From: Polyangia bacterium | GTDB taxonomy: Bacteria > Myxococcota_A > Polyangia > Palsa-1104 > JAEUJZ01 | DNA: 64,000 nucleotides | Assembly (NCBI GenBank): GCA_044228505.1 | Contig: JBGAUT010000016.1 | Span: forward strand, 43,387-107,386 | Direction: 5' to 3' | Shown: piece by piece, positions 1 to 64,000 of the stretch | How the letters are laid out: each line of letters opens with the position of its first letter | Position numbering within the stretch: position 1 is the stretch's first letter | The notes under the pieces: model-generated | Databases searched by the model: none | The model's input: the letters and a program-made list of their open reading frames with translations, nothing else | What the model was told of the DNA's origin: nothing | Program-made: the position numbers and the translations under genes

Positions 1-504
1 TGTGTGATGGTGGTGCAGCATCTTCCTGTCGGTTTTGCCGACCACTTTGCATCATTTCTGCGGGTGCGAATCCAGCTTCCGGTGGAAGTACCGAACCACC
101 GTTTGGCGATCGTGGCAGGGAAGGTGATAGTTGCTCCTGATGATGCACACTTGGTGATCGGAACTCACGGTCTATGCCAGCCCCTGCACTCTGCTGCGGT
201 TCGTGGACATCGTCCCTCCATTGATCTTCTGTTCGAGTCGATGGCACGCTTCTATGGAGCAGCGAGTGTTGGTGTGGTTCTCAGCGGAATAGGGAATGAT
301 GGCACGGTCGGGCTGCGCGCCATTCAGAAGAGTGGCGGATTGACCGTTTGTCAGGATGGTGAAAGTGCGGCAGTCAACGGCATGCCACGGGCCGCCAGCG
401 ATAGCGGGGCCGCCGCATTTTGTCAAACTCCCAGAGAGATCATTCAGACTCTACTTCGCGTAGGTTCTCGGAACAGAGAGTCAGGAGGACTTCATGGAAC
501 CTGA
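1..504 (+). CDS. cheB: protein-glutamate methylesterase CheB, C-terminal catalytic domain; 5' end cut by window edge
   Basis: Open frame continues from base 1. Contains GVVLSGIGNDGTVGL...GGLTVCQDGESAAVNGMPRAA, the CheB methylesterase active-site region. Confidence 0.75.
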   Translation, partial: CVMVVQHLPVGFADHFASFLRVRIQLPVEVPNHRLAIVAGKVIVAPDDAHLVIGTHGLCQPLHSAAVRGHRPSIDLLFESMARFYGAASVGVVLSGIGNDGTVGLRAIQKSGGLTVCQDGESAAVNGMPRAASDSGAAAFCQTPREIIQTLLRVGSRNRESGGLHGT

Positions 505-1849
505 CTCATTGATCCTGCGGCTCATCGAGCGCATTGAGGAGTGGTACGCAATCGATCTCCGGCAGCGTGAATCAGAAGTGGAGCAGTGGCTGCGTGCGCG
601 TTCTCCATCCGAAGATTCCAAAGGTGCATCCGAGCTGGCAGAGACCATCACGAGTCCGCACAGTCCGCTTGCCAAGGAGCTGCTCCATTGCTTCACGGTA
701 CCGCATACTCGCTTCTTTAGAGACTCAGAGCAGTTCCGTGCGATCGATAGCGCGCTGGCTACGCTTGCTGGAGCCAGACTCCGCATCTGGGTTGCGGGTT
801 GTTCCACAGGCGAAGAGGCGTACACGTTGGCGCTGCTCGCACTGGAGCGCAATCGGGATGTCGAGATCGTCGGGTCAGACATCAATGCCAGTTCGCTCGG
901 GCAGGCCCAGCGTGGCCGCTATCCCGCCAGCGTGCTGGAACACATACCCCGCTCCTTTCACCATCACCTTGTGCATCATGGCTTGGTCGTCGACATATCG
1001 CCCCAGGTGAGTCGGCTCGTGCGGTTTGTCGAACACAACCTAGCAAACCCTCCGCTGCGACCGCAGACTGGTCTTGGCTGGGATATGATTCTCTGTCGAA
1101 ACGTGCTCATCTACTTTCGTGGATCAGTAGTGACAACGACCTTGCACCGGCTGAGCCAAGTACTGGTTCCGGGGGGCTACTTGATGCTAGGGGCGAGTGA
1201 GTTTCATCATCGCTTTTCGAAAGAACTTGTCCCGGTGCGTATTGCTGAGCGGATCGTTCTACAGCGTTTACCGAAGATCGCTTATGAATCGATGTCAGCG
1301 CCTGCTTTCGCTGCACCCATTGTGCGGTCCCGGCCGCTGGAGATTTCTGCGTTGAGCAGAGACTCCTCCATTCCCAAGCCACACCCAATGGCGCAGCGGT
1401 TGCTGTCGGGTCAGCTCGAGTCTGTGTTGACCGAGTCCCTGGCAATGCTGATTCAGGACGAGGCCGCGCAGCCCGCGTTGCTGCTGGCCGGGATTGCGTT
1501 TCATTTGAAGGGCAACCACCAAGAGGCCATCGCGCTCCTTGAACAGACCCAACACCAGCATCCTACCTGCTGGTTGGCTACCTATTATCTGGCTGTGAGT
1601 CTCGATGCATTGGGACGGTATGATGATGCGCGGGAGGCCTATCGATTGCTCCTGCAGAGTCCGTCTCCGACTCCGGCCGCCGAAGCTCTGATCGCGCTAC
1701 TGGATTTGCAACTGTGGAAGGGCGAAGCCTTTGCGCTCGCTCGTTCGCGTTTAAGGGGGTCTCAAGACCGAATTCCCACAGCGATATCCATGACCAGAAG
1801 CGCAGTAACACTCGACGTACGGAAGGAACATGACCAACCGAAGGTTTAA
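494..1849 (+). CDS. cheR: chemotaxis protein methyltransferase CheR with C-terminal TPR-like extension
   Basis: AGGAGGA RBS precedes ATG 494. Contains TRFFRD and RIWVAGCSTGEEAYT SAM-MTase motifs typical of CheR. The C-terminal ~150 aa are helical and TPR-like. The stop overlaps CheB by 11 bp. Confidence 0.8.
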   Translation: MEPDSLILRLIERIEEWYAIDLRQRESEVEQWLRARSPSEDSKGASELAETITSPHSPLAKELLHCFTVPHTRFFRDSEQFRAIDSALATLAGARLRIWVAGCSTGEEAYTLALLALERNRDVEIVGSDINASSLGQAQRGRYPASVLEHIPRSFHHHLVHHGLVVDISPQVSRLVRFVEHNLANPPLRPQTGLGWDMILCRNVLIYFRGSVVTTTLHRLSQVLVPGGYLMLGASEFHHRFSKELVPVRIAERIVLQRLPKIAYESMSAPAFAAPIVRSRPLEISALSRDSSIPKPHPMAQRLLSGQLESVLTESLAMLIQDEAAQPALLLAGIAFHLKGNHQEAIALLEQTQHQHPTCWLATYYLAVSLDALGRYDDAREAYRLLLQSPSPTPAAEALIALLDLQLWKGEAFALARSRLRGSQDRIPTAISMTRSAVTLDVRKEHDQPKV

Positions 1850-2213
1850 AGTACTGCTGGTCGACGACAGTGAGATCTGTCGAGAGACTGCGAAGCTCAT
1901 GCTAGATGACTACGGCTTTGATGTCATCGCACTCGACTCACCGATAGGATTTAGTGTTCGAATGCGCGAGCACAAGCCAGACGTGGCCTTGATTGACGTG
2001 AGTATGCCTGCTCTGAACGGTACACACTTGGTCGAGATCGCGCATCGCCATGGCAACAAAGGAGTCTGCCCCATCATCTTGTTTTCAGGCCGTAGTCGTC
2101 GTGAATTGGACACTCTGGCCCGTCAGTGTGGAGCGGATGGAGTGATCTCGAAGTCTGATGACTGGCCTACCATCGCGAGACTTCTGACCGAGTACCTGCG
2201 TCGTGCGCGTTAG
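1830..2213 (+). CDS. response regulator receiver domain protein (CheY-like)
   Basis: KVLLVDDS...DVALIDVSMPALNGTHLV...ILFSG: single REC domain with conserved Asp pocket. Overlaps the cheR stop. Confidence 0.8.
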   Translation: MTNRRFKVLLVDDSEICRETAKLMLDDYGFDVIALDSPIGFSVRMREHKPDVALIDVSMPALNGTHLVEIAHRHGNKGVCPIILFSGRSRRELDTLARQCGADGVISKSDDWPTIARLLTEYLRRAR

Positions 2214-2544
2214 GGTCAATTCCTACTGATCGATCCTGCAAAAATCCATACGATAGGTTCCGTCAGCACAGGTGGGCGAGTTTCCCGCAGAAGTGCTTCT
2301 CCGGAAACCGTTCGCGAAGATCCTCTGTCGTCAGTAGGGTTCCTCTTTTGCGGACTGGCAAGGGTTGCTGGCAAAACTTGCCGGGTTGCAAGTTTGGAGA
2401 TCCTTGCTAGCAAGCACTTTGCGTCGGGAACGTCTAACTTGGCTGCCCCATCGGAGCATCAGAGCGGTGGCACAGATTTCGCTTTTGAATCTACTTGTCC
2501 TCCATCGCTTACCAATCCTTAGTGACTTGAAAGGGACCGCTACC

Positions 2545-4407
2545 ATGGCCAAGAGAACACCGATCCTGACCTGCTTCGGACTACTCCTTTGCACTGCAGC
2601 AGCTGGATGTTCTGCCTCGTCGAGTGGGGCGGATGCAATTGCTCCGGTGAATTCCTCCAGCACTGCCGACCGGGCCATCGCGGAGGCAGACATCATTGCG
2701 CTTGATAGCGGCAGGCTCTATGCACTCTCTGCGGCAGGGACGGTCTCTGTGGTAGACGTTTCAGTTCCTAGTCAGCTAGCGCTGCTTGGACAAACGAGAA
2801 TGGCGGGTGAGCCGTTTGAGATGTACCGCAGGGGTGATTTCCTGATCACCATGTGGAATGGATCGTTTTCCGCAACTGGAACCGCGAATCCACCGCTCCC
2901 CGAGCCAAGCAGCACTCGCTATGTTCCACCGCCTCCCCGCGATCCGAACTCCGGTGCTGCGGTCGTGGTGCTCGACGTTCGCGATCCGTCACGAATTCGT
3001 CCGGTGGCAACGTTTCCAGTTCCCGGCGAGTTAGCCGATTCTCGAATCGTGGGCGATGTGTTGTACCTTGCGACCTACCAAAACGCCAAGTGTTACAATT
3101 GTGGTGATACCCAGCGTACTGTGGTTACCAGCTTCGATGTGAAGAACACTCTGTCGCTTCGTCGGGTCGACCAGGTTGTCTTTAAGAGCAATGCACCAGA
3201 GTCTTTCAATTTACCCTGGGGTTCGAACTGGAAGCGGAGTCTGTTTGTCACCAATGAGCGTCTCTACGTTGGCGGACATGCTGACCTTGACCCGCGTCTG
3301 TACGGAGATTCCGCTCAAGCGGCAAAGGAAGGAATCATCGACGTACTTGATGTGACGGATCCCGGAGGTCGACTACAACTTGGCGCTCGGATTGAAGTGG
3401 CTGGAGCGGTACTCAGTCGCTGGCAAATGGAAGAGCGTGATGGTGTGCTGCGGGTCATTAGCCAGCGCGGAGCAGGGCGCACGGGAAATGGTCAGGGAAT
3501 GCCGCAGGTCGACACGTATTCGATCGTGAACACCAAGACCTATCTACCGCTCGGCCACACGTCGATCAAACTGCCTCGGCAAGAAGGTCTGCGCACCGTC
3601 CGTTTTGACAAAGATCGCGCCTATGCCATTACCTACAATCAGACCGATCCACTGTTTACCATCGATCTGAAGGATCCCGCTGTGCCCATGGTTCGGGGTG
3701 AGCTAACCATGCCAGGCTTTATGTACTACCTGGAACCATACGGAGATCGGTTGATTGGTCTGGGAGTCGACCGCGATGACCCGCGAGGAAGCCTGAACGT
3801 CTCTCTGTTCGATGTCAGCAACCTAGACCGACCAAAAATGATCAGCCGGGTTCCATTTGGTACTCGCTCTGTGGGCGAAGACTACGTGGTGATCAACTAC
3901 GAGCTGCCTGAAGATCAGGATCGAATTCAAAAGGCTTTTCGTGTGTTCCCAGATGGCCTCGTTGCCGTTCCCTACTCTGATGTGCGCACCTACTACTCCG
4001 GTGATACTTGTGATTCACTACGGAGTGGAATTCAGTTGATGGACTGGTCCGGAGATTCTTTGGTGAAGCGGGCATTCCTCCCTGTCAAAGGGAATCCTCG
4101 TCGAGCTATTGAGCTGGGAACCGAACTGCTGGCGGTGTCGGATGCTACGGTGAGCTCGTTCTCTTTGGTGGACCATGGCGTTGCCAAGAAGACCGCTGAT
4201 GTGACGATTGGAACCTGCACTCCGCGTGTTTTGCCTGAAAACTATGGTTTTGATGGAGAGGGAGACTACTACGGCTTCGGCCTGTTTGGTTGCACGGTGG
4301 GCGGTCCTACTGTACGGCCTGCACAAGGTGCGGGTGCCGCCGTAGTGTTGCTGTTTGGCCTCCTGCTCCGTTTGATCGCTCGTCGCAAGTCATCCCTCCG
4401 TGCTTGA
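2545..4407 (+). CDS. secreted beta-propeller-like lipoprotein with C-terminal MYXO-CTERM-like sorting tail
   Basis: ATG at 2545 gives MAKRTPILTCFGLLLCTAAAGCS, a lipoprotein signal. The C-terminus is GC...GAGAAVVLLFGLLLRLIARRKSS: Gly/Cys, a hydrophobic helix, then an Arg-rich tail. Confidence 0.6.
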   Translation: MAKRTPILTCFGLLLCTAAAGCSASSSGADAIAPVNSSSTADRAIAEADIIALDSGRLYALSAAGTVSVVDVSVPSQLALLGQTRMAGEPFEMYRRGDFLITMWNGSFSATGTANPPLPEPSSTRYVPPPPRDPNSGAAVVVLDVRDPSRIRPVATFPVPGELADSRIVGDVLYLATYQNAKCYNCGDTQRTVVTSFDVKNTLSLRRVDQVVFKSNAPESFNLPWGSNWKRSLFVTNERLYVGGHADLDPRLYGDSAQAAKEGIIDVLDVTDPGGRLQLGARIEVAGAVLSRWQMEERDGVLRVISQRGAGRTGNGQGMPQVDTYSIVNTKTYLPLGHTSIKLPRQEGLRTVRFDKDRAYAITYNQTDPLFTIDLKDPAVPMVRGELTMPGFMYYLEPYGDRLIGLGVDRDDPRGSLNVSLFDVSNLDRPKMISRVPFGTRSVGEDYVVINYELPEDQDRIQKAFRVFPDGLVAVPYSDVRTYYSGDTCDSLRSGIQLMDWSGDSLVKRAFLPVKGNPRRAIELGTELLAVSDATVSSFSLVDHGVAKKTADVTIGTCTPRVLPENYGFDGEGDYYGFGLFGCTVGGPTVRPAQGAGAAVVLLFGLLLRLIARRKSSLRA

Positions 4408-4546
4408 TTCTGCTCGCCGGTTTCAGCAGACCGGCAGCGCTTGCCTGGAAAATCAGCCACGATGACAGGCCGAGCCGCTTCACCGCTTCCATCGAATCTG
4501 CTCTAACGATATTGTCCGCGACACTGGCTCAACGTACAGTGCCGCC

Positions 4547-5659
4547 ATGTTGGAACTGCAACACACCGACAAAGCCGTTGAGAGCCCAGATTTGTCTCCG
4601 ATTTTCGTGATTGGAACGGGTCGATCGGGAACCACCCTGTTGCGGCAGATGTTGAACGCGCATCCCCGCATTCACATCACACACGAAGCTGCATTCTACA
4701 GCTATGCGCAGCACATGCCAGCGGGTTCATCCGTGGATGAATGGCTGGAGCGTTACTTCGAGACGTTCTCATTTGCGTGGATGCATTTGGATCCACGCGA
4801 GGTTCGCGAGGCGCTGCCAAGGGGTCTATCAAAGGACCAGATGCGCGAGGTGTATCTCACCATCATGAGACTGCAAGCGCGACAGCGGGGCAAGGTGCGC
4901 TTCGGTGAAAAGAATCCTCTCGATACCCACAATCTCCCGCGTATTTTTTCGGACTTTCCGGATGCCAGGGTGATCTGCATCATGCGCGATCCTAGACCGA
5001 CGGTACTGTCGTTCAATCGGATGCCATTTGGCACAACCAGTACGATGCTCAACGCGCAGTTGTGTCGCATTCAGTACGAACACATCAAGCCGTACCTGAA
5101 CCGTATCTTGGAAGTACGGCTGGAAGACCTAACTGCCGAGCCCATGCAGACCATGCGGTCCATCCTGCATTTTGTGGGCGAGCCGTGGGATGACGTGGTG
5201 CTTGATCATGTGAAGCACTCGCAGACCGATGATGTACCGCCACTGCCGTGGTTTGTTGGGGCAACTCAACGAGCACCGAATCAGCGTGAGAGCCGAGGCC
5301 GCGATGAGTTAGATCCGGTGTGGACCCGGATCGTCGAATGGGTGAATCAGGAATCGATGACCCACTATGGGTACGAACGGGCCGTGCTTGTGAAGGAACC
5401 GTCGCGTTGGGAGTATGTCTGGGCATTTTGCAAAGACATAAGAGGCATGGCGGAGGCTGCATATCGTCTGTTGTCCATGAAGCGGCTGCTCGATCGTCAC
5501 TTCCAAGGTCGTGAGCGACTCGACCCTCAACGCGGAATGGAAGAGAACGTGCAGCTTAACCCAGCAGCCTGGAGCAACTATCCACAGTTCGAGATGCCGC
5601 AAGTTCCCCGACCAGCGGCCCTCCTGCCCCGCACGATTCAAACGTCTCAAGGCCAATGA
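4547..5659 (+). CDS. sulfotransferase family protein
   Basis: N-terminal IFVIGTGRSGTTLL PAPS-binding P-loop typical of sulfotransferases; ~370 aa. Confidence 0.65.
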   Translation: MLELQHTDKAVESPDLSPIFVIGTGRSGTTLLRQMLNAHPRIHITHEAAFYSYAQHMPAGSSVDEWLERYFETFSFAWMHLDPREVREALPRGLSKDQMREVYLTIMRLQARQRGKVRFGEKNPLDTHNLPRIFSDFPDARVICIMRDPRPTVLSFNRMPFGTTSTMLNAQLCRIQYEHIKPYLNRILEVRLEDLTAEPMQTMRSILHFVGEPWDDVVLDHVKHSQTDDVPPLPWFVGATQRAPNQRESRGRDELDPVWTRIVEWVNQESMTHYGYERAVLVKEPSRWEYVWAFCKDIRGMAEAAYRLLSMKRLLDRHFQGRERLDPQRGMEENVQLNPAAWSNYPQFEMPQVPRPAALLPRTIQTSQGQ

Positions 5660-5726
5660 ATCGGTAAGGTAGCAGGGTTGTGCCATCGGAACTTCGGCTG
5701 AGAGGAGTCGAGAGGAGTCGAGAGGA

Positions 5727-7073
5727 ATGACGATGAAGAGCAGTCTGCAGCGAGCCGGATCACCGAGAAGTCTTCTATCGCAGCTTATTTCTGCACCTGA
5801 TTTGGTACAAACCGTGCGGGCGCTTCCGGCTCCGGCCTTTTCTGCTTTGATTCGACACGTTGGCGTGGAAGATGCGGGAGAGCTTGTCGCACTGGCGACG
5901 AAAGAGCAGCTCGTGACCGCGTTCGATGAGGATCTCTTTGTCAACACCCGGCCCGGCGAAAGGGAGACGTTCGATGGGGCCCGCTTTGCGGTCTGGCTTG
6001 AAGTCCTTCTCGAAGCTGGTGATGAGGTCGCTGCCCGTCGAGTTGCCGATCTTTCGGAAGACTTTGTGGTGCAGGCGATTTCAAGGCTCATCGTGGTACT
6101 GGATCATGATGCGCTGCTTGGCCGCATGAACGAACGAGGACGCGATGTAGAGTACGCAGACAAGGCGATCGAGCGTGCTCTGTCCGAGGAGATTGATGGG
6201 TATTTGCTGCTCTGTCGGGAGTACGATGGTTGGGACGCGGTGATGTCGCTCATCCTGGCGCTGGATCGGAATCAACGTGATTTTTTGGAACGGATCCTGA
6301 GCCGATGTGCAGCGCTGGCCAGTGGATACCTCGATGATCTAAGTGTGCTCACGGGCATATTGTCCGCAGAGGACTCGCTCAGTGAAGATGTCGAAGCTGA
6401 GCGTGAGGATCGTCGCAGCCAGCAAGGCTACGTAGAGCCTCGTTCCGCCCGAGCGTTCCTTGCACTTGCGAGGCAGCCCGGCGCTTCTGATCGAAAATGG
6501 AGCGAACGCGATCCGATGACGCAGTCCTATTTTCGTGAACTGGCGCGGGCCTCGGCGGCTCTCCCCACGACTGTGCCTTCGGTGGAATCGGCCTCTCCCA
6601 AACTCATGGCTTTGCTCGCTGAAGTTGGAGTTGTGCAGCGTGCACCAGGTCGTGCGTTACTCGGAGCCGCTGCTCCGACGTCGATGAATGCACAGAGTCC
6701 GCTGCTTGCGGCGTTGCAGCTACTGTTTGAACAGAATCCGGAGTGCTTCCATCTGCGAATGGAGGAACTGGCCTATCTTTCTAATGTCCTTGTGGCTGGG
6801 GCCAACAACAAGGGGGCTCGATTCCGTGCAGCGGAAGCGGCCGAAGCGGCGCTGGCGACCTGTCGTTTGGGGGCGCAACTGGTTCACGCGGAACGGAGCG
6901 ATGCTTCGCAGCGTTTGTCTCAGCCCGTGACACCGCAGGCCCTTTGTCAGGTGCTCAAGGCCTATGGTGCCGACCTGCTGTTTCGCAGAGCCAGCAGCAT
7001 GCTGGTCACCCATCATCCCCGCTCACCAGGATTCCTTCGATCTGAGGCAGAACTCGACGAACTGGTAAAATGA
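5727..7073 (+). CDS. hypothetical protein (448 aa)
   Basis: Long ORF with a triple GAGAGGAGTC repeat immediately upstream acting as an SD-like motif. No recognisable motif. Confidence 0.5.
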   Translation: MTMKSSLQRAGSPRSLLSQLISAPDLVQTVRALPAPAFSALIRHVGVEDAGELVALATKEQLVTAFDEDLFVNTRPGERETFDGARFAVWLEVLLEAGDEVAARRVADLSEDFVVQAISRLIVVLDHDALLGRMNERGRDVEYADKAIERALSEEIDGYLLLCREYDGWDAVMSLILALDRNQRDFLERILSRCAALASGYLDDLSVLTGILSAEDSLSEDVEAEREDRRSQQGYVEPRSARAFLALARQPGASDRKWSERDPMTQSYFRELARASAALPTTVPSVESASPKLMALLAEVGVVQRAPGRALLGAAAPTSMNAQSPLLAALQLLFEQNPECFHLRMEELAYLSNVLVAGANNKGARFRAAEAAEAALATCRLGAQLVHAERSDASQRLSQPVTPQALCQVLKAYGADLLFRRASSMLVTHHPRSPGFLRSEAELDELVK

Positions 7074-7096
7074 AGCTGTCTGAATCGTTGCTGTGA

Positions 7097-7711
7097 TTGG
7101 CAGAGTGGATTAGGCTACGGTCCACTTTGTCTGAACAGCGCTCAATCTCGCCCGATGAGATGTTTGACCTGCCGATCCGTCGTTACGACGGGGCAGTCTA
7201 CTTGGTAAGCACGCCGCAAGATCGTGAGCGAGCATTGGCCGACATCAGGACAGAGAGCGTAGTTGGTTTTGACACCGAGACACGACCTGCTTTTCGAAAA
7301 GGAGAGAGCTATCTTCCTTGCCTGGCGCAGGTTGCAACTGCACGAGCGGTCTATTTGTTCCAGCTTCAGCAGCAGGATTTTTCTGCGGAAATGCGAGAGC
7401 TACTGGCCTCCGAGCGAGTCGCCAAAGCAGGGGTTGCTCTGGCCAATGATCTTCGCGGGTTAAAGAAGCTGATCGAGTTCGATGCTCGATCCATCGTCGA
7501 CCTGGATCGGGTGGCGCGACACCATGGATTCAAGCAGCCGGGAGTGCGCAACCTCGCAGGTCTGCTTCTCGGTTTTCGGATTCCCAAAGGAACCAAGACT
7601 TCAAACTGGGCCGCACGACAATTGTCTCCCCAGCAGATTTTGTATGCAGCTACGGATGCGTGGGCGTGTCGGGAGCTATACCTTCGGTTCTGTGAGCTCC
7701 GCCTGGTCTAA
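7097..7711 (+). CDS. 3'-5' exonuclease domain protein (RNase D-like, DEDD family)
   Basis: VGFDTETRP (Exo I motif) and YAATDAWA (Exo III). Track start is TTG 7097; ATG 7160 (MFDLPIRRY) is an alternative start. Confidence 0.65.
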   Translation: MAEWIRLRSTLSEQRSISPDEMFDLPIRRYDGAVYLVSTPQDRERALADIRTESVVGFDTETRPAFRKGESYLPCLAQVATARAVYLFQLQQQDFSAEMRELLASERVAKAGVALANDLRGLKKLIEFDARSIVDLDRVARHHGFKQPGVRNLAGLLLGFRIPKGTKTSNWAARQLSPQQILYAATDAWACRELYLRFCELRLV

Positions 7712-7785
7712 GCCTGGCCATTAGGTGCCCAACTTGGCCTGAGAATCCCATTGTTTGGACGCGGACCGTATGCGATCCTAGCGAG

Positions 7786-8961
7786 GTGAGACTCTGGGGA
7801 CCATACAAGCCCACACCTCCTAAAACGCAGTGGCGACTGGTGATCTCGGAGCACGGCTCGCGACGCTCGGTCTGTTTCAATTCAGAAACCGAGGCACTGC
7901 ATTTTCGAGAGAATCTGCGGGCACAAGCGGCGGATCTTGCAACTCATTCGCTGACCGCAAGACAGGCGATTGAAGAGTACATCTCGGAAAAAGAGCGAGA
8001 GTGTGTGGCGGTCTCTGTGCTTACGGTGAGGGAACGCCTGATGCGATTCCTTCCGCTCGATACGCCGCTCCGTTACTTCGATGACGTGCTTGCTCAGCAG
8101 ATCTATGATCGCGAGGTCCAGCGGATTACCAAGCGAAGGAAGCCTGTGGCTGCCGCAACCCATCGCGCAACCCTTCGAACCACGAAAGAGTTTTGGCGAT
8201 GGTTGGTGATGCGGAAGTACGTGAATCACAATCCCTGGGCGCAGATTCTACCTGTAGGAAGACTGAATCATGGCAAGCCGCAGCCCACCATTGGCCAGGC
8301 GCAGAGGCTGGAGTCCTATTTGGTGGCTGGTGCGCAGGCGAATGAGGGCAAGCTGGCGCTGCTTCTGCAACTATATTGCGGACTCCGCAGCGGGGAAGTA
8401 TTGGCACTGAAGGTTCGAGACATCGAGCAGGTCGTCATTGCAGGAGAACGGGTGATCCAAGTCTGCGTCGACCGTGGAAAAACCAAGCATGCGCGGCGAG
8501 CGGCTCGCGTCGCACCCCGAGTCGGAGAACTCCTCATTGATTACATCAAGGGTCGACCAGCGGAGCAGAGAGTGTTTGCTGCCGATCGCTCCGCTCCGCC
8601 GAAAGGTGCATGGCTTCACAAGAGACTGGCTCTGATCTGTCAGGAGCTCGGATTGCCACAGTACTGTCCGCATAGCCTGCGCGGCCTCAACGCAACGATT
8701 GCGCTGGAGGGCGGTGCTACGATGGAAGCCATTGCCAAGGTTCTCGGTCATGGCAGCACTGCCGTGACGGCCAAGCACTATGCCAAGCCGGACAGCGTCT
8801 TAAATGCCAGCCTTCGAAGGGTTGCGGAAGTCCTGTCGAGTGCGTCTTCCTACGTGGAAGAGTCGGTGGTATCCGAAGAAGCGGCGGTGTCTGCGGTTGT
8901 GAGTTCGCTCAGTCCCGGTCAGCTCGCGCTGCTGCGCAAGGTAATCCTTCAGCACGGTTGA
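7786..8961 (+). CDS. site-specific tyrosine recombinase / phage-type integrase
   Basis: C-terminal catalytic domain with LRSGEVLAL (Arg), HSLRG (H-x-x-R), LGHGS (His) and HYAKP (Tyr nucleophile). Starts at GTG 7786. Confidence 0.75.
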   Translation: MRLWGPYKPTPPKTQWRLVISEHGSRRSVCFNSETEALHFRENLRAQAADLATHSLTARQAIEEYISEKERECVAVSVLTVRERLMRFLPLDTPLRYFDDVLAQQIYDREVQRITKRRKPVAAATHRATLRTTKEFWRWLVMRKYVNHNPWAQILPVGRLNHGKPQPTIGQAQRLESYLVAGAQANEGKLALLLQLYCGLRSGEVLALKVRDIEQVVIAGERVIQVCVDRGKTKHARRAARVAPRVGELLIDYIKGRPAEQRVFAADRSAPPKGAWLHKRLALICQELGLPQYCPHSLRGLNATIALEGGATMEAIAKVLGHGSTAVTAKHYAKPDSVLNASLRRVAEVLSSASSYVEESVVSEEAAVSAVVSSLSPGQLALLRKVILQHG

Positions 8962-9147
8962 CCCTGCGTGTTCAGCTACTGCCGCAACCTCGCTGTCGGA
9001 TGGCGCATACAATGTCATGACGCATCGTGCATGTCAGACGGCAGTGACTGCGATGCCGAACGCAAAGTATCAGAGCTTCCATCGATCTGCTTGTAACATA
9101 GAGCGTGAGAGTGCGCGCCACGGGCCGCCCTATCCGGGTCAGCCATC

Positions 9148-9588
9148 ATGCAAGTCGAATCACCAGAAGCACGGACGTGGATCGGGCAGATCATCGGGAA
9201 CCATCGCCTGGTCCGTGTGCTGGGACGTGGCGGTATGGGAATGGTGTTCGAAGCGGTTCACGAGGGAGTGCTAGGGCGGGCAGCGATCAAGATTCTGCGT
9301 CCCGATGTCACCAGCCGAACGGATGTGACGACTCGCTTCTTCAATGAAGCCCGTGCTGCCAATGCCGTCCAGCATCCAGGCATTGTGCGCATCTTCGATT
9401 GTGGATTTACGGAGTCCGGGGTCGCCTATCTGTCGATGGAGTTCTTGGAAGGGGAGTCGCTTCGATCGCGACTGGCCAGGGTGAGGCAGCTACCCACCAA
9501 GACCGCGCTGCGAGTAGCACGTCAGATTGCCTCAGCGCTTGCAGCCGCGCATCGAGTGAAAATCATCCATCGAGATCTCAAACCCGAT
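9148..9588 (+). pseudogene. Hanks-type Ser/Thr protein kinase, N-terminal fragment (subdomains I-VIb) interrupted after HRDLKPD
   Basis: LGRGGMGMVF (Gly loop), AAIKIL (Lys), HPGIVRIF, SMEFLEGESL, IIHRDLKPD. The frame then reads 10 unrelated codons to a stop at 9621. Confidence 0.7.
9581..9588. repeat. 8-bp direct repeat AACCCGAT (left copy) flanking the insertion in the kinase gene
   Basis: An identical octamer recurs at 13847-13854, exactly where kinase homology resumes. Confidence 0.6.
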
Positions 9589-9754
9589 CATCTTCGCTTT
9601 CGTCTGGCGGCGTTGGGATAGGTTCCATTGTGCGAGTGATAGGGCAGGGAACAAAGTTCGGAAACGATCTGCGCGCTCTCGGTCTGGCACAATTGCGTAG
9701 AGGTCACCGATTGTGGCATCAAAGTACGGTACTAAACCAACGATGGAGACAAAG

Positions 9755-11218
9755 ATGAGTGACACCAAGAAGCTGACTACCGCAGCGGGGGCACCAGTTG
9801 TCGACAACCAGAACTCGATGACCGCCGGTCCGCGAGGACCTCTTTTGATGCAAGACATCTGGTTCCTGGAGAAGCTTGCGCATTTCGACCGCGAAGTGAT
9901 TCCAGAGCGTCGCATGCATGCCAAGGGGTCGAGTGCGTATGGATCATTTACCGTAACACACGACATCTCTAAGTACACCCGAGCGAAGATATTCGCTCAG
10001 GTTGGCAAGAAGACCGATCTGTTTGTTCGCTTCTCCACCGTCGCTGGAGAGCGAGGTGCTGCGGATGCAGAGCGCGACATTCGGGGCTTTGCGATCAAGT
10101 TCTATACCGAGGAAGGAAACTGGGATCTGGTTGGCAACAACACGCCGGTATTCTTCCTTCGTGACCCTCTCAAATTTCCAGACCTAAACCATGCGGTGAA
10201 GCGCGATCCGCGAACCAACTTGCGCAGTGCTCGCAACAATTGGGACTTCTGGACCTCGCTACCGGAGGCGCTGCACCAGATTACCATGACCATGAGTGAG
10301 CGAGGAATTCCCTATTCCTATCGACACATGCATGGATTTGGGAGTCACACCTTCAGCTTGATCAACTCCCAGAACGAGCGCTTCTGGGTGAAGTTCCATC
10401 TGCGGACGCAGCAAGGGATCAAGAATCTGTCTGATGCAGAGGCCGAGGCGATCATTGGCAAGGATCGCGAGAGTCACCAGCGAGATCTGTTTGACAGCAT
10501 TGAGAGACGGGACTTTCCTCGCTGGACGCTGTTCATTCAGGTGATGCCGGAACGGGAAGCCGCCACGTGTCCGTACAACCCGTTTGACCTTACCAAAGTC
10601 TGGCTGCACAAGGACTATCCGCTCATCGAAGTGGGCGTGATGGAGCTGAACCGCAATCCCGAAAACTACTTTGCAGAGGTTGAACAGTCGGCGTTCAATC
10701 CGGCGAACGTGGTGCCCGGAATCGGTTTTTCACCAGATAAGATGCTTCAGGGACGACTCTTTTCGTACGGCGATGCCCAGCGCTATCGGCTTGGGGTGAA
10801 TCATCAGTCCATTCCGGTGAATGCGCCTCGCTGTCCGGTCCATAGCTACCATCGTGATGGCGCGATGCGAGTCGATGGAAACTTCGGAGGTCAGCTTGGC
10901 TATGAACCGAATAGCTATGGACAGTGGCAACAGCAGCCGGGCTTTGCGGAACCTCCGCTCTCGCTGGAGGGGTCCGCAGATCACTGGAACCATCGTCAGG
11001 ATGAAGACTACTACTCCCAGCCAGGCTTGCTGTTCCGGCTCATGACGGGAAACCAGCAGCAGACACTGTTTGATAACACTGCGCGAGCGATGGGTGATGC
11101 ACCAAGAGAGATCAAGCTTCGTCACATCGGCAATTGTCTGAAGGCCGACCCCGCGTATGGAGCAGGTGTCGCAAAGGCACTCGGCCTGCCTCTGAGCGAA
11201 ACGCGCAGCTCATCCTAA
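9755..11218 (+). CDS. katA: monofunctional heme catalase (clade-3-like)
   Basis: [63 protein letters not shown] and the heme-ligand region [22 protein letters not shown] precedes ATG 9755; an in-frame ATG at 9713 is also possible. Confidence 0.85.
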
Positions 11219-11239
11219 CGCCCGTGGATCGACTCCGCA

Positions 11240-13699
11240 TCAACACTTGATCCGTTTCATATCGGGATCGTACAGCGGTCGCAGAGACGCGATCGCTGGA
11301 TAGCGCTGCCCGGCAATGTCTACTTCCCACATGCCTCGATCGAGATACTCTTGATCGAGCGCTTGTCCCGCTTCGATCATGGCCAATCCGACGGCTCCTC
11401 CGATGGTGAAGCCATACGAGGCGGCGCGAATGTATCCGACCGGGTGGCCGTTGCGGTAGACAATCTCAGCATGGAACATCAGTGGCTCCGGATCTTTCAC
11501 CAGCACTTGCACCAGGCGTCGCGTTAGCGGTCCTTCTGCTTTTTTGGCGAGCACTGCATCGCGTCCCAGAAATCCACCCGGCTTCTTTAGATCTACCGCA
11601 AAGCCAAGACCTGCCTCCAAGACCGAGTCGGTGTTGTCGATATCGTGACCATAATCACGGTATCCCTTTTCCATGCGCAAGCTGGCCAGCGCCTTGAGTC
11701 CGGCATGTCGTAAACCGAATTCTGATCCGGTTTCTACAATCCGATCATAGACATGGGGGGCTTGCTCGGAGGGGATGTAGAGTTCGTAGCCCAGCTCACC
11801 CAGATAGGTGATGCGGATACAGAGTGCCCGTGCAAAGCCGATGTCGATTTCGCGGGCGGTGCGGAATGGGAATGCCGTATTGCTAAGATCGGTGGTGGTC
11901 ACCCGTTGCAGCAGCTCTCGCGAGCGAGGTCCTTGAATGTTGATCTGCGCGTAGCCAGAGGTCACATCGGTTACAAAGGCGTGTGCGTGCGCCGGGACAT
12001 GGCGACGCATCCAGGTCTCTGCATGCCGATGAGCGGTGTCTGAGGCTACGACCCAGTATCGCTCATCATCGAGCTTGGTAACGGTCAGGTCCGCTTCGAG
12101 CGTGCCGCCCTCGTTGAGCCACTGCGTGTAGGTGATAAGCCCGCTTGGTCCGTCGACTTGGTTGGCCGACAGATAATTGAGAAGGGCTCCTGCGTCCCGA
12201 CCTTGCACCAAGAACTTCGCCATGAACGACATGTCCATCAAGATCACGCCTTCACGGGTCGCTTGATGCTCTGCTTGCCAGTAGGGAAACCAGTTCTGTC
12301 TGCCAAAGGACAATCGCTCGACCTTTGGCTCGATGCCAGGCGGCGCATACCAGTCCGGTCCTTCCCAACCACTGACGTCCTTAAAGTATGCGCCCTGCGC
12401 GGCCAGCCGATCATAGATGGCCGATCTCTTACAGCCGCGTGCGGTCTGCATGGAGCGCGTAGGATAGTGGCACTGATACACCATTCCAAGCGATTCCACC
12501 GTACGGGTGCGACGGTACTCCGGGTTCGACTGGTATGTGTGGAAGCGATCGATGTGCATGCCGGTGACATCACAGTCGGGTCGACCGTTGATGATCCAAT
12601 GGGCCAACACCCGTCCCATGCCACCACCCGTGATGATTCCGATCGAGTTGAGTCCGGCAGCCACAAAGTAGTTCTTTAGTTCTGGTGCTTCTCCGACCAC
12701 CGGACGCAGATCCGCGGTGAAGCTCTCCGGTCCGCAGAAGAATTTTTTGACTCCTGCATCTAGCGAGATGGGAATTCGCTCCATTGCCTTTTGCAGGTAT
12801 GGACCCATTCGCTCCCAGTCCGGACTGATCTCTCCAAAAGAAAAGTCGTCCGGAATACCACCGACTTTCCACGGAGCACAGACTGGCTCGAACAGACCGA
12901 CAAGCAGGCCGCCGACTTCCTCTCGATAGTATCCGTAGGAGCTGGGGTCTTCGAGAACCGGCAGAGAGGCGGTGAGCTGGGGGATCTTCTCTGTGATGAG
13001 ATAGTAGTGTTCTGCAGCCTGCAATGGAACGTTGACCCCGGCTTGGGCTCCGAGCTGACGTGCCCACATTCCGGCGCAGTTTACCACGTATTCTGCTTCG
13101 ATGTTTCCGTAGGGAGTCTGGACGCCAGTGACCACACCACGCTTGGATAGGAGTCCGATGGCAGGCACTCCTTCCAGGATGGTTGCACCTTGCATTCGGG
13201 CCCCTTTGGCAAGTGCCATTGTGATGTCAACGGGATTGGCACGGCCATCTTCCTTGACGTAGAAACCAGCCAAAATGTCGTCGGTGCGGGCCAATGGAAA
13301 GAGCTGTTCTACTTCCTTAGCGGAAATCTCATGGACATCCACTCCGCAGTGTCGATTGAACGCAGAGACACGCCGGTATTCCTCCAATCGGTCTTCATCC
13401 GCTGCGACTTCGATGAATCCGACCTGCTTGAATCCGGTCGATAGTCCAGTTTCTGCTTCGAGCCGCAGGTACAGATCGCGGGAGTACTTCCTCATCTCAG
13501 TCGATGTCTCAGAGGTCGAACCAAACGTCACGATGAGCCCTGCCGCATGCCAGGTCGTGCCAGAGGTGAGCCGATCCCGCTCGAGTACGACTACGTCCTT
13601 CCATCCCATGTGGGCCAGGTGGTATGCGACGGAGGTTCCGATGATTCCACCGCCAATGACGACAACGCGAGCGCGAGCAGGAAGGTTTGTGGGGTACAT
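11240..13699 (-). CDS. FAD-dependent oxidoreductase fused to a GcvT-like folate-binding domain: dimethylglycine/sarcosine dehydrogenase or dimethylglycine oxidase family (819 aa)
   Basis: N-terminal VVVIGGGIIGTSVAYHL Rossmann dinucleotide motif and TTWHAAGL (the covalent-FAD His region of this family). The C-terminal ~350 aa resemble the aminomethyltransferase (GcvT) fold. The size matches DMGDH/DMGO. Confidence 0.8.
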   Translation of the reverse strand: MYPTNLPARARVVVIGGGIIGTSVAYHLAHMGWKDVVVLERDRLTSGTTWHAAGLIVTFGSTSETSTEMRKYSRDLYLRLEAETGLSTGFKQVGFIEVAADEDRLEEYRRVSAFNRHCGVDVHEISAKEVEQLFPLARTDDILAGFYVKEDGRANPVDITMALAKGARMQGATILEGVPAIGLLSKRGVVTGVQTPYGNIEAEYVVNCAGMWARQLGAQAGVNVPLQAAEHYYLITEKIPQLTASLPVLEDPSSYGYYREEVGGLLVGLFEPVCAPWKVGGIPDDFSFGEISPDWERMGPYLQKAMERIPISLDAGVKKFFCGPESFTADLRPVVGEAPELKNYFVAAGLNSIGIITGGGMGRVLAHWIINGRPDCDVTGMHIDRFHTYQSNPEYRRTRTVESLGMVYQCHYPTRSMQTARGCKRSAIYDRLAAQGAYFKDVSGWEGPDWYAPPGIEPKVERLSFGRQNWFPYWQAEHQATREGVILMDMSFMAKFLVQGRDAGALLNYLSANQVDGPSGLITYTQWLNEGGTLEADLTVTKLDDERYWVVASDTAHRHAETWMRRHVPAHAHAFVTDVTSGYAQINIQGPRSRELLQRVTTTDLSNTAFPFRTAREIDIGFARALCIRITYLGELGYELYIPSEQAPHVYDRIVETGSEFGLRHAGLKALASLRMEKGYRDYGHDIDNTDSVLEAGLGFAVDLKKPGGFLGRDAVLAKKAEGPLTRRLVQVLVKDPEPLMFHAEIVYRNGHPVGYIRAASYGFTIGGAVGLAMIEAGQALDQEYLDRGMWEVDIAGQRYPAIASLRPLYDPDMKRIKC

Positions 13700-13846
13700 A
13701 AAAGGGAGAATAATCTCAGGAGACCTGTGCTCGGCAAGCCCTTGTGTCTGAGCACCGCACGAAGGAACCCATTCTTCCTTTCCCCGCTCATTCCTTGTTC
13801 CTCGTTCTCCGGAGATTTCTCGTCCAATCCTGCCGATTTGTGAGTC

Positions 13847-13854
13847 AACCCGAT
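13847..13854. repeat. 8-bp direct repeat AACCCGAT (right copy)
   Basis: Identical to 9581-9588; encodes the PD of HRDLKPDN in the resumed kinase frame. Confidence 0.6.
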
Positions 13855-15357
13855 AACATCATGCTGGTTCCTGACCAGGACTTCCCTGGTGGAGAGCGGG
13901 TTAAGATCCTCGACTTCGGAATTGCCAAGATGGCCGAGGGCTTAAGTGCTCAGCCACTTCGCACCAAGAGCGACGTACTCATGGGCACTCCGACCTATAT
14001 GGCACCGGAGCAGTGTCGTGGTGCGAAACTCGCGACCGACCGATCCGATGTGTATTCACTCGGGGTCATTTTGTATCAGATGCTTGCGGGGTATCCGCCA
14101 TTTTTGGGGGCCTCGATGGGCGACTTGATCGCGATGCATTTGATGGATGAGCCGCCACGACTAACGGACGCCGTGCCTGAGATCAGTCCCAAGATTGCAA
14201 AGCTCGCCTATGCGATGCTCGCCAAAAAGCCTGATTCTCGACCCTCGATGGAGAAGGCACAAAAGACGCTGCTCCGATTGGAAGAGGAAGCCCAACTGGC
14301 ACCGCCGCTACCGGCAGTGCAGCGAGACATCGAGACGTCGTACGGTGACTCTCAGCACGGCACTGTGGATGTTCCGGATGGGCATCCGAACAGGATTCCT
14401 GCGGATGCAAACGAGCTGAAGGTGCCAGTACCCAATCGGGAAGGAGCGACTGACAAACGTCCGTCGGAAATGAAAGCCGCAGGGTCCTCGCGTCCGTTGC
14501 CGAGCCGTATCGTAACAGACTCTCGTCACGTACATATTCCCAAGCGAACACTTCAAGTCATTATCGCGGCCTTCGTTGCCAGTACACTACTGGTGACGAC
14601 TGGGATTCTGCTGGGAACACAGGCCCGGCGTCCGATAGACCGCAGTGCACGCTCGGTTCTTCCGGAACCGGAACACAGAGACGATGTTCCAGCGTCCTCG
14701 GTTGCACCGCAATCGGCCAGACCAACACCGGAAGTCGCGGCCAGTAGGCCCATTCCAGCGATTCCAGGGGATGTCCCTCCTTCGAGCAAAGCAGACAAAG
14801 GGGGCGCTCCACATCGTGAGCCCACCTTGACCGCCAGCAAACATGTAGACAGCCCGAACGCGACAGGCAGCAAGGTTCATTCTAGTGGTGCGGCGATTGA
14901 AGAGAAGCCGGTCGCTATGGTTGAGGAGAAGCCGGTCAGTGTGGTGGAGCAAAAGCCCCCCACGCAGAGCCCGTCCTCGGTCAGTCCTGAGCAAGCTGTT
15001 CCGGCACAGCCTCCGACGGTGATTGCGCCTCCTCCTCAGGTTGCTCCCGTTCCTAGACCTGTTCCTGTGCCGGAGCGTACTGTCGATGATCCGTTTGATC
15101 CGCTGCGCACCGCAGAGGACTTCATCTTGCAAGGGAACTATCGTCGCGCAATGGATCTGGCCACGCAGTTTGGAAAGCAAGATCCGATGCGTGCTTGGGA
15201 AATCTACGGCCGTGCAGCGTGTGGGATGCGGCTGCAGGACCGGGCGAGTCGGGCGATGCGTGAACTGCAGCAGCGGCATGAAGACCGCCGCATTCAGTCT
15301 CTGCTCGCGTATTGCCGACTTCACAAGCTACCGCTATCTGCGCCTGACTCGCAGTAG
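13847..15357 (+). pseudogene. Ser/Thr protein kinase C-terminal fragment (subdomains VIb-XI) with Pro-rich linker, one TM helix and a small C-terminal helical domain
   Basis: PDNIMLV...ILDFGIAK...GTPTYMAPEQ...DVYSLGVILYQMLAGYPPF, then a P/A/S-rich region, the TM helix IIAAFVASTLLVTTGILLG, and a C-terminal TPR-like tail. The nearest in-frame upstream Met (13744) lies in non-kinase sequence. Confidence 0.65.
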
Positions 15358-15752
15358 TTCGTTCCTAAGGCTTGCGATCAGTGCCCGAGCGTTGTCCTTC
15401 TGCAATCGGCAGCCCGGCCATCTGCTCCTTGCTCATGGCTCCCGAGTAATCGCTGCTTTGGCCATACGGTCGGTCCAGTCGGTGTAGTTTCGCCGTCCTA
15501 TGGTCTAGGCCAGACCGCGACCGTGAAATTGGGCACCAGCACTGGGCTGAGTGTTCTGCAGGTCATCACGAGATCTCATCCGGTTCTCTCCCCGTCGACG
15601 CGAATCGAGTATCAGCACCAAGCAGCCGAAGTTGCGTAGATTCTCAGTAGTTTGGCCGACTCAGGTGATTGCAGAGCGGCAGTGTGTCGCCACTTCCTGA
15701 ACAGTTCCCCTGCAGGATTTGAGGGCGATTTTCTCGTCGCAGGTATTCTTGC

Positions 15753-17801
15753 CTAATGTCCTCGATGGACGATTCCCTGGCTGTGGGCAGTGTCTAGGAC
15801 CGAACAGATCTGGCGGGTCAGTGTAAGGACTCGTGCGATAGGCAGCGGTCGTGGCGCTTTGCCTTTCGGACTGATGATCTCATCGAGCGACTGCCCGTCG
15901 ATGAACTCCATCACCAAGTAGAACAAGGCACCACTCACATTGCCGTGATCGTAGATAAAGACGCTGTTTGGGTGATTGATTTGAGAGGATAGTTTGGCTT
16001 CCCGCTGAAACAGTTCGATGGCATCCGGGGCGACCATTGCTGACGGTGAGAGTACTTTGACCGCTGCTTCCCTGCCGAGCTCCGTGTGGCGAGCCTTGTA
16101 GACCATGCCCATCCCGCCTTCTCCCAGTCGGGCGTAGCAAGTGTACTGACCCACCGTGAAGGGATCGATCTCGCCTCTGCTGGACTTGGCTTCCTCGGCT
16201 TTGGTCGTGGGAAAGGTGTCGGCTTCGCTCCCAGCTCGCTGGGTCTTGGCATTCTGTAACACCAGCAGGCGGTCGCGCCGAATCACCCACAGCAGCAGAC
16301 CGGCACCCAGGGCCGCTGCCAGCGCGATGATGAGCAGTACGATTCCCAAGAACAGCTTCTTCTTGTCTGCGTGCGGAGCAGGTTGTTGCTGCGCCGTCTC
16401 GGGGGAAACGCTCCCGCCCCCGCCCGACCCAGGACTCGGGACCATGAGGCGGTTCTGCGTGGACTCAGCTTGAGCAGGTTCCGCTGGTGGCTCCACTTGA
16501 TCGGATTTTTGCTTTGATGACTCGGTGAGCTTGATGCGCTCATCGTCGTCGCGGCTGTCTGGACCAGGACCACGTACTCTCTGTTTCTTTCCTGCTTGTG
16601 CGGTGCTGGGCGCGGTCTTCGCGGGGGCCTTCTTCAGTTGTTTGGCTTCGGCAGGTACTTGCTTGTGCCCCGTGACCATCGGTCTCGGGGGCGCGGCGGC
16701 ACCAGGGGCGCTAGGGGCTCTCGGTGCTTCAGGGGGCGGGCTTTCGATGGCAAATGAATCAGTTTCGCCTGCGCGTGAAGGTGGTGCCGCACCTTGCTGG
16801 ACGGACGCGGCTTCTGCTCGTGGGCGCGCAGGGGCTCTCGTTGTGCTTTTGGGTTTGAACTTGCGTTTGATGGGTGCGGTGGTCTTTTCTTCTTCTGGTG
16901 CTGGCTGTGCTTTCTTGTCGGCGAGAGGCATCGCCTCCTCAGACGCCTTCCCGATAGGACGAGAAGCCTCCAGCGCGGGCGGCGGGGCTCCGGGTTGGAC
17001 TGCGGCGGGGGCACTGGCTTGCGGTGCGTGCTCGGGGCTGCTGCGCAGAAGCAGCAATGAGCCCGAGGCCAGCAGCAGCACCACCGCAACAAGCAGCGCC
17101 GCGACAGCAGATTTGCTCTTGCGGGCCTGCGCTGGCGAAGCTGGACCTTTTGAACCCTCCGCAAACGCTGAAGCCCGCATCGGAGAGCTCGGTACGGACC
17201 TGGCCGCGCTGTCCTCTTGTGATGCCGACGATGCAGCTGGGACCGCGTGCTGTGCGGTATCGAGCAGCTTTGCAACCAGCTCGTCCAACGATCGTGGTCG
17301 TGCGGCAGGTTGCTTATCGAGCGCATGCAATAGCGTCTGCGCAAGCTCGGCGGACAGCTCGGGTCGTAGGCTGCGCGGATTCTCGGGCCGCTCTAGCAGA
17401 ACCTTGATCCGGATGGCGGCGGGGCTGCTTCCGGCAAACGGAGGCTGTCCGGTTAGCAGATGGTAAGCGACCGCAGCGACGTGGTAGACCGTGCTCGCCA
17501 CTGCCTCGGGCTTGCCTGCAAAGACCTCTGGCGCGACGTAGGCTGCGACCAAATCGACAGATGGATCTTTGGCTGCCTCGGGCCCAGCAAGGGTGATGGC
17601 AGAAAGCTCACCGATGGATTCGTCCCCGGTCGCTGAGGTGACCAGTTTGACCTGCGATGGGTGAACAAGCCGTGCCTTGCCATCGGTAAGCTGCGATGAC
17701 AGCGTCTTACATAGCTCGCTGACCAGACGAAGTACACGCGGAATATCGTGACTTCCGGCCAGCGAAGCCATCGTTTGCGCTTCGCTTTCGCTGCTCGACA
17801 T
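15753..17801 (-). CDS. anomalous 682-aa ORF: degenerate kinase C-lobe (pseudokinase-like) at the N-terminus, Pro/Ala-rich region, one TM helix, then a canonical kinase N-lobe ending ...GIVHRGH-stop
   Basis: The C-terminal part reads LGEGGMGMVYKARH...AVKVL...HPNSV...VMEFIDGQSL...IVHRG then stop, and nothing kinase-like follows in any frame. The N-terminal part reads ARLVHPSQVKL (catalytic D, K and N all replaced), then YVAPEV and LLTGQPPFAG. A possible TM helix is LFLGIVLLIIALAAALGAGLLLWVI. Confidence 0.5.
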   Translation of the reverse strand: MSSSESEAQTMASLAGSHDIPRVLRLVSELCKTLSSQLTDGKARLVHPSQVKLVTSATGDESIGELSAITLAGPEAAKDPSVDLVAAYVAPEVFAGKPEAVASTVYHVAAVAYHLLTGQPPFAGSSPAAIRIKVLLERPENPRSLRPELSAELAQTLLHALDKQPAARPRSLDELVAKLLDTAQHAVPAASSASQEDSAARSVPSSPMRASAFAEGSKGPASPAQARKSKSAVAALLVAVVLLLASGSLLLLRSSPEHAPQASAPAAVQPGAPPPALEASRPIGKASEEAMPLADKKAQPAPEEEKTTAPIKRKFKPKSTTRAPARPRAEAASVQQGAAPPSRAGETDSFAIESPPPEAPRAPSAPGAAAPPRPMVTGHKQVPAEAKQLKKAPAKTAPSTAQAGKKQRVRGPGPDSRDDDERIKLTESSKQKSDQVEPPAEPAQAESTQNRLMVPSPGSGGGGSVSPETAQQQPAPHADKKKLFLGIVLLIIALAAALGAGLLLWVIRRDRLLVLQNAKTQRAGSEADTFPTTKAEEAKSSRGEIDPFTVGQYTCYARLGEGGMGMVYKARHTELGREAAVKVLSPSAMVAPDAIELFQREAKLSSQINHPNSVFIYDHGNVSGALFYLVMEFIDGQSLDEIISPKGKAPRPLPIARVLTLTRQICSVLDTAHSQGIVHRGH

Positions 17802-17882
17802 CCAATCCCCCTGGCCCCTATGGTGCCATACGGCTGAGTTGGCAACTCACAGATCGCTACCCAGCGATGGCCTGCGTGGGGG

Positions 17883-18821
17883 CTAGCTACGGCAGGGATT
17901 GCTGACTCTACCGCCCGGCGCAACAGAGTCCGTGACCCAGGTGTTGCCGCCGATGATTGCACCTCGGCCAATCACCGTCTCCCCTCCGAGGATCGTCGCG
18001 TTGGCGTAGATGAGGACATCGTCTTCGATGGTTGGGTGTCGCTTACGGTTCTGTTGCTGACGGGTCTTCCCGGTTGGTAGGCTCATCGCGCCGAGCGTCA
18101 CTCCCTGGTAGATGCGGACCCGGTTGCCGATGATGGATGTCTCACCGATGACGACTCCGGTTCCGTGGTCAATAAAGAAGGACTTACCGATTTTGGCACC
18201 CGGATGGATATCGATGCCGGTCTCGGTATGAGCCTGCTCGGTCATCATACGGGGCACAATCTGGGCTCCGAGGTGAAGCAAGGTGTGTGCAATTCGATAT
18301 GCAGTCACGGCCCGAACACCGGGATAGCACCAAGCGACCTCGATCAGACTTCGCGCAGCCGGATCACCCTCGAAGGCGGCCTGAACATCGAGCAGCACAT
18401 CGTTCCGCAGCGCGGGCACTCGGTTCAAGAACTTGCCGACGAGCCCTGTCGCTTCTTCTTGGCACTTGTCACACAGTGGTTGAGGTATCGGACAGCCGAC
18501 GTGTAGCCCTCGGCAGACCTGCTCGGTGAGCAGCACCCTGAGCGAGGCAATCCGGCCCTCCAACGAGGACCGTAGCATCGACGGTGCTGGACCTGGGCAT
18601 CCAGCCGAACCGGGCAGCATGAGTTCGCGCAGATTATCCAGTGCCGCAGATACTGCGATCCGCGATGGTAGCTCGTGTCCAGCGGTCAGTAGTACGCCAG
18701 TCTGTCGATAGGATGCGGCCAGCGCATCGGCCAGCTCGCAGTTTGACCGCGCAGCCTCCTCTGACTCTTGGGCAACCGAAGCTACCGACTCTGTTTGGGG
18801 AGAGGTTTGATCCATGTTCAT
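17883..18821 (-). CDS. cysE: serine O-acetyltransferase
   Basis: SATase N-terminal helical domain followed by left-handed beta-helix hexapeptide repeats: IHPGAKIGKSFFIDHGTGVVIGETSIIGNRVRIYQGVTLGA. Confidence 0.8.
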   Translation of the reverse strand: MNMDQTSPQTESVASVAQESEEAARSNCELADALAASYRQTGVLLTAGHELPSRIAVSAALDNLRELMLPGSAGCPGPAPSMLRSSLEGRIASLRVLLTEQVCRGLHVGCPIPQPLCDKCQEEATGLVGKFLNRVPALRNDVLLDVQAAFEGDPAARSLIEVAWCYPGVRAVTAYRIAHTLLHLGAQIVPRMMTEQAHTETGIDIHPGAKIGKSFFIDHGTGVVIGETSIIGNRVRIYQGVTLGAMSLPTGKTRQQQNRKRHPTIEDDVLIYANATILGGETVIGRGAIIGGNTWVTDSVAPGGRVSNPCRS

Positions 18822-18950
18822 CGTGTTCTTGCAATGTACCGCGAAACGTTGCGTCGACTCTGCGCTACAAACCTGCGCTGTCGGTGCAGTGTGGCCAATT
18901 CGATGTCCGTGACACGCAGGGAATTGAGCGTCGCTCCGGGCCGAAGGAAC

Positions 18951-19214
18951 TCAGTGCAGGTTTGGGAGCGCTGACCAAACCTGCGTCGAGAATACCACCA
19001 GCTTGGATACCAGATACGGACCAGTCACAAACAGGGCTACCATTCCCAATAGCAACCGCACGGCGACCGGCAGCGAGGAGTCCGTGATGCCCATCCGCGC
19101 TTGGAGCCACGACGTGACAACGGCGGATAGCACCGCGACCAGCAACACAGGTAGGCTGCACAGCACAGCCAGCCACAGACCCGATGACAGCAGCGGCAAT
19201 AGCGACTCGCTCAT
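18951..19214 (-). CDS. fliQ: type III secretion / flagellar export apparatus protein SctS (FliQ family)
   Basis: 87 aa with two TM helices. PVLLVAVLSAVVTSWLQARMGITDSSLPVAVRLLLGMVALFVTGPYL aligns with the FliQ core (LLVALVTGLIISILQAATQINEMTLSFIPKI...AGPWML). A 4-bp overlap with the upstream gene indicates coupling. Confidence 0.75.
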   Translation of the reverse strand: MSESLLPLLSSGLWLAVLCSLPVLLVAVLSAVVTSWLQARMGITDSSLPVAVRLLLGMVALFVTGPYLVSKLVVFSTQVWSALPNLH

Positions 19215-19864
19215 GAGTACCCCAGAAGCAGGCCGCGATACAGCAGCGTGAATCCATCGCAGACCAGGAACAGCAGCAGCTTAAACGGCAGCGTCACCGC
19301 CCGTACCGACAGCCCACCTAGCTGAAGTCCCGACAGTAGCAGAGCCGCCAGCAGATCGAGAACCAGGAAGGGAAGCAGCAGCACAAAGGCAAGCTGAAAC
19401 GCACGTCGCAGCTCTCCCAGCAGGAAAGCCGCCACCAGCACTGGCAGTTCATTTGGTTCAAGCGTCGCTCCGTGCCGCTGGGCCAGCTTCTGGGTCAGCG
19501 CCTCGACCTGCGCTTTGTCGCCAGCAGGTGTGTGCTCTATCAAAAACTGTCGAAGCGGAGCAGTGCCAACCTGAACCAAGTCTGCCGCCGTCGCTGTCGG
19601 CGGTGAGGTGTTCACCTCGGTAAGGCTGCGCTTGATAAGCGGAGACATGGACAGCGTTGCCAGCGTGAGTCCGAGCAACACAGTCACCAGCAGTGGTGGG
19701 ACTCCTCCTCCGAGACCTCGTCGGAGAACCTGCAGCACGATCGCAACTTTGACGTACGCGAGCAGCGATAGCAGCACAAACAGCAGCAGTGGTAGAAGCG
19801 TCCGTAACAGATCCGGCTGCGACAGCATTAACGCGTGGCTCCGTTTATGCCCGATTGTGGCCAC
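19211..19864 (-). CDS. fliP: type III secretion / flagellar export apparatus protein SctR (FliP family)
   Basis: LPFKLLLFLVCDGFTLLYRGLLLGY matches the FliP signature LPFKLMLFVLVDGWQLL; there are also a signal-like N-terminus and VLLLPFLVLDLLAALLLSGLQ. Starts at GTG. Confidence 0.8.
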   Translation of the reverse strand: MATIGHKRSHALMLSQPDLLRTLLPLLLFVLLSLLAYVKVAIVLQVLRRGLGGGVPPLLVTVLLGLTLATLSMSPLIKRSLTEVNTSPPTATAADLVQVGTAPLRQFLIEHTPAGDKAQVEALTQKLAQRHGATLEPNELPVLVAAFLLGELRRAFQLAFVLLLPFLVLDLLAALLLSGLQLGGLSVRAVTLPFKLLLFLVCDGFTLLYRGLLLGYS

Positions 19865-20250
19865 TTCGCGTCAAGGGATGGCCAGGCCGGTATCGTGACG
19901 CGCTCTGGTTCTGCGTGGTTCTCCTGGGTCGGTTCAAGCGCTGGCGGGTCCAGCTCACAAATCGTCGTCAATCCTTGAGGTGACGCACCAAGCAAAAGTG
20001 AGCGCGAGCCGACCTTCACCAGGAACAGCGAGTGACTTGCCGAAAGTCGTCGGTGCTCCACGACGTGGAGCAGCCCCTTAGTGGCTGACTGCTGAGTTCG
20101 TCGCCACAGCCACAGCACCGCAACCATGCCAAGCACCACGCAACAGGCGCGCCCGAGCAGTCCCAGCACATGCCAGGACTCCATCCCTGCGGCATCGGAA
20201 AGCTGAGCCAGCATACTTTGATGAGAAGCTAGTGACCCATCCGGTGTCAA
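19828..20250 (-). CDS. fliO: FliO-like protein (single-TM flagellar/T3SS export accessory)
   Basis: TM helix VVLGMVAVLWLWRR. LHVVEHRRLSASHSLFLVKVGSRSLLLGASPQGLTTICEL aligns with the E. coli FliO core LKISASASLGARERVVVVDVEDARLVLGVTAGQINLLHKL. Overlaps the fliP start by 37 bp; start codon uncertain. Confidence 0.5.
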   Translation of the reverse strand: MTPDGSLASHQSMLAQLSDAAGMESWHVLGLLGRACCVVLGMVAVLWLWRRTQQSATKGLLHVVEHRRLSASHSLFLVKVGSRSLLLGASPQGLTTICELDPPALEPTQENHAEPERVTIPAWPSLDAKWPQSGINGATR

Positions 20251-20305
20251 GGTAGATGGAGAATATTAGGTATCCACAACGGCTGAGGCGTACAGTTCGC
20301 CACGC

Positions 20306-21112
20306 ATGATGCGGAAGCGCTGTCTGACAAGGTCCGTTTGGTTCAAGTGGATTCAGCCGATTGGTGCGGTGGTATTGGTCGGCTGTCTGAACTCGAACGG
20401 TGGTTACGTCGATGATCCCGGTTCGAATCGAGGCGCTCGAGATCTGTCGCTCGAGTCTCATCTCGATCTTTCGGTGGTTGATGCGGGATCAATGGATCTG
20501 GCTCAGCCGGGCGATCGTGATGCGGGTGTACGGGATGGTAGTGCTCGGAGCGACGCTGGTGCCATGCCGACCGATCCGTTCGACCCCGCGAGCTGTTCGG
20601 ATCCCGCTCTGTCTTCTGCGCAAGCCGTGACGATCCTCGGCATGAACACGCGCAGCAAGTTGGCCGATGCGACACTGTACCGGCGCACCCGCACCTGCAC
20701 CGGCATGTCTCCTCCCACCTGTGGAGCGTGGAGTTCACCGGTTCCACATACACAAGACCTCCTTACGTACTCGGGGGGGGTGACCACTGCCTATAAGAAC
20801 TTTGCCTTTCCAACCCACCTCATCCTGTTTTCGCAGGCTGGCACGCCCAAGTGGACCATCCGTCATGAGACGGACTATCGCCACGATGCAACCGCGAACA
20901 ATCGAGGCGTGGGCTTTTCGTTCGGTAGCGACCCAATGGTAAACACCTATCCGGTGATCTATGTGTGGGACTTTGCACCGGCACCAAATCGCTACGACGA
21001 CCTGCAAGGTTTACTGGGAGAGAAGGCTCAGCTACACGCTGCCGAGCACTGCGCACGAGTCGTGTTCACCAGCGGGATCACCACGGAAATTGCTGCCCTG
21101 TATACCTACTAG
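20306..21112 (+). CDS. hypothetical secreted lipoprotein
   Basis: Signal plus lipobox AVVLVGCLNS followed by a D/G/S-rich low-complexity stretch; no recognised domain. Confidence 0.5.
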   Translation: MMRKRCLTRSVWFKWIQPIGAVVLVGCLNSNGGYVDDPGSNRGARDLSLESHLDLSVVDAGSMDLAQPGDRDAGVRDGSARSDAGAMPTDPFDPASCSDPALSSAQAVTILGMNTRSKLADATLYRRTRTCTGMSPPTCGAWSSPVPHTQDLLTYSGGVTTAYKNFAFPTHLILFSQAGTPKWTIRHETDYRHDATANNRGVGFSFGSDPMVNTYPVIYVWDFAPAPNRYDDLQGLLGEKAQLHAAEHCARVVFTSGITTEIAALYTY

Positions 21113-21321
21113 TTCCTGGGCCGGACGCGACGGCTGCGCGGCCACGGGTGAGGGTCGGAGGGTCGAGGCGGCTGGGTCACCAAGCACGGTCACCGATCGG
21201 CAGGCTGAGCTGAGGGGTGGAAAGGCAGTCGCTTGGCTACGGTAGGTCGCCCGTTGGGTCCGAGAACCCTTGTCTTGGCCATGACAGGCAAATCCGTGGG
21301 TGCGAAACACTGCAGCTAGCG

Positions 21322-21530
21322 GTTGGCAGGGGTATGGGCTGGGTATGGAAGGCACGGGCTGGCGGTTGGCTGGTACGGCTGGCGGGTTGGCAGGGGTGTG
21401 GGCTGGGTATGGAAGGCATGGGCTGGCGGTCGGTAGGGATGTGGGCTGGGTATGGAAGGCACGGCTGGTGGGTTGGCAGGGGTGTGGGCTGGGAATGAAA
21501 GGCACCGGGGGGTGGTTGCCAAGGGTAGAG
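21322..21530. repeat. 43-bp tandem repeat array, about 4.5 copies, intergenic
   Basis: The unit is GTTGGCAGGGGTRTGGGCTGGGTATGGAAGGCAYGGGCTGGCG, repeated with a few substitutions and one half-unit. The unit length is not a multiple of 3, and all frames are open across it. Confidence 0.8.
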
Positions 21531-21684
21531 GCCCAATCGGGAAGGCCATCGCCAGCAGTTGGAACAGCCTAGGTTGAATCTGAAACAGACCGGCTTGGGT
21601 CTTACGCCGTCGCGGCAGCCCGGGCTACCGAGTTGCGACTCCGGTGAAGCTGGGGATGTGCCGTGAGAGAGGAGACACTTGCGG

Positions 21685-24420
21685 CTATTGGGTAAGGACC
21701 AGCCCCAGGCGTGCATAACGGACGCCGCTGGGAACTGCACCCAGGAGTGCTTCGGCCAACTCGACCGGACGAACGCCACCCTGATTGTCGATGCGGACGC
21801 GGGCTCGCACGACTTCGTAATCAGTCGACCATCCGAGTTCAGTGCGCACCGACTGCGACGACTCGCCAGCGAGATGCTCGGCTTGCATCAGGAACTGCTG
21901 CACGTCAACGCGTTTGGCTTCACTACCCGCTTTGCCCGGACGTTCAACAACCAGTGGTCGCTTGGACCAGGTCTGCACCTGATCAAGAGCGCTCTGGACC
22001 TCGGGAGAGGAGTCGTCTTTGGGAACACCGATCGCGAAGTCAGCCGCGGTGATGAGTCGGGATACCGCCTTGTCTTCAGGGGTCAGCAGCAGCACCTCAT
22101 CGACGATGAAGCCTTCGGGGGCAGCGGCGAGCAGCCTGTTTCGTAGTTCCTCCGCTGAAATGAAGTCACTACAGTCTTTGGGTCGCTCCAGCCGCAGGTC
22201 CACCACCTCGCCCAGGCTGACCACGCCGAGTCCGAGTGCTGGGCCAAACACCATGTCGGGCTTGGGATGGAAACCGCGAGTGTAAATCGGCTCACAGCCT
22301 GCCCTGCGCAGCATCCGCTGCAGCAGTCGCATGGCGTCGAGATGCCCGATAAAGGCAGCCCGTCCTAGTTTGCGATAGATCAGCCGATAGCGCTGTCCAT
22401 CGCTCTGGGCAAAGGCCGCCTTTTTGCGCGGCTGGCCTCTTTCGGACTGCTCCTTGGCCACTTCTTCATTGGAGCGGGGCGTTTCAGGGCGGTTTTCGGC
22501 ACCAAGCTTGCGAAGTGCGACCAGCCTCTCATCCCGCATCTGGGTCAGGTCACAGGCAATACCGCAGTCAAAACAGACCAGCTTGCGGGTATCAGCCAGT
22601 GCGTCATCGACATTGCTGTGGTGGAGCAGCGATCCATAGGGCTTCCCGCATGGCGGCGAAAGGCGGTCTTTGAGCGCCTTTTTGTACTCGCTGCGTAGAA
22701 AGCCTTCTTCAAGCCCAATGTCGAGGTGATCCCACGGTAGCCGCGCCGTCAGCGGCAGCGTCATGAAGTACGGTTCGGGATCGATACCCACCTCGGCCAG
22801 TGCTTTTTGCCAGATCTCGACGTCGAATTGATCGTCCCAGCTGTCGAATCGCGCCCCGTTGCGGTGGGCAAGCTCGATGACGTCGGCCAGTCGGCGGTCG
22901 CCGCGAGAAAAGATGCCTTCGAGCCATGACATCTGCCTCTCGTGGTATTTGAACTCGATCCGCTCTCGTCGCGCCAGCTCGCGCAGTAGCTGCTGCTTGC
23001 GGGCCAACTCACTGAGGTTGTCTTGGCTACACCACTGAAACGGTGTGTGCGGCTTGGGTACGTGATTCGACACCGACACGGTGACTTCGGCATCACGGCG
23101 AATTCGTCGACCAAGTCTGCGGAGCCGCACCGCTGTCTCGATGATACCAGCGACGTCTTCGTCAGTCTCCGTCGGGAGGCCGATCATGAAGTAGAGCTTC
23201 ATGCGAGACCAGCCGCGAGAGAATACGTTTTCTGCCGAGCGGCTGATGTCCTCTTCGGTGATGTTCTTGTTGATGACATCGCGCATGCGCTGGGTGCCTG
23301 CCTCGGGGGCGAACGTCAGGCCAGTGGCGCGCACACTCGACATCTCATCAAGAATCTCGGGCGATAGGCCGTAGGCGCGCAGCGAGGAGACTGATAGCGA
23401 TACTCGCTCCTCTCGCAGGCGCCCCATGACCTTTTTCATGAGCGGCAGGATGCATGAAAAGTCCGCCGTCGACAGTGATGTCAGCGAAGTCTCATCGTAG
23501 CCGCCCTTCTTGATGCTTTGGAGCACCGATTCGACGATGGAATCGGGGTCACGCTCACGAACCGGACGATAGATCATGCCGGCTTGGCAGAAACGACAAC
23601 CCTCGGTACAGCCTCTGGCAATCTCGATGCTGGCGCGGTCGAAGATCGCTTCGGCATACGGCACCGGTGTATCCGATGGGAATGGGAAGTCGTTGAGGTT
23701 GGCGACGTAGATCCGAGTGACCCGCTCAGGCACTCGTGGATCGAGGGGTCGGTCGACAACCTGTCGTCCAGTTTCGGGATCAACAGTGAGCGAGTACAGA
23801 GACGGTACATACAGGTAGCCGCGCTCGGCCAGCCGAATCAGACGTTCTTGGCGGGGTACGCCTTCCCGTTTCCAGCGTGTCCAATCGAGCAGCACGCTGG
23901 GCAGAACCTGCTCCGCTTCACCGATCAGGATGCAGTCGAAAAATGGAGCCACCGGTTCGGGATGGGTCGCAACCGGGCCGCCTCCTAGGATGAGCGGATG
24001 GTGCTCTGTGCGGTCGACGCTACGCAGCGGGATTCCGCCTAGCTCCAGCAGCGTCAGGCAGTTGGTGTAGGTCAGCTCGTACTGGAGCGACATTCCGATG
24101 ACATCGAAGTCCGAGAGTGGGCGCGCCGATTCCAGCGACAAAAGCGGTAGCTTTCGCTTGCGCAACTCGCTTTCCATATCCACCCACGGCGTGAAGGTTC
24201 GCTCGCAGAGGATGCGCGGATCTTTGTTCAGCAGCGAATACAGGATCTTCGTCCCTAGATGAGACATGCCGATCTCGTAGACGTCGGGGAACGCCAGGGC
24301 GACCCGTACCTCGGCGGTGTCAAAGTCCTTGCGCACCGATTGGTATTCGCCGCCCAAGTAGCGGGCAGGCTTGTCGACGAAAGAGATAAACTCCGAATAG
24401 GGATGATTTAGGAGCAGCAT
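21685..24420 (-). CDS. radical SAM protein, TIGR03960-like N-terminal B12-like/radical-SAM region fused to a DUF2344/TIGR03936-like C-terminal region (about 910 aa)
   Basis: The preferred start is MLLLNHPYSEFISFVDKPARYLGGEY at 24420, which avoids overlap with the downstream-strand neighbour; ATG 24516 is an alternative. The radical-SAM cluster is ARGCTEGCRFCQAG. A long conserved C-terminal extension follows. Confidence 0.8.
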   Translation of the reverse strand: MLLLNHPYSEFISFVDKPARYLGGEYQSVRKDFDTAEVRVALAFPDVYEIGMSHLGTKILYSLLNKDPRILCERTFTPWVDMESELRKRKLPLLSLESARPLSDFDVIGMSLQYELTYTNCLTLLELGGIPLRSVDRTEHHPLILGGGPVATHPEPVAPFFDCILIGEAEQVLPSVLLDWTRWKREGVPRQERLIRLAERGYLYVPSLYSLTVDPETGRQVVDRPLDPRVPERVTRIYVANLNDFPFPSDTPVPYAEAIFDRASIEIARGCTEGCRFCQAGMIYRPVRERDPDSIVESVLQSIKKGGYDETSLTSLSTADFSCILPLMKKVMGRLREERVSLSVSSLRAYGLSPEILDEMSSVRATGLTFAPEAGTQRMRDVINKNITEEDISRSAENVFSRGWSRMKLYFMIGLPTETDEDVAGIIETAVRLRRLGRRIRRDAEVTVSVSNHVPKPHTPFQWCSQDNLSELARKQQLLRELARRERIEFKYHERQMSWLEGIFSRGDRRLADVIELAHRNGARFDSWDDQFDVEIWQKALAEVGIDPEPYFMTLPLTARLPWDHLDIGLEEGFLRSEYKKALKDRLSPPCGKPYGSLLHHSNVDDALADTRKLVCFDCGIACDLTQMRDERLVALRKLGAENRPETPRSNEEVAKEQSERGQPRKKAAFAQSDGQRYRLIYRKLGRAAFIGHLDAMRLLQRMLRRAGCEPIYTRGFHPKPDMVFGPALGLGVVSLGEVVDLRLERPKDCSDFISAEELRNRLLAAAPEGFIVDEVLLLTPEDKAVSRLITAADFAIGVPKDDSSPEVQSALDQVQTWSKRPLVVERPGKAGSEAKRVDVQQFLMQAEHLAGESSQSVRTELGWSTDYEVVRARVRIDNQGGVRPVELAEALLGAVPSGVRYARLGLVLTQ

Positions 24421-24481
24421 CGACGGCGGTGTATCCACAATCTGACGTAACGTCAAGTTTGAGAGGACAACATCCCCAAGC

Positions 24482-25096
24482 CTAGTGGCTGGGAAGCTCT
24501 GGGGCGCAGCAGCCATGGAAGCCGGTTTGACCGGGCATCGGGCGGGGCGTCTTTAGCACGGGGCCTCGCTCGACCAGACCCTTGAGCGTGGCGAGGTTTG
24601 CCTTCATGGCGTGTTCCACATCGGGGGCGAACAGTGGCGTGAGCAGGCGCAAGACCAGTGAGTTGTAGTGAGCCAAAGAGCGCTGGTGGAGCGTGGTGGT
24701 CTTGCCGGTTGGTCCGTCGTGCTCGACCAGCTTGTAGTCGATGTCATCCACGAACTCTGCATGTTCGAGTCGAATGGTGAGCGACTGCGGCGGTACCATC
24801 GCGAGCGTCTCACTGGTCAGTTCTTGGCGACGACCACCGATGACCATGACCACTTGGGCACGTCCTCCGACCTTGGGCTCGTCAGTGCTTTGAAAAGACT
24901 CCATGCCATGGATCCACTTGAGGAGGCTCGGTCCATCGGTCAAAAACGGGAAGACCGCAGCCGCAGGGCGGTCGATTTCTATCTCGGCTTCGGTTGTCGC
25001 CACGTTACGGCCACCGCCGAGCAGCACCATCACGCCCACAAACGCGATGAGTAGCAGTCCCACCGCCGAACCGAGCCGCACCAGCCACTTGATCAT
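24482..25096 (-). CDS. SRPBCC (START/Bet v1-like, polyketide cyclase/dehydrase-type) membrane-anchored protein
   Basis: AAAGGAG RBS precedes ATG 25096 (MIKWLVRLGSAVGLLLIAF, an N-terminal TM), followed by a ~150-aa SRPBCC-like fold. Confidence 0.5.
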   Translation of the reverse strand: MIKWLVRLGSAVGLLLIAFVGVMVLLGGGRNVATTEAEIEIDRPAAAVFPFLTDGPSLLKWIHGMESFQSTDEPKVGGRAQVVMVIGGRRQELTSETLAMVPPQSLTIRLEHAEFVDDIDYKLVEHDGPTGKTTTLHQRSLAHYNSLVLRLLTPLFAPDVEHAMKANLATLKGLVERGPVLKTPRPMPGQTGFHGCCAPELPSH

Positions 25097-25584
25097 GAAC
25101 GCTCCTTTGTAGGTGGGCGTGTATAGCGAACGCTCGCCTACGTCAAGGTTGCCTTTACGGAGGCAGCACAAACGCGATATGGTGGAAATGAAAAGCAATC
25201 TAGCCGCAGCGCTCCTGGCTGTAGGAATGCGCTGGTTCGGAAGGAAAAGGACGATGCCCGATCAACCTGTAGAGAGTGAGACGCCACCCGAGGTCGCTGT
25301 TGCCAACGATGAGGCCAAAGGCCGCGATGGCGATCCAAACCCCAACGCCGATGAGCAGAACGATCCGGGCAGCGAACTGCAGCAGCGAGCCTAGCTCCTA
25401 GCGAGCCGTAAGTCCCTTCGCAAGTGTTCCGCTGGATAGGGAAGTGCGCTTCCCAGGTCGCCCGGGATCGGGCGGACCGCAACGCTCTCAAAAGATTGGA
25501 GAATTTGGAGGTTTCTTCGGGCTGGTTCTGACACTAGCTTATGAAGTAACCACACCGAATACACAGTCATAAAGGAGAGCGATC

Positions 25585-27405
25585 ATGCCGTTCCGCCTAC
25601 GTGCTTTGAATCCACGATCACGCTTCCTTCTCGTCTCGACTCTGGCGCTTTCGGTCGGTGTCTCTACGACTCAGTGCGGGAGCACGATCCTGGGCGGAGA
25701 GGAGCCCGGCGAGGACATGGGCTCGGATCACCCGAAACAGCTCCTGTACCTGACAGTCTCTCCTGACAATGATGTGATCCAAGTCGACGTGAACCAGATG
25801 GTTCAGAAGTCGTTCACCGTCGTGGCTCATTACAGTGACTCTTCGACGGCAGATGTCACGGCGAGTTCCACTCTGTCGCTGGAAAATGCCACGGTGGGCA
25901 CGCTGACTGGGATGACCTTCACCTCTGCAATGAGTGCGACGGCCAAGGTCGGCTTTACCAAGGTGATTGCGAGCTATACCGCGAATGGCCAAACCCTGAC
26001 CGGTTATGCCAACCTGACGGTGGTATGGTTGCGACTGAGCGGTGCGGCGACGGACTTCTTTTTCAAGCTGCCGTACATGGGCGGCGCACAGGACCAACCG
26101 CTTCAGTTTGGCACCAACGTGCAGTCGCTCGACTCGTTCTTCGCCGTCGATACGACCGGCAGCATGGGGCCATCGATTATGGCGCTGAAGAACAGCCTGA
26201 CCAATACCATCATCCCCGGAGTCAAAGCGGGCGCGGCCAAGGATGCTCAGTTCGGGGTCGCTGCGGTCGAGGACTTCCCTTATGGTAGTTACGGCACAGC
26301 CAATAGCTTTCCGGGGAATCTGGACGATCAGCCGCTGATTATGCTCCAGAACATCTCGGCGGATGTGACGGCGGCCCAGACGGCGGTTGCCAAGCTACTC
26401 AATGGCTCGAACCCACGTGGGGCGGGGGCCGATCTGCCGGAAGGACAGATGGAGGCGCTCTTTCAACTGGCGACCGGCGTTGGCAACATTGTCTCGGGAG
26501 TCGTCAACATCCCGGCGAACAAAGTCGGATTGGGTGGCGCGGGGTTCCGCAAGGGAGCGCTGCCTGTGATCACGATGATTTCGGATGCCGTGTTTCACAC
26601 CAAGGGCGAATCTGCGACGCCTTGCTCATACCAAGATGGAGCCGGGAATCATCCGGTGGCCAGTGACTACGCTGGCGCGGTGGCAAACGCCGCCCACAAC
26701 AGGTCCGAGACGCATGCGGCGCTAAACAACATCTGTGCCAAGGTGATTGGTGTATCGGCACTGAGGACAACGATTGGTTACACCACCAATCCAAACGGCG
26801 TGTGTTCAGCCACGGCTGACCTTGTGGCGGCAGCGAAGGCCACCGGCGCGGTGGTATTGCCATCGGCTTGGGACGCGGGTGCTCGTCCGGCGGGCTGCGG
26901 TGCGGGTCTGTGCTGCACGGGACTAAACGGTGTGGGTGAAGCGGCGGACACAAATGGTGAGTGTCCGCTGGTGTTCAAGGTCGCGCAGGACGGTTCGGGA
27001 CTTGGCTCGCAGGTCACTGCGGGGATCACACAGGTGGCGCGGTTTTCGAAGTTCAACGTGACGACCCAGACCTCGGGCAACGTGGCCGGGGATCTGGGCG
27101 AGATGCTCCCAGCGGGCAAGACGGCCGCAGATTTCATCACGGCGATTGTGCCAAAGGATGCCGCGCCCCCTGCCGCACCTCCGGTTCTGCCCGCACCCGT
27201 GATCGCAGGCAGTGCCTTCACCAAGGTGTATCCAGGCAGCACCGTGCGCTTTACCATCACAGCAGAGAATCAGATGGTGCCAGCGACCGCGACTCCGCAG
27301 GTCTTCCGCGCCAAGGTCAAGGTTCTCGCCGGTGGCTGCACAGACCTAGATGAGCGCGAGGTCATCATCCTCGTTCCGCCTCAAGCGCCGCCGGTTGTCG
27401 GGTAG
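25585..27405 (+). CDS. secreted protein with Ig-like N-terminal region and a vWA-like domain (possible MIDAS motif DTTGSM)
   Basis: Signal peptide MPFRLRALNPRSRFLLVSTLALSVGVST. FFAVDTTGSMGPSIMALKNSL resembles a vWA MIDAS motif. 606 aa. Confidence 0.55.
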   Translation: MPFRLRALNPRSRFLLVSTLALSVGVSTTQCGSTILGGEEPGEDMGSDHPKQLLYLTVSPDNDVIQVDVNQMVQKSFTVVAHYSDSSTADVTASSTLSLENATVGTLTGMTFTSAMSATAKVGFTKVIASYTANGQTLTGYANLTVVWLRLSGAATDFFFKLPYMGGAQDQPLQFGTNVQSLDSFFAVDTTGSMGPSIMALKNSLTNTIIPGVKAGAAKDAQFGVAAVEDFPYGSYGTANSFPGNLDDQPLIMLQNISADVTAAQTAVAKLLNGSNPRGAGADLPEGQMEALFQLATGVGNIVSGVVNIPANKVGLGGAGFRKGALPVITMISDAVFHTKGESATPCSYQDGAGNHPVASDYAGAVANAAHNRSETHAALNNICAKVIGVSALRTTIGYTTNPNGVCSATADLVAAAKATGAVVLPSAWDAGARPAGCGAGLCCTGLNGVGEAADTNGECPLVFKVAQDGSGLGSQVTAGITQVARFSKFNVTTQTSGNVAGDLGEMLPAGKTAADFITAIVPKDAAPPAAPPVLPAPVIAGSAFTKVYPGSTVRFTITAENQMVPATATPQVFRAKVKVLAGGCTDLDEREVIILVPPQAPPVVG

Positions 27406-27665
27406 CACACCTCTTTTGTGTCAACCGCGAAGCAGGATGAGTGGTTGCTTCGCTCCGCCCCTTAACCGGATGTGCTGGCTGGGGTGGCGTTCATCGCTCG
27501 GGTCCACTCTGATTCGCTGCCAAGTGGTGGGCGTACCTTTTTCATGCGGGTGCGTCAATCCGAGGATGCTTGCTGCCCGGTGTCTGCGTCGCCGCCGTCT
27601 TCATCTGAAAACGGCCTTGCAACTTTTCGTGCCCGCGGCGGACAATCGGCGCTAGGCTGCGGCGC

Positions 27666-28415
27666 ATGTCGTCGCCTCCTACTTCCGAACACACCTCTTC
27701 GTTTCCGTCGCCATCACCTGCTGAGGAGCTGTCGGCCACCCAGGCTCTGTGGCGCATTGCTCGGGCACTTCCTATCGTCGAGCGCAGCTACGCAATCATT
27801 CGCTTTATGATTTTGCGGGTGAAACTGCTGGCGACAATGGACCTGCTCCTGCCCGCAGAGGGTCCGATCCTGGACGTGGGCTGTGGTTTTGGATTGTGGT
27901 CCGCGTACTTTTCGCAGATGCAGCCGGGTCGTCGCATCATCGGGATTGATCCAAATGCACACCGCATCGCGATGGCCCAGAAGGTGGCGGAGAAGCTTGG
28001 AGTGAAGACCAAGTTTTTTGCTGAGGACGTTCGACAGACCGCAGCCAGGGGTCCATTCCGTGCGGTGTATTTGCTCGACGTACTACACCACATTCCGTCA
28101 GCGGATCAGGTTGAGGTGGTCAGTCAGTTGACCGACATGCTGGAGGAGGGGGGCACGCTGGTGATCAAAGACATCACCACCAAGCCGTGGCTGGGACTTA
28201 AGTTTACCGAGATCTTGGACCGAGCCATGGTTGGAATGAAAGAGGAGCTGGCCTATCGCCACCATAACGAGTGGAGCGAGCTGCTCCGCGACCTGGGCTA
28301 TTCCGTTCGTGTCGTCCGTGTTCCCGACGTACTGCCGTACCCGCACGTCATCATCGCTGCTACCAAGGGCAAGCGCCCCGTCGTTGCTTCGTCGCAGAGC
28401 GCCGTCCTGAATTAA
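27666..28415 (+). CDS. class I SAM-dependent methyltransferase
   Basis: ILDVGCGFGLWSAYF (motif I) and AVYLLDVLHHIP (motif post-I/II). Confidence 0.7.
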   Translation: MSSPPTSEHTSSFPSPSPAEELSATQALWRIARALPIVERSYAIIRFMILRVKLLATMDLLLPAEGPILDVGCGFGLWSAYFSQMQPGRRIIGIDPNAHRIAMAQKVAEKLGVKTKFFAEDVRQTAARGPFRAVYLLDVLHHIPSADQVEVVSQLTDMLEEGGTLVIKDITTKPWLGLKFTEILDRAMVGMKEELAYRHHNEWSELLRDLGYSVRVVRVPDVLPYPHVIIAATKGKRPVVASSQSAVLN

Positions 28416-28569
28416 GTTCCACCGTTTCCTTTCCGCCTCGTGCTCGCTTTTCAGACCGGTGGGTTGAGTAGCGTGCTGCGGGCGAAACTCCCTGCGTGTG
28501 CTTGCTGAGGCTGTCGGTTGGATCGCGAGCGTGTCGCTTGACAGCTCGCAGGGTGTAGGTCAGCCTTGT

Positions 28570-28599
28570 AAATGAATAGCCATTCATTTGGATGAATGG
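28570..28599. promoter_or_regulatory. candidate TetR operator: three ATGAAT/ATTCAT half-sites forming two overlapping palindromes
   Basis: The sequence is AAATGAATagccATTCATTtggATGAATGG. It lies immediately upstream of, and overlapping, the TetR start region. Confidence 0.5.
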
Positions 28600-29250
28600 C
28601 GCTTCAATGCGAGGCCGTCTGTGACCAGCAAGACCGATCCGATCCACGCCCAGCTTGTTGATGCGCGGCGGAACCAGATTCTCGATGCCGCAACCAAGGT
28701 GTTTGCGGACAAGGGATTCCATCTGGCTACGATTCGCGACATTGCCCGAACCGCAGGCATTGCCGACGGAACCATCTACAACTACTTCAAGAACAAGCCC
28801 GACCTGATGCTCGGCATCCTCAACCGGCTCAACGAAACGGAGCGTCGGGCGGTGGACTTGGCGCAGGGCATAAGTGGCGAGGTCAACGTACGGTCGTTCT
28901 TTGCCGGGTACCTGCGTCACCGGCTTTCGGTGCTAGACGCAGACTTGGCTACCTTCCAAGCTGTGCTGCCGGACCTACTGACCAACCCGGAGTTGCGCGA
29001 GCGCTATCTGCGGGAGGTGATCGAGCCGAGCTTTCGGCTGGCCGAGCCGCTATTCGAGCAGTGGATTGCGATCGGGGCGCTTCGGTCGGTGGATGCTGCG
29101 CTGGCGATGCGCACCGTGCCGAGCTTGGTGCTCGGTCTGATGGTGATGCGGATGCTCGGCGATCGCACCATTGAACAGCGCTGGGCGGAGCTACCGGAGT
29201 TTCTGACAGGGCTCATCTTCGACGGATTGAAGAAGGAGGAATGCCGATGA
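28588..29250 (+). CDS. TetR/AcrR family transcriptional regulator
   Basis: HTH region [43 protein letters not shown]. The start is uncertain: TTG 28588 or GTG 28621. Confidence 0.8.
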
Positions 29251-30494
29251 GTGCAGCGTTGGTTGACAAACAAGCAGAGAGATCCACCAGTCCGCTGATT
29301 GACATCACTCGGCCCGAGTTCAAGGCCAATCCCTTTCCGTACTACGCGAAGCTTCGCGACCGCGAGCCGGTATCACGGGCTCGGATGGGGCGGATGGAGG
29401 GCTGGCTGGTGACTCGTTACGATGATGTGCTGACTACTCTCAAAGACCCACGGTTTGGGAAAGACGTGCGGCGGGTACAGAACGCAGCGGAGCTTTCCAA
29501 GCGACCGTGGATGCCGGAGTTCTTGCGGGCGATGGAGTGCAACATGCTGGACCAAGACGACCCCAACCACGCCCGGTTGCGTGCCTTGGTCCATCGAGCG
29601 TTCACACCGGCACGAATCGAGCGTTTGAAGAGTCGAATCGTGACACTGGCCGGCGAGCTGCTCGATAAGGTACAGGCCCAAGGGGAGTTGGAGCTCATCC
29701 GAGACTTTGCACTGCCGCTGCCGCTGACCGTGATTGGTGAACTCCTTGGGGTGTCTGCGGAAGACAGAGTGCGGTTTCAGCGCCTTTCGCAAAACGCACT
29801 GTTGCCGCCGACGACGTTAAACATCGTCAGGATGCTCCCTGCGATGTGGCTGCTCATCCGGTATGTCCGCAAGCTGCTGGCGGAACGGTGTCAACACCCG
29901 CAAGACGATCTGTTGACCGCGCTGTCGCAAGCTGAGGAATCCGGAGATCGTTTGAGTGAGGATGAGCAGGTGGCGATGGTGCTGCTGCTGCTGATTGCCG
30001 GTCATGAAACGACGGTCAACTTGATCTCTTCGGGGATGCTGGCGCTTCTGCTACATCCAGAGCAGATGGAGTGGCTGCGGAGACGACCCGAGTCCATCCG
30101 GCCCGCCGTCGAAGAGCTGCTGCGCTACACCAATCCGGTGGAGACCGCTACGGAGCGGTATGCAGGAGAGGACATTTCGATGCACGGACAGACGATACGC
30201 TGCGGTGAGTTGGTATGGGCGGTGTTGGCTTCGGCAAACCGCGATCCATCGCATTTTGATCGACCTGATGAACTGAACCTGCAGCGGGAGCCAAACCGCC
30301 ACCTGGCGTTCGGTCATGGGAGCCACTTTTGTCTGGGTGCACCGCTGGCCCGGATGGAGGGTCAGATCGCGATCAACGCCATTCTGGAGCGGCTCCCCAA
30401 GCTTCGTTTGGCTGTTCCTGCCGAATCGCTCCGTTGGCGAGCAACGCCAGTGGTGCGGGGACTGGCATCGCTACCGCTGCAGTTTGGGCCGTGA
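29247..30494 (+). CDS. cytochrome P450
   Basis: Heme-binding loop [17 protein letters not shown], the EETTVN-like I-helix AGHETTVN, and EELLRY (the ExxR motif). GGAGG RBS upstream. Confidence 0.85.
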
Positions 30495-30510
30495 GTCTCT
30501 TTGCACAAGG

Positions 30511-31710
30511 CTAGCGGTAGTACAGCTCGCCAAAGATCTGCTTGTACTCGAAGTAAGCAAGGAATCCGTAGTCATCCGCCGCGCCGCTCATGGGGGAGGC
30601 CTGCGGGCAGCCGACACCGGTTGAGCCCTCCTTAAATGCAGCACTGGCGCAGCCGGTGTCTCCATCGAACTCGATGCCCCAGCCGGTGTTTCCTTTGCCG
30701 TTGCACGTTCCGTTGGTGTAGTAGAAGGCCTTGCAGCCCCCCTCTCCGCCGTTTCCACAGTATGTGCGAGTGCCGGTATTCAAGTAGGGGGCCCAGACCG
30801 CGCCGCTGGTCAGGCAAACGGTAGTTTTATTTAGGAGTGCCCCAAGGACCGCGTTGCTGGTGCTGTTGGTCGCGTTGAACTTCCAGGCCGCATACTGGTT
30901 GGCCGTTACGTCCTTGACGAGGAGTGCAGAGACCGCGCTGCCATCTGGAATCTTGGCAGAGCAGACATTCATTGCTGGGTCACACTGATCGAGCGTTTGA
31001 CCGAGCGGATCTTGTCCGCTCGGGAATGCTGCTCGGACCCAGTTGAAGCGGGTCCATCCGCCACCATCAAGGGTCATGTCGCAAACGACTGGGAAGTCGG
31101 CTTTGCCGGTGTTGTAGCCATCGGGATCGATGCGATAGGTACCGCTCGTCGTGCTGGGTTGGGCTTGCAGAAGCTCCAGACAGCTCACTGGGGGACGGCA
31201 GATGTAGCCGGCACAGACTCCATTTGCGCAGTCGGCGTTTCCACTGCACGTCTTACCAAAGCCGCACGGTCCGCAGCTACCACCGCAGTCGACATCAAGT
31301 TCGTTGCCGTTCTTGACGGCATCGGAGCAGCTTGCAGCCTGACAGACTCCGCTTTTGCAGACTCCGGATCGGCACTGCGTCGCTTCCGCACAGGTCTTGC
31401 CGTCGCTACATAGCCCGCAAGTTCCACCGCAGTCTGCGTCTACCTCGCTGCCGTTCTTGACGCCATCTGTGCAGCTCGCTGGCTGGCACTTCCCTGCGCT
31501 ACACACCCCGGAGCTGCAGTTGACGTTGGCAATTCCGCAGTTCTTGCCGTCAGAGCACTGGGCACATGGACCGCCACAGTCAATGTCGCTCTCTCCTTCA
31601 TTCAATAGGCCATCGATGCAGGACGGCGGAATCTCAACATTGACGTTTTCCGAAGAACAGGTGGCAGGTGTAAGTGCCAGCAGCACCCACAGCGATTGAT
31701 ATCGTTTCAT
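30511..31710 (-). CDS. secreted protein with four tandem Cys-rich repeats and a C-terminal fibrinogen-related domain (FReD)
   Basis: Signal peptide. Four repeats of C-x-DGVKNG-x-E-x-D-x-DCGG-x-CG-x-C-x-x-GK-x-C-...-C-x-SGVC-x-x-G-x-C. Then TSGTYRIDPDGYNTGKADFPVVCDMTLDGGGWT, the FReD signature. Confidence 0.7.
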   Translation of the reverse strand: MKRYQSLWVLLALTPATCSSENVNVEIPPSCIDGLLNEGESDIDCGGPCAQCSDGKNCGIANVNCSSGVCSAGKCQPASCTDGVKNGSEVDADCGGTCGLCSDGKTCAEATQCRSGVCKSGVCQAASCSDAVKNGNELDVDCGGSCGPCGFGKTCSGNADCANGVCAGYICRPPVSCLELLQAQPSTTSGTYRIDPDGYNTGKADFPVVCDMTLDGGGWTRFNWVRAAFPSGQDPLGQTLDQCDPAMNVCSAKIPDGSAVSALLVKDVTANQYAAWKFNATNSTSNAVLGALLNKTTVCLTSGAVWAPYLNTGTRTYCGNGGEGGCKAFYYTNGTCNGKGNTGWGIEFDGDTGCASAAFKEGSTGVGCPQASPMSGAADDYGFLAYFEYKQIFGELYYR

Positions 31711-31857
31711 GACAGTTCCCCCCTTGGAACACAGCTTATCATAGGCGATAATGTGTATTACCTATGCCTCTATTTCTGCGGCAACGGGGAGGAAGCAGGA
31801 AGAGGCGGACTGCACAATGAGTCAGGAGTGCAGCGTGCGGAACAGAATCCTCTGAAT

Positions 31858-32313
31858 CTAGGTGGCGGGCATCACAACCGGTTTGGCTTCGGGCTTGCCT
31901 TCAGGCTTGGCTTCGGGCTTGCCTTCAGGCTTGGCACCGGGCTTGCCTTCGGGCTTCTTTTCAACTTTGAGCTTGTGCAGCTTCATGTTGATCTCGTTGA
32001 TCAGCTTGCCGTCTGCCTTGACCTTGTCTTTGGCTGCTTTGACGGCGTCGCCTTTGGCTGCGGCCGCGGCCTTTTTGTCTTCCGCAAGCTGAGCGTTAGC
32101 TTTCTTCAGTTCTTCCAGGAGCTGCTCCCGGGTCTCGCCAGTGGCTGCGGGGGCCGTCTTGGCTGCGGCGTCACTCTTGGTCGCTGCGGGCTCGGCTTTG
32201 GTTACCGGTGCCGAGGCGGCCTTCCCCGCATCGCCGTCAGCAAAAGCACTGCCCAGCAAGGAAAAGGTAAACAGGCCAACGACTGCGGAGATGGTCTTGA
32301 TGTAGGTCTTCAT
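31858..32313 (-). CDS. small secreted Lys/Ala-rich protein with (KPEGKPEA)n C-terminal repeats
   Basis: AAGGAA RBS precedes ATG 32313 (MKTYIKTISAVVGLFTFSLLGSAFA, a signal peptide). The C-terminal KPEGKPGAKPEGKPEAKPEGKPEAKP is encoded by 3 x 24-bp DNA repeats (31885-31956). Confidence 0.5.
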   Translation of the reverse strand: MKTYIKTISAVVGLFTFSLLGSAFADGDAGKAASAPVTKAEPAATKSDAAAKTAPAATGETREQLLEELKKANAQLAEDKKAAAAAKGDAVKAAKDKVKADGKLINEINMKLHKLKVEKKPEGKPGAKPEGKPEAKPEGKPEAKPVVMPAT

Positions 32314-32434
32314 CAGTAATTCGTTCCTTTCAGCGAGGTGAGACGTGACGCCGTACAAAAATATTTTCCGAGGCCACCCATGCCAAGCGGTTGACTTGCG
32401 GTGTTTGTATCCAAGCCTGCTACATGGGAGATTT

Positions 32435-32469
32435 CTAAATATTAGTCATGGTAGAGTGCTAATATTTAG
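32435..32469. promoter_or_regulatory. perfect 11-bp AT-rich inverted repeat CTAAATATTAG-N13-CTAATATTTAG
   Basis: An AT-rich island in a GC-rich region. It lies upstream of the KPEG-repeat gene and downstream of the esterase gene, so it is a candidate protein-binding site. Confidence 0.3.
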
Positions 32470-32570
32470 CTGCCTTGGATCGTGCGCGGTCTAGTAGATG
32501 CTTCCTCTGTTCGTGTCCGCGCATGAGTCATCGAGTGACATCGTCTTACATGACGGGCTGGAAGGGAAGC

Positions 32571-34256
32571 CTAGTACGTAAAAACCAGGGCTGGGCTGAG
32601 TGGGCCGTCGCTGCCGCCGTGAAACTCAATGGCGTCGGCCTTTAGGTCGATGGCAGTAGTCGCCCGCAGTCGTAGCTGGAGCCGACCACTCGGCCCAGGG
32701 AAACTACCGAGAGCGGACATCGGTAGCGCGATGGTGACGGTGCCGTCATCGCGATCTGGTGGCGAGAAGTAGGCGACGCCGCTCTGGCTGGGACTGGCTC
32801 CGTAATCTTCTTGAGCGATGGCCGCAGTCTTTCCAAAGAAGCCGTTTTTGGCGTCGATGGTAATGCCGCTGACGCTACCGCTCTGCGTCTTGCGCACTAG
32901 GACCAGCTCAGCCTTCTTGATGGGGCGAACTGGCAGTCGGCCCACATCGAACGACAGGATGGCTCGGAAGGTATCGCCGTTATACATGCCCTTGTCACCG
33001 AGCTTGAGCGTACCGCTGGCCGCACCGTCAGCGGGTAACTGGCCGGCATAGCCATTTTCAGCCGCACTGGTGATGACTCGAATGGCTCCATCGCTTGCGT
33101 CAGTTCCCAGGTCGCGACCGAGATCGAGCGAGAGGTCGGCACGAGCGCCGAAGTCGCGACCGAGATCGATGGTGAGGTCGGCGCGGCTGCTCAGATCAAG
33201 CAGGCCCGCGTCGCGAACGCCGGCATCGCTGAGCCCTGCATCCGCAGGACTGGTTCCCCCGATCGGATGAGCACGAAAAAACTCCCAGCTCATGGCGGTG
33301 GCATCTGGGCCCTTGGGATCGGTAAAGGAGCCTGCCGAGCTTCCCCCGGACCACGCGTGTCCCATGCCGTCCACCATCACCTTCACCAATACTTCTTCAC
33401 GGCTGGTACGGTCGCGATAGACCGATCGACTGTAGGTGCGCCCTCCGCGTGCCGTGCCGGTGGTGGTAGCAGATGGCGTGTCGGTGAGATTGCCATCGGC
33501 GACACCATCTGCCGCAAGATCATCGGTCTTGGCCCACTGTGAGATGATCTGATCGGCATTCACTTTGGCGACGGTGGCGTCAGCGCTGCCATGAAAAACA
33601 ATCACCGGCACGGTGCGCGCTGCCGAGCCCATGGCTCGATAGGCCGCCGTCCCTTGCGCCGTGGGACTGGGTCCACCGCTGCGCATCGCAGTGAGGGCAT
33701 CAATCGAGCTAGCCGCTGCTTTGTATTCCAGACCGGACCCGACCGCGATGGCCGCAAAGACATCGGGATAGGTGGCACCGAGGATCACCGCCATGGCTGC
33801 ACCAGCGGACAGACCTCCTGCATAGACGCGGCGGTTGTCGATGCTGTACTTCTTGCCTAGCTCTCCGACGAGTCCGGTAAGGAGCGCGGGCTGACCGCCG
33901 CCGCGTGCTTGATGGGCCGAGGAATACCAGTTCCAGCATTTGCTGCTATCGACGCTGCTCGGCTGTTCTGGGTAGACCACCAAAAAGCCTTCGGATTCGG
34001 CGAGCGCGTTCATCTGCGTGCCTGCGGCAAACTGGGTAGGATCTTGGGTACAGCCGTGCAGCATCATCACGAGCGGCATTGCCCGACCGGGAGAGTAGCC
34101 GCTGGGAACAAACAGCTTGTAGTTGTGTCCACCGTACGATCCGTCGACCAACAGTGAGCTGCTCAGCACACTCAACGATGGGTCAGGATCGCTTGTGACA
34201 CACCCAACCAGCAGCGAGCCAACCAAAGACAGAGGAATCACAGAAGTGGTGCGCAT
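32571..34256 (-). CDS. PHB-depolymerase-family esterase lipoprotein (alpha/beta hydrolase) with long repeat-containing C-terminal extension
   Basis: GGAGG RBS precedes ATG 34256 (MRTTSVIPLSLVGSLLVGC, a lipobox). LHGCTQ...YPEQ...CWNW...GLSAGAAMA (the esterase/PHB depolymerase family signature with the nucleophile Ser in GLSAG). The C-terminus has ADLxxDLGRD repeats. Confidence 0.7.
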   Translation of the reverse strand: MRTTSVIPLSLVGSLLVGCVTSDPDPSLSVLSSSLLVDGSYGGHNYKLFVPSGYSPGRAMPLVMMLHGCTQDPTQFAAGTQMNALAESEGFLVVYPEQPSSVDSSKCWNWYSSAHQARGGGQPALLTGLVGELGKKYSIDNRRVYAGGLSAGAAMAVILGATYPDVFAAIAVGSGLEYKAAASSIDALTAMRSGGPSPTAQGTAAYRAMGSAARTVPVIVFHGSADATVAKVNADQIISQWAKTDDLAADGVADGNLTDTPSATTTGTARGGRTYSRSVYRDRTSREEVLVKVMVDGMGHAWSGGSSAGSFTDPKGPDATAMSWEFFRAHPIGGTSPADAGLSDAGVRDAGLLDLSSRADLTIDLGRDFGARADLSLDLGRDLGTDASDGAIRVITSAAENGYAGQLPADGAASGTLKLGDKGMYNGDTFRAILSFDVGRLPVRPIKKAELVLVRKTQSGSVSGITIDAKNGFFGKTAAIAQEDYGASPSQSGVAYFSPPDRDDGTVTIALPMSALGSFPGPSGRLQLRLRATTAIDLKADAIEFHGGSDGPLSPALVFTY

Positions 34257-34266
34257 CAAGACCTCC

Positions 34267-35997
34267 CTAGAAAAAGAAGAAGCCAACCCCTTGTATCGCA
34301 TGGGTGGTGGCATGGACGCCGTCGGCGTATTGATCGTCGAAGTACGCCCAGTCACAGCCGACGCGGATCGCTTGTGAGATGTCCACAAAGAAGCCGGCAT
34401 TATAGAACATCTCGTTATCGCGAACTTTCGCCGGATTGACATACAGATCGGAGTCGAGGAGCTTGGTCCGTGCGAGGTTCGCAAACAGTCCCAGGCGACC
34501 TCCCACTTTTGGTGGATAGTACTCGAGTCCCACGATGAAGGTCATCCAGTGCGGCAGCCGTAGTTCGCCGTTTTTGTCGTAGACCGCCAGGCCTGGATCA
34601 TCACCGGGAACAAATACCGGCGCGGCCATTCCGCCCTGCGCGGGGAGTGGTGGATTGCTGACTCCACCCACGAGACCGACGTACATATCGTTGATACCTT
34701 GGCCACTCACAAACTCACCAACCACAGACAGCGAGTTGTCCCGTTTGTCTTTGGTTCCCGGAATGATCGGCAGGAATGCATCCACCGCAACGCCAAGTCC
34801 GATCGCTGAGTTTGTGTCCTGCGGAATCGCCGAGAACTGTGGCAGCGTGAAGCGTCGCAGATCCCCACTGATTGCAATGGTGGCGGGCATGGTGGTTGTG
34901 GAAGTGACATACAGGGTATGAACGCCGGTCCAGCCGTTGAAGGAGATCTTCGCCCCCGCTTCAAACTCCGGAGTCATGGAGTCGCGCTGCGGTGGACGGT
35001 TGCCGGAGACGACAAACTCAAGGGTCACCGGCTTGGTCTTCACGGTCTTGGAAATGCGAAGCTGCATTGTCCGTGCAAACAGAGAGCCGACGACTCCTGA
35101 CCATTGCACATCAGCGGGCACGAAGCTCGGTTGGAATCCGAAAACGTGCCACGTGTGACCAAACAGGATGTCGACAATCGGCGTTTCCATCTTGAAGTAG
35201 GCATGACGGATGCGCAGGACTGGATTGTTGAAAAATGAAGCTTCGCTGATGCTGCTGCCAATGGATCCTGTCGGTCCTAGGAAGTCCATTTCGAGCAGGG
35301 CGGAAGCACGGAGCCATGACAGTTCGGGGGCATCAATGCGGAATCCGATGCGTGAGTCACGGGCGGTGAACTCGGTGCGACCGTGCTGCCCGGCAAATGT
35401 ATCGGGTCGTGCAATCTGGAGGTTTCCCGCGTAGTCGTTAAAGCTCTGCGTGGAGAAGTACATCACGTCGGCCTGCGCAAACCCGAACAGCGTTGTGGCC
35501 CATTTCCCAATGACCAGGGTTGTACTGTCTGCAGCGCGACCTCCCAGGCTGCTGGCGAGGTCTCTCATTGCGCTGTCGTAGTCGGCTTGTGAGCTGAGTC
35601 CCCGTTCGCGAAGGAGTCGCAGCGAAGTCAGCTCGATAAACGAGCGCTGCGCAGGAGGCGGTAGCACCGTGGGTACCAGCGGGACCGCTTCCGGAGTTGG
35701 CAGAATCCGAGGCGGCGCCACCACGGTGGGGTCTGCGGTTTGGGGAGTCGCTCCACCTGCCACGCTATTGGGGATTTTGCTTGGGACTTCGTCCGGAGGA
35801 AGCGACAGATTGGGAGGCGGAGGCAAATTCGGTGGTGGCGGTGGCAGGTTGGGCGGAGGTACGTACTCCGGAACAGGTTGGAGAATCGAAGCGGGCTGGT
35901 TCGGTGGACTCTGGGCCGAGCTTGGCGCTGCATCAAACAGAGCCAGCATCAGCGTTGCGATTCCTGCGGCCCAACGTGAGCGAGACAAAGCGTGCAT
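34267..35997 (-). CDS. putative outer-membrane beta-barrel (porin-like) protein with Pro-rich N-terminal region
   Basis: Signal peptide ending AQS. A PPPNLPPPP region. The remainder is an amphipathic beta-strand pattern ending in an aromatic C-terminus ...GVGFFFF. The stop lies 8 bp before the esterase start. Confidence 0.5.
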   Translation of the reverse strand: MHALSRSRWAAGIATLMLALFDAAPSSAQSPPNQPASILQPVPEYVPPPNLPPPPPNLPPPPNLSLPPDEVPSKIPNSVAGGATPQTADPTVVAPPRILPTPEAVPLVPTVLPPPAQRSFIELTSLRLLRERGLSSQADYDSAMRDLASSLGGRAADSTTLVIGKWATTLFGFAQADVMYFSTQSFNDYAGNLQIARPDTFAGQHGRTEFTARDSRIGFRIDAPELSWLRASALLEMDFLGPTGSIGSSISEASFFNNPVLRIRHAYFKMETPIVDILFGHTWHVFGFQPSFVPADVQWSGVVGSLFARTMQLRISKTVKTKPVTLEFVVSGNRPPQRDSMTPEFEAGAKISFNGWTGVHTLYVTSTTTMPATIAISGDLRRFTLPQFSAIPQDTNSAIGLGVAVDAFLPIIPGTKDKRDNSLSVVGEFVSGQGINDMYVGLVGGVSNPPLPAQGGMAAPVFVPGDDPGLAVYDKNGELRLPHWMTFIVGLEYYPPKVGGRLGLFANLARTKLLDSDLYVNPAKVRDNEMFYNAGFFVDISQAIRVGCDWAYFDDQYADGVHATTHAIQGVGFFFF

Positions 35998-36015
35998 CGG
36001 TTTGCCGAGTCCTTG

Positions 36016-37431
36016 TTAGTAACGATGGGTGAGGTAATAGAACGCAATCACCAAGAACACCGCTGCGGTCTTGATGAGCGTCATCGCAAAGATGTCGAGG
36101 TAGGATTGGCGGTGGGATAGTCCGGTGACCGCGAGCAGCGTGATCACCGCGCCGTTGTGAGGCAGTGTGTCCATTCCACCACTGGCCATCGCCGCAACGC
36201 GATGTAGCACCTCGGGCGGGATTCCCAGCTCGGTGGCACGGCTGAGATACGTCTGTCCCATGGTTGCCAACGCGATGCTCATTCCGCCTGACGCTGATCC
36301 CGTGATTCCGGCCAGGCTGGTGGTGGTCACGGCGAGTGATACGAGCGGGTTGCTGAAGGCATGCGACATAAACTCGCTGATGACTTTGAAGCCAGGGAGC
36401 GCAGCGATGATGCCGCCGAATCCGTATTCGGAAGCGGTGTTGACTGCAGCGAGCATGGCTCCCGCGATGGCGAGGTTGGCGCTGCTCGCAAAGCGTGGTG
36501 TGACGCGACGATAGGCAGACATCACCACAGTGAGGATGCCAACAAGGAGTGCTCCCTCGACGGCCCAAATGGCGACAAGCTTGCTCACATCAAGAGTGGC
36601 GGTCTGGCTGACTCCAAGCTTGGCAAAGTCAAAGCTCTGCGGATAGAGCTTGGGGAGCACTCCGGTGAACACCCGATTCAGGCTGCCCACCAAGATCAGC
36701 GGTGACAGCGCGAGCAGAGGAGACGGCAGTGGACCGTCCGTCGCGGCGATCGATGGATTCCCAACTCCCTTGGGATCGAGTGCAGCGTTCTCTCCGTATC
36801 CTTCCTGGGCGCGAGCCGCACGCTTGCGCTGATACGTTAGGTACGCCATTCCGGCTGCGAGTACGACCAGCGCTCCGAACAGTCCCAACTTGGGGGCAGC
36901 CCAGGTGGTGGTATGAAAGAATGTTGTCGGGATGATGTTCTGAATTTGCGGCGAACCAGGTAGTGCATCCATCGTGAACGTGAAGGAACCGAGGGCGATG
37001 GTGCCAGGGATAAGTCTTCGCGGAATGTCCGCCGCTTTGAATAACTCGGCAGCAAATGGATAGACGGCGAACGCAGCAACGAACAGAGACACCCCGCCAT
37101 ATGTCAGCAGTGCGCAGACCGCAACCACGGCCAGCATCGCATTGTTCTTTCCGAGCAGTACCACCACCCGGGAGGTGATCGCTTTGGCGAAGCCCGAAAT
37201 CTCGATGAGCTTGCCGAAGATGGCTCCGAGTAGAAACACCGGAAAATAGAGCTTTAGGAATCCGACCAGCTTTTCCATGTAGATGCCCGAGAAGAACGGC
37301 AAGACATGGTGAGGCGATACCCACGCGACCGCGAACAGCGCGGCCAGCGGAGCGAACAGGATGACGCTGAAGCCACGGTAAGCGACAAACATCAGGAAGC
37401 AGAGCGCCGCAATTGTTGTGAGGATTTCCAT
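36016..37431 (-). CDS. GntP-family (gluconate/H+ symporter-type) permease
   Basis: About 12 TM helices. Similar to the GntP/DsdX family (FAKAITSRVVVLLGKNNAMLAVVAVCALLTYGGVSLFVAAFAVYP...GMDTLPHNGAVITLL). Starts at ATG 37431 (MEILTTIAAL). Confidence 0.75.
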   Translation of the reverse strand: MEILTTIAALCFLMFVAYRGFSVILFAPLAALFAVAWVSPHHVLPFFSGIYMEKLVGFLKLYFPVFLLGAIFGKLIEISGFAKAITSRVVVLLGKNNAMLAVVAVCALLTYGGVSLFVAAFAVYPFAAELFKAADIPRRLIPGTIALGSFTFTMDALPGSPQIQNIIPTTFFHTTTWAAPKLGLFGALVVLAAGMAYLTYQRKRAARAQEGYGENAALDPKGVGNPSIAATDGPLPSPLLALSPLILVGSLNRVFTGVLPKLYPQSFDFAKLGVSQTATLDVSKLVAIWAVEGALLVGILTVVMSAYRRVTPRFASSANLAIAGAMLAAVNTASEYGFGGIIAALPGFKVISEFMSHAFSNPLVSLAVTTTSLAGITGSASGGMSIALATMGQTYLSRATELGIPPEVLHRVAAMASGGMDTLPHNGAVITLLAVTGLSHRQSYLDIFAMTLIKTAAVFLVIAFYYLTHRY

Positions 37432-37484
37432 AGGGGTTCCTTGTATTGCGAGCATCGGACAGCTACAAACGGGGCTCAACTGAC

Positions 37485-40400
37485 ATGTCCTTACATCCGC
37501 TCTTTCCTCGTCCGTGCAGCGCGTTCGTTGGTCGGTCAGATGCGCTGCGACGCACCAGCGAGCTTCTACCCACCGAGGTGCTGTTCCTGGTGTATGGAGT
37601 CGCGGGCATCGGCAAGAGCGAGTTCGTCTACCGGGTGGTGGAAGCGGCGCAGCAGACTCCGCAGTTCTCACGGGCCAAGGCAGTCTTGGTTACAGCCCAA
37701 CGCGAACAAACAGGCGCTCAACTGGTGACGCAGATTCAGCACGCTCTGCAACTTCATTCGCCAGTGCGGCGTGCTCCATCGCGAGGGACGCCAGACGACT
37801 TTGCTGCCCTGGCTCGGATTCTAGATGATGCGGCACAGCCGTTTCTGCTGTGCTTGGATGAGCTTCAGTTGCTATCGGAGGGCGCAGAGACTCTGCTCAG
37901 CGAGCTGTTGGCTTTCCTGAGCCGTCACGTTCGCAGCAGTCGGATTTTTGTGTGTGCTCGGGTGGAGTTGACGCTCCCTGCATCAACGCAGATCCCAGTG
38001 GTGTTGCGCCTGCCCCCACTATCTACCGCAGAGTCGATTCAGCTTGCGGACTCCTTGCTGGTGAGGCTCGGTCCTGAATCAGCCATTGCTGAAGATGTCC
38101 TTCGGACCTGTCTAGGGAGTCCGCTGCTGATTCGTCAAGCGCTGTTGCGCACTGCGGGAGGAGACGATTCCTCGTCGAGAATTCCGTCAGAAACGCTGGT
38201 GACGCTGGTTCCAGAGCAGAGACAGATTCTGCTCTTGGGTCGGATTCTTTCTGGTCGGCAAGCGCTGACGCTTCCGGAACTGCAGCAGATGTTTCCATCC
38301 GTGACATCTCTGCCCGAGTTGGTGCGACAGCTAGCGCGACGATTTTTGATCGATCTCGATGGTGGAACGATCAAGGTCTCGTTGCCGCTGTGGAACGTAC
38401 TGGTGTCGACCTGGCCACATGCAGATCTATCGTATACGCGTCGGTCGGTAGCCTCACTGCTGCTCGGTCGCTTTTTGATGGCACCACAGCGTCGAGCCCA
38501 TGAAGGAATCGAAGCGATCAAGCAACTGCTGCTGTCCGGGGCTTATGCGCAAGCGGTACAGGTGTTGCGGCAGACTCATCGGGCGATCTCGGCGGCTTGG
38601 TTGGATTCGCAACTGCTGGATTTGCTGCGGACACTGCGCCAAGAGCTACAAGCAGAGAGTGATGAAACGTCACGGAATACGCAGCGAGTCGAGGTCGAGT
38701 TGCTTACGGCTCGGCTGCTGCTTCGGCGTTCCGATGTGATCCGTTCACAGTCGATTGTGGAGTCACTCAGGCTAGAACCGATGGTGCTTCATTCATCGCG
38801 CTATCACGGACTGCTCGGCGAGATCTGTCAGCGGAGCGGGCGCTTGACAGAGTCACGGAGGCACTTTGCAGAAGCACGAAACCGTGCTGATTCGCCACGC
38901 GAGCTGTTTCGGATTTCGCTCCAGTTTGCGCAGACCTTGGCGCTTTCTGGAGAGCCGGAGCAGGCGAGCCAATTGCTGCATGAATCGCTGACAGAGCTGA
39001 CTGCGCCAGAGCCGGCCGACACGGCCTATTGGCAGGGGGCGCTATCGCTCGGATTGATACTGGAAGATCGACTGAGCGAGGCGGCTGAAGCTGCACGCCA
39101 AGCACTGGCGATCCTGGGGGTCGGTGGTGCACTGGGGCTTTCACTCGCGCTGCACGAGGTGATCGCACGCGTGGGCTGTGATGACATCGGAGCGGCAAGA
39201 GCACTGGTCGACCGACTGCTTTTTCAATTTGCAACAAGCGGCGCGGCAGCCAGTTCGGCGCAGGTGCCGTCCGTTCCGATGCCGTCCGTTCCGATGATGA
39301 CGCTGCTGCGTGGGGTGGTGTTGTGCGCGCAAGGCGAGCTGAGCTCTGCGCGGACTGTGCTTGCGGAGTCGATGGGAGTATTCGAGGAACAAAACGATTT
39401 GTTGGCAGCGATGGTGGCGGGCTTTTATCTGGGAAAGGCTCTGTTTGGACTGGGGGATCTAGCGGGAGCCCACCAGGTACTGACGCGGACGCTGGCGTTT
39501 TCGCGACAAGCGGGAGCGAGGCCGCTGTCACAACGGATCGAGCTACTGTGTGCGCAGGTGCTGCTGGGGATGGCGATTCCTGTGGCCGCATGTACACATG
39601 TGGAGAGGGTGCTCGGTTCACAGGCACCGCAGTTGTCGGCGCGGCTGCGGGCTGCGGCGGTGAGTATCAAGGCACGGGCCGATGCGCTATCTGCGCTTGA
39701 TGCGGGTGCGCTGGGGAGCGATGCGATCGCTCAGGCTGCGGCGTGCGCAATGGAACAGGCGAGTGCTTGGAGCCGGGAGGCAGGGAGGGCATCCGAGGTG
39801 TCCATCGATGTCGAGAGAGCTGAGCTGTGGACTCTGCTGGTAACGCTGCCAGAGCCGGGACTCCTTCCGATTGTGCAGCGCACGGAGCAAGCACTGCTGC
39901 ACTACGCGGCATGCGAGCGTCGGTATGAAGAGGCTCGGGCCGCACTGGCGCTTTCTGGGCTACTGCTCTGTCATGGCTCCTCGATGGACTTGACGCGTGC
40001 GGATGAAGCACTGGTACGTGCTCAAGAGCTGTCCACGCGACATGCCTTTGGTCTTCTGCATCTGCGCGGATTGCTACTGGAAGCGGTCTTTGCGAGACGG
40101 CAAGGAAATACACGACAGATGCTCCGGTTGCTGCGGCAAGGAGTCGAGTATGCCGGGGTACAGACCGATCTGCTGGAGGTGCAATTGCTGCGGGAAGCGC
40201 TGCGGGAGTTGGATCGACAGCCCGGAGATCCAGAGGAACGTGCACCGCGAATCGACTCTTTGCTGTCGCGACTGGGTCTGCGCTGTGTGCTTCCGTATGA
40301 GATCATCGATCGCAGCGGCCGACGCGAGGCGGATGAGGAGTCACGACGGCGCGCTTTCATCGACTACGAACTGTTCATCGAACCCGAGCGCGGGATGATC

Positions 40401-40724
40401 ACACGCGGTGGAGATCCGACAGGAGCTGCCATCGTGGGGCGACCGTTGCTGGCGGCTCTACTGGCAGCCTTGCTGATTGCACCGACGGAAGGTGCGAGCG
40501 CAGAGCGACTCTTTTACGATGTCTGGGGAGGTCGCGAGTACCACCCGCTGCAGCACCGCAACACGATCTATGTGGCGATTGGTCGGCTCCGACAAGCCAT
40601 CAGAGAATTACTTCCGGGGCGCGAGATTATCGAAACTGGCGTCGGAGGCTGGCGTCTGTCTGAGGTCGTCAGCGTGTGTATCATCCGCAAAAAGAGTCGT
40701 GAAAAAGTCCTCTTATCGTGCTGA
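37485..40724 (+). CDS. large STAND-type NTPase regulator: N-terminal P-loop ATPase, central TPR-like helical repeats, C-terminal OmpR/PhoB-type winged-helix DNA-binding domain
   Basis: Walker A LVYGVAGIGKSEF, a long helical Leu/Ala-rich middle region, and a C-terminal wHTH ...ERLFYDVWGGREYHPLQHRNTIYVAIGRLRQAIREL...GWRL. The start is likely ATG 37485, given the divergent GntP start at 37431. Confidence 0.6.
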   Translation: MSLHPLFPRPCSAFVGRSDALRRTSELLPTEVLFLVYGVAGIGKSEFVYRVVEAAQQTPQFSRAKAVLVTAQREQTGAQLVTQIQHALQLHSPVRRAPSRGTPDDFAALARILDDAAQPFLLCLDELQLLSEGAETLLSELLAFLSRHVRSSRIFVCARVELTLPASTQIPVVLRLPPLSTAESIQLADSLLVRLGPESAIAEDVLRTCLGSPLLIRQALLRTAGGDDSSSRIPSETLVTLVPEQRQILLLGRILSGRQALTLPELQQMFPSVTSLPELVRQLARRFLIDLDGGTIKVSLPLWNVLVSTWPHADLSYTRRSVASLLLGRFLMAPQRRAHEGIEAIKQLLLSGAYAQAVQVLRQTHRAISAAWLDSQLLDLLRTLRQELQAESDETSRNTQRVEVELLTARLLLRRSDVIRSQSIVESLRLEPMVLHSSRYHGLLGEICQRSGRLTESRRHFAEARNRADSPRELFRISLQFAQTLALSGEPEQASQLLHESLTELTAPEPADTAYWQGALSLGLILEDRLSEAAEAARQALAILGVGGALGLSLALHEVIARVGCDDIGAARALVDRLLFQFATSGAAASSAQVPSVPMPSVPMMTLLRGVVLCAQGELSSARTVLAESMGVFEEQNDLLAAMVAGFYLGKALFGLGDLAGAHQVLTRTLAFSRQAGARPLSQRIELLCAQVLLGMAIPVAACTHVERVLGSQAPQLSARLRAAAVSIKARADALSALDAGALGSDAIAQAAACAMEQASAWSREAGRASEVSIDVERAELWTLLVTLPEPGLLPIVQRTEQALLHYAACERRYEEARAALALSGLLLCHGSSMDLTRADEALVRAQELSTRHAFGLLHLRGLLLEAVFARRQGNTRQMLRLLRQGVEYAGVQTDLLEVQLLREALRELDRQPGDPEERAPRIDSLLSRLGLRCVLPYEIIDRSGRREADEESRRRAFIDYELFIEPERGMITRGGDPTGAAIVGRPLLAALLAALLIAPTEGASAERLFYDVWGGREYHPLQHRNTIYVAIGRLRQAIRELLPGREIIETGVGGWRLSEVVSVCIIRKKSREKVLLSC

Positions 40725-42659
40725 CTTCGAATCGGTCGCTTGGTGAAAGCTGTGTGCTTGGTCGGCTGTCTCAAACAACTGCGGAGCGACGCCTCGCTTG
40801 GTCAGCACATCATCCAGTTTGACTCGCATAAACGCGCTGGTGGTATAGCGCGACACCTGGGTGTAGTAGCGGTCCATGAGGTAGCGGACCATGTCTGCAT
40901 AGGCCTCGGTGACAGCGTCTTCGATCTGAAAGGAGTCGTAGTTTACGATCACCGCAACTCTGCGTCCGACGGAACGACACTTCTTTTCGACGGCCTCGCG
41001 GATGGCTTCCACATCGCGCTGGTTGCGGACCTCCATGCCTTCGAAGTTGTTAAACAGGATGTTGCGCTGCGGGTCGTAGCTGATGCGTTGCTTGAGATCG
41101 AGTCGGAGTAACTCGCGCTTCAGTTCCATCGTTTCGGGACGGAAGATCCGCTCGTCCATCAACTTGGGACTGCGCACGATCGGCGCAAACCCCATGTGGG
41201 CCAAGATGTCGTCGTGCAGATCGATGCCAGGCGCGATTTCGATCAGCTCTAGTCCGGCCGGGACGAGCTGAAACACGCAGCGTTCGGTGACGTAATACAC
41301 TTGCTGCTGCTGCTGGGCGGCATAGGCACCACTGAAAGTAATTTGCTCGACTTTTTTGACGAACTTGCGGCTGCGGCCCTCGTGGAGGATACCGAGCTTG
41401 CCACCGCCGACCGCGACCTCGAGTCCGTCGGTGGTGAATGTTCCAACAAACACCAAGCGACGGGCATTTTGGCTGATGTTGATAAAGCCTCCGGCACCCG
41501 CCAGGCGCTTGCCAAACCGACTCACATTGATGTTGCCGTGCTCATCACACTCGGCCATTCCCAAGCAGGCAAGGTCGAGTCCTCCGCCATCGTAGAAGTC
41601 GAACTGCTGATTTTGCGCGATGATTGCGTCGGTGTTGATCGCTGCGCCAAAGTCTAGGCCACTTGCGGGAACGCCGCCGATGACACCGGGCTCGGTCGTC
41701 AGCGTCAAGTAGTCCAGGAGCTTTTCCTCGCGTGCGACCGCCGCCACTCCTTCTGGCATGCCGATTCCCAAGTTGCAGACCGCGTTTGGTGACAACTCAC
41801 AGGCCGCACGACGGGCAATCACCTTGCGGATATCGAGTGGCAGTGGCGGAGCGCCATCGACGGGAACACGAATCTCGGCAGCAAAGGCGGGACTGTAGGC
41901 AGTTGCATAGGTCTGGACGTGATACTCCGGCGATGCCACGACCACGCAGTCGACCAAGATGCCGGGAATCACGACTTGACGGGGATGAAGGGAGCCGGCC
42001 GCTGCGATGCGTTCGACCTGGACGATGACCAATCCCTGGCTGTTTTTCACCGCCTGTGCCATCGCCAGGTTGTCGAGGACCAGGGATTCTCGTTCCATGG
42101 TGATGTTGCCGTTCGGATCGGCGGAAGTGCCACGCAGGAACGCGACGTGAATCGGAAACGACTTGTAAAACAGCCATTCCTTGCCATCGATCTCGAGCAG
42201 GCGCACCAGATCTTCCTGCGCCAAGCGATTGACCTTGCCACCCTCGATGCGCGGATCGACAAAGGTGTGCAGTCCAACCTTGGTGATGACGCCAGGCTTG
42301 CCGGCCGCGATGTCGCGATACAGGTGGGAAATACAGCCCTGCGGCAGGTTGTACGCTTCGATCTTGTCGTCGAGAGCGAGCTTGCTGACTTTGGGAATCA
42401 GGCCCCAATGACCACCGATCACCCGTTTGAGCAGTCCCTCGTGCGCGATCCGGTTGAGTCCGCGATGCTTGCCATCGCCTTGTCCGGCGGCAAATACCAG
42501 CGTCAGATCTTTGGGTGACTGCGTTTGCACGAAGCGCTGCTCGAGTGCATGCAGCAGTCCGTCAGGAGTTCCCGTTCCGACAAAACCAGAAGTACAGAGT
42601 GTGTCGCCATCGCGGATGAGCGCGACGGCCTCGTCCGAGGATACGACCTTGTTTCGCAT
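40713..42659 (-). CDS. acyl-CoA:acetate/3-ketoacid CoA-transferase (YdiF/propionate-CoA-transferase family) with ~120-aa C-terminal extension
   Basis: The N-terminus SSDEAVALIRDGDTLCTSGFVGTGTPDGLLHALEQRF and the central region match family I CoA-transferases. Confidence 0.75.
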   Translation of the reverse strand: MRNKVVSSDEAVALIRDGDTLCTSGFVGTGTPDGLLHALEQRFVQTQSPKDLTLVFAAGQGDGKHRGLNRIAHEGLLKRVIGGHWGLIPKVSKLALDDKIEAYNLPQGCISHLYRDIAAGKPGVITKVGLHTFVDPRIEGGKVNRLAQEDLVRLLEIDGKEWLFYKSFPIHVAFLRGTSADPNGNITMERESLVLDNLAMAQAVKNSQGLVIVQVERIAAAGSLHPRQVVIPGILVDCVVVASPEYHVQTYATAYSPAFAAEIRVPVDGAPPLPLDIRKVIARRAACELSPNAVCNLGIGMPEGVAAVAREEKLLDYLTLTTEPGVIGGVPASGLDFGAAINTDAIIAQNQQFDFYDGGGLDLACLGMAECDEHGNINVSRFGKRLAGAGGFINISQNARRLVFVGTFTTDGLEVAVGGGKLGILHEGRSRKFVKKVEQITFSGAYAAQQQQQVYYVTERCVFQLVPAGLELIEIAPGIDLHDDILAHMGFAPIVRSPKLMDERIFRPETMELKRELLRLDLKQRISYDPQRNILFNNFEGMEVRNQRDVEAIREAVEKKCRSVGRRVAVIVNYDSFQIEDAVTEAYADMVRYLMDRYYTQVSRYTTSAFMRVKLDDVLTKRGVAPQLFETADQAHSFHQATDSKSAR

Positions 42660-42727
42660 AGCCCGCCACACTCGCAGCTTGGCACGCCTCTGCCAAGTGA
42701 CTTCGTCTTACAACCAGTTTCTGCGGA

Positions 42728-43777
42728 CTACGGAACAGCGGGCCGCTGCGATTCGCCGAGGAAGTAGCGTTCCATCTCTTGTGCAGCGGGCTTGTGACGC
42801 ATGGTGTAGCCGCGTGAGGCCCGTCCGCCCCAGCCGTAGTAGTTCCAGAAGTAGACGCCGGACAGCAGGGGTTCGCCCTGCCAGACCCGTGCAAACGCTT
42901 CATAGGCTCGACGCTGATCTTCTAGATCAACCGGCTTTTCTGCGGCTTCTTCCCACGGCCAGGCTGCCGCCCCTCGCTGACTTAAGTAGCCCACTTCGGT
43001 CAGCAGAATCGGCTTCTGCTTGGTCCGCGCAAATGAGACCAGTTCATCCCGCTTTTTGCGCCAGGCACCGATCATGTCTTCGACGGCGACAGGCGGGGTG
43101 CGGAGCCGACTCGCCAGCGGAAAGTACGCGCACAGTCCCGCGCTATCGCACAACTCGTAGAGCGCGACCTGCTCAAAGTGATCCCAGTTGCCCGAGTATG
43201 TCAGCCGACCTTTGTACGTCTGCCGGACCTTGCCAACGAGCCGCTTCCAATCGGGGAGATCGCGCTCGCCATCCAAGGTCGATAGCTCGCTGCCCACCGA
43301 ATACTGTTCCACCTTGTGATTCTGGGCGAGCTTGGCCAGATGCAGAATCAGCCGCTCGTAGCTTGCCCACCACGCCTTGCGATCGTCGGGGCTCAGTGTG
43401 CCGCGCCACTCCGAAGAGCTACGCGGACTATTCAGCCGTACGATCGGAAACAACATCACCTTCAGTCCCAGTGCATGCGCTTCCTGAATCGTACGCGTGA
43501 TGGTTTCATCGGGAACGCTGAAGCGTGGATGACCGTAAATGCTCGTAGAGCCGGCATGATCTTGATAGTACGCAGGCACCAGCGAGACGTGGCTTGCCGA
43601 CAGATCTTTGATCTCACGCAGCAGACCCGCGTACGACCACAACGGATCCTCGTGAAACAGCCCGAGTGCCACGCCGCGCTGAAGTGGGGCAGGGGACTCC
43701 GCTCGCGTAGAAGGTAGCGCAGACAGCGACAACCCACTGCCGATCAGTGCTTGCAGAACCTGTCGCCGCGAGGTCAT
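42728..43777 (-). CDS. TAT-secreted TIM-barrel glycoside hydrolase (GH5/GH26/GH113-like)
   Basis: Twin-arginine signal MTSRRQVLQALIGSGLSLSALP. A TIM-barrel-like pattern with the candidate catalytic Glu residues in GSELS and LTEVGY. A 4-bp overlap with the upstream gene. Confidence 0.55.
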   Translation of the reverse strand: MTSRRQVLQALIGSGLSLSALPSTRAESPAPLQRGVALGLFHEDPLWSYAGLLREIKDLSASHVSLVPAYYQDHAGSTSIYGHPRFSVPDETITRTIQEAHALGLKVMLFPIVRLNSPRSSSEWRGTLSPDDRKAWWASYERLILHLAKLAQNHKVEQYSVGSELSTLDGERDLPDWKRLVGKVRQTYKGRLTYSGNWDHFEQVALYELCDSAGLCAYFPLASRLRTPPVAVEDMIGAWRKKRDELVSFARTKQKPILLTEVGYLSQRGAAAWPWEEAAEKPVDLEDQRRAYEAFARVWQGEPLLSGVYFWNYYGWGGRASRGYTMRHKPAAQEMERYFLGESQRPAVP

Positions 43778-44604
43778 CGCCCGAGCTTCCAAATCACCGT
43801 CAGCCAGGACCGCCCGAGGTACAGCGTGTGTGCGCATAGGTACGGCAGCAAGAACCACTCCATGCGTCCGAACAGCGCCGGGAAGATGAACCACGCCGGA
43901 TAGTGCAGCGTCAGCTTTCCCAAGGACTCGAGCAGTCGAATCGGCAGCAGGATCAGCCTTTTGAGAGGTGAGCTCGGAGCTGGCTCCGTGGGTTCTTTCC
44001 ACTTGGTGTAGCCCGCGACGCGCTCGCCCTTTTTGCCATGTACCGCCTCGAAGTACTCCGGTCGGCGCATAAACGTCGTGGTCGAGATTCCTGCCGCCGC
44101 AATGCAGACGCCGAGCAGTCCGAGTCCCAGCCAAAATACCTGCGGTGAGACACCGGTAAAGAGGAGCGGTGCCCGACCGTCGATGGCGAGCCTCCCGGCA
44201 CAGCTTGCCACCAGCAGCACCGCTTTGATCTCATCGACCAAGAAGTCTAGGTAGGCACCGACCGGTGATGACAAGCCCTTGATTCGTGCGAGTTGACCAT
44301 CGACGCAGTCGAGGACAAACGCCAGATGTAGCACCAGCGCTGCCGACACCAGACCGATCCAGCCTGGGCACAAAAGCAGGGTGGCAATTCCCACAAGCGA
44401 GGTGAACAGCGAAAGCAGTGTGACTTGATTGGGAGTAATCGGGGTAGGGCGCAGCAGATACACGAGCACTGCTGCCTTGGGCCGAGCGATGTAGCGATTG
44501 AAGCGAAGATCCTCTGCTTTGACGCTGCGCCGATAGATCTCGACCACCGAGAGCGGCCCGACAGATGGTGCGCCGGTAGGCGGTTCGGTGGTCTGCGCGC
44601 TCAT
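43774..44604 (-). CDS. CDP-alcohol phosphatidyltransferase family protein
   Basis: Signature DCVDGQLARIKGLSSPVGAYLDFLVDEIK (D-G-x2-A-R-x8-G-x3-D-x3-D). Multiple TM helices. The start ATG overlaps the gyrA stop (TGATG). Confidence 0.7.
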   Translation of the reverse strand: MSAQTTEPPTGAPSVGPLSVVEIYRRSVKAEDLRFNRYIARPKAAVLVYLLRPTPITPNQVTLLSLFTSLVGIATLLLCPGWIGLVSAALVLHLAFVLDCVDGQLARIKGLSSPVGAYLDFLVDEIKAVLLVASCAGRLAIDGRAPLLFTGVSPQVFWLGLGLLGVCIAAAGISTTTFMRRPEYFEAVHGKKGERVAGYTKWKEPTEPAPSSPLKRLILLPIRLLESLGKLTLHYPAWFIFPALFGRMEWFLLPYLCAHTLYLGRSWLTVIWKLGR

Positions 44605-47309
44605 CAGGTCGTCTCGGGCTCGTCTGCTGCTTCATCGGGCTCGTCGTGAAGATCTTCCTCGCCTTCCACATCGTCGAGCACTTCGATCGGGCTTGGGGCA
44701 AGCTCTTCTTCGCTGCCTTCAACGGGCTCCGAGCCATCCTTGCCTGGATCACTCAGTGCTTCGACGGCGACCACGCGCTCTCCACTCGCCGGATCGATGC
44801 GGATGAGTCGCACGCCTTGGGTGTTGCGGCCTCGGGTCGGGATGTCGCGGACGCGAATGCGGATCACTCGCCCGGTGTCGGTGACGAGCATCAAATCTTC
44901 GCTATCGACCACCGTCAACACTCCGACCACCTTGCCGTTGCGGTCGTTGGTCTTGATGGTGATGACGCCCTGCGTGCCGCGGTTCTTCAGCGGGTAATCG
45001 GACGCGGGAGTGCGCTTGCCGAATCCCTTTTCACAAACGGTGAGGAGCGTGGTTTCGCTGCCTGAGTCGCGGCTGAGCACTTGCATTGCGACGATGCGAT
45101 CGCTGGCGCTCTTGAGGGTGACACCCCGAACGCCGCGTGCGGTGCGACCCATGGCGCGGACTTGCTCTTCTCGGAAGCGGACTACGTAGCCGTCGCGGGT
45201 ACACAGCGCGATGTCGCTTTGACCATCGGTGATTCCGGCCCCAACCAGATCGTCCCCTTCGTCGAGATCGACGGCGATGATACCGGTCGAACGAATCGCT
45301 GAAAACGCATCGAGCTCAGTCTTCTTCACGACACCTTTGGCCGTCGCGAGTAGCACGAACTTCCCGGCTTCGAATCCCGGCAGCGGCAGCATCTCGACGA
45401 TGCGTTCACCGGGCTGAAGCTCCAGGAAGTTGACCATCGCCTTGCCCTTGCCCGAGCGCGACTGCGACTCTGGCAGGTCGAATACACGCTTTGAGTAGGC
45501 GCGACCCGTGTTCGTGAACATCAGCACGTAGTCATGGGTGCTGGCGACGAACAGCTTGTGGATCAGATCTTCTTCCTTGGTCGTCGCTCCTTGCACGCCA
45601 CGGCCACCACGACCCTGCGAGCGATACTCCGACAGCGAGACCCGACGAACGTAGCCTTCGCGGGACAGCGTCACCACCATCGGTTCGACGGCGATGAGCT
45701 CTTCCAGTCGAATCTCGCCCGCATCATCAATGATCTGGGTGCGGCGAGGCTCGCTGTACTGGGCGCGCAGCTCGGTGAGCTCTCCAGCGATGACATCGCG
45801 CAGGCGCGACTCGCTGGCCAAGATCGCTTCCAGACCAACGATGGTGGTGGTCAGCTCGCGATACTCCTCGGCGAGCTTGTCTCGCTCCAGTCCGGTCAGG
45901 CGCTGGAGTCTCATCTCCAGGATGGCTTTCGCCTGCGGTTCACTAAAGTACAGCGCGCCACGACCGGTGCGAGCGGCGATCTCTTCCTCGGGGCGACCAG
46001 CGCGGCGGAGGAACTCGGCCAGCCCGGTGAGCGGCTCAGCCATCAAGTGATCCTTGGCTTCCGCCGGATCCTTGGCCGCACGAATGATCGCGATGATGCG
46101 ATCGATCTGATCGATCGCCAGACCCAGTCCTTCCACAATCTCGCGACGAGCCCGCGCCTGCTTGAGCATGAACAGCGAGCGTCGCAGCACGATCTGTCGG
46201 CGGTGCTCAAGGAAGTGTCCGAGCGCGTCTCGCAGCGATAGAATTCGCGGTCTGCCGTCGACAATCGCCAGCATGATGACGCCAAAGGTCACCTGTAAGC
46301 TGGTCTGCGCGTAGAGCTGGTTTAGCACCACCTGACCCACCGCATCGCGCTTCAGCTCGATGACGAGACGCATGCCTTCGCGGCTCGACTCGTTGCGGAG
46401 ATCCGAGATGCCTTCGATCTTCTTTTCGCGGACCAGCTCGGCGAGGCGCTCGATCACTCGGTTGGGGTTCACCTGATAGGGAACCTCGGTGACGATGATC
46501 TGCGACTTGTTGTTTTTCAGCTCTTCGATTTCGGTCTTGGCGCGCAGCGTCAGCGAGCCTCGGCCGGTTTCGTAGGCCTGACGGATGCCCGCCTTGCCGT
46601 AGATAAAACCGTAGGTCGGGAAGTCGGGACCGGGCACTAGCTTCATGAGATCGGCATTGGTCGATTGCGGCTCTCGCAGAAGCAGCAGGGCCGCATCGAG
46701 CACTTCGCCCAGGTTATGGGGCGGAATGTTCGTCGCCATACCGACCGCGATACCCGAGGCACCATTGACGAGCAGATTCGGCAGCATTGCCGGCAGCACC
46801 GTCGGTTCGCGCTCTTTGTCATCGAAGTTCGGTACAAAATCGACCGTCTCTTTATCGAGATCGCCGAGCATCGCCGACGACACGCGCTGAAGTCGACACT
46901 CGGTGTATCGATACGCGGCCGGCGGATCACCTTCAATCGAACCGAAGTTGCCTTGCCCGTCGATGAGCGGGTGGCGCATGTTCCAGTCTTGCGCCAATCG
47001 AACGAGTGCGTCGTAGACCGAAGCATCACCGTGTGGGTGGTACTTACCGAGCACTTCACCGACGACGCGGGCGCACTTAACGTGAGAGCGATTCCAGACG
47101 ATGTTGCCTTCGTGCATCGCGTACAGGATGCGACGATGCACGGGCTTGAGTCCGTCGCGGGCGTCGGGAAGCGCACGTGAGATGATGACGCTCATCGCGT
47201 AGTCCATAAACGATGTGCGCATCTCGTCGTGGATTTGCTGGACGAAGATGGAGGTCGGCGGTTGGCCGGCGGGAGGAGCTACGGTCGATGTCGAGTTATC
47301 TTGAGCCAT
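44604..47309 (-). CDS. gyrA: DNA gyrase subunit A
   Basis: N-terminal [24 protein letters not shown] (active-site Tyr region), a full-length GyrA with the C-terminal beta-pinwheel, and an acidic tail. Confidence 0.95.
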
Positions 47310-47449
47310 GTGACGAAGAGAGTCCTAAGTTCACGGGCCAGCTTGGATTGTGGCCGCACCGGAATGGGGCCTTTTATCTCAATTGGCCGACGACGGCAAG
47401 CGGTGCGTCAATTTTGTGTGTTCCGCCCCGCGTATATTCGAGCGCTGTA

Positions 47450-49342
47450 CTAGGCTTGGTGGTCCGGATCGAGCGGATCAGACGACTTTTGGTGTCGGTG
47501 ATTCTCTGACTGATCGTGGCCATGCCCGTGCGGATGGTCATGCCCGTGCGGATGGTCATGCCCGTGCGGATGGTCATGCCCGTGCGGATGGTCATGCCCG
47601 TGATCGAGCGAGTGGTCATGTGCGCTGCCCGGATCGAGAGAGAGCTGGCGAATGAAACCACGCGGTCCTTGCCGCAAAAACGAACTCACAAACAGCAGCA
47701 CCACGATCGCCAGACAGGCTGGATAGAGCACTCCTGGGTGATCGTGCCCTACATGAAACGGATAGCCTGGATGCGCGCCCACCACGCGGTTGGTCAGATA
47801 TCCCAGCAGCACGGTAATCGTCGCAATCGACAGTCCGTAGCCAATCGCGATCCGTCGTCCATGCAGCTTCGCCAATACCCCGTAGGTCGTTGCATTGGTC
47901 GCGGGGCCGGTCAGCAAAAACGCGATCGCTGCGCCGGGCGAGACTCCCTTATGAATCAGCACTGCGACCAGCGGAGTCGCCGAAGAGGCGCATACGTACA
48001 TCGGCATTCCCAACACCGCGAGCAGCGGCACATCCAGACCCGCCGGTAACGAGGTGACCCAGTCCATCCGCAGCAGTGGTTCGATCGCCGCCGCCACTCC
48101 CAGACCAATCACAATCCACGGGCCGGTGTGATCGACGGTCTCGACAAAGCCAAGTCGGAACGCCGCACGGAGCCGAGTTCTCATCGTGCCTTTCGGAGGC
48201 TCTTCGGTTGATTGCGGAGGAGCGCTCGGTGTGCTTTTTGTCATCATGCCACCGACGAGGACTCCCACTCCGATCGCAACGATGGTGGCGCAGACAATGC
48301 GAGCAATCGTGAGCGGCAGTCCGAGCAGCGGAAACGACAGCAGCACCGCATCGACACCCAGCTCCGGCGCAGCCACCAAAAACGCCATTGCTGCGGCAGA
48401 CGGTACGCCGCGTGCAATGAGGCTGCGATACACCGGCAGGACTCCACAGGAGCAAATTGGAAGCGGGAGTCCGAACACCACGCCGCGAAGGGCCTGAGTG
48501 ATGGGCCGCCCCCGTCCCATCCACGCCACTCCCGCCGATGGAAGAAAGACCCCAATCAAGCCAGCCGAGGCATAGGCAATCAGCAGCGCGGGCGCACTTT
48601 CTACAGCGAGCAGCGTCAACGTCCTTGCCATGCTGGCTTCGCCCATTCGGCTGGTCGGCAGCAGCTCACTGTGCAGCAGAGCCAGCAGTCCGATCGCTGC
48701 CAGGCCCCCAATTCCTTCAAACACCACATGATTGCCGCGGCCGCCCTGCTGCTCGTGGACCACCACATGAAGCAGCGCTCCTGCCACCAGGCTCTGGAAG
48801 ATACCGATTCCGACGCCTCCGCTATGCTCAAACAGCTCGGTCGAGAGTCCGTAACCGAGCGCTGTCGAGCCAGCAATAAACACCAGGCCGACCACGCTCC
48901 AACTGGTTCCCAGTCGCCTCAGCAGCCACCACACCGACAGGCCGACCGGAATGCGATGGAGCACGATCGCCAGCGGCAACAGGGCATCGGCCGCATGATC
49001 GTGATCACCTCGCCCCATGGCCAGCGCGAGTCCATCCAGGAACTCGTGCATGGCTAGCCCCAATAGCCCAAGCACCACCGCGACTTTGTGCGCACGTCGA
49101 CCTCCGACATGCTGCATGCGTTCGATTTGTCGGACGGCCAAGTAACCCGCAATCGCGATGGGCAAGGTCGGCCATCCCGCCGCCGAGTAGGCCGCTGGAA
49201 TCAGTCGCCCCAAGATGATGCCCACCACCAGCAGCAGCACAAAACCATCGAGCGCGGCCATCGCCGCCTTGGCCCACCGGAGCGACCTTTGCAAAAGCGG
49301 CCCCAAAAAAAGCGCCACCGTCGATAAAAGTAGCAGCTTCAT
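47450..49342 (-). CDS. metal-ion transporter: ZIP-like N-terminal half fused to a YraQ/ArsP-like permease half, with His-rich (HGHDHP)n C-terminal tail
   Basis: HEFLDGLALAM and HRIPVGLS (ZIP-like metal-binding helices), PICSCGVLPVY (the CxC motif of permease family 2), and a C-terminal HDHSLDHGHDHPHGHDHPHGHDHPHGHDHPHGHGHD. Confidence 0.55.
   Translation of the reverse strand: MKLLLLSTVALFLGPLLQRSLRWAKAAMAALDGFVLLLVVGIILGRLIPAAYSAAGWPTLPIAIAGYLAVRQIERMQHVGGRRAHKVAVVLGLLGLAMHEFLDGLALAMGRGDHDHAADALLPLAIVLHRIPVGLSVWWLLRRLGTSWSVVGLVFIAGSTALGYGLSTELFEHSGGVGIGIFQSLVAGALLHVVVHEQQGGRGNHVVFEGIGGLAAIGLLALLHSELLPTSRMGEASMARTLTLLAVESAPALLIAYASAGLIGVFLPSAGVAWMGRGRPITQALRGVVFGLPLPICSCGVLPVYRSLIARGVPSAAAMAFLVAAPELGVDAVLLSFPLLGLPLTIARIVCATIVAIGVGVLVGGMMTKSTPSAPPQSTEEPPKGTMRTRLRAAFRLGFVETVDHTGPWIVIGLGVAAAIEPLLRMDWVTSLPAGLDVPLLAVLGMPMYVCASSATPLVAVLIHKGVSPGAAIAFLLTGPATNATTYGVLAKLHGRRIAIGYGLSIATITVLLGYLTNRVVGAHPGYPFHVGHDHPGVLYPACLAIVVLLFVSSFLRQGPRGFIRQLSLDPGSAHDHSLDHGHDHPHGHDHPHGHDHPHGHDHPHGHGHDQSENHRHQKSSDPLDPDHQA
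47520..47601. repeat. 18-bp tandem repeat (CATGCCCGTGCGGATGGT), about 4.5 copies, encoding the (HGHDHP)n tail
   Basis: Perfect tandem units readable directly in the sequence. Confidence 0.85.
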
Positions 49343-49400
49343 AGATTCCTAACCGTCTGGCAGTTTGAGCTCGGGCCCATCACGACGCACCGAAAGGTAA

Positions 49401-50840
49401 ATGGACAGCCCCGCAAGATGCAACGTGAATGCGAGCGGCGATAAGTGTATCGCTGTCAGCGAAAGGGCTTGGCTTTGCTACCGGTTTGGATACTTTCTTT
49501 CGGTGCCAAATAGCGAAGCGAACTCTGAAAAGCGTCAGCTCACCCTGATCGACTGCTTGGGAATTGGCATCAATGGGATCGTTGGCTCTGGAATTTTTCT
49601 TTTGCCTGCGGTGCTCTGGCGAAAGGCTGGCTCACAGGCCCCTTGGGCATGGTTTGTCGCCGGTGGTCTATGTTGCTTGGTGGCTTTGGTCTTCGCCGAA
49701 GCCGCGGGTCGCACCGACCGTTCCGGAGGCCCTTATCGCTATGCCTGTGATGCGTTCGGACCTTACGTTGGCTTTGCCGTTGGTTGGGTTACCTTGGTCA
49801 GCGTCTTGCTCGGTTATTCCGCAGTGGCACGAGGCTTTGGCACGACGGCGGCGCAAATCTGTCACGACGTGCTTGGGGTGCAGCTTGGCAATGGAGGCGT
49901 GGTCGCGATCTCATGCCTAGTGGTGATTGTTCTATCGATTGTGAACATCCTGGGCGTTCGCAGCTCGGCTCATACCAGTGATGTCATCTCGGCGGTGAAA
50001 CTGCTCAGCTTGTTTGGGTTTATTGCCGTCGGTTTGTTTTTCGTAAAGCTTGGCAACATCAGCCAACCTCCAGCCCCCGCACCGGGTGAAACGACGGGAA
50101 TCTTGGCAGCGGCGTTTGCGGGCCTGTTTGCGACCACCGGCTTCGAGTTCATTCCGGTTCCTGCCGGTGAAGCGAAGAACCCACGGCGGACGGTGCCGCT
50201 CGCGATGGTGGTGAGCGTGCTGGTGACCACCTGCTTATACGCGCTGGTGCAGCTTGTGGCGACAGGACTGCATCCAAACCTGGGTGGCTCAGAGACGCCG
50301 CTGGCCGATGCGGTCGCGCAGTTTGCTGGTTCACGGGGTCGCGAGCTGATGAACGTGGCCGGCCTCATCTCGATGTTTGGGTTCTGTGCGGGCAGCGCGC
50401 TCGTCGGGCCTCGCTATCTGGAGTCGTTTGCGGAGGATCGCTTTGTGCCGACGATCTTTGCGTATCGACCGCCGAAGTTGGGCTCACCGGTGTGGTCGGT
50501 GGTGCTGCTGTCGGTATTGGTGATGCTGTTTCTGATGCTCGGGCTCGAGTTCAAGCAGCTTGCCGATATCTCGAACGTCGCCGTGGTGGTGCAGTACATC
50601 GCAACTTGTGTGGCTGTGATGCTCATGCGCCGTCGGGGAGCGGCACCGAAGGATGCGTTCGTCAACCCGGCGGGGCCGCTGGTTCCACTGCTCGCGCTGT
50701 TTGGCTGCGCGGTCTTCTTGCTAGGGGTTGCGATGAGTCCAGATGGGGTAAGTGCGCTGAAGTGGGCGGCGATTCTCATCGCAGTGGGCTTGCTCCTGGG
50801 CTCAGGGTTTCGGAAAATGATGCTTTCCACCCGTCGCTAA
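49401..50840 (+). CDS. APC-superfamily amino acid permease
   Basis: 12-TM architecture with the N-terminal GIGINGIVGSGIFLLPA amino-acid permease signature. The start is uncertain; an in-frame GTG at 49503 is plausible. Confidence 0.75.
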   Translation: MDSPARCNVNASGDKCIAVSERAWLCYRFGYFLSVPNSEANSEKRQLTLIDCLGIGINGIVGSGIFLLPAVLWRKAGSQAPWAWFVAGGLCCLVALVFAEAAGRTDRSGGPYRYACDAFGPYVGFAVGWVTLVSVLLGYSAVARGFGTTAAQICHDVLGVQLGNGGVVAISCLVVIVLSIVNILGVRSSAHTSDVISAVKLLSLFGFIAVGLFFVKLGNISQPPAPAPGETTGILAAAFAGLFATTGFEFIPVPAGEAKNPRRTVPLAMVVSVLVTTCLYALVQLVATGLHPNLGGSETPLADAVAQFAGSRGRELMNVAGLISMFGFCAGSALVGPRYLESFAEDRFVPTIFAYRPPKLGSPVWSVVLLSVLVMLFLMLGLEFKQLADISNVAVVVQYIATCVAVMLMRRRGAAPKDAFVNPAGPLVPLLALFGCAVFLLGVAMSPDGVSALKWAAILIAVGLLLGSGFRKMMLSTRR

Positions 50841-50853
50841 GGAGGGCTGCGGG

Positions 50854-51642
50854 ATGAGTGGGGGGCACAGCTTGCGGGTCGGTCAGCGCTCGTCCATCGG
50901 GAAGCTGATCCTTTTGCCGGAAGCTGACCTGCTCGGTCTGGCCACGGCTCTCGTCGAGTCATCTGCCCATGGGGCGATCGCGGTTGCGCCCCTACCTGAG
51001 TCATTGCTAGCGACGCTGAGACAGCGTCTTCTTCGCCCCGCGACCGTGCGAAAGCCACTTCATCCGCTGCTCCCGGCGCACTGCCCGATATTTGACCATG
51101 AGGTCTGTGACTATCGAGAAAAGGGGCTCACCGTGGCCTTGGTGGCAGACTGGGCGGCCAGTCTGGGTCTACCCTCTCGGCATGTGTTAGCACTCGAACA
51201 AGCGGTCGATGAGCTGTTGCTCAACGCGCTCTACGATGCGCCTCGTGATGAGCAGGGGCAGCCACGGTATGCGGCAGTACTTCCGTCGGAGCGGGTGCTT
51301 CTGCGGGCATTGCCAGGCGAGTCGGCACGAGTTCGTTTTGCCACTGACGGTGTGCGTCTGGCGGTGGGCGTGTCGGATAGGATGGGCAGGCTGCGTCGGC
51401 GAACCGTGCTCGATTACCTGATTCGCTGTGCGACGGCTCAGCAGCGGCACCAAAGTCCGCTGGAAGACAAAAAATCTGGCGCGGGAGTCGGCCTGTTTTT
51501 GACCGCCAGCGCAGCGAGCGAGCTTATCTTTCGGTTGCGTAGCGGGCGGTTGACGGAGATCGTGTTCTGTCAGTATCTCAGTCGGCCGAGGCCACTGCGG
51601 GTGCTGGTGGTCGATGACGATGCGATGGAGCCAAACCGATGA
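50854..51642 (+). CDS. hypothetical protein, translationally coupled to hemN
   Basis: 262-aa ORF overlapping the hemN start by 4 bp; no clear motif. Confidence 0.4.
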   Translation: MSGGHSLRVGQRSSIGKLILLPEADLLGLATALVESSAHGAIAVAPLPESLLATLRQRLLRPATVRKPLHPLLPAHCPIFDHEVCDYREKGLTVALVADWAASLGLPSRHVLALEQAVDELLLNALYDAPRDEQGQPRYAAVLPSERVLLRALPGESARVRFATDGVRLAVGVSDRMGRLRRRTVLDYLIRCATAQQRHQSPLEDKKSGAGVGLFLTASAASELIFRLRSGRLTEIVFCQYLSRPRPLRVLVVDDDAMEPNR

Positions 51643-53006
51643 CCGCAACGCTGCTGCATCCCAACCTGCTGGAGCGCTACGGCAGTGTGCCGCTGCCTCG
51701 ATATACCAGCTATCCACCGGCCAACCTGTGGGGAGGGCGCGACCAAACACTGGCCCAAGAGGCCCTGTCCACCGTTGGTAGCCGTCCACTGTCGCTGTAC
51801 GTTCACGTGCCGTTTTGTCGCAAGCTGTGTCTGTACTGCGGCTGCAACATGCTGGTTACGCGCAGCCAGGATCTGGTCGAGCGCTACCTGCACGCCCTGG
51901 ATGCAGAGGTCGCCCGTGTCGCCGCCTGTCTCCCCGAACGGTCTGAGGTGGTGCAGGTTCATCTGGGCGGAGGCACCCCCACCTATCTGGACGAAGCGCA
52001 GCTCTCGCGGTTGTGGCAATCGCTCGCGAGCCGCTTTCACATTCCACGCGGCATCGAGGCCTCGATCGAGATCCATCCTCCGGTGACGAGCCATGCGCAG
52101 ATGCAGCGACTTGCCGAGCTGGGCTTTGTTCGCGTGTCGATGGGGGTGCAGGACTTCGATCCCATCGTCCAAAAGCGAGTGAATCGGATTCAGCCGTTCG
52201 AGCAGACCCGCGATTTGGTGCTGCTCGCCCGTCAGCTCGGATTTGTCAGCGTCAACATTGATTTGATGTATGGGTTGCCACTGCAAACGGTCGAGCGGTT
52301 TTCCATGACCCTCGACCGCGTCGCGGAGCTGCGTCCGGACCGCGTTGCCCTGTTTGGATATGCGCATATGCCCGCGCTGCGGAAGCATCAGTCGGTGTTT
52401 CGCAGCGAGGAGCTACCGGATGCCACCACTCGTGCCGCCCTCTTTGAGCTGGCGCTGACCCGGCTGCTTGCAATCGGCTATGTTTACGTCGGGCTCGACC
52501 ACTTTGTGTTGCCAGAGGATGAACTGCTCGTTGCTCGCCACAAAGGGGAGCTGCGCCGCAACTTCATGGGCTACACCACCTGCAAGTCGAGCGATGTGCT
52601 GGCGTTTGGTCCGTCGTCGATCTCCGAGATTGGTCGGCACTACGTACAGAACGAGCGAGAGGTCGCAGCCTATTGCGAACGGGTCGAGTCCGGGGTGCTG
52701 CCGGTGGTGCGCGGTTACTCGCTCACCAGCGATGATCTGATTCGCCGCGATCTCATCATGCAGCTTCTGTGCAACTTGGTGATCGATACGGCTGACTTTT
52801 CGATGCGCCACGGGATTGATTTCGAGTCCTACTTCGCGAGCGAACTACGGCTGCTGCAGCCACTTATCAATGACGGTCTGTGCGGCTGGGACGCTGGCAA
52901 GCTACGGATATTGCTTCCGGGTCAGCTTCTGCTTCGAACGGTGGCTGCCATCTTTGATGCGACGCTTCATCAGCCCGCACCACGCCATCACGCAGCGGCG
53001 GTGTGA
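51639..53006 (+). CDS. hemN: oxygen-independent coproporphyrinogen III oxidase (radical SAM HemN family)
   Basis: YVHVPFCRKLCLYCGC (the CxxxCxxC cluster in the HemN context) and the HemN C-terminal domain. Confidence 0.85.
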   Translation: MTATLLHPNLLERYGSVPLPRYTSYPPANLWGGRDQTLAQEALSTVGSRPLSLYVHVPFCRKLCLYCGCNMLVTRSQDLVERYLHALDAEVARVAACLPERSEVVQVHLGGGTPTYLDEAQLSRLWQSLASRFHIPRGIEASIEIHPPVTSHAQMQRLAELGFVRVSMGVQDFDPIVQKRVNRIQPFEQTRDLVLLARQLGFVSVNIDLMYGLPLQTVERFSMTLDRVAELRPDRVALFGYAHMPALRKHQSVFRSEELPDATTRAALFELALTRLLAIGYVYVGLDHFVLPEDELLVARHKGELRRNFMGYTTCKSSDVLAFGPSSISEIGRHYVQNEREVAAYCERVESGVLPVVRGYSLTSDDLIRRDLIMQLLCNLVIDTADFSMRHGIDFESYFASELRLLQPLINDGLCGWDAGKLRILLPGQLLLRTVAAIFDATLHQPAPRHHAAAV

Positions 53007-53057
53007 GCCGATTCCTAACCGATTCCTAACCGATTCTCCCAAAGGAGCCCGAAACAG

Positions 53058-53477
53058 ATGCTGTGGATCAAAGCGCTGCACGTCATCATGGTCATTAGCT
53101 GGATGGCCGGTCTGCTCTACCTGTACCGGCTGTTTGTCTATCACGCGATGGAAACAGAGGCCGTCGTTCGTGAACGCTTTCAGGTGATGGAGCGCAAGCT
53201 CCTGCGCGGCATTGCTCATCCATCGGGTGCGCTTTCGCTGATTACTGGGATCACGATGCTGGTGATGAATCCCGGCTATCTGAAGATGCCATGGATGCAC
53301 GTCAAGCTCACGTTGGTGCTGGGGCTCCTGGTCAGCCATGGACAAGGGATGTACTACCGGCAGCGTCTCATCACCGAACCTACCGCGTACTCGCATAAGA
53401 AGTTTCGCCTGCTGAACGAGGTGCCGACGTTGCTGATGATCGGTATCGTGATCATGGTGATCGTCCGGCCTTTCTAA
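53058..53477 (+). CDS. hemJ: protoporphyrinogen IX oxidase HemJ (UPF0093/CopD-like family)
   Basis: MLWIKALHVIMVISWMAGLLYLYRLFVYHA is the characteristic HemJ N-terminus. About 140 aa with 4 TM helices. Confidence 0.8.
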   Translation: MLWIKALHVIMVISWMAGLLYLYRLFVYHAMETEAVVRERFQVMERKLLRGIAHPSGALSLITGITMLVMNPGYLKMPWMHVKLTLVLGLLVSHGQGMYYRQRLITEPTAYSHKKFRLLNEVPTLLMIGIVIMVIVRPF

Positions 53478-53616
53478 GTGGCGGCGACTTTCCCATCACG
53501 AACCAACGCCAAAGACATATGAGTCATGCAGGATGACTAATATCCTGCACCATCCAACTGGCCCCATTGCCGAGACGCGGACAGGCTGGTAGCAAAACGA
53601 CCATCAGGGGACTGTT

Positions 53617-54021
53617 TCAATCGGGCAGGTGGAATCCGAATGCCTTGTTGTGTACATAGACGAGCTTGCAGTCCTCGATGTACTTGGCGTCGTGGATTCG
53701 ACCAGCGCGGACATAGCCGACTTCCCCTTTGTGAAGGAAGATCCGCTCGCCATCCGGAACCAGTCCACCCGCTTCCTTGCGGTAGAATTGGATCGACATC
53801 TTTCCTTCCACAACCACCGTCATGTCGTCGCCTGGGTGCGAGTGGGGAGGCTCTTCGGTGCCTGGTCGCCAGCGTTCAAGCATCACTTCGACGCCATCTG
53901 GATTCGCTGGGTAGCAGGTGCGAACGGTGAAACCTTCGGGGGTTCCGGGTACGGGCACATGACTACTCCATACGTCGCTTGTCTCCGAGGTCACATTTGA
54001 ATTTACGCGATCAGCAGACAT
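53617..54021 (-). CDS. cupin domain protein
   Basis: HSHPGDDMTVVVEGK...G.IHDAKY, a two-His cupin motif. Starts MSADRVNS. Confidence 0.6.
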   Translation of the reverse strand: MSADRVNSNVTSETSDVWSSHVPVPGTPEGFTVRTCYPANPDGVEVMLERWRPGTEEPPHSHPGDDMTVVVEGKMSIQFYRKEAGGLVPDGERIFLHKGEVGYVRAGRIHDAKYIEDCKLVYVHNKAFGFHLPD

Positions 54022-54224
54022 GGTCTTACTCCTCATCCAACGAGGTGGTGCGGTTTCGACCAGGAGACTCCTACAGGTCAAGGGCGCGAAATGCAAGGGG
54101 CGTGGGATTGTGAACCTTCAGACCGTGCGAATGTGCTAGTTGGATGGCAGGATCGAGCACAGGCCGGACCGGCCCATCAGAAACCGCACGCACGACGGAC
54201 TCGATCCGAACCACCAAGTGACAG

Positions 54225-56606
54225 ATGGCCAAACGAAGTCCTGATAAACACTCCTCGCGCAGTGGCCTGCTCCTGCCTGGACAGTCGCGGCGGGCGGCTC
54301 GTATCTATCGCGTGGTACGCACCATCGTACTGCTGATGCTGCTGGCGGGCTGCGTAGCCGTGACGGCAGTGGCCAGTGTGTTCCTGTATTACACCTCGGA
54401 CCCTTCGCTGCCGACCATCGATCGGATCGCGGACTACCGGCCCAAGGTGACCACCCGTGTGCTCGCCGCTGATGGTCAGTTGATCGGTGAGCTGTTTGAG
54501 GAGCGCCGTACTGTCGTTCCGTACGATCGTCTGCCGCGAGTGGTGATTGATGCCTTTGTCGATGCCGAGGACGCGCAGTTTTTTGAGCACCACGGCGTAA
54601 ACTACATCGGCATGGTGCGGGCCGTGCTCCAGAGCCTGGTGCAGGCTCGGCATTTGCGCGGTGCCTCGACGCTGACCCAGCAGCTCGTGAAGACCTATGT
54701 CCTCAAGAGCAGCGAGCGGAGCCTCAAGCGCAAAGTGCAGGAGATGTACCTGGCGCTGCGGCTCGAAAAAAAGCTGTCCAAGGACGAAATCCTGTGGCTG
54801 TACCTGTCGCAGATCTACTTTGGGCATGGGCGCTACGGGATCGAGGAGGCGACTCGTTTCTACTTTGGGAAGTCGGTCAGCGATGTCAACGCGGGGGAAG
54901 CAGCGCTGTTGGCTTCGCTGCCGAAAGGTCCGGAGGAGATCTCTCCGCGACGGAACCCAGACCGAGCCAAGCTGCGTCAGCGCTATGTGCTTTCACAGAT
55001 GGCGCGCTATCACCACCTCACCGATGCCGAGGCGGTCAAGTTTGCCGAGGCCCCCATCCAACTGGTCAAAGAGCCGCTTCCGATGGGCACGCTGGCACCC
55101 GAGTTTACCGAGGAAGTGGAAAAGCTGCTGGTGGAGCGTTTTGGGGCGGAGCGGCTACCGTTTCTGGGTCTGAACGTGCGCACGAGCTGTAACCTCGATG
55201 TGCAGCGAGCAGCGCGGGCGGCACTCGAGCAGGGACTGCAACGGATTGACGAGCGCAACGGCTTTCGCAAGGGTCGCAAGATGGATCCAGCGGCGCGAAC
55301 GGCTCACTTGGCGCAGCTCAAGAAAGACTTTCCGTCGGGTCCACCGGTAGGACGAGGCATCGATGGCGTGGTCACCAAAGTGCTGGACGGTGAAAAAGGG
55401 AACGGCTGGGCGATGGTGGATCTAGGCGCGGTGGTGGGCTCGCTGCCGCTACCGCAGACCGGAGATCGCTATAACCCGACGGGACTCTCGGCAACCAAGC
55501 GCTTCTTTGAAGGTGACATCGTTCGTGTTCATATCGGTCGGATGGCCAAGGAGGGTCCGATCCTCGTGCTCGATGCCGGACCTCAAGGTGCTGTGGCTGT
55601 CATCGATCCGGAGACCCGCAATGTGCTTGCGATGATTGGTGGTTATGGCTACCTGCGCGGCAGCTACAACCGGGTGCTGCGGGCCAAGCGACAGCCCGGA
55701 TCGGCGTTCAAGCCGTTCGTGTTTGCGACCGCGCTCGAGTCACGCAAGTACACCGCCGCGAGCATCCTGAACGATTCGCCGCAGGTGTACGACCTGCCAG
55801 ATCTGAAGTCATGGGCACCGAAGAACGCGGGCGCGCACAACACCAACTTTATGGGTCCGGTGCGGCTGCGGGTGGCGCTGGCCCAGTCGCTCAATACGGT
55901 TGCCTCGCAGCTTATCTATGAGCTAAAGCCCGCTCCGGTGGCAGCGATGGCCAAGTCGCTTGGCATCGAGTCGTCGCTGGAACAGACCTATGCGCTGGGG
56001 CTCGGTGCCTCGGTGGTGACGCCGCTAGAGCTAACCAACGCGTATGCGACGCTGGCGGCCAAGGGTCGGCTCGGTGAGCCGCAGTGGATCGTACAGGTCG
56101 GAAGCGAACCGCCCATCCTCACTGAGCTGCATCAAGCGGTGTCCGCAGACCTGGCCTTTGTGATGAGTCACGTTCTACAGAGCGTGATCGAGGAAGGCAC
56201 CGCAGTGTCGATCAAGGGCAAGCTCAAGCGACCGGCGGCTGGCAAGACCGGCACCACCAACGCGAACCGCGATGCATGGTTTGTCGGCTATACACCGGAC
56301 ATGGTCGCGGGCGTGTGGGTCGGCTTCGATGACTCGCGGCCCTTAGGGGAAAAAGAGCAAGGTGCGCGCTCGGCGCTGCCGATCTGGCTCGATGTCATGC
56401 AAGCCGCACTGCGGGACCGGCGGATTCAGAACTTCGTACAGCCGGCAGGAGTCGTCGTCCAGAGCATCGATCCCGTCACTGGCATGCTTCCCGCACCGCT
56501 GGCACCCAGCATCGAAGAAGTCTTCCTGTCCGGCACCGAACCCACCGAGCAGGCCCCGGTGCCCGGTGAGACCTCTACCGCCACCTGGAACATGAACCAG
56601 GACTAG
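54225..56606 (+). CDS. mrcA: penicillin-binding protein 1A (bifunctional glycosyltransferase/transpeptidase)
   Basis: N-terminal TM helix. GT51 motifs DAFVDAEDAQFFEHHGVNY and RGASTLTQQLVK. Transpeptidase motifs SAFKPF (SxxK), SLN (SxN) and KTGTTN. Confidence 0.9.
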   Translation: MAKRSPDKHSSRSGLLLPGQSRRAARIYRVVRTIVLLMLLAGCVAVTAVASVFLYYTSDPSLPTIDRIADYRPKVTTRVLAADGQLIGELFEERRTVVPYDRLPRVVIDAFVDAEDAQFFEHHGVNYIGMVRAVLQSLVQARHLRGASTLTQQLVKTYVLKSSERSLKRKVQEMYLALRLEKKLSKDEILWLYLSQIYFGHGRYGIEEATRFYFGKSVSDVNAGEAALLASLPKGPEEISPRRNPDRAKLRQRYVLSQMARYHHLTDAEAVKFAEAPIQLVKEPLPMGTLAPEFTEEVEKLLVERFGAERLPFLGLNVRTSCNLDVQRAARAALEQGLQRIDERNGFRKGRKMDPAARTAHLAQLKKDFPSGPPVGRGIDGVVTKVLDGEKGNGWAMVDLGAVVGSLPLPQTGDRYNPTGLSATKRFFEGDIVRVHIGRMAKEGPILVLDAGPQGAVAVIDPETRNVLAMIGGYGYLRGSYNRVLRAKRQPGSAFKPFVFATALESRKYTAASILNDSPQVYDLPDLKSWAPKNAGAHNTNFMGPVRLRVALAQSLNTVASQLIYELKPAPVAAMAKSLGIESSLEQTYALGLGASVVTPLELTNAYATLAAKGRLGEPQWIVQVGSEPPILTELHQAVSADLAFVMSHVLQSVIEEGTAVSIKGKLKRPAAGKTGTTNANRDAWFVGYTPDMVAGVWVGFDDSRPLGEKEQGARSALPIWLDVMQAALRDRRIQNFVQPAGVVVQSIDPVTGMLPAPLAPSIEEVFLSGTEPTEQAPVPGETSTATWNMNQD

Positions 56607-56669
56607 CGCTGGTTCGCTGCCTCCGCTGTGGTTGAATCCGACAGTGATCGAATCTGAGCAGAGTCGGGC

Positions 56670-57035
56670 TTAGGTTCGCACTTCGAGAAGCAGGTCGCCG
56701 TGACTGAGGGCGCGGACGGCATCGCTCGTCATCTTCTGCCATCCAATCTGCGGATCGAAGTAGAGGCTCTGCCGTACTTTCTGGCGGTGAGCATCGCGGA
56801 GGAAGTGGACGATTACCGTAATGGCTGAGGAGTTTAGGAAAGTCAGCGACTTAAAATCCATCGCGATGGAACAGTTCCGCTCACTGACCGCTTCCAGCAC
56901 CTTGCGAAGGAACGGGCCCAGAATTCTCTGCGGATAGCGTTCGGCGCAGCGGCCACTCCACTTGAGTAGCACGCCCCCGGAGTCCGGCTGATCGAGTACT
57001 TCGATCGTCAGGTGCTCGGTGACTAGGCCTTCCAT
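56670..57035 (-). CDS. DUF1987 (SiaC-like) partner-switching protein
   Basis: LKWSGRCAERYPQRILGPFL...FKSLTFLNSSAITVIVHFL resembles the SiaC/DUF1987 pattern (SG.S.PE...F...YxNSSS). Confidence 0.5.
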   Translation of the reverse strand: MEGLVTEHLTIEVLDQPDSGGVLLKWSGRCAERYPQRILGPFLRKVLEAVSERNCSIAMDFKSLTFLNSSAITVIVHFLRDAHRQKVRQSLYFDPQIGWQKMTSDAVRALSHGDLLLEVRT

Positions 57036-57454
57036 GACCGTCTTCCTGAGTCGGCCACGTCAGACTCTGGCGATGTGTTGCGGCTATCGATGTTCAGCAT
57101 GCTTCCTCCAAACACACTCAGGGTCGGAATTCCGACTCGCTGCCACTGATGTGTCATGTTGGTGAGCATCAGCAGCTTGTACGATGCACGCGGCGGGCCT
57201 TTCAGCAGTCGAAGCAGAAGCACCAGATTTCGCCAGCCCTCGGCGTTGGCGTAGGACAGAGCGCGCAGATCCAGCACCAGCTCATCGAGGCGGACGCGCT
57301 GCGCTTCTTCATGGATCGACACCAGCAGATCCTGTAGCCACGGCTCTTCGCCAGTCTCCCGAAAGACTCCGCTGATGCGGACGACATTCCCAGGGGACAG
57401 CCCGACCTCGACCACCGTGCTGCCACGACAGACCTTGCGAGTGGCGAGGATCAT
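57023..57454 (-). CDS. second DUF1987 (SiaC-like) protein, tandem paralogue
   Basis: VRISGVFRETGEEPWLQDLL...LRALSYANAEGWRNLVLLL; overlaps the neighbouring genes by 13 bp and 4 bp. Confidence 0.45.
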   Translation of the reverse strand: MILATRKVCRGSTVVEVGLSPGNVVRISGVFRETGEEPWLQDLLVSIHEEAQRVRLDELVLDLRALSYANAEGWRNLVLLLRLLKGPPRASYKLLMLTNMTHQWQRVGIPTLSVFGGSMLNIDSRNTSPESDVADSGRRSWKA

Positions 57455-58011
57455 TGTGCCGTCTCCTCGCTTACCGGATGCGCGTGTGCTTGCTGCGGAG
57501 AAATCCTACGTAGCGCGCTCACCGTCAACCAGCCGGGCCGAGAGATGCGGCACTGGAGCAGACACTCTCCCTCTGCGGCAATTCGAGCCAGGCCCAGCGT
57601 GCTTTGCGTCGATGATGCGCTAGCCAGTCCTTGCTCATAGACGGCGCTTAGTGCAGCCAGGTAGGCCTCTTTGGCACTGGGAAAGAGGCGGATGAACTCG
57701 ATTCGGGCACAGAGCTGCTCCACGCTGACAGAGTCCGGCTCAATCGCATTGCCGATCGCAATGTCCAACTGACCATCGATTTCCTCGACACACAACTCGA
57801 TCGGGCCTGTTTCACCGTGCTTGACGGCATTTTCCAGCAATTCCGAGGCCACCATCGCCATCTGCTCTGCGAGGAGCTCATTGTTCAAGCTCGCCGCAAT
57901 GACCGCCGATACGGCCTGGCGAACCGCCTCAATACAGTCCCATGAAAAGGGCAATCGTAGCCGCAGATGTAAGCGTCCCGGCGCGACGTTGTCGAGGGTA
58001 TTAGAGGCCAT
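57451..58011 (-). CDS. GHKL-type anti-sigma-factor-like Ser/Thr kinase (RsbW/SiaB-like)
   Basis: ASELLENAVKHG (N-box) and a TLGLARIAAEG G-box-like element; 186 aa. Confidence 0.6.
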   Translation of the reverse strand: MASNTLDNVAPGRLHLRLRLPFSWDCIEAVRQAVSAVIAASLNNELLAEQMAMVASELLENAVKHGETGPIELCVEEIDGQLDIAIGNAIEPDSVSVEQLCARIEFIRLFPSAKEAYLAALSAVYEQGLASASSTQSTLGLARIAAEGECLLQCRISRPGWLTVSALRRISPQQAHAHPVSEETAQ

Positions 58012-58330
58012 GCTGCACCGACACTAGGCGGAAGGTGACAGCGTACCACCGAGGGATCCGGGGTGTCGAGGTTGATTCGCAGTCTACCTACGGGTCGGAT
58101 GGGTCGTGCGTACCGGATCCTACAGTCAGACCGGACTCCGCACATGCGTCCTCTCGGCCGAGGGTTCGTGTCCGGCAGAATCTGGCTCTGTGCAGAGTCA
58201 GTAGTCGTGATATCATCGGGGTTTCTCTGTTCAGCGCGAGAGCCACACAGATGCTGACGCGGACACGTCCATATCCCTGATGGGATGAGTCCACTTGGTG
58301 GCTCGCTTTCACGGCAGATTGGGAGTTTTC

Positions 58331-58918
58331 ATGAACCGGTACCAGATTGTCGAATACGAAGCTGCATCGCCCGAAGTTCGAGCCATCTACGATGACGTCA
58401 AGGCCACACTTCAGACCACCAAGCTACCGATTTGGATCAAGGCCCTTGGCGCGTCGCCAACTCTGCTGCGCGGGAACTGGGAAAAGACCAAAGCAGTGCT
58501 CGTCAAAGGTAGCGTTCCGCACCTGCTCAAAGAGCTGATCATTTTCTACATCTCGACCAAGAGAGGCTCGGAATACTGTAGTGCGTGTCATGCGCATGCC
58601 GCTCTGCAGTTGGACCCCAGTCTTACCTATGCGGACCTCAAGAGTCTGGCCAATGGACAGGCCTATGGATCGATGCCCGAGAGCTTCAAGAGCGCGATCA
58701 CCGTTGCCGCCAAGTCAGCACTGTCATCGAGCGAAGTCAGCGATGAGGACTTCAAACTCCTAGAGGATGCCGGATTCACACCGGAGGAGATCGGAGAGAT
58801 CTTGGCGCAGGCCGATCTAGCGGTGATGTTCAACACCATCACCATGACCTACCGGCTGCCCTTGGATCCAGAGTACGTTTCCATGATGCAAGGCCCAGCC
58901 GCCGAACCCTCCGCGTAG
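58331..58918 (+). CDS. carboxymuconolactone decarboxylase (AhpD-like) family protein
   Basis: The CSACHAHA CxxH motif in a CMD fold. GGGAG RBS precedes ATG 58331. Confidence 0.65.
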   Translation: MNRYQIVEYEAASPEVRAIYDDVKATLQTTKLPIWIKALGASPTLLRGNWEKTKAVLVKGSVPHLLKELIIFYISTKRGSEYCSACHAHAALQLDPSLTYADLKSLANGQAYGSMPESFKSAITVAAKSALSSSEVSDEDFKLLEDAGFTPEEIGEILAQADLAVMFNTITMTYRLPLDPEYVSMMQGPAAEPSA

Positions 58919-58935
58919 AGTCCTACAGGAGGACC

Positions 58936-60276
58936 ATGGAACCCAAGGACTGCGTTCCGATTCTCCCACAGCGAGATGTCAGCACGCAGATTCGTTATGA
59001 GACGCTGATTCAGCTCATCGTTCAGCTGAATCAAGCGAGCTCGCTTCCCGCTGCTGCTGCTGCCCTGGTTTCGGGCATCAAGTACATCGTGCAGGTCAAG
59101 CAGTGGCGACTACTCCAGATCGAAGACCACGCCATTGTCGAGATAAGTGGAGACCTGCGCAGTCTTGATCTCAAAGCGGTCGACAAAGAAGATATCTCGG
59201 CCTTCGAGCGGACCGTCTTGGCCACCGGAGCACCCCTCCTGCTCGGTCCAGCAGAGATACTGTCTCGACGATCGGAGTTGCCAGCGCAGTTGGCCGGCAG
59301 TGGTGTGGAACAGATCTATGCGCTGCCAGCGCGCCTTCCGAATGGTACACCGGACAACGTATTCCTGATTGGTACAAGTGGTGCCAGCTTCAGCAGTCTT
59401 GATCTCAAGTTTGCGGGACTGGTCGCACGTTTGTTTTCGGACAAAGTGAAACAGCTTCGCACCGAAGCAAAGCTGCTGCAGGCAGAGCGTGAGATTCGTG
59501 AACGGAATCGTCAACTGGCCGAGACGCTGCATACTCTTGAGGAACGAGACTACGCCATTCAAGAGGACTTGGAACAGGCTCAGGGTTTTCAGCGAAGCCT
59601 CCTGACGATTCTGCCGAAGTCGGTGTCGCTGCAGTTTGCCAGCCTGTATTTGCCCGCAGAGAAGGTCGGGGGCGACATCTACGATGTGTCTGAGATCTCT
59701 CCCGATGTGTTCCGTTTGTTCCTGGCAGATACCACAGGACATGGTGTGCAGGCCTCACTGCGGACCATGGTGCTAAAGACTACGTATGATCGAATCAAAC
59801 TCGATGCCCCCGACCCAGCCTCTGCGCTGTACGCACTCAACCAATCACTCTGTGGCAACTACCCAGGCCTCGAACTGATGTGTACTGCGAGCTGTGTCGA
59901 CATCAGCGCCCGCACGGGAGTGGTCCGGTATGCCAACTGTGGTCAGGTTCCGATCCTGCTGCTGCAGGACCGACTTGTGCAGGAGCTGTATCAGCCCGGA
60001 CCATTTCTGGGAATGTCATCCGAGATTGAGCTGGTGAGTCAGGAGCTGGAGCTTCCCATCGGAGGCCGCATGCTGATAAGTACCGATGGACTGTACGAGC
60101 AGCGCAATCGCAGCGGAGAAGAGCTGGGGGTTGGGAATGTGGGGCGAATCGTGGCGACTGCTCCTCGTCTGGCAGATGCACTGATCCAGCTTACACAGGA
60201 AGTGAACCGGTACGCTCAGGCACCCTCCGAGCAGAATGACGACATCACCGTGCTGGCCATCGAACGAACTTCATGA
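58936..60276 (+). CDS. GAF-domain PP2C-family (SpoIIE/RsbU-like) Ser/Thr phosphatase
   Basis: An N-terminal GAF-like region, a coiled-coil linker, then GGDIYDV...FLADTTGHGVQAS...DGLYE, the PP2C metal-binding motifs. AGGAGG RBS upstream. Confidence 0.8.
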   Translation: MEPKDCVPILPQRDVSTQIRYETLIQLIVQLNQASSLPAAAAALVSGIKYIVQVKQWRLLQIEDHAIVEISGDLRSLDLKAVDKEDISAFERTVLATGAPLLLGPAEILSRRSELPAQLAGSGVEQIYALPARLPNGTPDNVFLIGTSGASFSSLDLKFAGLVARLFSDKVKQLRTEAKLLQAEREIRERNRQLAETLHTLEERDYAIQEDLEQAQGFQRSLLTILPKSVSLQFASLYLPAEKVGGDIYDVSEISPDVFRLFLADTTGHGVQASLRTMVLKTTYDRIKLDAPDPASALYALNQSLCGNYPGLELMCTASCVDISARTGVVRYANCGQVPILLLQDRLVQELYQPGPFLGMSSEIELVSQELELPIGGRMLISTDGLYEQRNRSGEELGVGNVGRIVATAPRLADALIQLTQEVNRYAQAPSEQNDDITVLAIERTS

Positions 60277-60304
60277 ACGCCGCCGGTGCTTCTGTTGTGC
60301 TCGG

Positions 60305-61030
60305 TCAGTGCTTGTGCGGACTGACGTAGAGGTTGTGGGGGAGAAAGCGAAACTGAAACGACGGAAAGCGTGGGCCTCTGTAGAAACAAAACCGCGCACC
60401 CAGCACGCACAGCATGAACAGAGAACCGATGTCCGCAAAGCCGAGTCGGCGGTGTGCCTGTAGCGAAGGGAGATTGCTGGGATCGACTTCGGTATAGACG
60501 TTGACGATGCCCTCTGTTCCTAGGCTACGAACCCACGAAAAGAAGATCTGTTGAATCCGACCCTGGCCGCGAAACTCGGGCTTGATGTACACATCTCGCC
60601 AAAAGAAGTGACGCTGGGAATCGAGTTCAAAGCGATAACCGGTGTCGGAGCGGATGGTCGATGGGCTGCTCACCCAAGCATACCCAACGCGGACAGAATC
60701 GTCGGTCAGGCACCAGCAAGACTCACCGCGCCGGAGTGCGGCAACCAGGACCGCCTCGCTCAGATCATTGAACCCGACGAGCTGAAGTGTCGCTTCTGGG
60801 GTCAGGCGTTCTGCTGTCGCCGAATGATCTCTGAGAACGGTCGCGAGGTTGATGCTGTTTTCAAACAGCACCCTGCGATCCCAGCTTAGCCAAGGGTTGC
60901 CCGATGGGAAGACTCTCTTGAGCACAGCGTGCAGCAATCCCCCGATGCCAGCGGTCCGCAAGAGCTGTCGTGCCCGCTGGAGTTTTCTGACCACGCTCAC
61001 CGCTGAACTCCTGTCGTTCGTCTCATCCAT
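60305..61030 (-). CDS. GNAT-fold N-acetyltransferase-like protein
   Basis: FRGQGRIQQIFFSW, the acetyl-CoA-binding Q/RxxGxG/A motif. The start is uncertain; the track ORF extends to 61168. Confidence 0.5.
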   Translation of the reverse strand: MDETNDRSSAVSVVRKLQRARQLLRTAGIGGLLHAVLKRVFPSGNPWLSWDRRVLFENSINLATVLRDHSATAERLTPEATLQLVGFNDLSEAVLVAALRRGESCWCLTDDSVRVGYAWVSSPSTIRSDTGYRFELDSQRHFFWRDVYIKPEFRGQGRIQQIFFSWVRSLGTEGIVNVYTEVDPSNLPSLQAHRRLGFADIGSLFMLCVLGARFCFYRGPRFPSFQFRFLPHNLYVSPHKH

Positions 61031-61068
61031 GTGCTGAGTGACCCATCCGAGCAGATTCTGTGTGGAGA

Positions 61069-61632
61069 TCAGTCGGTGTCCATCAGTTCTCGATAAAAGA
61101 CCGTGGTACTGCACAGCCCACCGTGTGGGAAGAGCGCATAGCCGGGAATGACGCCACAGCGCTGCCATCCCAGCTCAACATAGAGTCGCTCGGCATCGCT
61201 TCCGGTGACGGTGTCTAGCACGAGCAGGGTTCGTCCGGCTTGTCGCGCACAACTCTCGGCCGCCCGCATCAGCGCCGCTCCAACTCCACGTCGGCGCACA
61301 CTGCGGTGCACTTGCATCTTGGCGACATCGGCTCGGTGCGGTTGGTTGTCTGGCATGGTCAGCACCACCTGCACGGTGCCGATGACGGCTTTGGACGCGA
61401 GATCTTCGGCGATGAGCACAATCCGTTCCCCGCGTTGGGCACTGCCAAGGACGCTCTGCCAAAATGCCACGGCTTTTGCTCTTGGTAGCGGATGCATGAA
61501 TCCGATCGATGCGCCGCCTTCGACGCAGTCGATCAGCACATCAGCCAGCGCTTCGGCCTCTGCGAGGCTTGAATGGGCAGGGCGAATACGGAACAAGGCA
61601 GTCATGAGACACCAGATGTAGGCAACGCTCAT
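61069..61632 (-). CDS. GNAT family N-acetyltransferase
   Basis: VHRSVRRRGVGAALMRAAE (motif A). Confidence 0.75.
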   Translation of the reverse strand: MSVAYIWCLMTALFRIRPAHSSLAEAEALADVLIDCVEGGASIGFMHPLPRAKAVAFWQSVLGSAQRGERIVLIAEDLASKAVIGTVQVVLTMPDNQPHRADVAKMQVHRSVRRRGVGAALMRAAESCARQAGRTLLVLDTVTGSDAERLYVELGWQRCGVIPGYALFPHGGLCSTTVFYRELMDTD

Positions 61633-61771
61633 ATGGCACGGCCTGTGCCTCTGTGAACACTGGGGATTTCAAAAAAGTGACCCAGCTGGTGACAGATCGC
61701 CGTGACCCCGGTGTTTGAGGGAGCGAGCAGACAAACTGCCCCCCAAACTCCGATACCACCGAGGTGATGTC

Positions 61772-62125
61772 ATGCGTAGCCTATCCCTTCGTTCGCTTGC
61801 GACCGCGCTGCAGCTTCCTGTTCTTGCCGCCGCGATGCTCTTTGGCTCGGGCTGTTTCAAGACCACCGCCATCATCCCGAACTACCCCATGGCGATTTCG
61901 GAAACCAAGACCCTGTGGACCAATGGATTCTTCTGGGGAGCTGTTGGTGACACCGTGGACACTGGCGCGGTCTGTGATGGTCGTCCGGTCACTCGGGTGA
62001 CCACCGACCGCAGCTTTGGAAACGCCGTGGTGTCGTGGGTCACGCTCGGAATCTACACACCATCGCGGATGCGTGTCACCTGTGGCCAGCCGCCCGCTCA
62101 CGCCGGGTACTACCAGGGTTACTAG
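61772..62125 (+). CDS. Bor-family lipoprotein
   Basis: Lipobox LFGSGCF. The C-terminus AVVSWVTLGIYTPSRMRVTCGQ matches the Bor signature (GFITLGIYTP...VYCSQ). Confidence 0.55.
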   Translation: MRSLSLRSLATALQLPVLAAAMLFGSGCFKTTAIIPNYPMAISETKTLWTNGFFWGAVGDTVDTGAVCDGRPVTRVTTDRSFGNAVVSWVTLGIYTPSRMRVTCGQPPAHAGYYQGY

Positions 62126-62195
62126 TCCCATCTGATCGGATTCGACGGACTGAATCTCTGTTCGCATGCGCATTCGCCTGGGACCATGAGTAGGC

Positions 62196-63020
62196 TTGCG
62201 GCACAATCGGCGCATGACTCGTCCCTCTGAAAGAGACCTTGATCTCTTGGTTGATGCGCTGCGGCCACTGTCGCAGCTGGTCAGACCGTACTTCGATGGA
62301 CTGGAGCGCATCCCTGATTCCCGGCCGCTGCTGTTGGTTGGGAATCACACGCTCTACGGAGTCATCGACCTGCCATTCCTGTTCACAGAGCTTTGGCATA
62401 AAAAGCGCATCTGCATTCGCGGGTTGGGAGATCATTTTCACTTCAAAGTTCCTCTGTGGCGGGACTTCTTGGTTCGCTTTGGTGCCGTGGAAGGAACTCC
62501 CGAAAATTGTGCCCAGTTGATGCGACAAGGTGAATCGATCCTGGTCTTCCCTGGTGGCTCGCGAGAAGTGTTCAAGCGCAAAGGCGAGCAGTATCGGCTG
62601 ATATGGAAAGAGCGACTTGGCTTTGCTCGGCTCGCGATGGCGTATCGCTGCACCATCATTCCTTTCGCTGCGGTTGGTGCCGATGACTGTTACGACATTG
62701 TGTTCGATGGCGAAGAACTGCTCGCGACTCCGCTTGGTCGTTTGGCGCAGCGAATGGGATTGAAGCCTGATATGGCAGTACCGATCTCGCGGGGACTGCT
62801 CGGCACGCCGCTGCCTCGGCCAGAGCGCTTCTACTTTTCGTTCGGGGATCCGATTGTCGCGGAAGGGGATGCTACGGACTTGGATGCGGTTCGAGCCTTG
62901 CGCGATCGGACCCATGCTGCGGTGCGGGCTCGCTTGGATCACCTACTCAAGGTGCGAGCACAGGACCAGGATCGACCCCTGACCCGGCGACTGCTACGTG
63001 CGATCGGCGATCTCTTCTGA
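62196..63020 (+). CDS. lysophospholipid (1-acyl-sn-glycerol-3-phosphate) acyltransferase, PlsC family
   Basis: VGNHTLYGVID (the H-x4-D acyltransferase motif) and VFPGGSRE (the substrate-binding motif). Confidence 0.75.
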   Translation: MRHNRRMTRPSERDLDLLVDALRPLSQLVRPYFDGLERIPDSRPLLLVGNHTLYGVIDLPFLFTELWHKKRICIRGLGDHFHFKVPLWRDFLVRFGAVEGTPENCAQLMRQGESILVFPGGSREVFKRKGEQYRLIWKERLGFARLAMAYRCTIIPFAAVGADDCYDIVFDGEELLATPLGRLAQRMGLKPDMAVPISRGLLGTPLPRPERFYFSFGDPIVAEGDATDLDAVRALRDRTHAAVRARLDHLLKVRAQDQDRPLTRRLLRAIGDLF

Positions 63021-63124
63021 ACAGATGCGCTTGTGACATCAACGAATTGACGTTCGTTTCGTCGGCGATCCATATTCCGCGCAGATTGGCCGGAAACAGG
63101 CTGTGGCGTGGAAGGAGATTTGTG

Positions 63125-64000
63125 ATGAAGCGACTTTCGTGGATGATGTGTGGTGCCCTGTTGGTGCTTGCTGATGGGGGTTGCACGGAGTCGGGTGGTG
63201 GGCAGCCTGGGTCCGGTCCTCGGGGTGAAAAGGGTGATCCAGGAGACACCGGCGCAAAAGGTGACAAGGGGGACAAAGGCGAGCCTGGCGCGATGGGGGC
63301 AGCGGGAGTAGCCGGTGCCACCGGTCCGATGGGACCGATGGGTGTGCAAGGTAGCAAGGGCGACAAGGGAGATCCGGGCTCACCGGGAGCGACAGGCGCG
63401 ACCGGAGCGACAGGTTCGACCGGAGCGACAGGTTCAACCGGAGCCGCAGGCGCAACCGGAGCCACAGGCGCAACCGGAGCCAAGGGCGATCGCGGAGACA
63501 AAGGTGACCCGGGACCGCAAGGACCGACCGGCCCTGCGGGCAGTGGGGCCTACGCCGAAGATGTGGCGACCTTTGCTGGTTTCACGACCACGACGACGTC
63601 CGGAGCGGTGACAAATGGCCGCTTCGGAATGCACACCCTGTGCGCCGCTGCGTTCCCTGGATCGCATCTGTGTCACTACAGCGAGTATGCCTTCACAAAC
63701 TCTGCGGTCAGTCCCCCCACGGACGGTGCCTGGATCGATCCTTCCTACACGGTCGGGATTGCGGGCGTGCGGCAGTTTTCAGGAACCAGTTGTGATAGCT
63801 GGACGCAGGTTGGCTCGGGCTATTACGGGGTCTACATCTCAACGGCTGGGGCCGCGATGACCACGGACTGCGTGAAGCGCAAAGCACTTGCTTGCTGCAA
63901 CAGTCCAGCCCGCACCAAGTTTGTTGGATTTACCACTGCAACGACCAGTGGCAACGCGGGTGGTCGCATCAAGATGCATCAGATGTGCGTCGCTGAGTTT
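63125..64000 (+). CDS. collagen-like triple-helix repeat lipoprotein with duplicated Cys-containing C-terminal module; 3' end beyond window
   Basis: MKRLSWMMCGALLVLADGGCT, a lipoprotein signal. About 45 uninterrupted Gly-X-Y triplets (GEKGDPGDTGAKGDKGDKGEPG...). Then two copies of FxGFTTxTTSG..GRxxMHxxC. There is no stop before base 64000. Confidence 0.7.
   Translation, partial: MKRLSWMMCGALLVLADGGCTESGGGQPGSGPRGEKGDPGDTGAKGDKGDKGEPGAMGAAGVAGATGPMGPMGVQGSKGDKGDPGSPGATGATGATGSTGATGSTGAAGATGATGATGAKGDRGDKGDPGPQGPTGPAGSGAYAEDVATFAGFTTTTTSGAVTNGRFGMHTLCAAAFPGSHLCHYSEYAFTNSAVSPPTDGAWIDPSYTVGIAGVRQFSGTSCDSWTQVGSGYYGVYISTAGAAMTTDCVKRKALACCNSPARTKFVGFTTATTSGNAGGRIKMHQMCVAEF

Follow-up and report, generated by a model that had tools for sequence, protein, structure and literature searches.

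A kinase reading frame that ends at its catalytic loop is very probably the front of a gene split by an excisable genomic island in an uncultured myxobacterium

The DNA analysed here, referred to as the window, is a 64,000-nucleotide stretch of a contig from a Polyangia bacterium. Its minus strand carries an ATG-initiated open reading frame (ORF) of 682 amino acids (Table 1), which an earlier note on this DNA had described and which we could indeed read as one uninterrupted ORF. An identical copy (P0001) is present in public data. From the N terminus, the ORF comprises an orphan pseudokinase C-lobe, a hydrophobic helix, a Pro/Ala-rich linker, a second hydrophobic helix, and a canonical kinase N-lobe that is followed almost immediately by a stop codon. 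The earlier note had seen a hydrophobic helix, which is present, but as one of two. The linker that separates these two transmembrane helices evolves fast, with a dN/dS of about 0.6. On one side of the ORF lie a plus-strand kinase gene (kinase A) in two parts, a 4.27-kb insert between these parts (E_A), and an integrase gene. The gene to which the 682-aa ORF belongs is termed kinase B, and the element that adjoins the end of the ORF is termed E_B.

Table 1. Positions in the window of the kinase, integrase and element features
Feature	Position	Strand	Basis or remark
E_B, right-hand 15.8 kb	1..15760		L021 overlap, gene content
Tyrosine recombinase (phage-type integrase; 373 aa in relatives)	7786..8961	plus	Pfam, PHROG
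Kinase A 5' part, N-lobe through HRDLKPD	9148..9588	plus	ORF continues to 9621 in insert DNA
Nested insert E_A, 4.27 kb	9589..13846		Direct repeats, comparison with intact kinase A
Catalase gene, E_A cargo	9713..11218	plus	
Dimethylglycine-dehydrogenase-like gene, E_A cargo	11240..13699	minus	
Kinase A 3' part from PDNIML: C-lobe, TM helix, tail	13847..15357	plus	Pfam Pkinase positions 126-259
Element arm adjoining attL	15700..15760	minus	Arm conserved in window, L003, L009, L041
Truncated kinase B ORF, 682 aa	15753..17801	minus	ORF list, Pfam, relatives
attL core, 19-bp direct repeat CAGGGAATCGTCCATCGAG, codons QGIVHR + G	15761..15779	minus	Junction alignments
Canonical kinase N-lobe through alpha-E + His-Arg, aa 546-680	15762..16166	minus	Pfam Pkinase
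Hydrophobic helix 2, aa 483-507	16281..16355	minus	Directly upstream of kinase domain
Hydrophobic helix 1, aa 232-252	17046..17108	minus	Sequence reading
Orphan pseudokinase C-lobe, aa 1-185	17247..17801	minus	PknB profile match, AF2/Foldseek

The N-terminal domain of the ORF, about 185 residues long, spans alpha-E to alpha-I of a kinase C-lobe and has the features of a pseudokinase. Its catalytic loop reads ARLVHPSQV, wherein HRD is replaced by ARL and the loop Lys and Asn are gone, the DFG motif is absent, and APE is retained. Pfam Pkinase positions 161-253 match this domain with E=1.5e-5, which is under the gathering score, and a search of PDB profiles with the family profile of the domain recovered Mycobacterium tuberculosis PknB residues 116-280 with E=3e-19, pairing 'DGKARLVHPSQV' with 'NGIIHRDVKPANI'. 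The AF2 model of the domain has a pLDDT of 90, and its top Foldseek matches are all PknB kinase domains (TM 0.73-0.77). These data bear out the degenerate kinase C-lobe that had been proposed from reading the sequence. The domain has the C-lobe fold only, and no N-lobe precedes it because the ORF begins 82 bp past the upstream gene.

At the other end of the ORF, residues 554-680 match Pfam Pkinase positions 2-122 of 263 (81.7 bits) and are followed by Gly-His-stop, in agreement with the earlier description of a canonical N-lobe that halts at HRG. The N-lobe motifs are there, namely the Gly-rich loop (GEGGMGMVYKA), the VAIK lysine (AAVKVL), and the alpha-C glutamate (FQREAKL). HRDxKxxN, DFG and APE do not occur together in this polypeptide, which ends in HR-G-H-stop; the missing motifs (HRDLKPHNVMV...DFG...SPE) sit on a detached C-lobe encoded on other contigs (L071, L016), at the attR junction described below. 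Using the C-lobe of full-length relatives as a tblastn query, we found no further part of kinase B anywhere in the 64-kb window, so the reported lack of downstream kinase sequence holds for this gene over the whole length. An Rfam search of positions 13600-18000, which cover the att and intergenic region, returned no credible structured RNA.

Full-length relatives of the ORF are P0003 (831 aa), P0008 (788 aa) and P0010 (858 aa), in each of which the N-terminal pseudo-C-lobe is followed by a complete kinase with both N-lobe and C-lobe. The same combination occurs in Blastocatellia and Polyangia homologues, and the pseudo-C-lobe was found in every member of the kinase B family, whose truncated representatives include the orthologues P0002, P0004 and P0005. 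Judged from these sequences, the architecture of kinase B is an orphan pseudo-C-lobe, a TM helix, a Pro/Ala-rich linker, a TM helix, and a complete Hanks-type kinase, and this two-domain order is one old, conserved arrangement rather than the product of recently joined paralogues. The earlier note had taken the order of the lobes to be permuted by rearrangement, which is contradicted by the uninterrupted relatives with the same order. It was right that alpha-E is present in both pieces, although not that these pieces come from two paralogues recently brought together. The two copies of alpha-E and the full second kinase of the uninterrupted relatives also led us to reject a circularly permuted kinase. 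The best solved relative of the pseudo-C-lobe (as C-lobe only) and of the N-lobe is M. tuberculosis PknB. However, PknB has a single, complete kinase domain together with PASTA repeats that are extracellular, whereas family B has an additional orphan, catalytically dead N-terminal C-lobe and two TM helices. Proteins that join an orphan pseudo-C-lobe to a full kinase in Myxococcota and Blastocatellia may be regarded as an uncharacterised kinase family of its own.

Alignment with the intact gene reveals why the ORF ends where it does. Homology with intact kinase B (L001, L011) stops exactly after CATCGAG, at position 15761, both for the window and for L002-L010, and this CATCGAG represents the His-Arg-Asp codons. 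The ORF is therefore made up of 679 codons from the 5' (attL) side of gene B plus Gly-His-stop from element DNA. A 19-bp sequence at the breakpoint, CAGGGAATyGTCCATCGAG, recurs in four kinds of junction, namely attL (window 15761-15779), attR (L013, L021, L071), attB (L001, L066, L075), and an attP-type form (L041). The attL form is present in the window and in more than 10 contigs from three species. Beyond the core, the attL arm reads GACATTAGGC...GCGACGAGAAAATCGC...GCAGGGGAAC and is the source of Gly-His-stop; the sequence past the junction is homologous across the three species with 83-95% nucleotide identity, and the arm is kept in L003, L009 and the attP-type contig L041 as well as in the window.

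The copy of the attL core at the far end of E_B, outside the window, constitutes attR. In six contigs (L013, L014, L015, L021, L071, L072), a CheW-side arm leads through the core to ACCTnAAGCC, and downstream of attR lie a 152-aa C-lobe and then genes for an MCP, a 72-aa ORF and FIST, the same set as is found behind intact B in L001, L011 and L158. The three attB contigs carry an uninterrupted, in-frame kinase B, with a product of 831 aa in L001. The intact L001 and the interrupted L003 are 99.94% identical across 3,577 bp, with 2 substitutions. The attP-type junction is represented by one 5.9-kb contig (L041), in which the kinase A 3' end and the attL arm are connected across the core to the CheW arm. 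This contig would fit a tandem copy as well as a circle; our reading presumes a circle. All four B junction types are thus present in public assemblies, with the attB and attP forms coming from different samples than attL and attR. Five contigs (L017, L019, L020, L078, L079) start or end exactly at the core, which is suggestive of mixed populations, a sign that we downgraded because the unrelated kinase contigs L103 and L110 also end near HRD.

E_B as a whole measures ~23.3 kb, of which the left 7.5 kb falls beyond the window. Its extent is given by L021, which is 99.75% identical to window positions 1..9574 and continues to attR and the first bases of the kinase B C-lobe. The gene order of the element is CheW, 118 aa, 458 aa, DUF4154, MCP, CheA, CheB, CheR, CheY, beta-propeller, sulfotransferase, DUF6178, 3'-5' exonuclease, integrase and kinase A. 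The integrase is the sole recombinase among these genes and matches Pfam Phage_integrase (E=1.3e-13) and the phrog_1 integrase (E=9e-31), with only weak Xer-like matches, far under cut-offs, in NCBIfam. About 2.5 kb separate it from attL in E_B copies with intact kinase A, compared with about 6.8 kb in the window, where the distance is longer because of the nested E_A insert. Apart from the integrase, no E_B gene has a PHROG match. Genes for replication or transfer are absent from the element, which means that an excised circle would have to reintegrate to avoid being lost, and no excisionase or recombination directionality factor was identified in E_B. A 79-aa ORF beside attL in L002 was considered as an excisionase and set aside, as it has no Pfam match and L002 and the window do not align in this region.

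Other classes of element fit E_B poorly. An insertion sequence or transposon was rejected given that no element gene codes for a transposase and the search for terminal inverted repeats reported none; the 19-bp repeat is moreover part of the target coding sequence and common to the attP-type junction, which also speaks against a transposon. A provirus was rejected on the basis of the PHROG result and the lack of an exact attL match in IMG/VR. We also looked up two homologues of the integrase (44-47% identity), neither of which adjoins kinases, and a wider kinase-targeting integrase family is therefore unsupported.

The kinase A gene, which belongs to E_B, is itself split in the window by E_A, and in this respect the earlier note was accurate. 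L003 and L009 encode an intact kinase A (647 and 639 aa, respectively), with which the 3' part in the window is collinear, and the gene is split in L002, L007, L010 and L041 in addition to the window; the intact-versus-split polymorphism recurs in two species. L002 and L003 are 99.9-100% identical except for the E_A insert, which has a 13-bp repeat on either side. In the window, copies of the direct repeat AACCCGAT(AAxAT) border E_A at 9581-9588 and 13847-13854. The break in kinase A lies 14 bp further along the catalytic-loop codons than that in kinase B, and the right arm of E_A is homologous to the attL arm of E_B in both sequence and register. Plus-strand TTTCTCG occurs in the 64-kb window only at 13816 and 15730, each 31 nt from a junction and with TTCCCC upstream. 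E_A itself encodes no recombinase; the machinery of E_B probably created this insert and probably also removes it. The N-lobe of the 682-aa ORF had been called a close paralogue of this neighbouring split kinase, a claim that does not stand at 36% identity over 144 aa. We likewise rejected an inversion of 13847..15760, which would join the N-lobe of the ORF (Pfam end 122) to the plus-strand C-lobe (start 126, 400 bp off). That C-lobe belongs to kinase A, being collinear and intact in L003 and L009, and kinase B's own C-lobe differs from it (PHNVMV...) and is located at attR.

We conclude that the 682-aa ORF is very probably the front of a membrane Ser/Thr kinase gene, kinase B, that is split by the excisable integrated island E_B. 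The island appears to be a non-phage element integrated within the His-Arg-Asp codons. In the integrated state, translation of kinase B would stop two codons into E_B (HR-G-H-stop), and because the truncated product would have no catalytic Asp, DFG or activation loop, it could not be an active kinase. Excision by recombination between attL and attR would rejoin the 19-bp core, bring the 831-aa kinase back in frame, and free E_B as a circle, such that the junction peptide would change from ...GIVHRGH to ...GIVHRDLKPHNVMV. Because the uncut gene and the joined island ends are both found in related metagenome contigs, E_B is probably a removable interruption, neither a dead scar nor a new kinase topology. 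Its integrase presumably catalyses the excision, which may take place often enough to matter.

The alternative that survives best is a strain-variable island without switching, wherein E_B knocks out kinase B in its carriers, strains lacking the island form lineages of their own, and there is next to no excision. Fixed strain differences would yield the same contigs that we observe, since attB and attL/attR forms come from different samples, and an element with neither replication or transfer functions nor an identified directionality factor agrees with this reading. Nevertheless, we consider it possible rather than likely. The junction is common to lineages about 17% apart at the nucleotide level, and dS is similar for the element-borne kinase A (0.44-0.55) and the host kinase B (0.41-0.65), in keeping with a long co-inheritance. 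Furthermore, carriers and non-carriers differ by as little as 2 substitutions in 3.6 kb, an attP-type junction is present, and the polymorphism between intact and split genes recurs for the nested E_A. Within the preferred reading of an excisable island, it is a tentative proposal, and a somewhat doubtful one, that excision is a regulated switch of the developmental or phase type as opposed to occasional island loss.

The coding sequences on both sides of the break evolve under constraint. The detached kinase B C-lobe, compared between two interrupted lineages, has a dN of 0.012 and a dS of 0.58 (dN/dS 0.02), and the N-lobe has a dN/dS of 0.007-0.008 relative to two other species. These low values indicate that gene B is still under selection. 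The corresponding ratios are 0.25 for the pseudo-C-lobe and 0.04-0.05 for the lobes of kinase A, with 0.04 for its 3' part. Selection on the C-lobe could alternatively be maintained by recombination with island-free strains.

Purifying selection on both domains of the ORF would also be expected if the 682-aa protein were itself functional, its pseudo-C-lobe pairing with the N-lobe at the C terminus to give a pseudokinase of novel topology. The ORF is intact, with a conserved MSSSE N terminus, and its Gly-His-stop end is kept in four lineages. However, this explanation accounts neither for the conservation of the detached C-lobe nor for the full kinase of island-free strains and distant relatives. 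The sequence GACATTAGGC that encodes the terminal residues belongs to the att arm and is just as well conserved in the attP-type contig, in which no translation from B runs into it. Nothing requires such a product, and we regard its existence as improbable.

Even less probable is a dead scar, in which an old insertion or rearrangement killed kinase B and left the ORF as a decaying fragment that is open by chance. The abrupt end two codons past His-Arg with no C-lobe nearby would be expected of such an event, which the junction common to three species would make old. The selection data largely refute this explanation, given an N-lobe dN/dS of 0.008 and a C-lobe value of 0.02 at a dS of about 0.4-0.6 with both lineages interrupted, and it is at odds with the 99.9%-identical strain that carries an intact allele and with the attP-type junction. 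Thus, of the rearrangement scar suggested in the earlier note, the DNA junction at HRG-stop is real, whereas the scar is not dead. That note had also held that relatives with a normal kinase at this locus would imply an assembly artefact; such relatives exist, but so does the junction itself, in more than 10 independent assemblies that cover three species. A chimeric join at an HRD motif common to many kinase paralogues can be dismissed, despite several contigs at only about 3x coverage and the unrelated contigs that end near this motif, since SPAdes, MEGAHIT and Logan assemblies, which cover at least four projects and three species, agree on the identical attL junction with co-diverged flanks, and the reciprocal attR junction was found independently.

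The best-known cases of site-specific gene interruption with reconstitution come from endospore-forming bacteria and heterocystous cyanobacteria. The nifD, fdxN and hupL elements of the latter, among whose recombinases XisA and XisC are tyrosine recombinases, resemble E_B in that they are chromosomally inherited, non-phage, split functional genes, can number several per locus, and show long vertical inheritance with the split gene halves under selection. Their excision is programmed in terminal heterocysts, has been shown experimentally, and restores nif/hup genes, whereas E_B is seen as static junction forms and its target is a signalling kinase. Phage regulatory switches, such as Listeria phi10403S in comK, share the reversible or conditional excision of an integrated element that restores a host gene, but they are functional prophages and E_B has no phage genes beyond the integrase. 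Conditional excision of this kind, or active lysogeny, is exemplified by Staphylococcus aureus phi13 in hlb (PMC12519783), and several excisions restore the fragmented nif genes of Calothrix NIES-4101 (bioRxiv 10.1101/2023.12.11.571196).

Recombinase-mediated excision also rebuilds ORFs in the case of skin in sigK and SPbeta in spsM of Bacillus subtilis and of skin(Cd) in Clostridioides difficile (PMC4191935, PMC5025042, PMC5499854). As with E_B, a large element splits a coding gene, short direct repeats form the att core, and an element-encoded site-specific recombinase excises precisely. Those elements are prophage-derived, use the serine recombinases SpoIVCA and SprA with known directionality factors, and are excised in connection with a terminally differentiating mother cell. 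In contrast, E_B is a non-phage element with a tyrosine integrase and a che cluster in a myxobacterial host, and is known from static contigs. The gin element in gerE of Bacillus cereus ATCC 10987, which is excised to rebuild its gene, is likewise a gene-intervening element that is not prophage-like (PMC5595907), although it differs in phylum and target gene and has no nested second element. With its att-core direct repeats, a recombinase gene, and an intact in-frame target in close relatives, E_B is in all likelihood a further member of the excisable gene-intervening elements, from an uncultured myxobacterium.

An apparently 'impossible' kinase is thereby explained as a gene split by an excisable island, and gene interruption would now be known from uncultured Myxococcota as well, a group that likewise differentiates, and with a signalling kinase as its target. 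Between the integrated and excised states, kinase B would be rebuilt while a second kinase and the full che operon would be lost; if excision is regulated, this would amount to a genetic switch between signalling repertoires. For annotation, Hanks kinase ORFs that end inside HRDLKPxN need to be checked for an att junction before they are labelled as pseudokinases or pseudogenes.

A more ambitious reading, which we consider unlikely, joins both elements in a programmed nested excision switch, wherein one tyrosine integrase would remove E_A and E_B in sequence and the elements would target the kinase catalytic motif. Two Ser/Thr kinases would then be rebuilt and the whole chemosensory operon deleted. 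The core would be an imperfect palindrome, CATCGAG-N8-CCCGAT, in catalytic-loop codons and usable in either orientation, and related elements would hit the same motif in further kinase genes. If true, gene reconstitution of the developmental type would, to our knowledge, be seen for the first time beyond Firmicutes and cyanobacteria, and no earlier element family would be known to aim at a conserved catalytic motif within a family of paralogous genes. L012, L157, L063 and L021 have breaks at the same two catalytic-loop positions. Such elements would be recognised by either of two arm motifs behind the truncated kinase sequence, GAC-N19-GACGAGAAA at 25-31 nt or CGTCGAGAAA at 8-16 nt.

Sequence comparisons indicate that the 682-amino-acid ORF on the minus strand of the window is the attL-side part of a membrane Ser/Thr kinase gene (B) split by an island (E_B) that bears an integrase, is vertically inherited, and is probably excisable, with a second, nested interruption adjoining it. 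By using Pfam, residues 554 to 680 were matched to positions 2 through 122 of the 263-position Pkinase profile, spanning the N-lobe through alpha-E and His-Arg, after which the ORF ends with Gly-His-stop. The N-terminal 200 residues by themselves yielded a weak Pkinase match (positions 161–253, E=1.5e-5) that falls under the gathering score. A profile built from eight family members matches residues 116 to 280 of Mycobacterium tuberculosis PknB (E=3e-19), with DGKARLVHPSQV placed opposite NGIIHRDVKPANI, and the top structural matches of an AF2 model (pLDDT 90) are PknB kinase domains (TM 0.73–0.77). Together, these results bear out the earlier note's description of a dead C-lobe at the N terminus and a canonical N-lobe at the C terminus. 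That note counted one hydrophobic helix where two are present (residues 232–252 and 483–507), and the N-lobe it took for a close paralogue of that in the neighboring split kinase is just 36% identical.

A protein search recovered an exact copy of the ORF (P0001) as well as truncated orthologues that are 90% or 75% identical to it (P0002, P0004, and P0005), all ending in ...GIVHRGH. The longer relatives P0003 (831 residues), P0008 (788 residues), and P0010 (858 residues) share the MSSSE... pseudo-C-lobe, both transmembrane helices, and the N-lobe with these proteins, and then run on through HRDLKPHNVMV...DFG...SPE... as a complete kinase. P0005 equals P0003 in sequence as far as His-Arg, and the layout recurs in more distant homologues from Polyangia and Blastocatellia. 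This family B architecture is the ancestral one; the copy in the window has been cut. The supposed permutation of lobes is wrong because relatives combine the identical layout with a complete kinase, and the two domains are not pieces of a recent joining, since both occur in longer, uncut proteins. Only as the interruption of a kinase gene by an island does the proposed rearrangement stand.

The contigs compared derive from uncultured Myxococcales/Polyangia metagenome-assembled genomes, several from activated sludge. Where B is uncut (L001, L011, and L158), the next genes encode an MCP and a 72-residue ORF, followed in L001 and L011 by FIST; contig L158 stops within the ORF after the 72-residue ORF. 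In the truncated-B contigs (L002–L010, from three species and at least four projects), B is instead followed by a second Ser/Thr kinase gene (A) in inverted orientation, and then by genes for a Phage_integrase, a 3′-5′ exonuclease, a sulfotransferase, a beta-propeller protein, CheY, CheR, and CheB. Nucleotide homology between intact and truncated B breaks off exactly after CATCGAG, and the sequence that follows (GACATTAGGC...CGACGAGAAxATC...) is homologous across all truncated lineages.

A search of the 64-kb window revealed no copy of the missing C-lobe of B, which was located via the MCP gene in L013 and L014, from the same samples as truncated contigs. There, an inverted CheW gene and a spacer of ~400 bp lead to ...TCTCCCTCG + CAGGGAATTGTCCATCGAG + ACCTGAAGCC, followed by a 152-residue C-lobe, the MCP, the 72-residue ORF, and FIST. 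Because the same 19 bp, CAGGGAATyGTCCATCGAG, flanks this detached C-lobe, it constitutes a direct repeat at both element ends. Contig L021, from the same species as the window (99.75% identity to positions 1–9574), runs from attR, with the opening bases of the C-lobe of B, into kinase A and covers the left 17 kb of E_B; window positions 9575–15760 supply the remainder up to attL, so the complete element measures ~23.3 kb. Its gene order is CheW, ORFs of 118 and 458 residues, DUF4154, MCP, CheA, CheB, CheR, CheY, beta-propeller, sulfotransferase, DUF6178, exonuclease, integrase, and kinase A; E_B holds no transposase genes and no phage genes beyond the integrase. The DUF6178 gene (448 residues) is likewise present in L021 and is missing from that spot in L003 and L009, an indel inside the island.

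Coordinates of features in the window and in related contigs
Feature	Sequence	Position	Remark
Kinase B ORF	window	15753–17801	682 residues, minus strand
Family B N-lobe	window	15762–16166	alignment A1
E_B, right-hand part	window	1–15760	
DUF6178 gene	window	5689–7033	between sulfotransferase and exonuclease genes
Kinase A	window	9148–15357	split between HRDLKPD and N
E_A, insert in kinase A	window	9589–13846	4.27 kb
Dehydrogenase-like gene in E_A	window	11240–13699	
E_A right arm	window	13780–13846	contains TTCCCC...TTTCTCG
E_B attL arm	window	15705–15760	contains TTCCCC...TTTCTCG
TTTCTCG	window	13816; 15730	plus strand
24-nt tandem repeat	window	14897–14957	2.5 copies
Genes upstream of B	window	17883–20250	
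43-nt tandem repeat	window	21375–21546	3–3.5 copies
Dehydrogenase-like gene	L011	17511–19979	
Glyoxalase-family gene	L013	8434–9210	
Break in B	L157	2290–2580	after CACCGAG
Break in B	L012	12073–12300	after ...CATAAGATCA
Break in A	L021	17097–17223	after CATCGAG
Break in unrelated kinase	L063	100–330	after HRDIKPA

Public metagenome contigs were scanned for the 19-mer and then aligned. The attL junction was found in L039 as well as in the earlier contigs, attR in L071 and L072, and the intact attB in L066 and the 134-kb contig L075. An attP-type junction, in which the island ends are joined, was present in one contig (L041) in the order kinase A 3′ end, attL arm, core, CheW arm. Over 3,577 bp, just 2 substitutions separate L001 (attB) from L003 (attL). 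These junction forms, along with this near-identity, bear the hallmark of site-specific integration and excision; the L041 junction, seen in a static contig, may represent either a circle or a tandem copy. The direct-repeat core, recombinase, and empty site of gene-intervening elements are all found here, and the closest known systems are skin, SPbeta, and gin of spore formers and the interruption elements of heterocystous cyanobacteria. A literature search recovered no published account of a myxobacterial kinase gene with such an element in it, and the interest of the B/E_B case would rise considerably if excision proves to be programmed. Independent contigs start (L017, L019, and L020) or end (L078 and L079) exactly at the 19-bp core, as expected of an assembly-graph branch if both junction forms co-occur. 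However, L103 and L110, which are unrelated kinase contigs, likewise end near HRD.

The detached C-lobe, compared between two interrupted lineages (L013 and L071), gave a dN of 0.012, a dS of 0.58, and a dN/dS of 0.02. For B itself, dN/dS was 0.007 to 0.008 for the N-lobe (window versus two species), 0.25 for the pseudo-C-lobe, and about 0.6 for the linker, and the lobes of element-borne kinase A gave dS values of 0.44 to 0.55 with a dN/dS of 0.04 to 0.05. Because the dS of A resembles that of B, the element and host gene appear to have diverged together, with both halves of B under strong constraint throughout. Judged by these ratios, B is not a dead gene, and the simplest reading is that cells with the island excised, or recombining strains free of it, would still make full-length kinase B.

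Kinase A is unbroken in L003 and L009 and is split by E_A in the window, L002, L007, L010, and L041. The insert carries catalase and dimethylglycine-dehydrogenase-like genes, with no recombinase gene inside it, and is flanked by direct repeats AACCCGAT(AAxAT), or AACCCGATAAxAT, which lie 14 bp farther downstream than the site of the cut in B. Two related species each show both forms of A, and the insert sequences co-diverged with the genome, a pattern that argues for precise removal over repeated insertion. The E_A cargo seems to have been captured from the nearby chromosome. In L011, a species with intact B, the dehydrogenase-like gene is chromosomal and lies ~5 kb downstream from B, flanked by an amylase gene on one side and CoA-transferase genes on the other; in L013, from a split-B species, a glyoxalase-family gene fills that slot and the dehydrogenase gene sits inside kinase A instead. 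The tandem repeat in the kinase A tail encodes EEKPVxxV repeats.

The right arm of E_A matches the attL arm of E_B in register (GAC, 19 nt, then GACGAGAAA 25–31 nt off the junction). On the plus strand of the window, TTTCTCG occurs only in these arms, each time 31 nt from a junction and with TTCCCC upstream, and lies within a small hairpin-like palindrome, GCGA-TTTTCT-CGTCGC; the motif may be a site where a protein binds. In A the arm is turned toward the C-lobe, in B toward the N-lobe. An imperfect inverted repeat, CATCGAG-ATCTCAAA-CCCGAT, is formed by the catalytic-loop DNA, and the two sites (CTCGATGG and CCCGATAA) appear to be one kind of sequence read on opposite strands.

Further breaks in catalytic-loop codons, at the two positions already used in B and A, were each seen in a single contig. 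Those in B come from other species: L157 has different downstream genes, and L012 continues with CGTCGAGAAA, a motif that the A insert in L002 carries at its left end in the same register. The break in A of L021, a contig from another sample, uses the position used in B and is followed by AT-rich DNA with CGACGGAAAAT at ~20 nt; this DNA (TATTTTTTACGTAATTTTTCCGACGGAAAATTT...), which had no match among the other sequences fetched, may be a third element or an artefact of the contig end. In L063, CGTCGAG follows the break, and in two of the three contigs L012, L157, and L063, the foreign DNA carries CGTCGAG(A)AA at a constant distance from the break. Among 103 kinase N-lobes from 80 genome loci, a stop at HRD is confined to family B genes, in two of them at a contig end, and two integrase homologues (44–47% identity) have no adjoining kinases. 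An element family aimed at the catalytic-loop motif is a lead, not a result.

The family B N-lobe is unusually conserved, exceeding 80% amino acid identity where whole proteins are ~50% identical, and the periplasmic Pro/Ala linker is nearly free of constraint. All relatives share the gene order directly upstream of B, which comprises a serine-acetyltransferase-like (hexapeptide) gene together with fliO, fliP, and fliQ-like genes; of the acetyltransferase-like gene, L011 retains a 105-residue fragment beside an inserted pectate-lyase-fold gene. The 43-nt tandem repeat array lies upstream of fliO-fliP-fliQ, in a region where long ORFs overlap on both strands.

Follow-up and report, generated by a model that had tools for sequence, protein, structure and literature searches.

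An intact, conserved fliO-fliP-fliQ operon outside any contiguous type III secretion locus in an uncultured Myxococcota bacterium

Introduction

In characterised type III secretion systems (T3SS), export through the FliPQR gate requires FliR, FlhB and FlhA. We know of no such system in which a gate complex lacking the R, U and V proteins has a demonstrated activity. In the FliPQR structure reported by Kuhlen and colleagues in 2018, FliR is said to resemble a fusion of FliP and FliQ, and the P5Q4R1 composition of that structure reportedly superseded the FliP6 ring formed in vitro as the physiological form. The stoichiometry quoted for the export gate is 5:4:1:1:9 (PMC6456723). Salmonella FliP, when combined with FliO, forms homohexameric rings in vitro without FliR (PMC5542437). 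A recent preprint suggests that the synteny of sctS and sctT aids gate assembly (bioRxiv 10.64898/2026.02.19.706803).

Relatives of these machines occur in the Myxococcota. The phylum is already known for needle-less non-flagellar T3SS (NF-T3SS) loci that include FliO (PMC3459982, PMC12248157). These loci come in 'short' and 'long' forms, and M. xanthus carries T3SS* (MXAN_2434-2464) and T3SS(2) (MXAN_5643-5654); all of them keep the whole export apparatus together with the ATPase, inner-ring and rod genes (PMC3459982, PMC10196010). The pairing of FliO with an SctR-sized FliP that has no signal peptide is reported as typical for Myxococcota (PMC12248157).

Export genes can also outlive the structures they once served. 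Lysobacter enzymogenes OH11, a non-flagellated predatory soil bacterium, has retained T3SS export genes that are functional: the phenotypes map to FlhA, FlhB, FliI and FliR, and fliP and fliQ are dispensable (PMC7277350). FliO homologues have been noted outside flagellar loci, in a five-gene operon of Chlamydiia and as singletons in Rhizobiales (PMC12248157). Can the FliO, FliP and FliQ genes persist together where no other export gene is at hand?

Here we report a computational analysis of such a case. The window, by which we mean the whole 64-kb stretch of DNA analysed, contains fliO, fliP and fliQ and no other recognisable export gene. A preliminary description of the same DNA had called the trio an R5S4-type gate, surprising in a lineage generally regarded as non-flagellated, and had left open whether it was a relic or the core of a minimal exporter. 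We find that the FliO-SctR-SctS operon is intact, translationally coupled, conserved and constrained, and that it lies outside any contiguous T3SS locus. A module consisting only of O, P and Q, with or without R, was not found in the literature we searched.

Results

Three coupled genes on the minus strand

The interval 18951-20250 had been described as holding three overlapping genes for FliO, FliP/SctR and FliQ/SctS homologues. The open reading frames, the Pfam scores and the overlaps between the genes bear this out. The fliO homologue (19828..20214, minus strand) encodes 128 aa when read from the start that gene callers use on near-identical contigs; ORF analysis also offers a TTG start at 20250, which would extend the gene to 19828-20250 and the protein to 140 aa. 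The 128-aa form is annotated, with PF04347, on six near-identical contigs. Its single hydrophobic segment, a TM helix, lies near the N-terminus (aa 14-38) and is followed by the FliO core. The fliP/sctR homologue (19211..19828, minus strand) encodes an SctR-sized protein of 205 aa with four hydrophobic helices and no signal-peptide extension. A GTG start at 19864, yielding 217 aa, is also available in the ORF analysis; an exact-sequence look-up of that form gave no match, and gene callers take the ATG. The fliQ/sctS homologue (18951..19214, minus strand) encodes 87 aa with two TM helices.

The junctions are tight. The stop of fliO and the start of fliP overlap as TAATG, and the start of fliQ overlaps the stop of fliP as ATGA: the three genes are a translationally coupled trio. 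None of them contains a frameshift or an internal stop; frameshifts in fliP or fliQ had been named as the sign of a decaying relic.

All three proteins score above the Pfam gathering thresholds and below every NCBIfam equivalog cutoff, flagellar and injectisome alike. FliO reaches 46.9 bits against Pfam FliO (PF04347; GA 22) and 43.4 bits against TIGR03500 (cutoff 55.25). FliP reaches 116.4 bits against Pfam FliP (PF00813; E 2e-33, GA 26.9), covering positions 3-191 of the 191-position profile, and falls short of both the flagellar FliP equivalog TIGR01103 (97.6 against a cutoff of 217.45) and the injectisome SctR equivalog TIGR01102 (108.7 against 208.6). Its best NCBIfam match, EscR/YscR (NF009438), is also below cutoff, at 122.7 bits against 179. 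FliQ matches Bac_export_3 (PF01313) at 44.7 bits (GA 25) over positions 4-73 of 74 and scores 42.5 against 88.9 and 42.2 against 76.5 for the two NCBIfam equivalogs.

The predicted fold agrees with these assignments. A phmmer search of the PDB with FliP matched FliP and SpaP chains at E about 1e-19. An AF2 model of FliP built on the clade alignment has a pLDDT of 81 and a pTM of 0.70, and Foldseek matches it to the FliP and SpaP chains of solved export gates with probability 1.00 and TM scores of 0.70-0.76. As modelled, the protein has the FliP/SctR fold of two helical hairpins and a periplasmic helical domain. FliQ aligns end to end with the FliQ chains of solved FliPQR complexes.

Charged residues that matter to the gate are kept. 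Aligned to solved FliP chains, the window's FliP retains the glutamate in GELRRAF, which corresponds to Salmonella E178, the aspartate in PFLVLDL, and the lysine and aspartate in LPFKLLLFLVCDGF. The positions of Salmonella FliQ E46 and K54 are occupied by D and R, so that the acidic/basic pair is retained. The Met-rich gasket loop (GMMM or GMxM before LPFK) is absent from FliP, which reads LQLGGL here and LxLxGL across the clade. We considered this loss as a mark of altered gating and dropped it as non-distinctive: complete Anaeromyxobacter-type loci also lack the gasket methionines (GLTQL), and the loss is therefore a trait of Myxococcota rather than of the orphan state.

No other export gene in the window or beyond its left edge

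The preliminary description had found no FliR/SctT, FlhB/SctU, FlhA/SctV or ATPase in the window, and this stands. Pfam scans of about 47 window ORFs gave no T3SS component beyond fliO, fliP and fliQ. Iterated HMMs for FliO, P, Q, R, FlhB, FlhA, FliI and FliG, built from canonical loci and run over every window ORF of at least 50 aa, returned only the three known matches at E <= 1e-3; the same HMMs readily pick up FlhB, FlhA, FliI and FliG in flagellar and Anaeromyxobacter-type loci. Neither the 64-kb window nor the 7.5 kb beyond its left edge contains SctT/FliR, SctU/FlhB, SctV/FlhA, the ATPase or FliG.

That left extension, taken from the contig carrying the window's CheR, holds a Che operon only. 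Over these 7.5 kb on the left, then, no remainder of an ordinary split locus lies just outside the window; to the right of the operon, 44 kb of the window are clear of T3SS genes. What the window does contain, by Pfam, is chemotaxis genes, several Ser/Thr kinases, a catalase, a dimethylglycine-dehydrogenase-like enzyme, radical-SAM proteins, GyrA, a class A PBP, HemN and permeases. Two minus-strand genes, at 34267-35997 and 36016-37671, match no family and none of the T3SS HMMs. Scanning the window for Rfam families and tRNAs gave no match.

Relatives keep O, P and Q, and only some keep R

We scanned a one-genome-per-species set and JGI metagenomes for related loci. All relatives found are MAGs or metagenome contigs, many of them short. 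Clade members occur in the MAGs CALLYL01 (SRR5676476_bin.50), DAORGN01, DAORCZ01, CAYWPR01, CALFML01, JAXLYE01 (STL-MYX5), JANWXW01 (GCA_025057315.1) and JAVQWY01 (GCA_033578775.1), and the contigs come from samples such as SRR2308827 (activated sludge), ERZ27257534, DRR545331 and SRR35242006-12. A FliP protein search returned about 50 clusters at 44-100% identity, all of 195-230 aa; beyond these, identity falls to canonical SctR/FliP at 40% or less. Among the loci of the collection the best FliP identity is 94%. The closest are labelled uncultured Myxococcales, Polyangia or Myxococcota, with a few called only 'Pseudomonadota bacterium', and these nearest loci agree with the Myxococcota-like origin proposed for the window. 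An identical FliQ occurs on 22 short metagenome contigs in the same gene order, a 268-aa ORF and, divergently, FliO-FliP-FliQ-SAT-kinase. The literature search found no publication on the STL-MYX MAGs.

HMMs run over all ORFs sort these relatives by content. Only fliO-P-Q is present in the window and in L001-6, L012, L098, L100, L097, L099, L013, L007-9, L096 and L052. The basal members of the clade (L010/11, L014, L021, L071 and L101) have fliO-P-Q-R, and L177, whose upstream end is missing, shows P-Q-R only. No clade member has FlhB, FlhA, FliI or FliG in the sequence available around it, which reaches up to ±10 kb. The O-P-Q arrangement is kept down to about 45% FliP identity. Other Myxococcota loci can be ranked by content, from OPQRBA through OPQRB, where FlhA is not nearby, and OPQR to OP. 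Of the last kind, the FliO-FliP-only pairs, the close matches to the FliP of L078 all come from metagenomes or MAGs and none from a cultured Myxococcus. A search with a profile of the clade's FliR returned six proteins and no stand-alone FliR, by a word-index search of low sensitivity.

A separate FliP clade in which FliR has probably been lost

The preliminary description had proposed placing the FliP/FliQ pair among flagellar and NF-T3SS clades. In our neighbour-joining tree of 83 FliP sequences (216 columns), the orphan sequences form a long branch of their own, monophyletic in 99 of 100 bootstraps, separate from the complete Myxococcota loci and outside the Anaeromyxobacter-type clade. Within it, the subclade without FliR that includes the window is recovered in 100 of 100 replicates. 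L052, which also lacks FliR, joins that subclade in only 4 of 100, and on this evidence from the tree FliR has probably been lost at least twice in the orphan clade.

Where FliR is present it is the fastest-evolving member of the module, at 32-35% identity compared with about 45-55% for FliP from the same genomes. The orphan modules may have been fliO-P-Q-R ancestrally, with sctT/fliR lost in the window's sublineage; we take this history as part of the explanation preferred below.

Constraint after the loss of FliR

Are the remaining genes still under selection? We estimated dN/dS between the window and five relatives that likewise lack FliR (L012, L100, L099, L097 and L013). FliP gives 0.09-0.21, and 0.30 in the comparison with L013, where dS is near saturation. 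FliQ gives 0.07-0.21 and FliO 0.21-0.34, with 0.50 for FliO against L013. The neighbouring cysE and radical-SAM genes give 0.04-0.09, so that FliP and FliQ run at two to three times the ratios of their housekeeping neighbours. Between the window and L007 the module is conserved over saturated dS. FliP and FliQ are under purifying selection after the loss of FliR, and this constraint contradicts a decaying relic.

The neighbourhood of the operon

The operon is bounded downstream by cysE and upstream by a divergent putative lipoprotein gene, as had been described; the ORFs, the NCBIfam EpsC and cysE matches and a lipobox-like LVGC agree with these boundaries. The downstream gene encodes a serine O-acetyltransferase of the CysE/EpsC type (17883..18821, minus strand; NCBIfam) that scores 150.6 bits for EpsC, above the cutoff of 150, and 166.5 bits for cysE, below the cutoff of 210.65. 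It is separated from fliQ by 129 nt in which no terminator-like site was found, and it is possibly co-transcribed with fliOPQ. An acetyltransferase stands between fliQ and the next gene, a kinase, only in the window's closest lineages (L001-L006, L012, L097, L098 and L099); in L013 and L007-L009 it does not.

The kinase gene (15753..17801, minus strand) encodes a Ser/Thr protein kinase of 682 aa in the window, matching only positions 2-122 of the Pfam Pkinase profile. Truncated at the HRD codon, it ends in IVHRGH followed by a stop. The window contains no inverted-repeat second copy of the kinase junction sequence. An orthologous kinase follows fliQ, or fliQ-cysE, in the sublineage without FliR (L001, L097, L099, L013 and L007-L009). 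The intact form has 831 aa and is followed in L001 and L099 by an MCP gene, a 72-aa ORF and a FIST gene; the L009 kinase is also intact, with MCP, a small ORF and FIST downstream. In L096 the kinase after fliQ is non-orthologous.

On the other side, the putative lipoprotein of 268 aa (20306..21112, plus strand) diverges from fliO and carries the lipobox-like LVGC. It has no Pfam or NCBIfam match and no TM segment beyond the signal region, and it is present only in close relatives (L001-L006, L098 and L100), being absent from L099, L013 and L007. We tried it as an SctJ-like ring protein and rejected the idea: no family match, no C-terminal TM segment and a distribution limited to close relatives. 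It is probably unrelated to the gate module. Elsewhere, a PilZ gene precedes fliO in L010/L011, and L097 and L099 have a radical-SAM gene upstream; no other neighbouring gene is common to the whole clade.

Discussion

How does this locus compare with the systems described so far? With the Myxococcota NF-T3SS it shares the phylum, the SctR-sized FliP without a signal peptide next to FliO, and the loop without methionine. Unlike them it is confined to O, P and Q; the hallmarks of those loci, an export apparatus with its ATPase, SctJ and an inner rod, were not found, and its FliP falls in the separate clade rather than in the Myxococcota FliP grouping. With the flagellar FliO-FliP-FliQ-FliR core it shares gene order, coupling, full-length matches to the fold, the E, D and K gate residues and the FliQ salt-bridge pair. 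It differs from that core in having no FliR, FlhB, FlhA or basal-body gene nearby and no FliP signal peptide, in scoring far below the flagellar equivalog cutoffs, and in belonging to a non-flagellated host lineage. Like the flagellar-type remnants of L. enzymogenes OH11, it retains T3SS export genes in a non-flagellated lineage (PMC7277350); Lysobacter, however, keeps FlhA, FlhB, FliI and FliR along with FliP and FliQ, whereas here it is the P/Q side that remains, with FliO. FliO is likewise kept outside a recognisable flagellar or injectisome locus in Chlamydiia and Rhizobiales, but the accessible part of that source does not describe those FliO homologues as paired with FliP and FliQ (PMC12248157).

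These comparisons temper two points of the preliminary description. The orphan gate is real, but its presence in a non-flagellated lineage is less of a surprise in a phylum known for needle-less NF-T3SS with FliO. The label of an R5S4-type gate is doubtful, because a canonical R5S4 gate requires a single SctT, for which the window has no gene.

The explanation we prefer, at a probability of roughly 0.45, is that fliO, sctR and sctS in the window form a functional operon that stands alone, in an uncultured Myxococcota bacterium and within a clade of orphan gates. What we infer on this explanation is that the stoichiometry has no R, that the complex has a role in the cell and that it does not depend on T3SS genes encoded far off. 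Translation would couple the three genes into one unit. FliO, with its single membrane pass, would be the scaffold on which the SctR-like FliP oligomerises in the inner membrane, and FliQ hairpins would add next to give a helical, gate-like assembly. A sixth FliP unit, with or without its FliQ, would occupy the place usually held by the single FliR; that FliP takes this place is probable. The product would be an inner-membrane pore or the core of a gate, working alone or with partners encoded far away. We propose an assembly without R because Salmonella FliP and FliO form hexamers without FliR and because of the likeness of FliR to a FliP-FliQ fusion. A bolder version makes the module a self-sufficient T3SS-derived machine, a FliO-assembled P6Q6-like homo-oligomer with its own gated conduit and no FliR, FlhB or FlhA, possibly controlled by the kinase, MCP and FIST proteins, and a living analogue of the presumed pre-FliR gate. 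We regard this version as rather unlikely.

The strongest competitor, and a quite possible one, is a canonical needle-less T3SS whose genes are dispersed. The operon would then supply SctR and SctS with FliO, and SctT, SctU, SctV, the ATPase and the rings would be encoded at distant loci, as in Chlamydia or the scattered loci of Abby and Rocha. Scattered yet functional NF-T3SS loci are indeed documented (PMC3459982), the gate residues are conserved as if gate-like work persists, and the graded series from OPQRBA through OPQRB and OPQR to OP implies that T3SS genes are often separated in this phylum. Against dispersal, more than 10 independent lineages of the clade have no U, V or N gene in the surrounding sequence available, up to 10 kb, and the FliP clade forms a long branch of its own rather than one nested among the complete Myxococcota loci. 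FliR, moreover, is poorly conserved where present and has probably been lost at least twice, and the clade-FliR profile, at its low sensitivity, turned up no copy standing alone among its six proteins. That the genes are what remains of a lost T3SS or flagellum, without function and heading for deletion, is very unlikely; a relic was one of the two options of the preliminary description. The Myxococcota series, read as OPQRBA > OPQRB > OPQR > OPQ > OP, does look reductive; the equivalog cutoffs are missed by wide margins; and FliO evolves fairly fast, with dN/dS up to 0.34. But the genes are free of frameshifts and stops, cover their Pfam profiles in full and keep their start/stop overlaps; dN/dS is well below 1 between genomes already without FliR; and the arrangement is conserved across relatives, even where dS is saturated.

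It is also unlikely that the gate proteins have been repurposed for something other than export, such as the regulated passage of ions or small molecules, or membrane remodelling on a platform linked to the kinase, MCP and FIST proteins. Analogues might be sought in the proposed CORE nanotube platform and in the flagellar T3SS remnants that control twitching in Lysobacter; non-export roles have been reported for T3SS core proteins (PMC6456723, PMC7277350). All of those roles, though, involve FlhA and FlhB, and the Lysobacter fliP and fliQ can be dispensed with. The neighbourhood speaks on both sides. An orthologous kinase follows fliQ or fliQ-cysE in the R-less sublineage (L001, L097, L099, L013 and L007-L009), with MCP, the 72-aa ORF and FIST after it where it is intact; L096 has a non-orthologous kinase at this position, and the PilZ gene of L010/L011 stands just before fliO. 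Yet adjacency by itself is weak in the kinase-rich Myxococcota, and the window's kinase is truncated while its fliOPQ genes are intact.

Should the missing genes prove to lie at other places in the genome, what we report would amount to no more than a needle-less T3SS that is unusually fragmented. The current view of the FliPQR/SctRST gate is of an obligate P5Q4R1 assembly, functional only together with FlhB and FlhA. FliO, FliP and FliQ kept under purifying selection after the loss of FliR, with FlhB and FlhA not nearby, are a natural experiment on that view, one that may reveal which gate components can exist by themselves, how gate assembly is nucleated and what a gate before FliR was like. 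The orphan modules also extend the reductive diversity of T3SS-derived systems in the predatory Myxococcota.

Apparent rearrangement at the catalytic loop of a kinase gene

The Ser/Thr protein kinase gene downstream of the fliO-fliP-fliQ operon and cysE (window 15753-17801, minus strand) is truncated exactly at the HRD catalytic-loop codon (…IVHRGH*), with the junction at 15761, inside the stretch 15753-15779. We compared this site with loci from uncultured, mostly Myxococcota MAGs and metagenome contigs (L-numbers). Across 22965-15761 the window and L001 share 99.8% identity. Past the junction, L001 and L099 continue into an intact 831-amino-acid kinase, then MCP and FIST genes; the window and L012 continue into unrelated DNA. 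How general is this break? The same polymorphism occurs in a distant lineage, no more than 2 nucleotides from the same codon: the kinase is whole in L009 and truncated in L007 and L008, and L007 and L009, both from the same run, are 100% identical over 13,147 nucleotides. Several further contigs (L002, L003, L006 and L097) end at the junction site. The pattern resembles a site-specific rearrangement that recurs within the kinase gene, or else a hotspot there for integration or inversion.

An insert of 4.26 kb (about 9589-13846) divides a second Ser/Thr kinase gene (9148-9621 and 13744-15357) at the HRDLKPD motif. It carries a catalase gene (9713-11218) and, on the minus strand at 11240-13699, a dimethylglycine-dehydrogenase-like gene. 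The 8-bp direct repeat AACCCGAT lies on both sides of the insert. In the related MAG contig L012 this kinase is whole, at 659 amino acids, and the insert is absent; contig L092 terminates at the insertion point. A tyrosine recombinase gene (7786-8961) sits just upstream.

Variation among close relatives

Further differences are found elsewhere in the window. The stretch at about 28400-34270 has segments that L099, a colinear contig, lacks; these encode a TetR regulator, a P450, a Cys-rich fibrinogen-like protein and a PHB-depolymerase-type esterase. The DUF6178 gene (5727-7073) is absent from L012. The region is a mosaic among close relatives.

Two long minus-strand ORFs (34267-35997 and 36016-37671) are conserved in L099 at about 80% nucleotide identity and have no match in Pfam or NCBIfam. 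One product, of 576 amino acids, has a signal peptide and a Pro-rich N-terminus and by eye resembles a porin; the other, about 470-550 amino acids long, is a polytopic membrane protein. A tandem array at 21375-21546, read as about 3.5 copies of a 43-nucleotide G-rich unit or alternatively as two copies of 86 nucleotides, occupies part of the roughly 570-nucleotide gap between the 268-amino-acid lipoprotein gene and a radical-SAM gene.

Export-gate fragments in other Myxococcota

Pairs of fliO and fliP are present in many other Myxococcota MAGs (L016, L017, L020, L022, L024, L025, L027, L033, L047, L051, L056, L058, L068, L069 and L078), L017 being a 9.5-Mb single-contig MAG. No fliQ, fliR, flhB or flhA is detectable within up to 10 kb of these pairs, which adjoin housekeeping-looking genes for a CCG/4Fe-4S oxidoreductase, a PLD-family enzyme and a nitrilase. 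The pairs do not group into a single clade (bootstrap 5/100). Orphan gate fragments seem to be common across the phylum Myxococcota.

Follow-up and report, generated by a model that had tools for sequence, protein, structure and literature searches.

A five-gene locus of a Polyangia bacterium raises the question of whether it encodes a partner switch of the Sia type with two phospho-acceptor proteins, and what such a switch would control. Partner-switching modules are a general bacterial device by which a phosphorylation signal alters which proteins bind one another. Among the closest known systems is SiaABCD of Pseudomonas aeruginosa, which comprises the PP2C phosphatase SiaA, the kinase SiaB, the DUF1987 phosphoprotein SiaC, and the diguanylate cyclase SiaD. 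We analyzed the locus within a 64,000-nucleotide stretch of one contig (here, the window), to which all coordinates refer.

Gene content and conservation of the cassette

The five genes form a real and conserved signaling cassette. A sequence-only reading had placed three overlapping genes on the minus strand and two genes divergently from them, and all five open reading frames (ORFs) were recovered at those positions. On the minus strand lie the genes for K (57451-58011, 186 amino acids [aa]), an RsbW-like GHKL protein, putatively acting as a Ser kinase or by binding a partner; B (57023-57454, 143 aa), a strongly diverged SiaC/STAS-like paralogue without the acceptor Ser; and A (56670-57035, 121 aa), a candidate SiaC/STAS-like phospho-acceptor of the T2 subtype. 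The K and B frames overlap by 4 nt and the B and A frames by 13 nt, and both overlaps recur in cassette L087, which is 89 to 90% identical. Across a divergent intergenic region of 319 bp (58012-58330), the plus strand encodes an AhpD-like protein (CMD; 58331-58918, 195 aa) and, starting 17 nt after the CMD stop codon, a PP2C phosphatase of the SpoIIE/RsbU type (58936-60276, 446 aa). The CMD frame is open upstream to a TTG at 58295; the ATG at 58331 is the better start and was also chosen by independent gene calling, both for this DNA and for relatives.

Orthologues were found for each of the five genes (34 to 98% identity), and the five co-occur in two arrangements; the ORFs are therefore real genes rather than chance ORFs. 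The layout is divergent in the window, L087-90, and L099-102 and convergent in L002/3 and L091/2, and the genes remain linked at both ~90% and ~45 to 50% identity. The flanks of the cassette are unrelated between relatives, and some cassettes are flanked by transposase genes. In an alignment with L087 and L088, the region between K and CMD had 91% column identity. A weak sigma-70-like candidate, read by eye, lies ~35 nt upstream of the K start (-35 TCGACA, 18-nt spacer, -10 TACGCT), and L087 has TTGACA at the -35 hexamer. An automatic promoter and terminator scan of the locus was uninformative and returned no promoter site. PADLOC, run on all five proteins for a role in antiphage defense, gave no match. 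No methyltransferase-like partner and no further paralogues of K, A, B, or the phosphatase were found elsewhere in the window.

A phosphorylatable switch protein and its paralogue without an acceptor site

In A, the candidate acceptor Ser69 (codon 56829-56831) lies in the motif F-L-N68-S69-S70-A-I-T, at the position where helix 2 begins in the predicted structure. It aligns with T68 of SiaC, the phosphosite at the N terminus of helix 2 in that protein (PMC7647112, PMC8457831). Of the 154 A-family proteins compared, 151 retain this Ser. Its counterpart in B is Ala71 (codon 57242-57244; motif Y-A-N70-A71-E-G-W), and the acceptor column holds Ala in all B orthologues. Thus, the two proteins are not the duplicated acceptor described previously: the phosphorylatable residue expected in both SiaC paralogues is present in A and lacking in B. 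In B proteins of the L002 type, Ser-Thr immediately precedes the Ala (Y-S-T-A-D-G) and may represent a noncanonical phosphosite.

B is nevertheless recognizable as a paralogue of A. The A-family hidden Markov model (HMM) matched B with an E value of 1.1e-4, and an hhalign comparison of A1 with A2 (E = 0.0038) aligned LNSS to ANAE. The core of the AF2 model of B has the strand and helix order of A, and its best Foldseek matches were SpoIIAA (6e-4) and SiaC (2e-3); residues 112 to 143 were modeled with low confidence (pLDDT < 50). All B proteins scored higher with the T1 HMM than with the T2 HMM, which suggests that B derives from the T1 paralogue, the SiaC-like gene usually found just downstream of K.

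The view of A and B as tandem DUF1987/SiaC-like proteins held for the fold but not for the family. The predicted structures have a SiaC-like three-dimensional fold, and that of A is closest to SiaC, with RsbV and SpoIIAA almost as close. Against DUF1987 (PF09345), A scored 12.2 bits (E = 0.15), below the gathering threshold of 24.5, while B matched no Pfam model, DUF1987 included; only 10 of 54 members of the wider A family matched PF09345 at an E value of ≤0.01. The STAS score (PF01740) was 17.1 bits, also below its gathering threshold (22.6), and the D-S-S-G-L motif was likewise not found. The NCBIfam slr1659 superfamily model was matched weakly by 50 of the 54 A-family members, A itself scoring 31.6 bits and B 16.9 bits against a curated cutoff of 100. 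None of A, B, and K attained a curated threshold of any named family in Pfam or NCBIfam. A and B belong to an unnamed sister family of DUF1987 that is weakly related also to slr1659 and STAS.

An RsbW-like protein with an altered G1 box

K has an N box (E57-L-L-E60-N61-A-V-K-H-G66, 57814-57843) and a G2-like motif (L139-G-L-A-R-I-A-A-E-G148, 57568-57597), and Asn88 (codon 57748-57750) stands at the position of the G1-box Asp, the residue that binds adenine in GHKL ATPases. Among 58 diverse family members, the residues E57, E60, N61, G140, R143, and E147 never vary; at position 88, 41 members have Asn, 13 have Ser, and 3 have His. The N box is invariant and a G2-like SGLGL motif is conserved across the family. 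K matched HATPase_c_2 (PF13581) over its N-terminal half only (E = 4.9e-5; 23.8 bits, cutoff 27.4) and scored 27.2 bits with the NCBIfam slr1658 superfamily model (cutoff 100). A broad K-family profile retrieved RsbW (6m36_A, E = 1e-3) and SpoIIAB (~0.05), with the family Asn aligned on the G1 Asp of RsbW; no SiaB chain occurred among its PDB sequence matches, or those of the other K profiles, at an E value of ≤10. Of the earlier designation as a GHKL RsbW/SiaB-like kinase, the likeness to RsbW, and to slr1658, was borne out, but no match to SiaB was detectable and the G1-box Asp is missing. ATP binding by K and its activity as a kinase are therefore putative, given the replaced Asp and a resemblance to known kinases that is confined to the N-terminal half. 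A natural K-A fusion protein exists (P0042).

Of the named HMMs, those of Synechocystis Slr1658/Slr1659 (NF047703, NF047705) gave K, A, and B their highest scores. With 17 to 32 bits against cutoffs of 100, the three proteins are distant relatives of these families and not members. Slr1658 has been linked genetically to acclimation to redox and iron conditions and to the expression of pgr5 (PMC7555055, PMC6525291).

The phosphatase and the AhpD-like protein

The phosphatase exceeded the Pfam threshold for SpoIIE (PF07228; 122.4 bits, E = 2.9e-35) and has all four metal-site motifs: GGD245 (59668-59676), GHG268 (59737-59745), TDG383 (60082-60090), and DDIT435 (60238-60249). An N-terminal domain (residues 1 to ~165) precedes the PP2C domain (residues 257 to 444); a helical linker is presumed at residues ~166 to 215 from the character of the sequence and from weak matches of coiled-coil type obtained with relatives. 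The closest solved relative of the PP2C domain is SiaA (6k4e, E = 6.5e-9), with RssB and Rv1364c next. The SiaA model of NCBIfam (NF038263) scored 48.8 bits (cutoff 700) and was matched at positions 368 to 655 of 658 only; unlike SiaA, the phosphatase thus has no match to the N-terminal two-thirds of that model. No hydrophobic membrane segment was seen in the phosphatase, whereas SiaA spans the membrane twice and includes a HAMP domain (PMC7647112). The GAF sensor previously assigned to this protein was not detectable: residues 1 to 219 gave no Pfam match at an E value of ≤10, the orthologues likewise, the N-terminal profile matched no PDB sequence, and an hhalign comparison with a genuine GAF-STAS protein was negative (E = 0.57). 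The N terminus may have a cryptic GAF- or PAS-like fold.

The assignment of CMD to the AhpD/CMD family was confirmed. CMD exceeded the Pfam cutoff (PF02627; 32.1 bits, cutoff 23), matched the peroxidase-related enzyme model TIGR01926 over residues 17 to 188 (E = 1.2e-8), and carries the CxxCxxH motif E-Y-C83-S-A-C86-H87-A-H89 (Cys codons 58577-58579 and 58586-58588), of which C83-S-A-C86-H-A-H89 is kept in all four orthologues compared. It shares the Pfam threshold, the motif, and the full-length TIGR01926 match with AhpD/CMD peroxidase-related proteins; it differs in lying not beside AhpC or another peroxiredoxin but in an operon-like pair with the PP2C gene. This gene is directly downstream of CMD in the window, L002, L087, L091, L094, L095, and L097, with a gap of 0 nt in the last of these and in L094 and L095. 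CMD is the most conserved member of the cassette, with 98, 76, and 69% identity to its orthologues in L087, L002, and L091; at the L002 and L091 distances, K, A, and the phosphatase have 44 to 51% identity and B has 34 to 41%. A metagenome scan with CMD yielded six contigs, mostly short, with extra CMD-PP2C pairs and no further full cassettes.

A wider family of SiaC-like and RsbW-like proteins

Wider-family loci were retrieved with the K alignment, and neighbors were counted within 8 kb in 80 species-representative loci. A gene of the A/B family accompanied K in 78 of the 80 and a PP2C gene in 56. Twenty loci had at least two SiaC-like genes, so that this trait is not peculiar to the present locus. 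A methyltransferase-like gene accompanies the module in 37 loci and, in the 17 loci whose gene order was examined, lies between T1 and the PP2C gene; in one locus, an adenylate/guanylate cyclase gene is added at this place. In L004-6, a K-B pair without A or the phosphatase adjoins a large GAF/Hanks-kinase gene, an arrangement consistent with K:B acting as a unit. The SiaC-like proteins and their cognate RsbW-like proteins amount to 703 cluster representatives at 50% identity and to at least 256 genomic loci, and this family is captured by no Pfam or NCBIfam model.

The absence of a diguanylate cyclase from view in the sequence-only reading was corroborated, and the output partner that it proposed to look for did not appear in the window. 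No window ORF of at least 150 aa has a GG[DE]EF motif, and Pfam scanning of 43 window ORFs brought up neither a GGDEF domain nor a sigma factor. Likewise, the cassette as conserved in relatives holds no diguanylate cyclase and no sigma-factor gene.

Proposed mechanism and alternatives

We consider it fairly probable that the locus encodes a complete partner switch of the Rsb/Sia type that works by Ser phosphorylation, in which B is a competing partner and CMD a redox tie. By homology, K would bind unphosphorylated A and then phosphorylate Ser69, and the phosphatase would strip the phosphate from A once its N-terminal sensor domain is triggered. Having lost the acceptor Ser, B could not be switched off by K through the canonical site; homology and gene order suggest that it is most probably a stable competing partner or a pseudo-substrate of K. 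The switch would then consist in an alternation of K:B with K:A complexes; by displacing B, or by freeing K, dephosphorylated A would allow action on a target. In the most tentative step, suggested by gene neighborhood, CMD would most probably couple the switch to the redox chemistry of thiols or peroxide, serving the phosphatase as a co-sensor or being itself the regulated enzyme.

A bolder version, which we regard as unlikely in its entirety, posits a switch without sigma factor or cyclase, in which degenerate, nonphosphorylatable B is itself the output-side partner of K, and in which the switch, driven by A and phospho-A, posttranslationally gates, or is gated by, a thiol-peroxidase-like AhpD enzyme. 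The window would then hold an offshoot of a large unnamed partner-switch family (Myxococcota, Leptospiraceae, and Thermoanaerobaculia), often with a pair of SiaC-like paralogues and a place in which the enzyme can be exchanged (methyltransferase-like, cyclase, or AhpD-like).

Alternatively, unphosphorylated A (or B) might bind and activate CMD as SiaC does SiaD, a possibility that we advance tentatively. A is structurally nearest SiaC and has the N-(T/S)-S motif by which SiaC contacts SiaD; the place between T1 and the PP2C gene, taken by methyltransferase-like genes and once by a cyclase, resembles an effector slot, which CMD occupies in the clade of the window, and the high conservation of CMD is as expected for an enzyme. 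However, its position 17 nt (window) or 0 nt (L094, L095, and L097) before the PP2C gene suits an input accessory equally, and the 195-aa CMD has no counterpart of the SiaD-type stalk bound by SiaC.

A classical anti-sigma switch, with K sequestering a sigma factor encoded elsewhere and A (and B) releasing it as anti-anti-sigma factors, seems unlikely. Of the solved structures, the anti-sigma kinase RsbW matches the K family best, followed by SpoIIAB, and A resembles RsbV and SpoIIAA almost as well as SiaC, but neither the conserved cassette nor the scanned window ORFs include a sigma-factor gene. Since the flanks differ between relatives, no conserved neighbor offers itself as a sigma target, and the conserved partners in the wider family are the methyltransferase-like protein and a second SiaC-like protein rather than a sigma factor.

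It is less probable still that K is a pseudokinase in a binding-only module, with the Ser of A structural or phosphorylated by another kinase, e.g., of the Hanks type. None of the 58 diverse members has the G1-box Asp, the GHKL match covers the N-terminal half only, and the K-B pair of L004-6 lies beside a Hanks-kinase gene with neither A nor PP2C. Against this, the N-box Glu and Asn, the G2-like SGLGL, and the invariant Arg and Glu are strictly conserved, and the intact PP2C with all metal ligands in 56 of the 80 loci, together with the near-invariant acceptor Ser of the A family, argues for a real phospho-cycle. Finally, divergent transcription in the window and the CMD-PP2C pairs of L094, L095, and L097, short contigs on which K-B-A was not demonstrable nearby, could make CMD-PP2C and K-B-A mere neighbors from separate systems, but this is very improbable given five genes that stay together over both identity ranges and in two layouts while moving jointly between genomic contexts.

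Relation to known switches and significance

The cassette as a switch is an uncharacterized variant of a well-known type; it extends the known range and overturns nothing. The general Sia-type interpretation survives in the acceptor A, the phosphatase nearest SiaA, and the kinase-like K, but not in the DUF1987 HMM threshold, a detectable GAF domain, a detectable match to SiaB, or the second acceptor. Compared with SiaABCD, A and B fall below the PF09345 threshold, K has no detectable SiaB match, and the diguanylate cyclase is missing, whereas nonphosphorylatable B and the AhpD-like protein are added. The Bacillus switches RsbV-RsbW-RsbU/P and SpoIIAA-SpoIIAB-SpoIIE share the SpoIIAA-like fold of A and B, a K nearest RsbW, and a SpoIIE/RsbU-type phosphatase, but the cassette has no linked sigma factor, its K has Asn or Ser for the G1 Asp, and the acceptor motif is N-S-S-(A/T)-I instead of D-S-S-G-L.

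RsfA of Mycobacterium tuberculosis is not known to be controlled by phosphorylation. Few outputs besides sigma factors are known for partner switches, examples being the diguanylate cyclases under SiaC, HsbA, and BgrV. Precedents for two antagonists per switch are M. tuberculosis RsfA/RsfB and Chlamydia RsbV1/RsbV2 (PMC8256260). Like the cassette, RsfA/RsfB-UsfX and RsbV1/RsbV2-RsbW combine one kinase-like partner with two differently regulated STAS-type antagonists; those systems govern sigma factors, whereas B is far more diverged and translationally coupled to K, and an AhpD-like protein is present.

The locus samples a sizeable family of SiaC-like and RsbW-like proteins that lies outside the Pfam and NCBIfam models. 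Here the acceptor site has been lost naturally from one member of a pair of paralogous switch proteins, which offers a testable model of a pseudo-substrate or decoy. The conserved tie to an AhpD-like CxxC protein suggests that redox chemistry is an input or output of the switch.

Organization of the cassette and the proposed switch

All five open reading frames (ORFs) that a sequence-only reading had placed at positions 56670-60276 of the window were recovered. Three overlapping genes on the minus strand encode K, an RsbW-like GHKL protein (57451-58011; 186 aa), and two small SiaC/STAS-like proteins, B (57023-57454; 143 aa) and A (56670-57035; 121 aa). The start of B overlaps the stop of K over 4 nt, and 13 nt are shared between B and A. 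Divergent from this trio, on the plus strand and across a gap of 319 bp from K, are genes for an AhpD-like protein (CMD; 195 aa) and a phosphatase (PP2C; 58936-60276; 446 aa), the latter starting 17 nt past the CMD stop. The CMD ORF opens at TTG 58295; independent annotation of identical and related sequences puts its start at ATG 58331. Public assemblies contained the exact K protein in at least 34 sample blocks, flanked by the same genes (PBP1A and GNAT), so the window represents a real, recurrent environmental genome. The K-family relatives indicate Myxococcota, probably Polyangia, as its group.

The locus is predicted to operate as a partner switch of the kind known from Rsb, SpoIIA, and Sia. 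In the homology-based core of this mechanism, K would bind A and phosphorylate it on Ser69, PP2C, governed via its N-terminal domain, would strip the phosphate from A, and the partner choice of A would change with its phosphorylation. We consider this core cycle probable. B may be a pseudo-substrate of K or an alternative partner that binds K stably, with which dephosphorylated A would compete, and CMD would most probably couple the switch to thiol/peroxide chemistry, whether by sensing alongside the phosphatase or by being the enzyme under regulation. Taken whole, with the roles of B and CMD included, this is the reading toward which we lean.

Protein A and the wider family

A scored below the Pfam thresholds for STAS (17.1 bits; threshold, 22.6) and SiaC/DUF1987 (12.2 bits; threshold, 24.5), and B matched no Pfam model; the DUF1987 assignment proposed for both proteins therefore fails in the strict sense. 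The top NCBIfam matches of K, A, and B were slr1658/slr1659 superfamily models, at 17 to 32 bits (cutoffs, 100). A word index returned few homologs of A (5 clusters), and a complete HMMER search using their profile recovered 703 cluster representatives at an E value of ≤1e-3 (267 at ≤1e-10), almost all of them approximately 120 aa long and matched end to end. Across 154 family members, G28 was invariant, N68 was kept in 146, S69 in 151 (with Thr in 2 more), and S70 in 124; W26, R33, P35, W99, and Q100 were also nearly invariant. Weak matches to the slr1659 superfamily, STAS, and SiaC were detected in 50, 23, and 10 of 54 members, respectively. By these profiles, the A family is an unnamed group placed between the three.

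Searching species-representative genomes with the K alignment yielded at least 256 loci, of which 80 were kept. K-family loci were found mostly in Myxococcota (Polyangia, Anaeromyxobacter, Kofleriaceae, and Myxococcaceae), with the remainder in Leptospiraceae and other Spirochaetia, Thermoanaerobaculia, and Desulfobacterales. Within 8 kb of K, an A/B-family gene was present at 78 of the 80 loci and a PP2C gene at 56. At least two SiaC-like genes were present at 20 of the kept loci, a B-type gene at 9, and a gene for a methyltransferase-like protein (~465 aa) at 37; a CMD gene was present at none. In the recurrent order, K is followed by a SiaC-like protein of subtype T1 (Y-M-N-S-S-T-x-T-P), the methyltransferase-like gene, and PP2C; some loci add the second subtype, T2 (H-F-N-S-S-T-I-T-A), on the opposite strand after PP2C, and a variant in Polyangia has the order T2-K-B. 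The presence of two SiaC-like proteins recurs across the family and is no novelty of the window locus.

The ~465-aa protein (e.g., L047, 3010-4416; L064, 8767-10158; L067, 8889-10292; and 34 other loci) showed a weak C-terminal match to class I methyltransferases (Methyltransf_25), and its N-terminal 260 residues had no assigned domain. Neither the window nor its clade carries the gene for it, and CMD there occupies the slot upstream of the phosphatase. At a Leptospirales locus (L029, 10224-11570), an adenylate/guanylate cyclase gene (PF00211; E = 3.8e-49) lies between the methyltransferase-like and PP2C genes and is possibly a nucleotide-cyclase output in that lineage.

Phosphatase and CMD protein

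PP2C is a clear SpoIIE/RsbU-type phosphatase (Pfam E = 2.9e-35) that carries the metal-site motifs GGD, GHG, TDG, and DDIT. Among solved structures, the PP2C domain of SiaA (6k4e; E = 6.5e-9) came closest to that of the window protein, ahead of RssB and Rv1364c. Orthologs conserve the first 165 residues, for which neither Pfam (at an E value of ≤10) nor PDB sequences gave a match and which did not resemble a genuine GAF-STAS protein, so that the GAF domain proposed earlier is unconfirmed. In the wider family, phosphatases carry other sensor domains at this position (PAS, or a subthreshold CHASE4/dCache-type match).

CMD passed its Pfam threshold (32.1 versus 23 bits), and its CxxCxxH motif (E-Y-C83-S-A-C86-H-A-H89) was found in all orthologs. 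By identity to the related loci L087, L002, and L091 (98, 76, and 69%, respectively), it is much more conserved than its cassette partners K, B, A, and PP2C (~90% to L087 and 34 to 51% to L002 and L091). The Sia system is the nearest to A in fold and motif and the nearest to the phosphatase domain, and a Sia-type arrangement would have A activate CMD; we regard this as possible but doubtful.

Search for an output

As the sequence-only reading had it, no diguanylate cyclase is in view: no GG[DE]EF motif occurred in window ORFs of ≥150 aa, and none of 43 window ORFs scanned with Pfam encoded a sigma factor or cyclase. PADLOC found nothing in the cassette. Because this window search was negative and the genes flanking the cassette vary between relatives, the output lies within the cassette or is encoded elsewhere. 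The likeness of K to RsbW would fit a remotely encoded sigma factor as its target, which we consider unlikely for a locus that, in contrast to Rsb, carries no sigma factor.

Other window genes encode a phage-type integrase (7786-8961), a catalase (9713-11218), a FliP-family export protein (19211-19864), and a CheR-TPR methyltransferase (494-1849); none was linked to the cassette in relatives. An 18-bp tandem repeat, GGAGCGACAGGCGCAACC (63386-63480; 5.3 copies; 89% matches), is contained in overlapping ORFs, and in one of these (62947-63501, minus strand) it would read as a proline-rich PVAPVAP repeat.

Protein K

K scored just under the Pfam threshold for HATPase_c_2 (23.8 versus 27.4 bits), over its N-terminal half only. 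Among 58 diverse family members, the N-box E57-L-L-E60-N61-A-V-K-x-G and the motifs W-I-R-G-F-x-D-P-x-E-A-Y and S-G-L-G-L-x-R-I-A-Y-E-G were essentially invariant, and G140, R143, and E147, within the last of these, were invariant. Against solved sequences, a broad K profile matched RsbW best (6m36_A; E = 1e-3), followed by the Rv1364c kinase domain and SpoIIAB, and recovered no SiaB chain. In that profile, Asn88 aligned with the G1-box Asp of RsbW, and this position was Asn in 41, Ser in 13, His in 3, and Asp in none of the 58 members. Since RsbW is the best solved match and the G1 Asp is replaced across the family, K is best described as an RsbW-like GHKL protein with a predicted atypical nucleotide pocket.

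Such a pocket might belong to a pseudokinase, the module then working by binding only. We find this improbable; kinase activity is likely because the N-box is strictly kept, the acceptor Ser of A is conserved, and the phosphatase that accompanies them is intact. A natural fusion, P0042 (298 aa), joins a K-family domain (residues 11 to 141) to an A-family domain (174 to 297; Y-F-N-S-G-T), a Rosetta-stone link between the families that supports direct interplay of K and A.

A second RsbW-like protein (50854-51642, plus strand; 262 aa; HATPase_c_2 at residues 95 to 235, E = 6.8e-6, just under threshold) matched neither the K-family HMM nor PADLOC. Its gene overlaps the start of a HemN-like radical-SAM gene (51639-53006) by 4 nt.

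Protein B

BLAST detected no similarity between B and A. Profile-profile comparison aligned 85 columns (E = 0.0038), setting Y-A-N70-A71-E-G of B on F-L-N68-S69-S-A of A, and a broad A-family HMM matched B (E = 1.1e-4) and its orthologs at other loci. An AF2 model of B (pLDDT, 71) had the same core strand/helix order as A, and its top Foldseek matches were SpoIIAA (6e-4) and SiaC (2e-3). The acceptor column was Ala in all B orthologs (Y-A-N-A-x, or Y-S-T-A-D in the L002 lineage). The phosphorylatable residue, whose absence the sequence-only reading had named as grounds for refutation, is kept in A (S69) and lost only from B (Ala71). B is therefore a SiaC/STAS-like paralog in which the canonical site cannot accept a phosphate. 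The window A fits T2 better than T1 (105 versus 80 bits), and all B proteins except L048 (one distant, weak match) favored the T1 model; because graded intermediates also exist (L016 at 50 bits and L009 at 36 bits), B is probably a degenerate descendant of the paralog that usually follows K.

The low-confidence tail of the model (residues 112 to 143) ends in G-R-R-S-W-K-A (window 57026-57040), which is kept in close orthologs (66 to 98% identity) and missing in L004-type, L002, and L091 proteins.

B is translationally coupled to K by the 4-nt overlap, and K-B pairs without A, PP2C, or CMD occur at L004 to L006 (in L004, K at 9414-10004 and B at ~10001-10417). With its A-like fold, missing acceptor Ser, coupling to K, and K-B-only loci, B would most economically be an alternative partner of K. 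The K-B pair at L004 to L006 is convergent with a gene for a 1,064-aa protein with 7TMR-DISM, GAF, and Hanks-type Ser/Thr kinase domains.

Linkage within the cassette

In L087 to L090 (~90% identity), the five genes have the window's divergent layout; in L002/L003 and L091/L092 (~45 to 50%), K-B-A is followed by convergent PP2C and CMD. L099 to L102 share the window's PBP1A and GNAT flanks. Distant CMD genes (~60%) at L094, L095, and L097 again have a PP2C gene directly after them. Because the five genes recur in several settings, layouts, and flanks, the cassette seems to act as one functional unit and to relocate whole; that K-B-A and CMD-PP2C, despite their opposite strands, are merely adjacent groups is very hard to credit. 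The flanks of L087 to L090 (rve/DDE transposase genes, YdjM, an HbpS-like protein, a GAF-STAS protein, and a methyltransferase) are entirely unlike those of the window.

Comparison with known systems

K, A, and B fall below the curated thresholds of the Rsb, SpoIIA, Sia, and Slr families alike. RsbW is the nearest to K, and the nearest named HMMs of all three are those of Slr1658/Slr1659, a genetically defined pair of unknown mechanism (PMC7555055, PMC6525291), at scores short of the curated cutoffs. Unlike Rsb and Sia, the locus has neither sigma factor nor cyclase, and it adds a decoy-like paralog and an AhpD-like protein. Two antagonists per switch have precedents in RsfA/RsfB and RsbV1/RsbV2 (PMC8256260). 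The cassette will not surprise specialists in partner switching; the locus offers a way into a large unnamed family and into regulation by pseudo-substrates.
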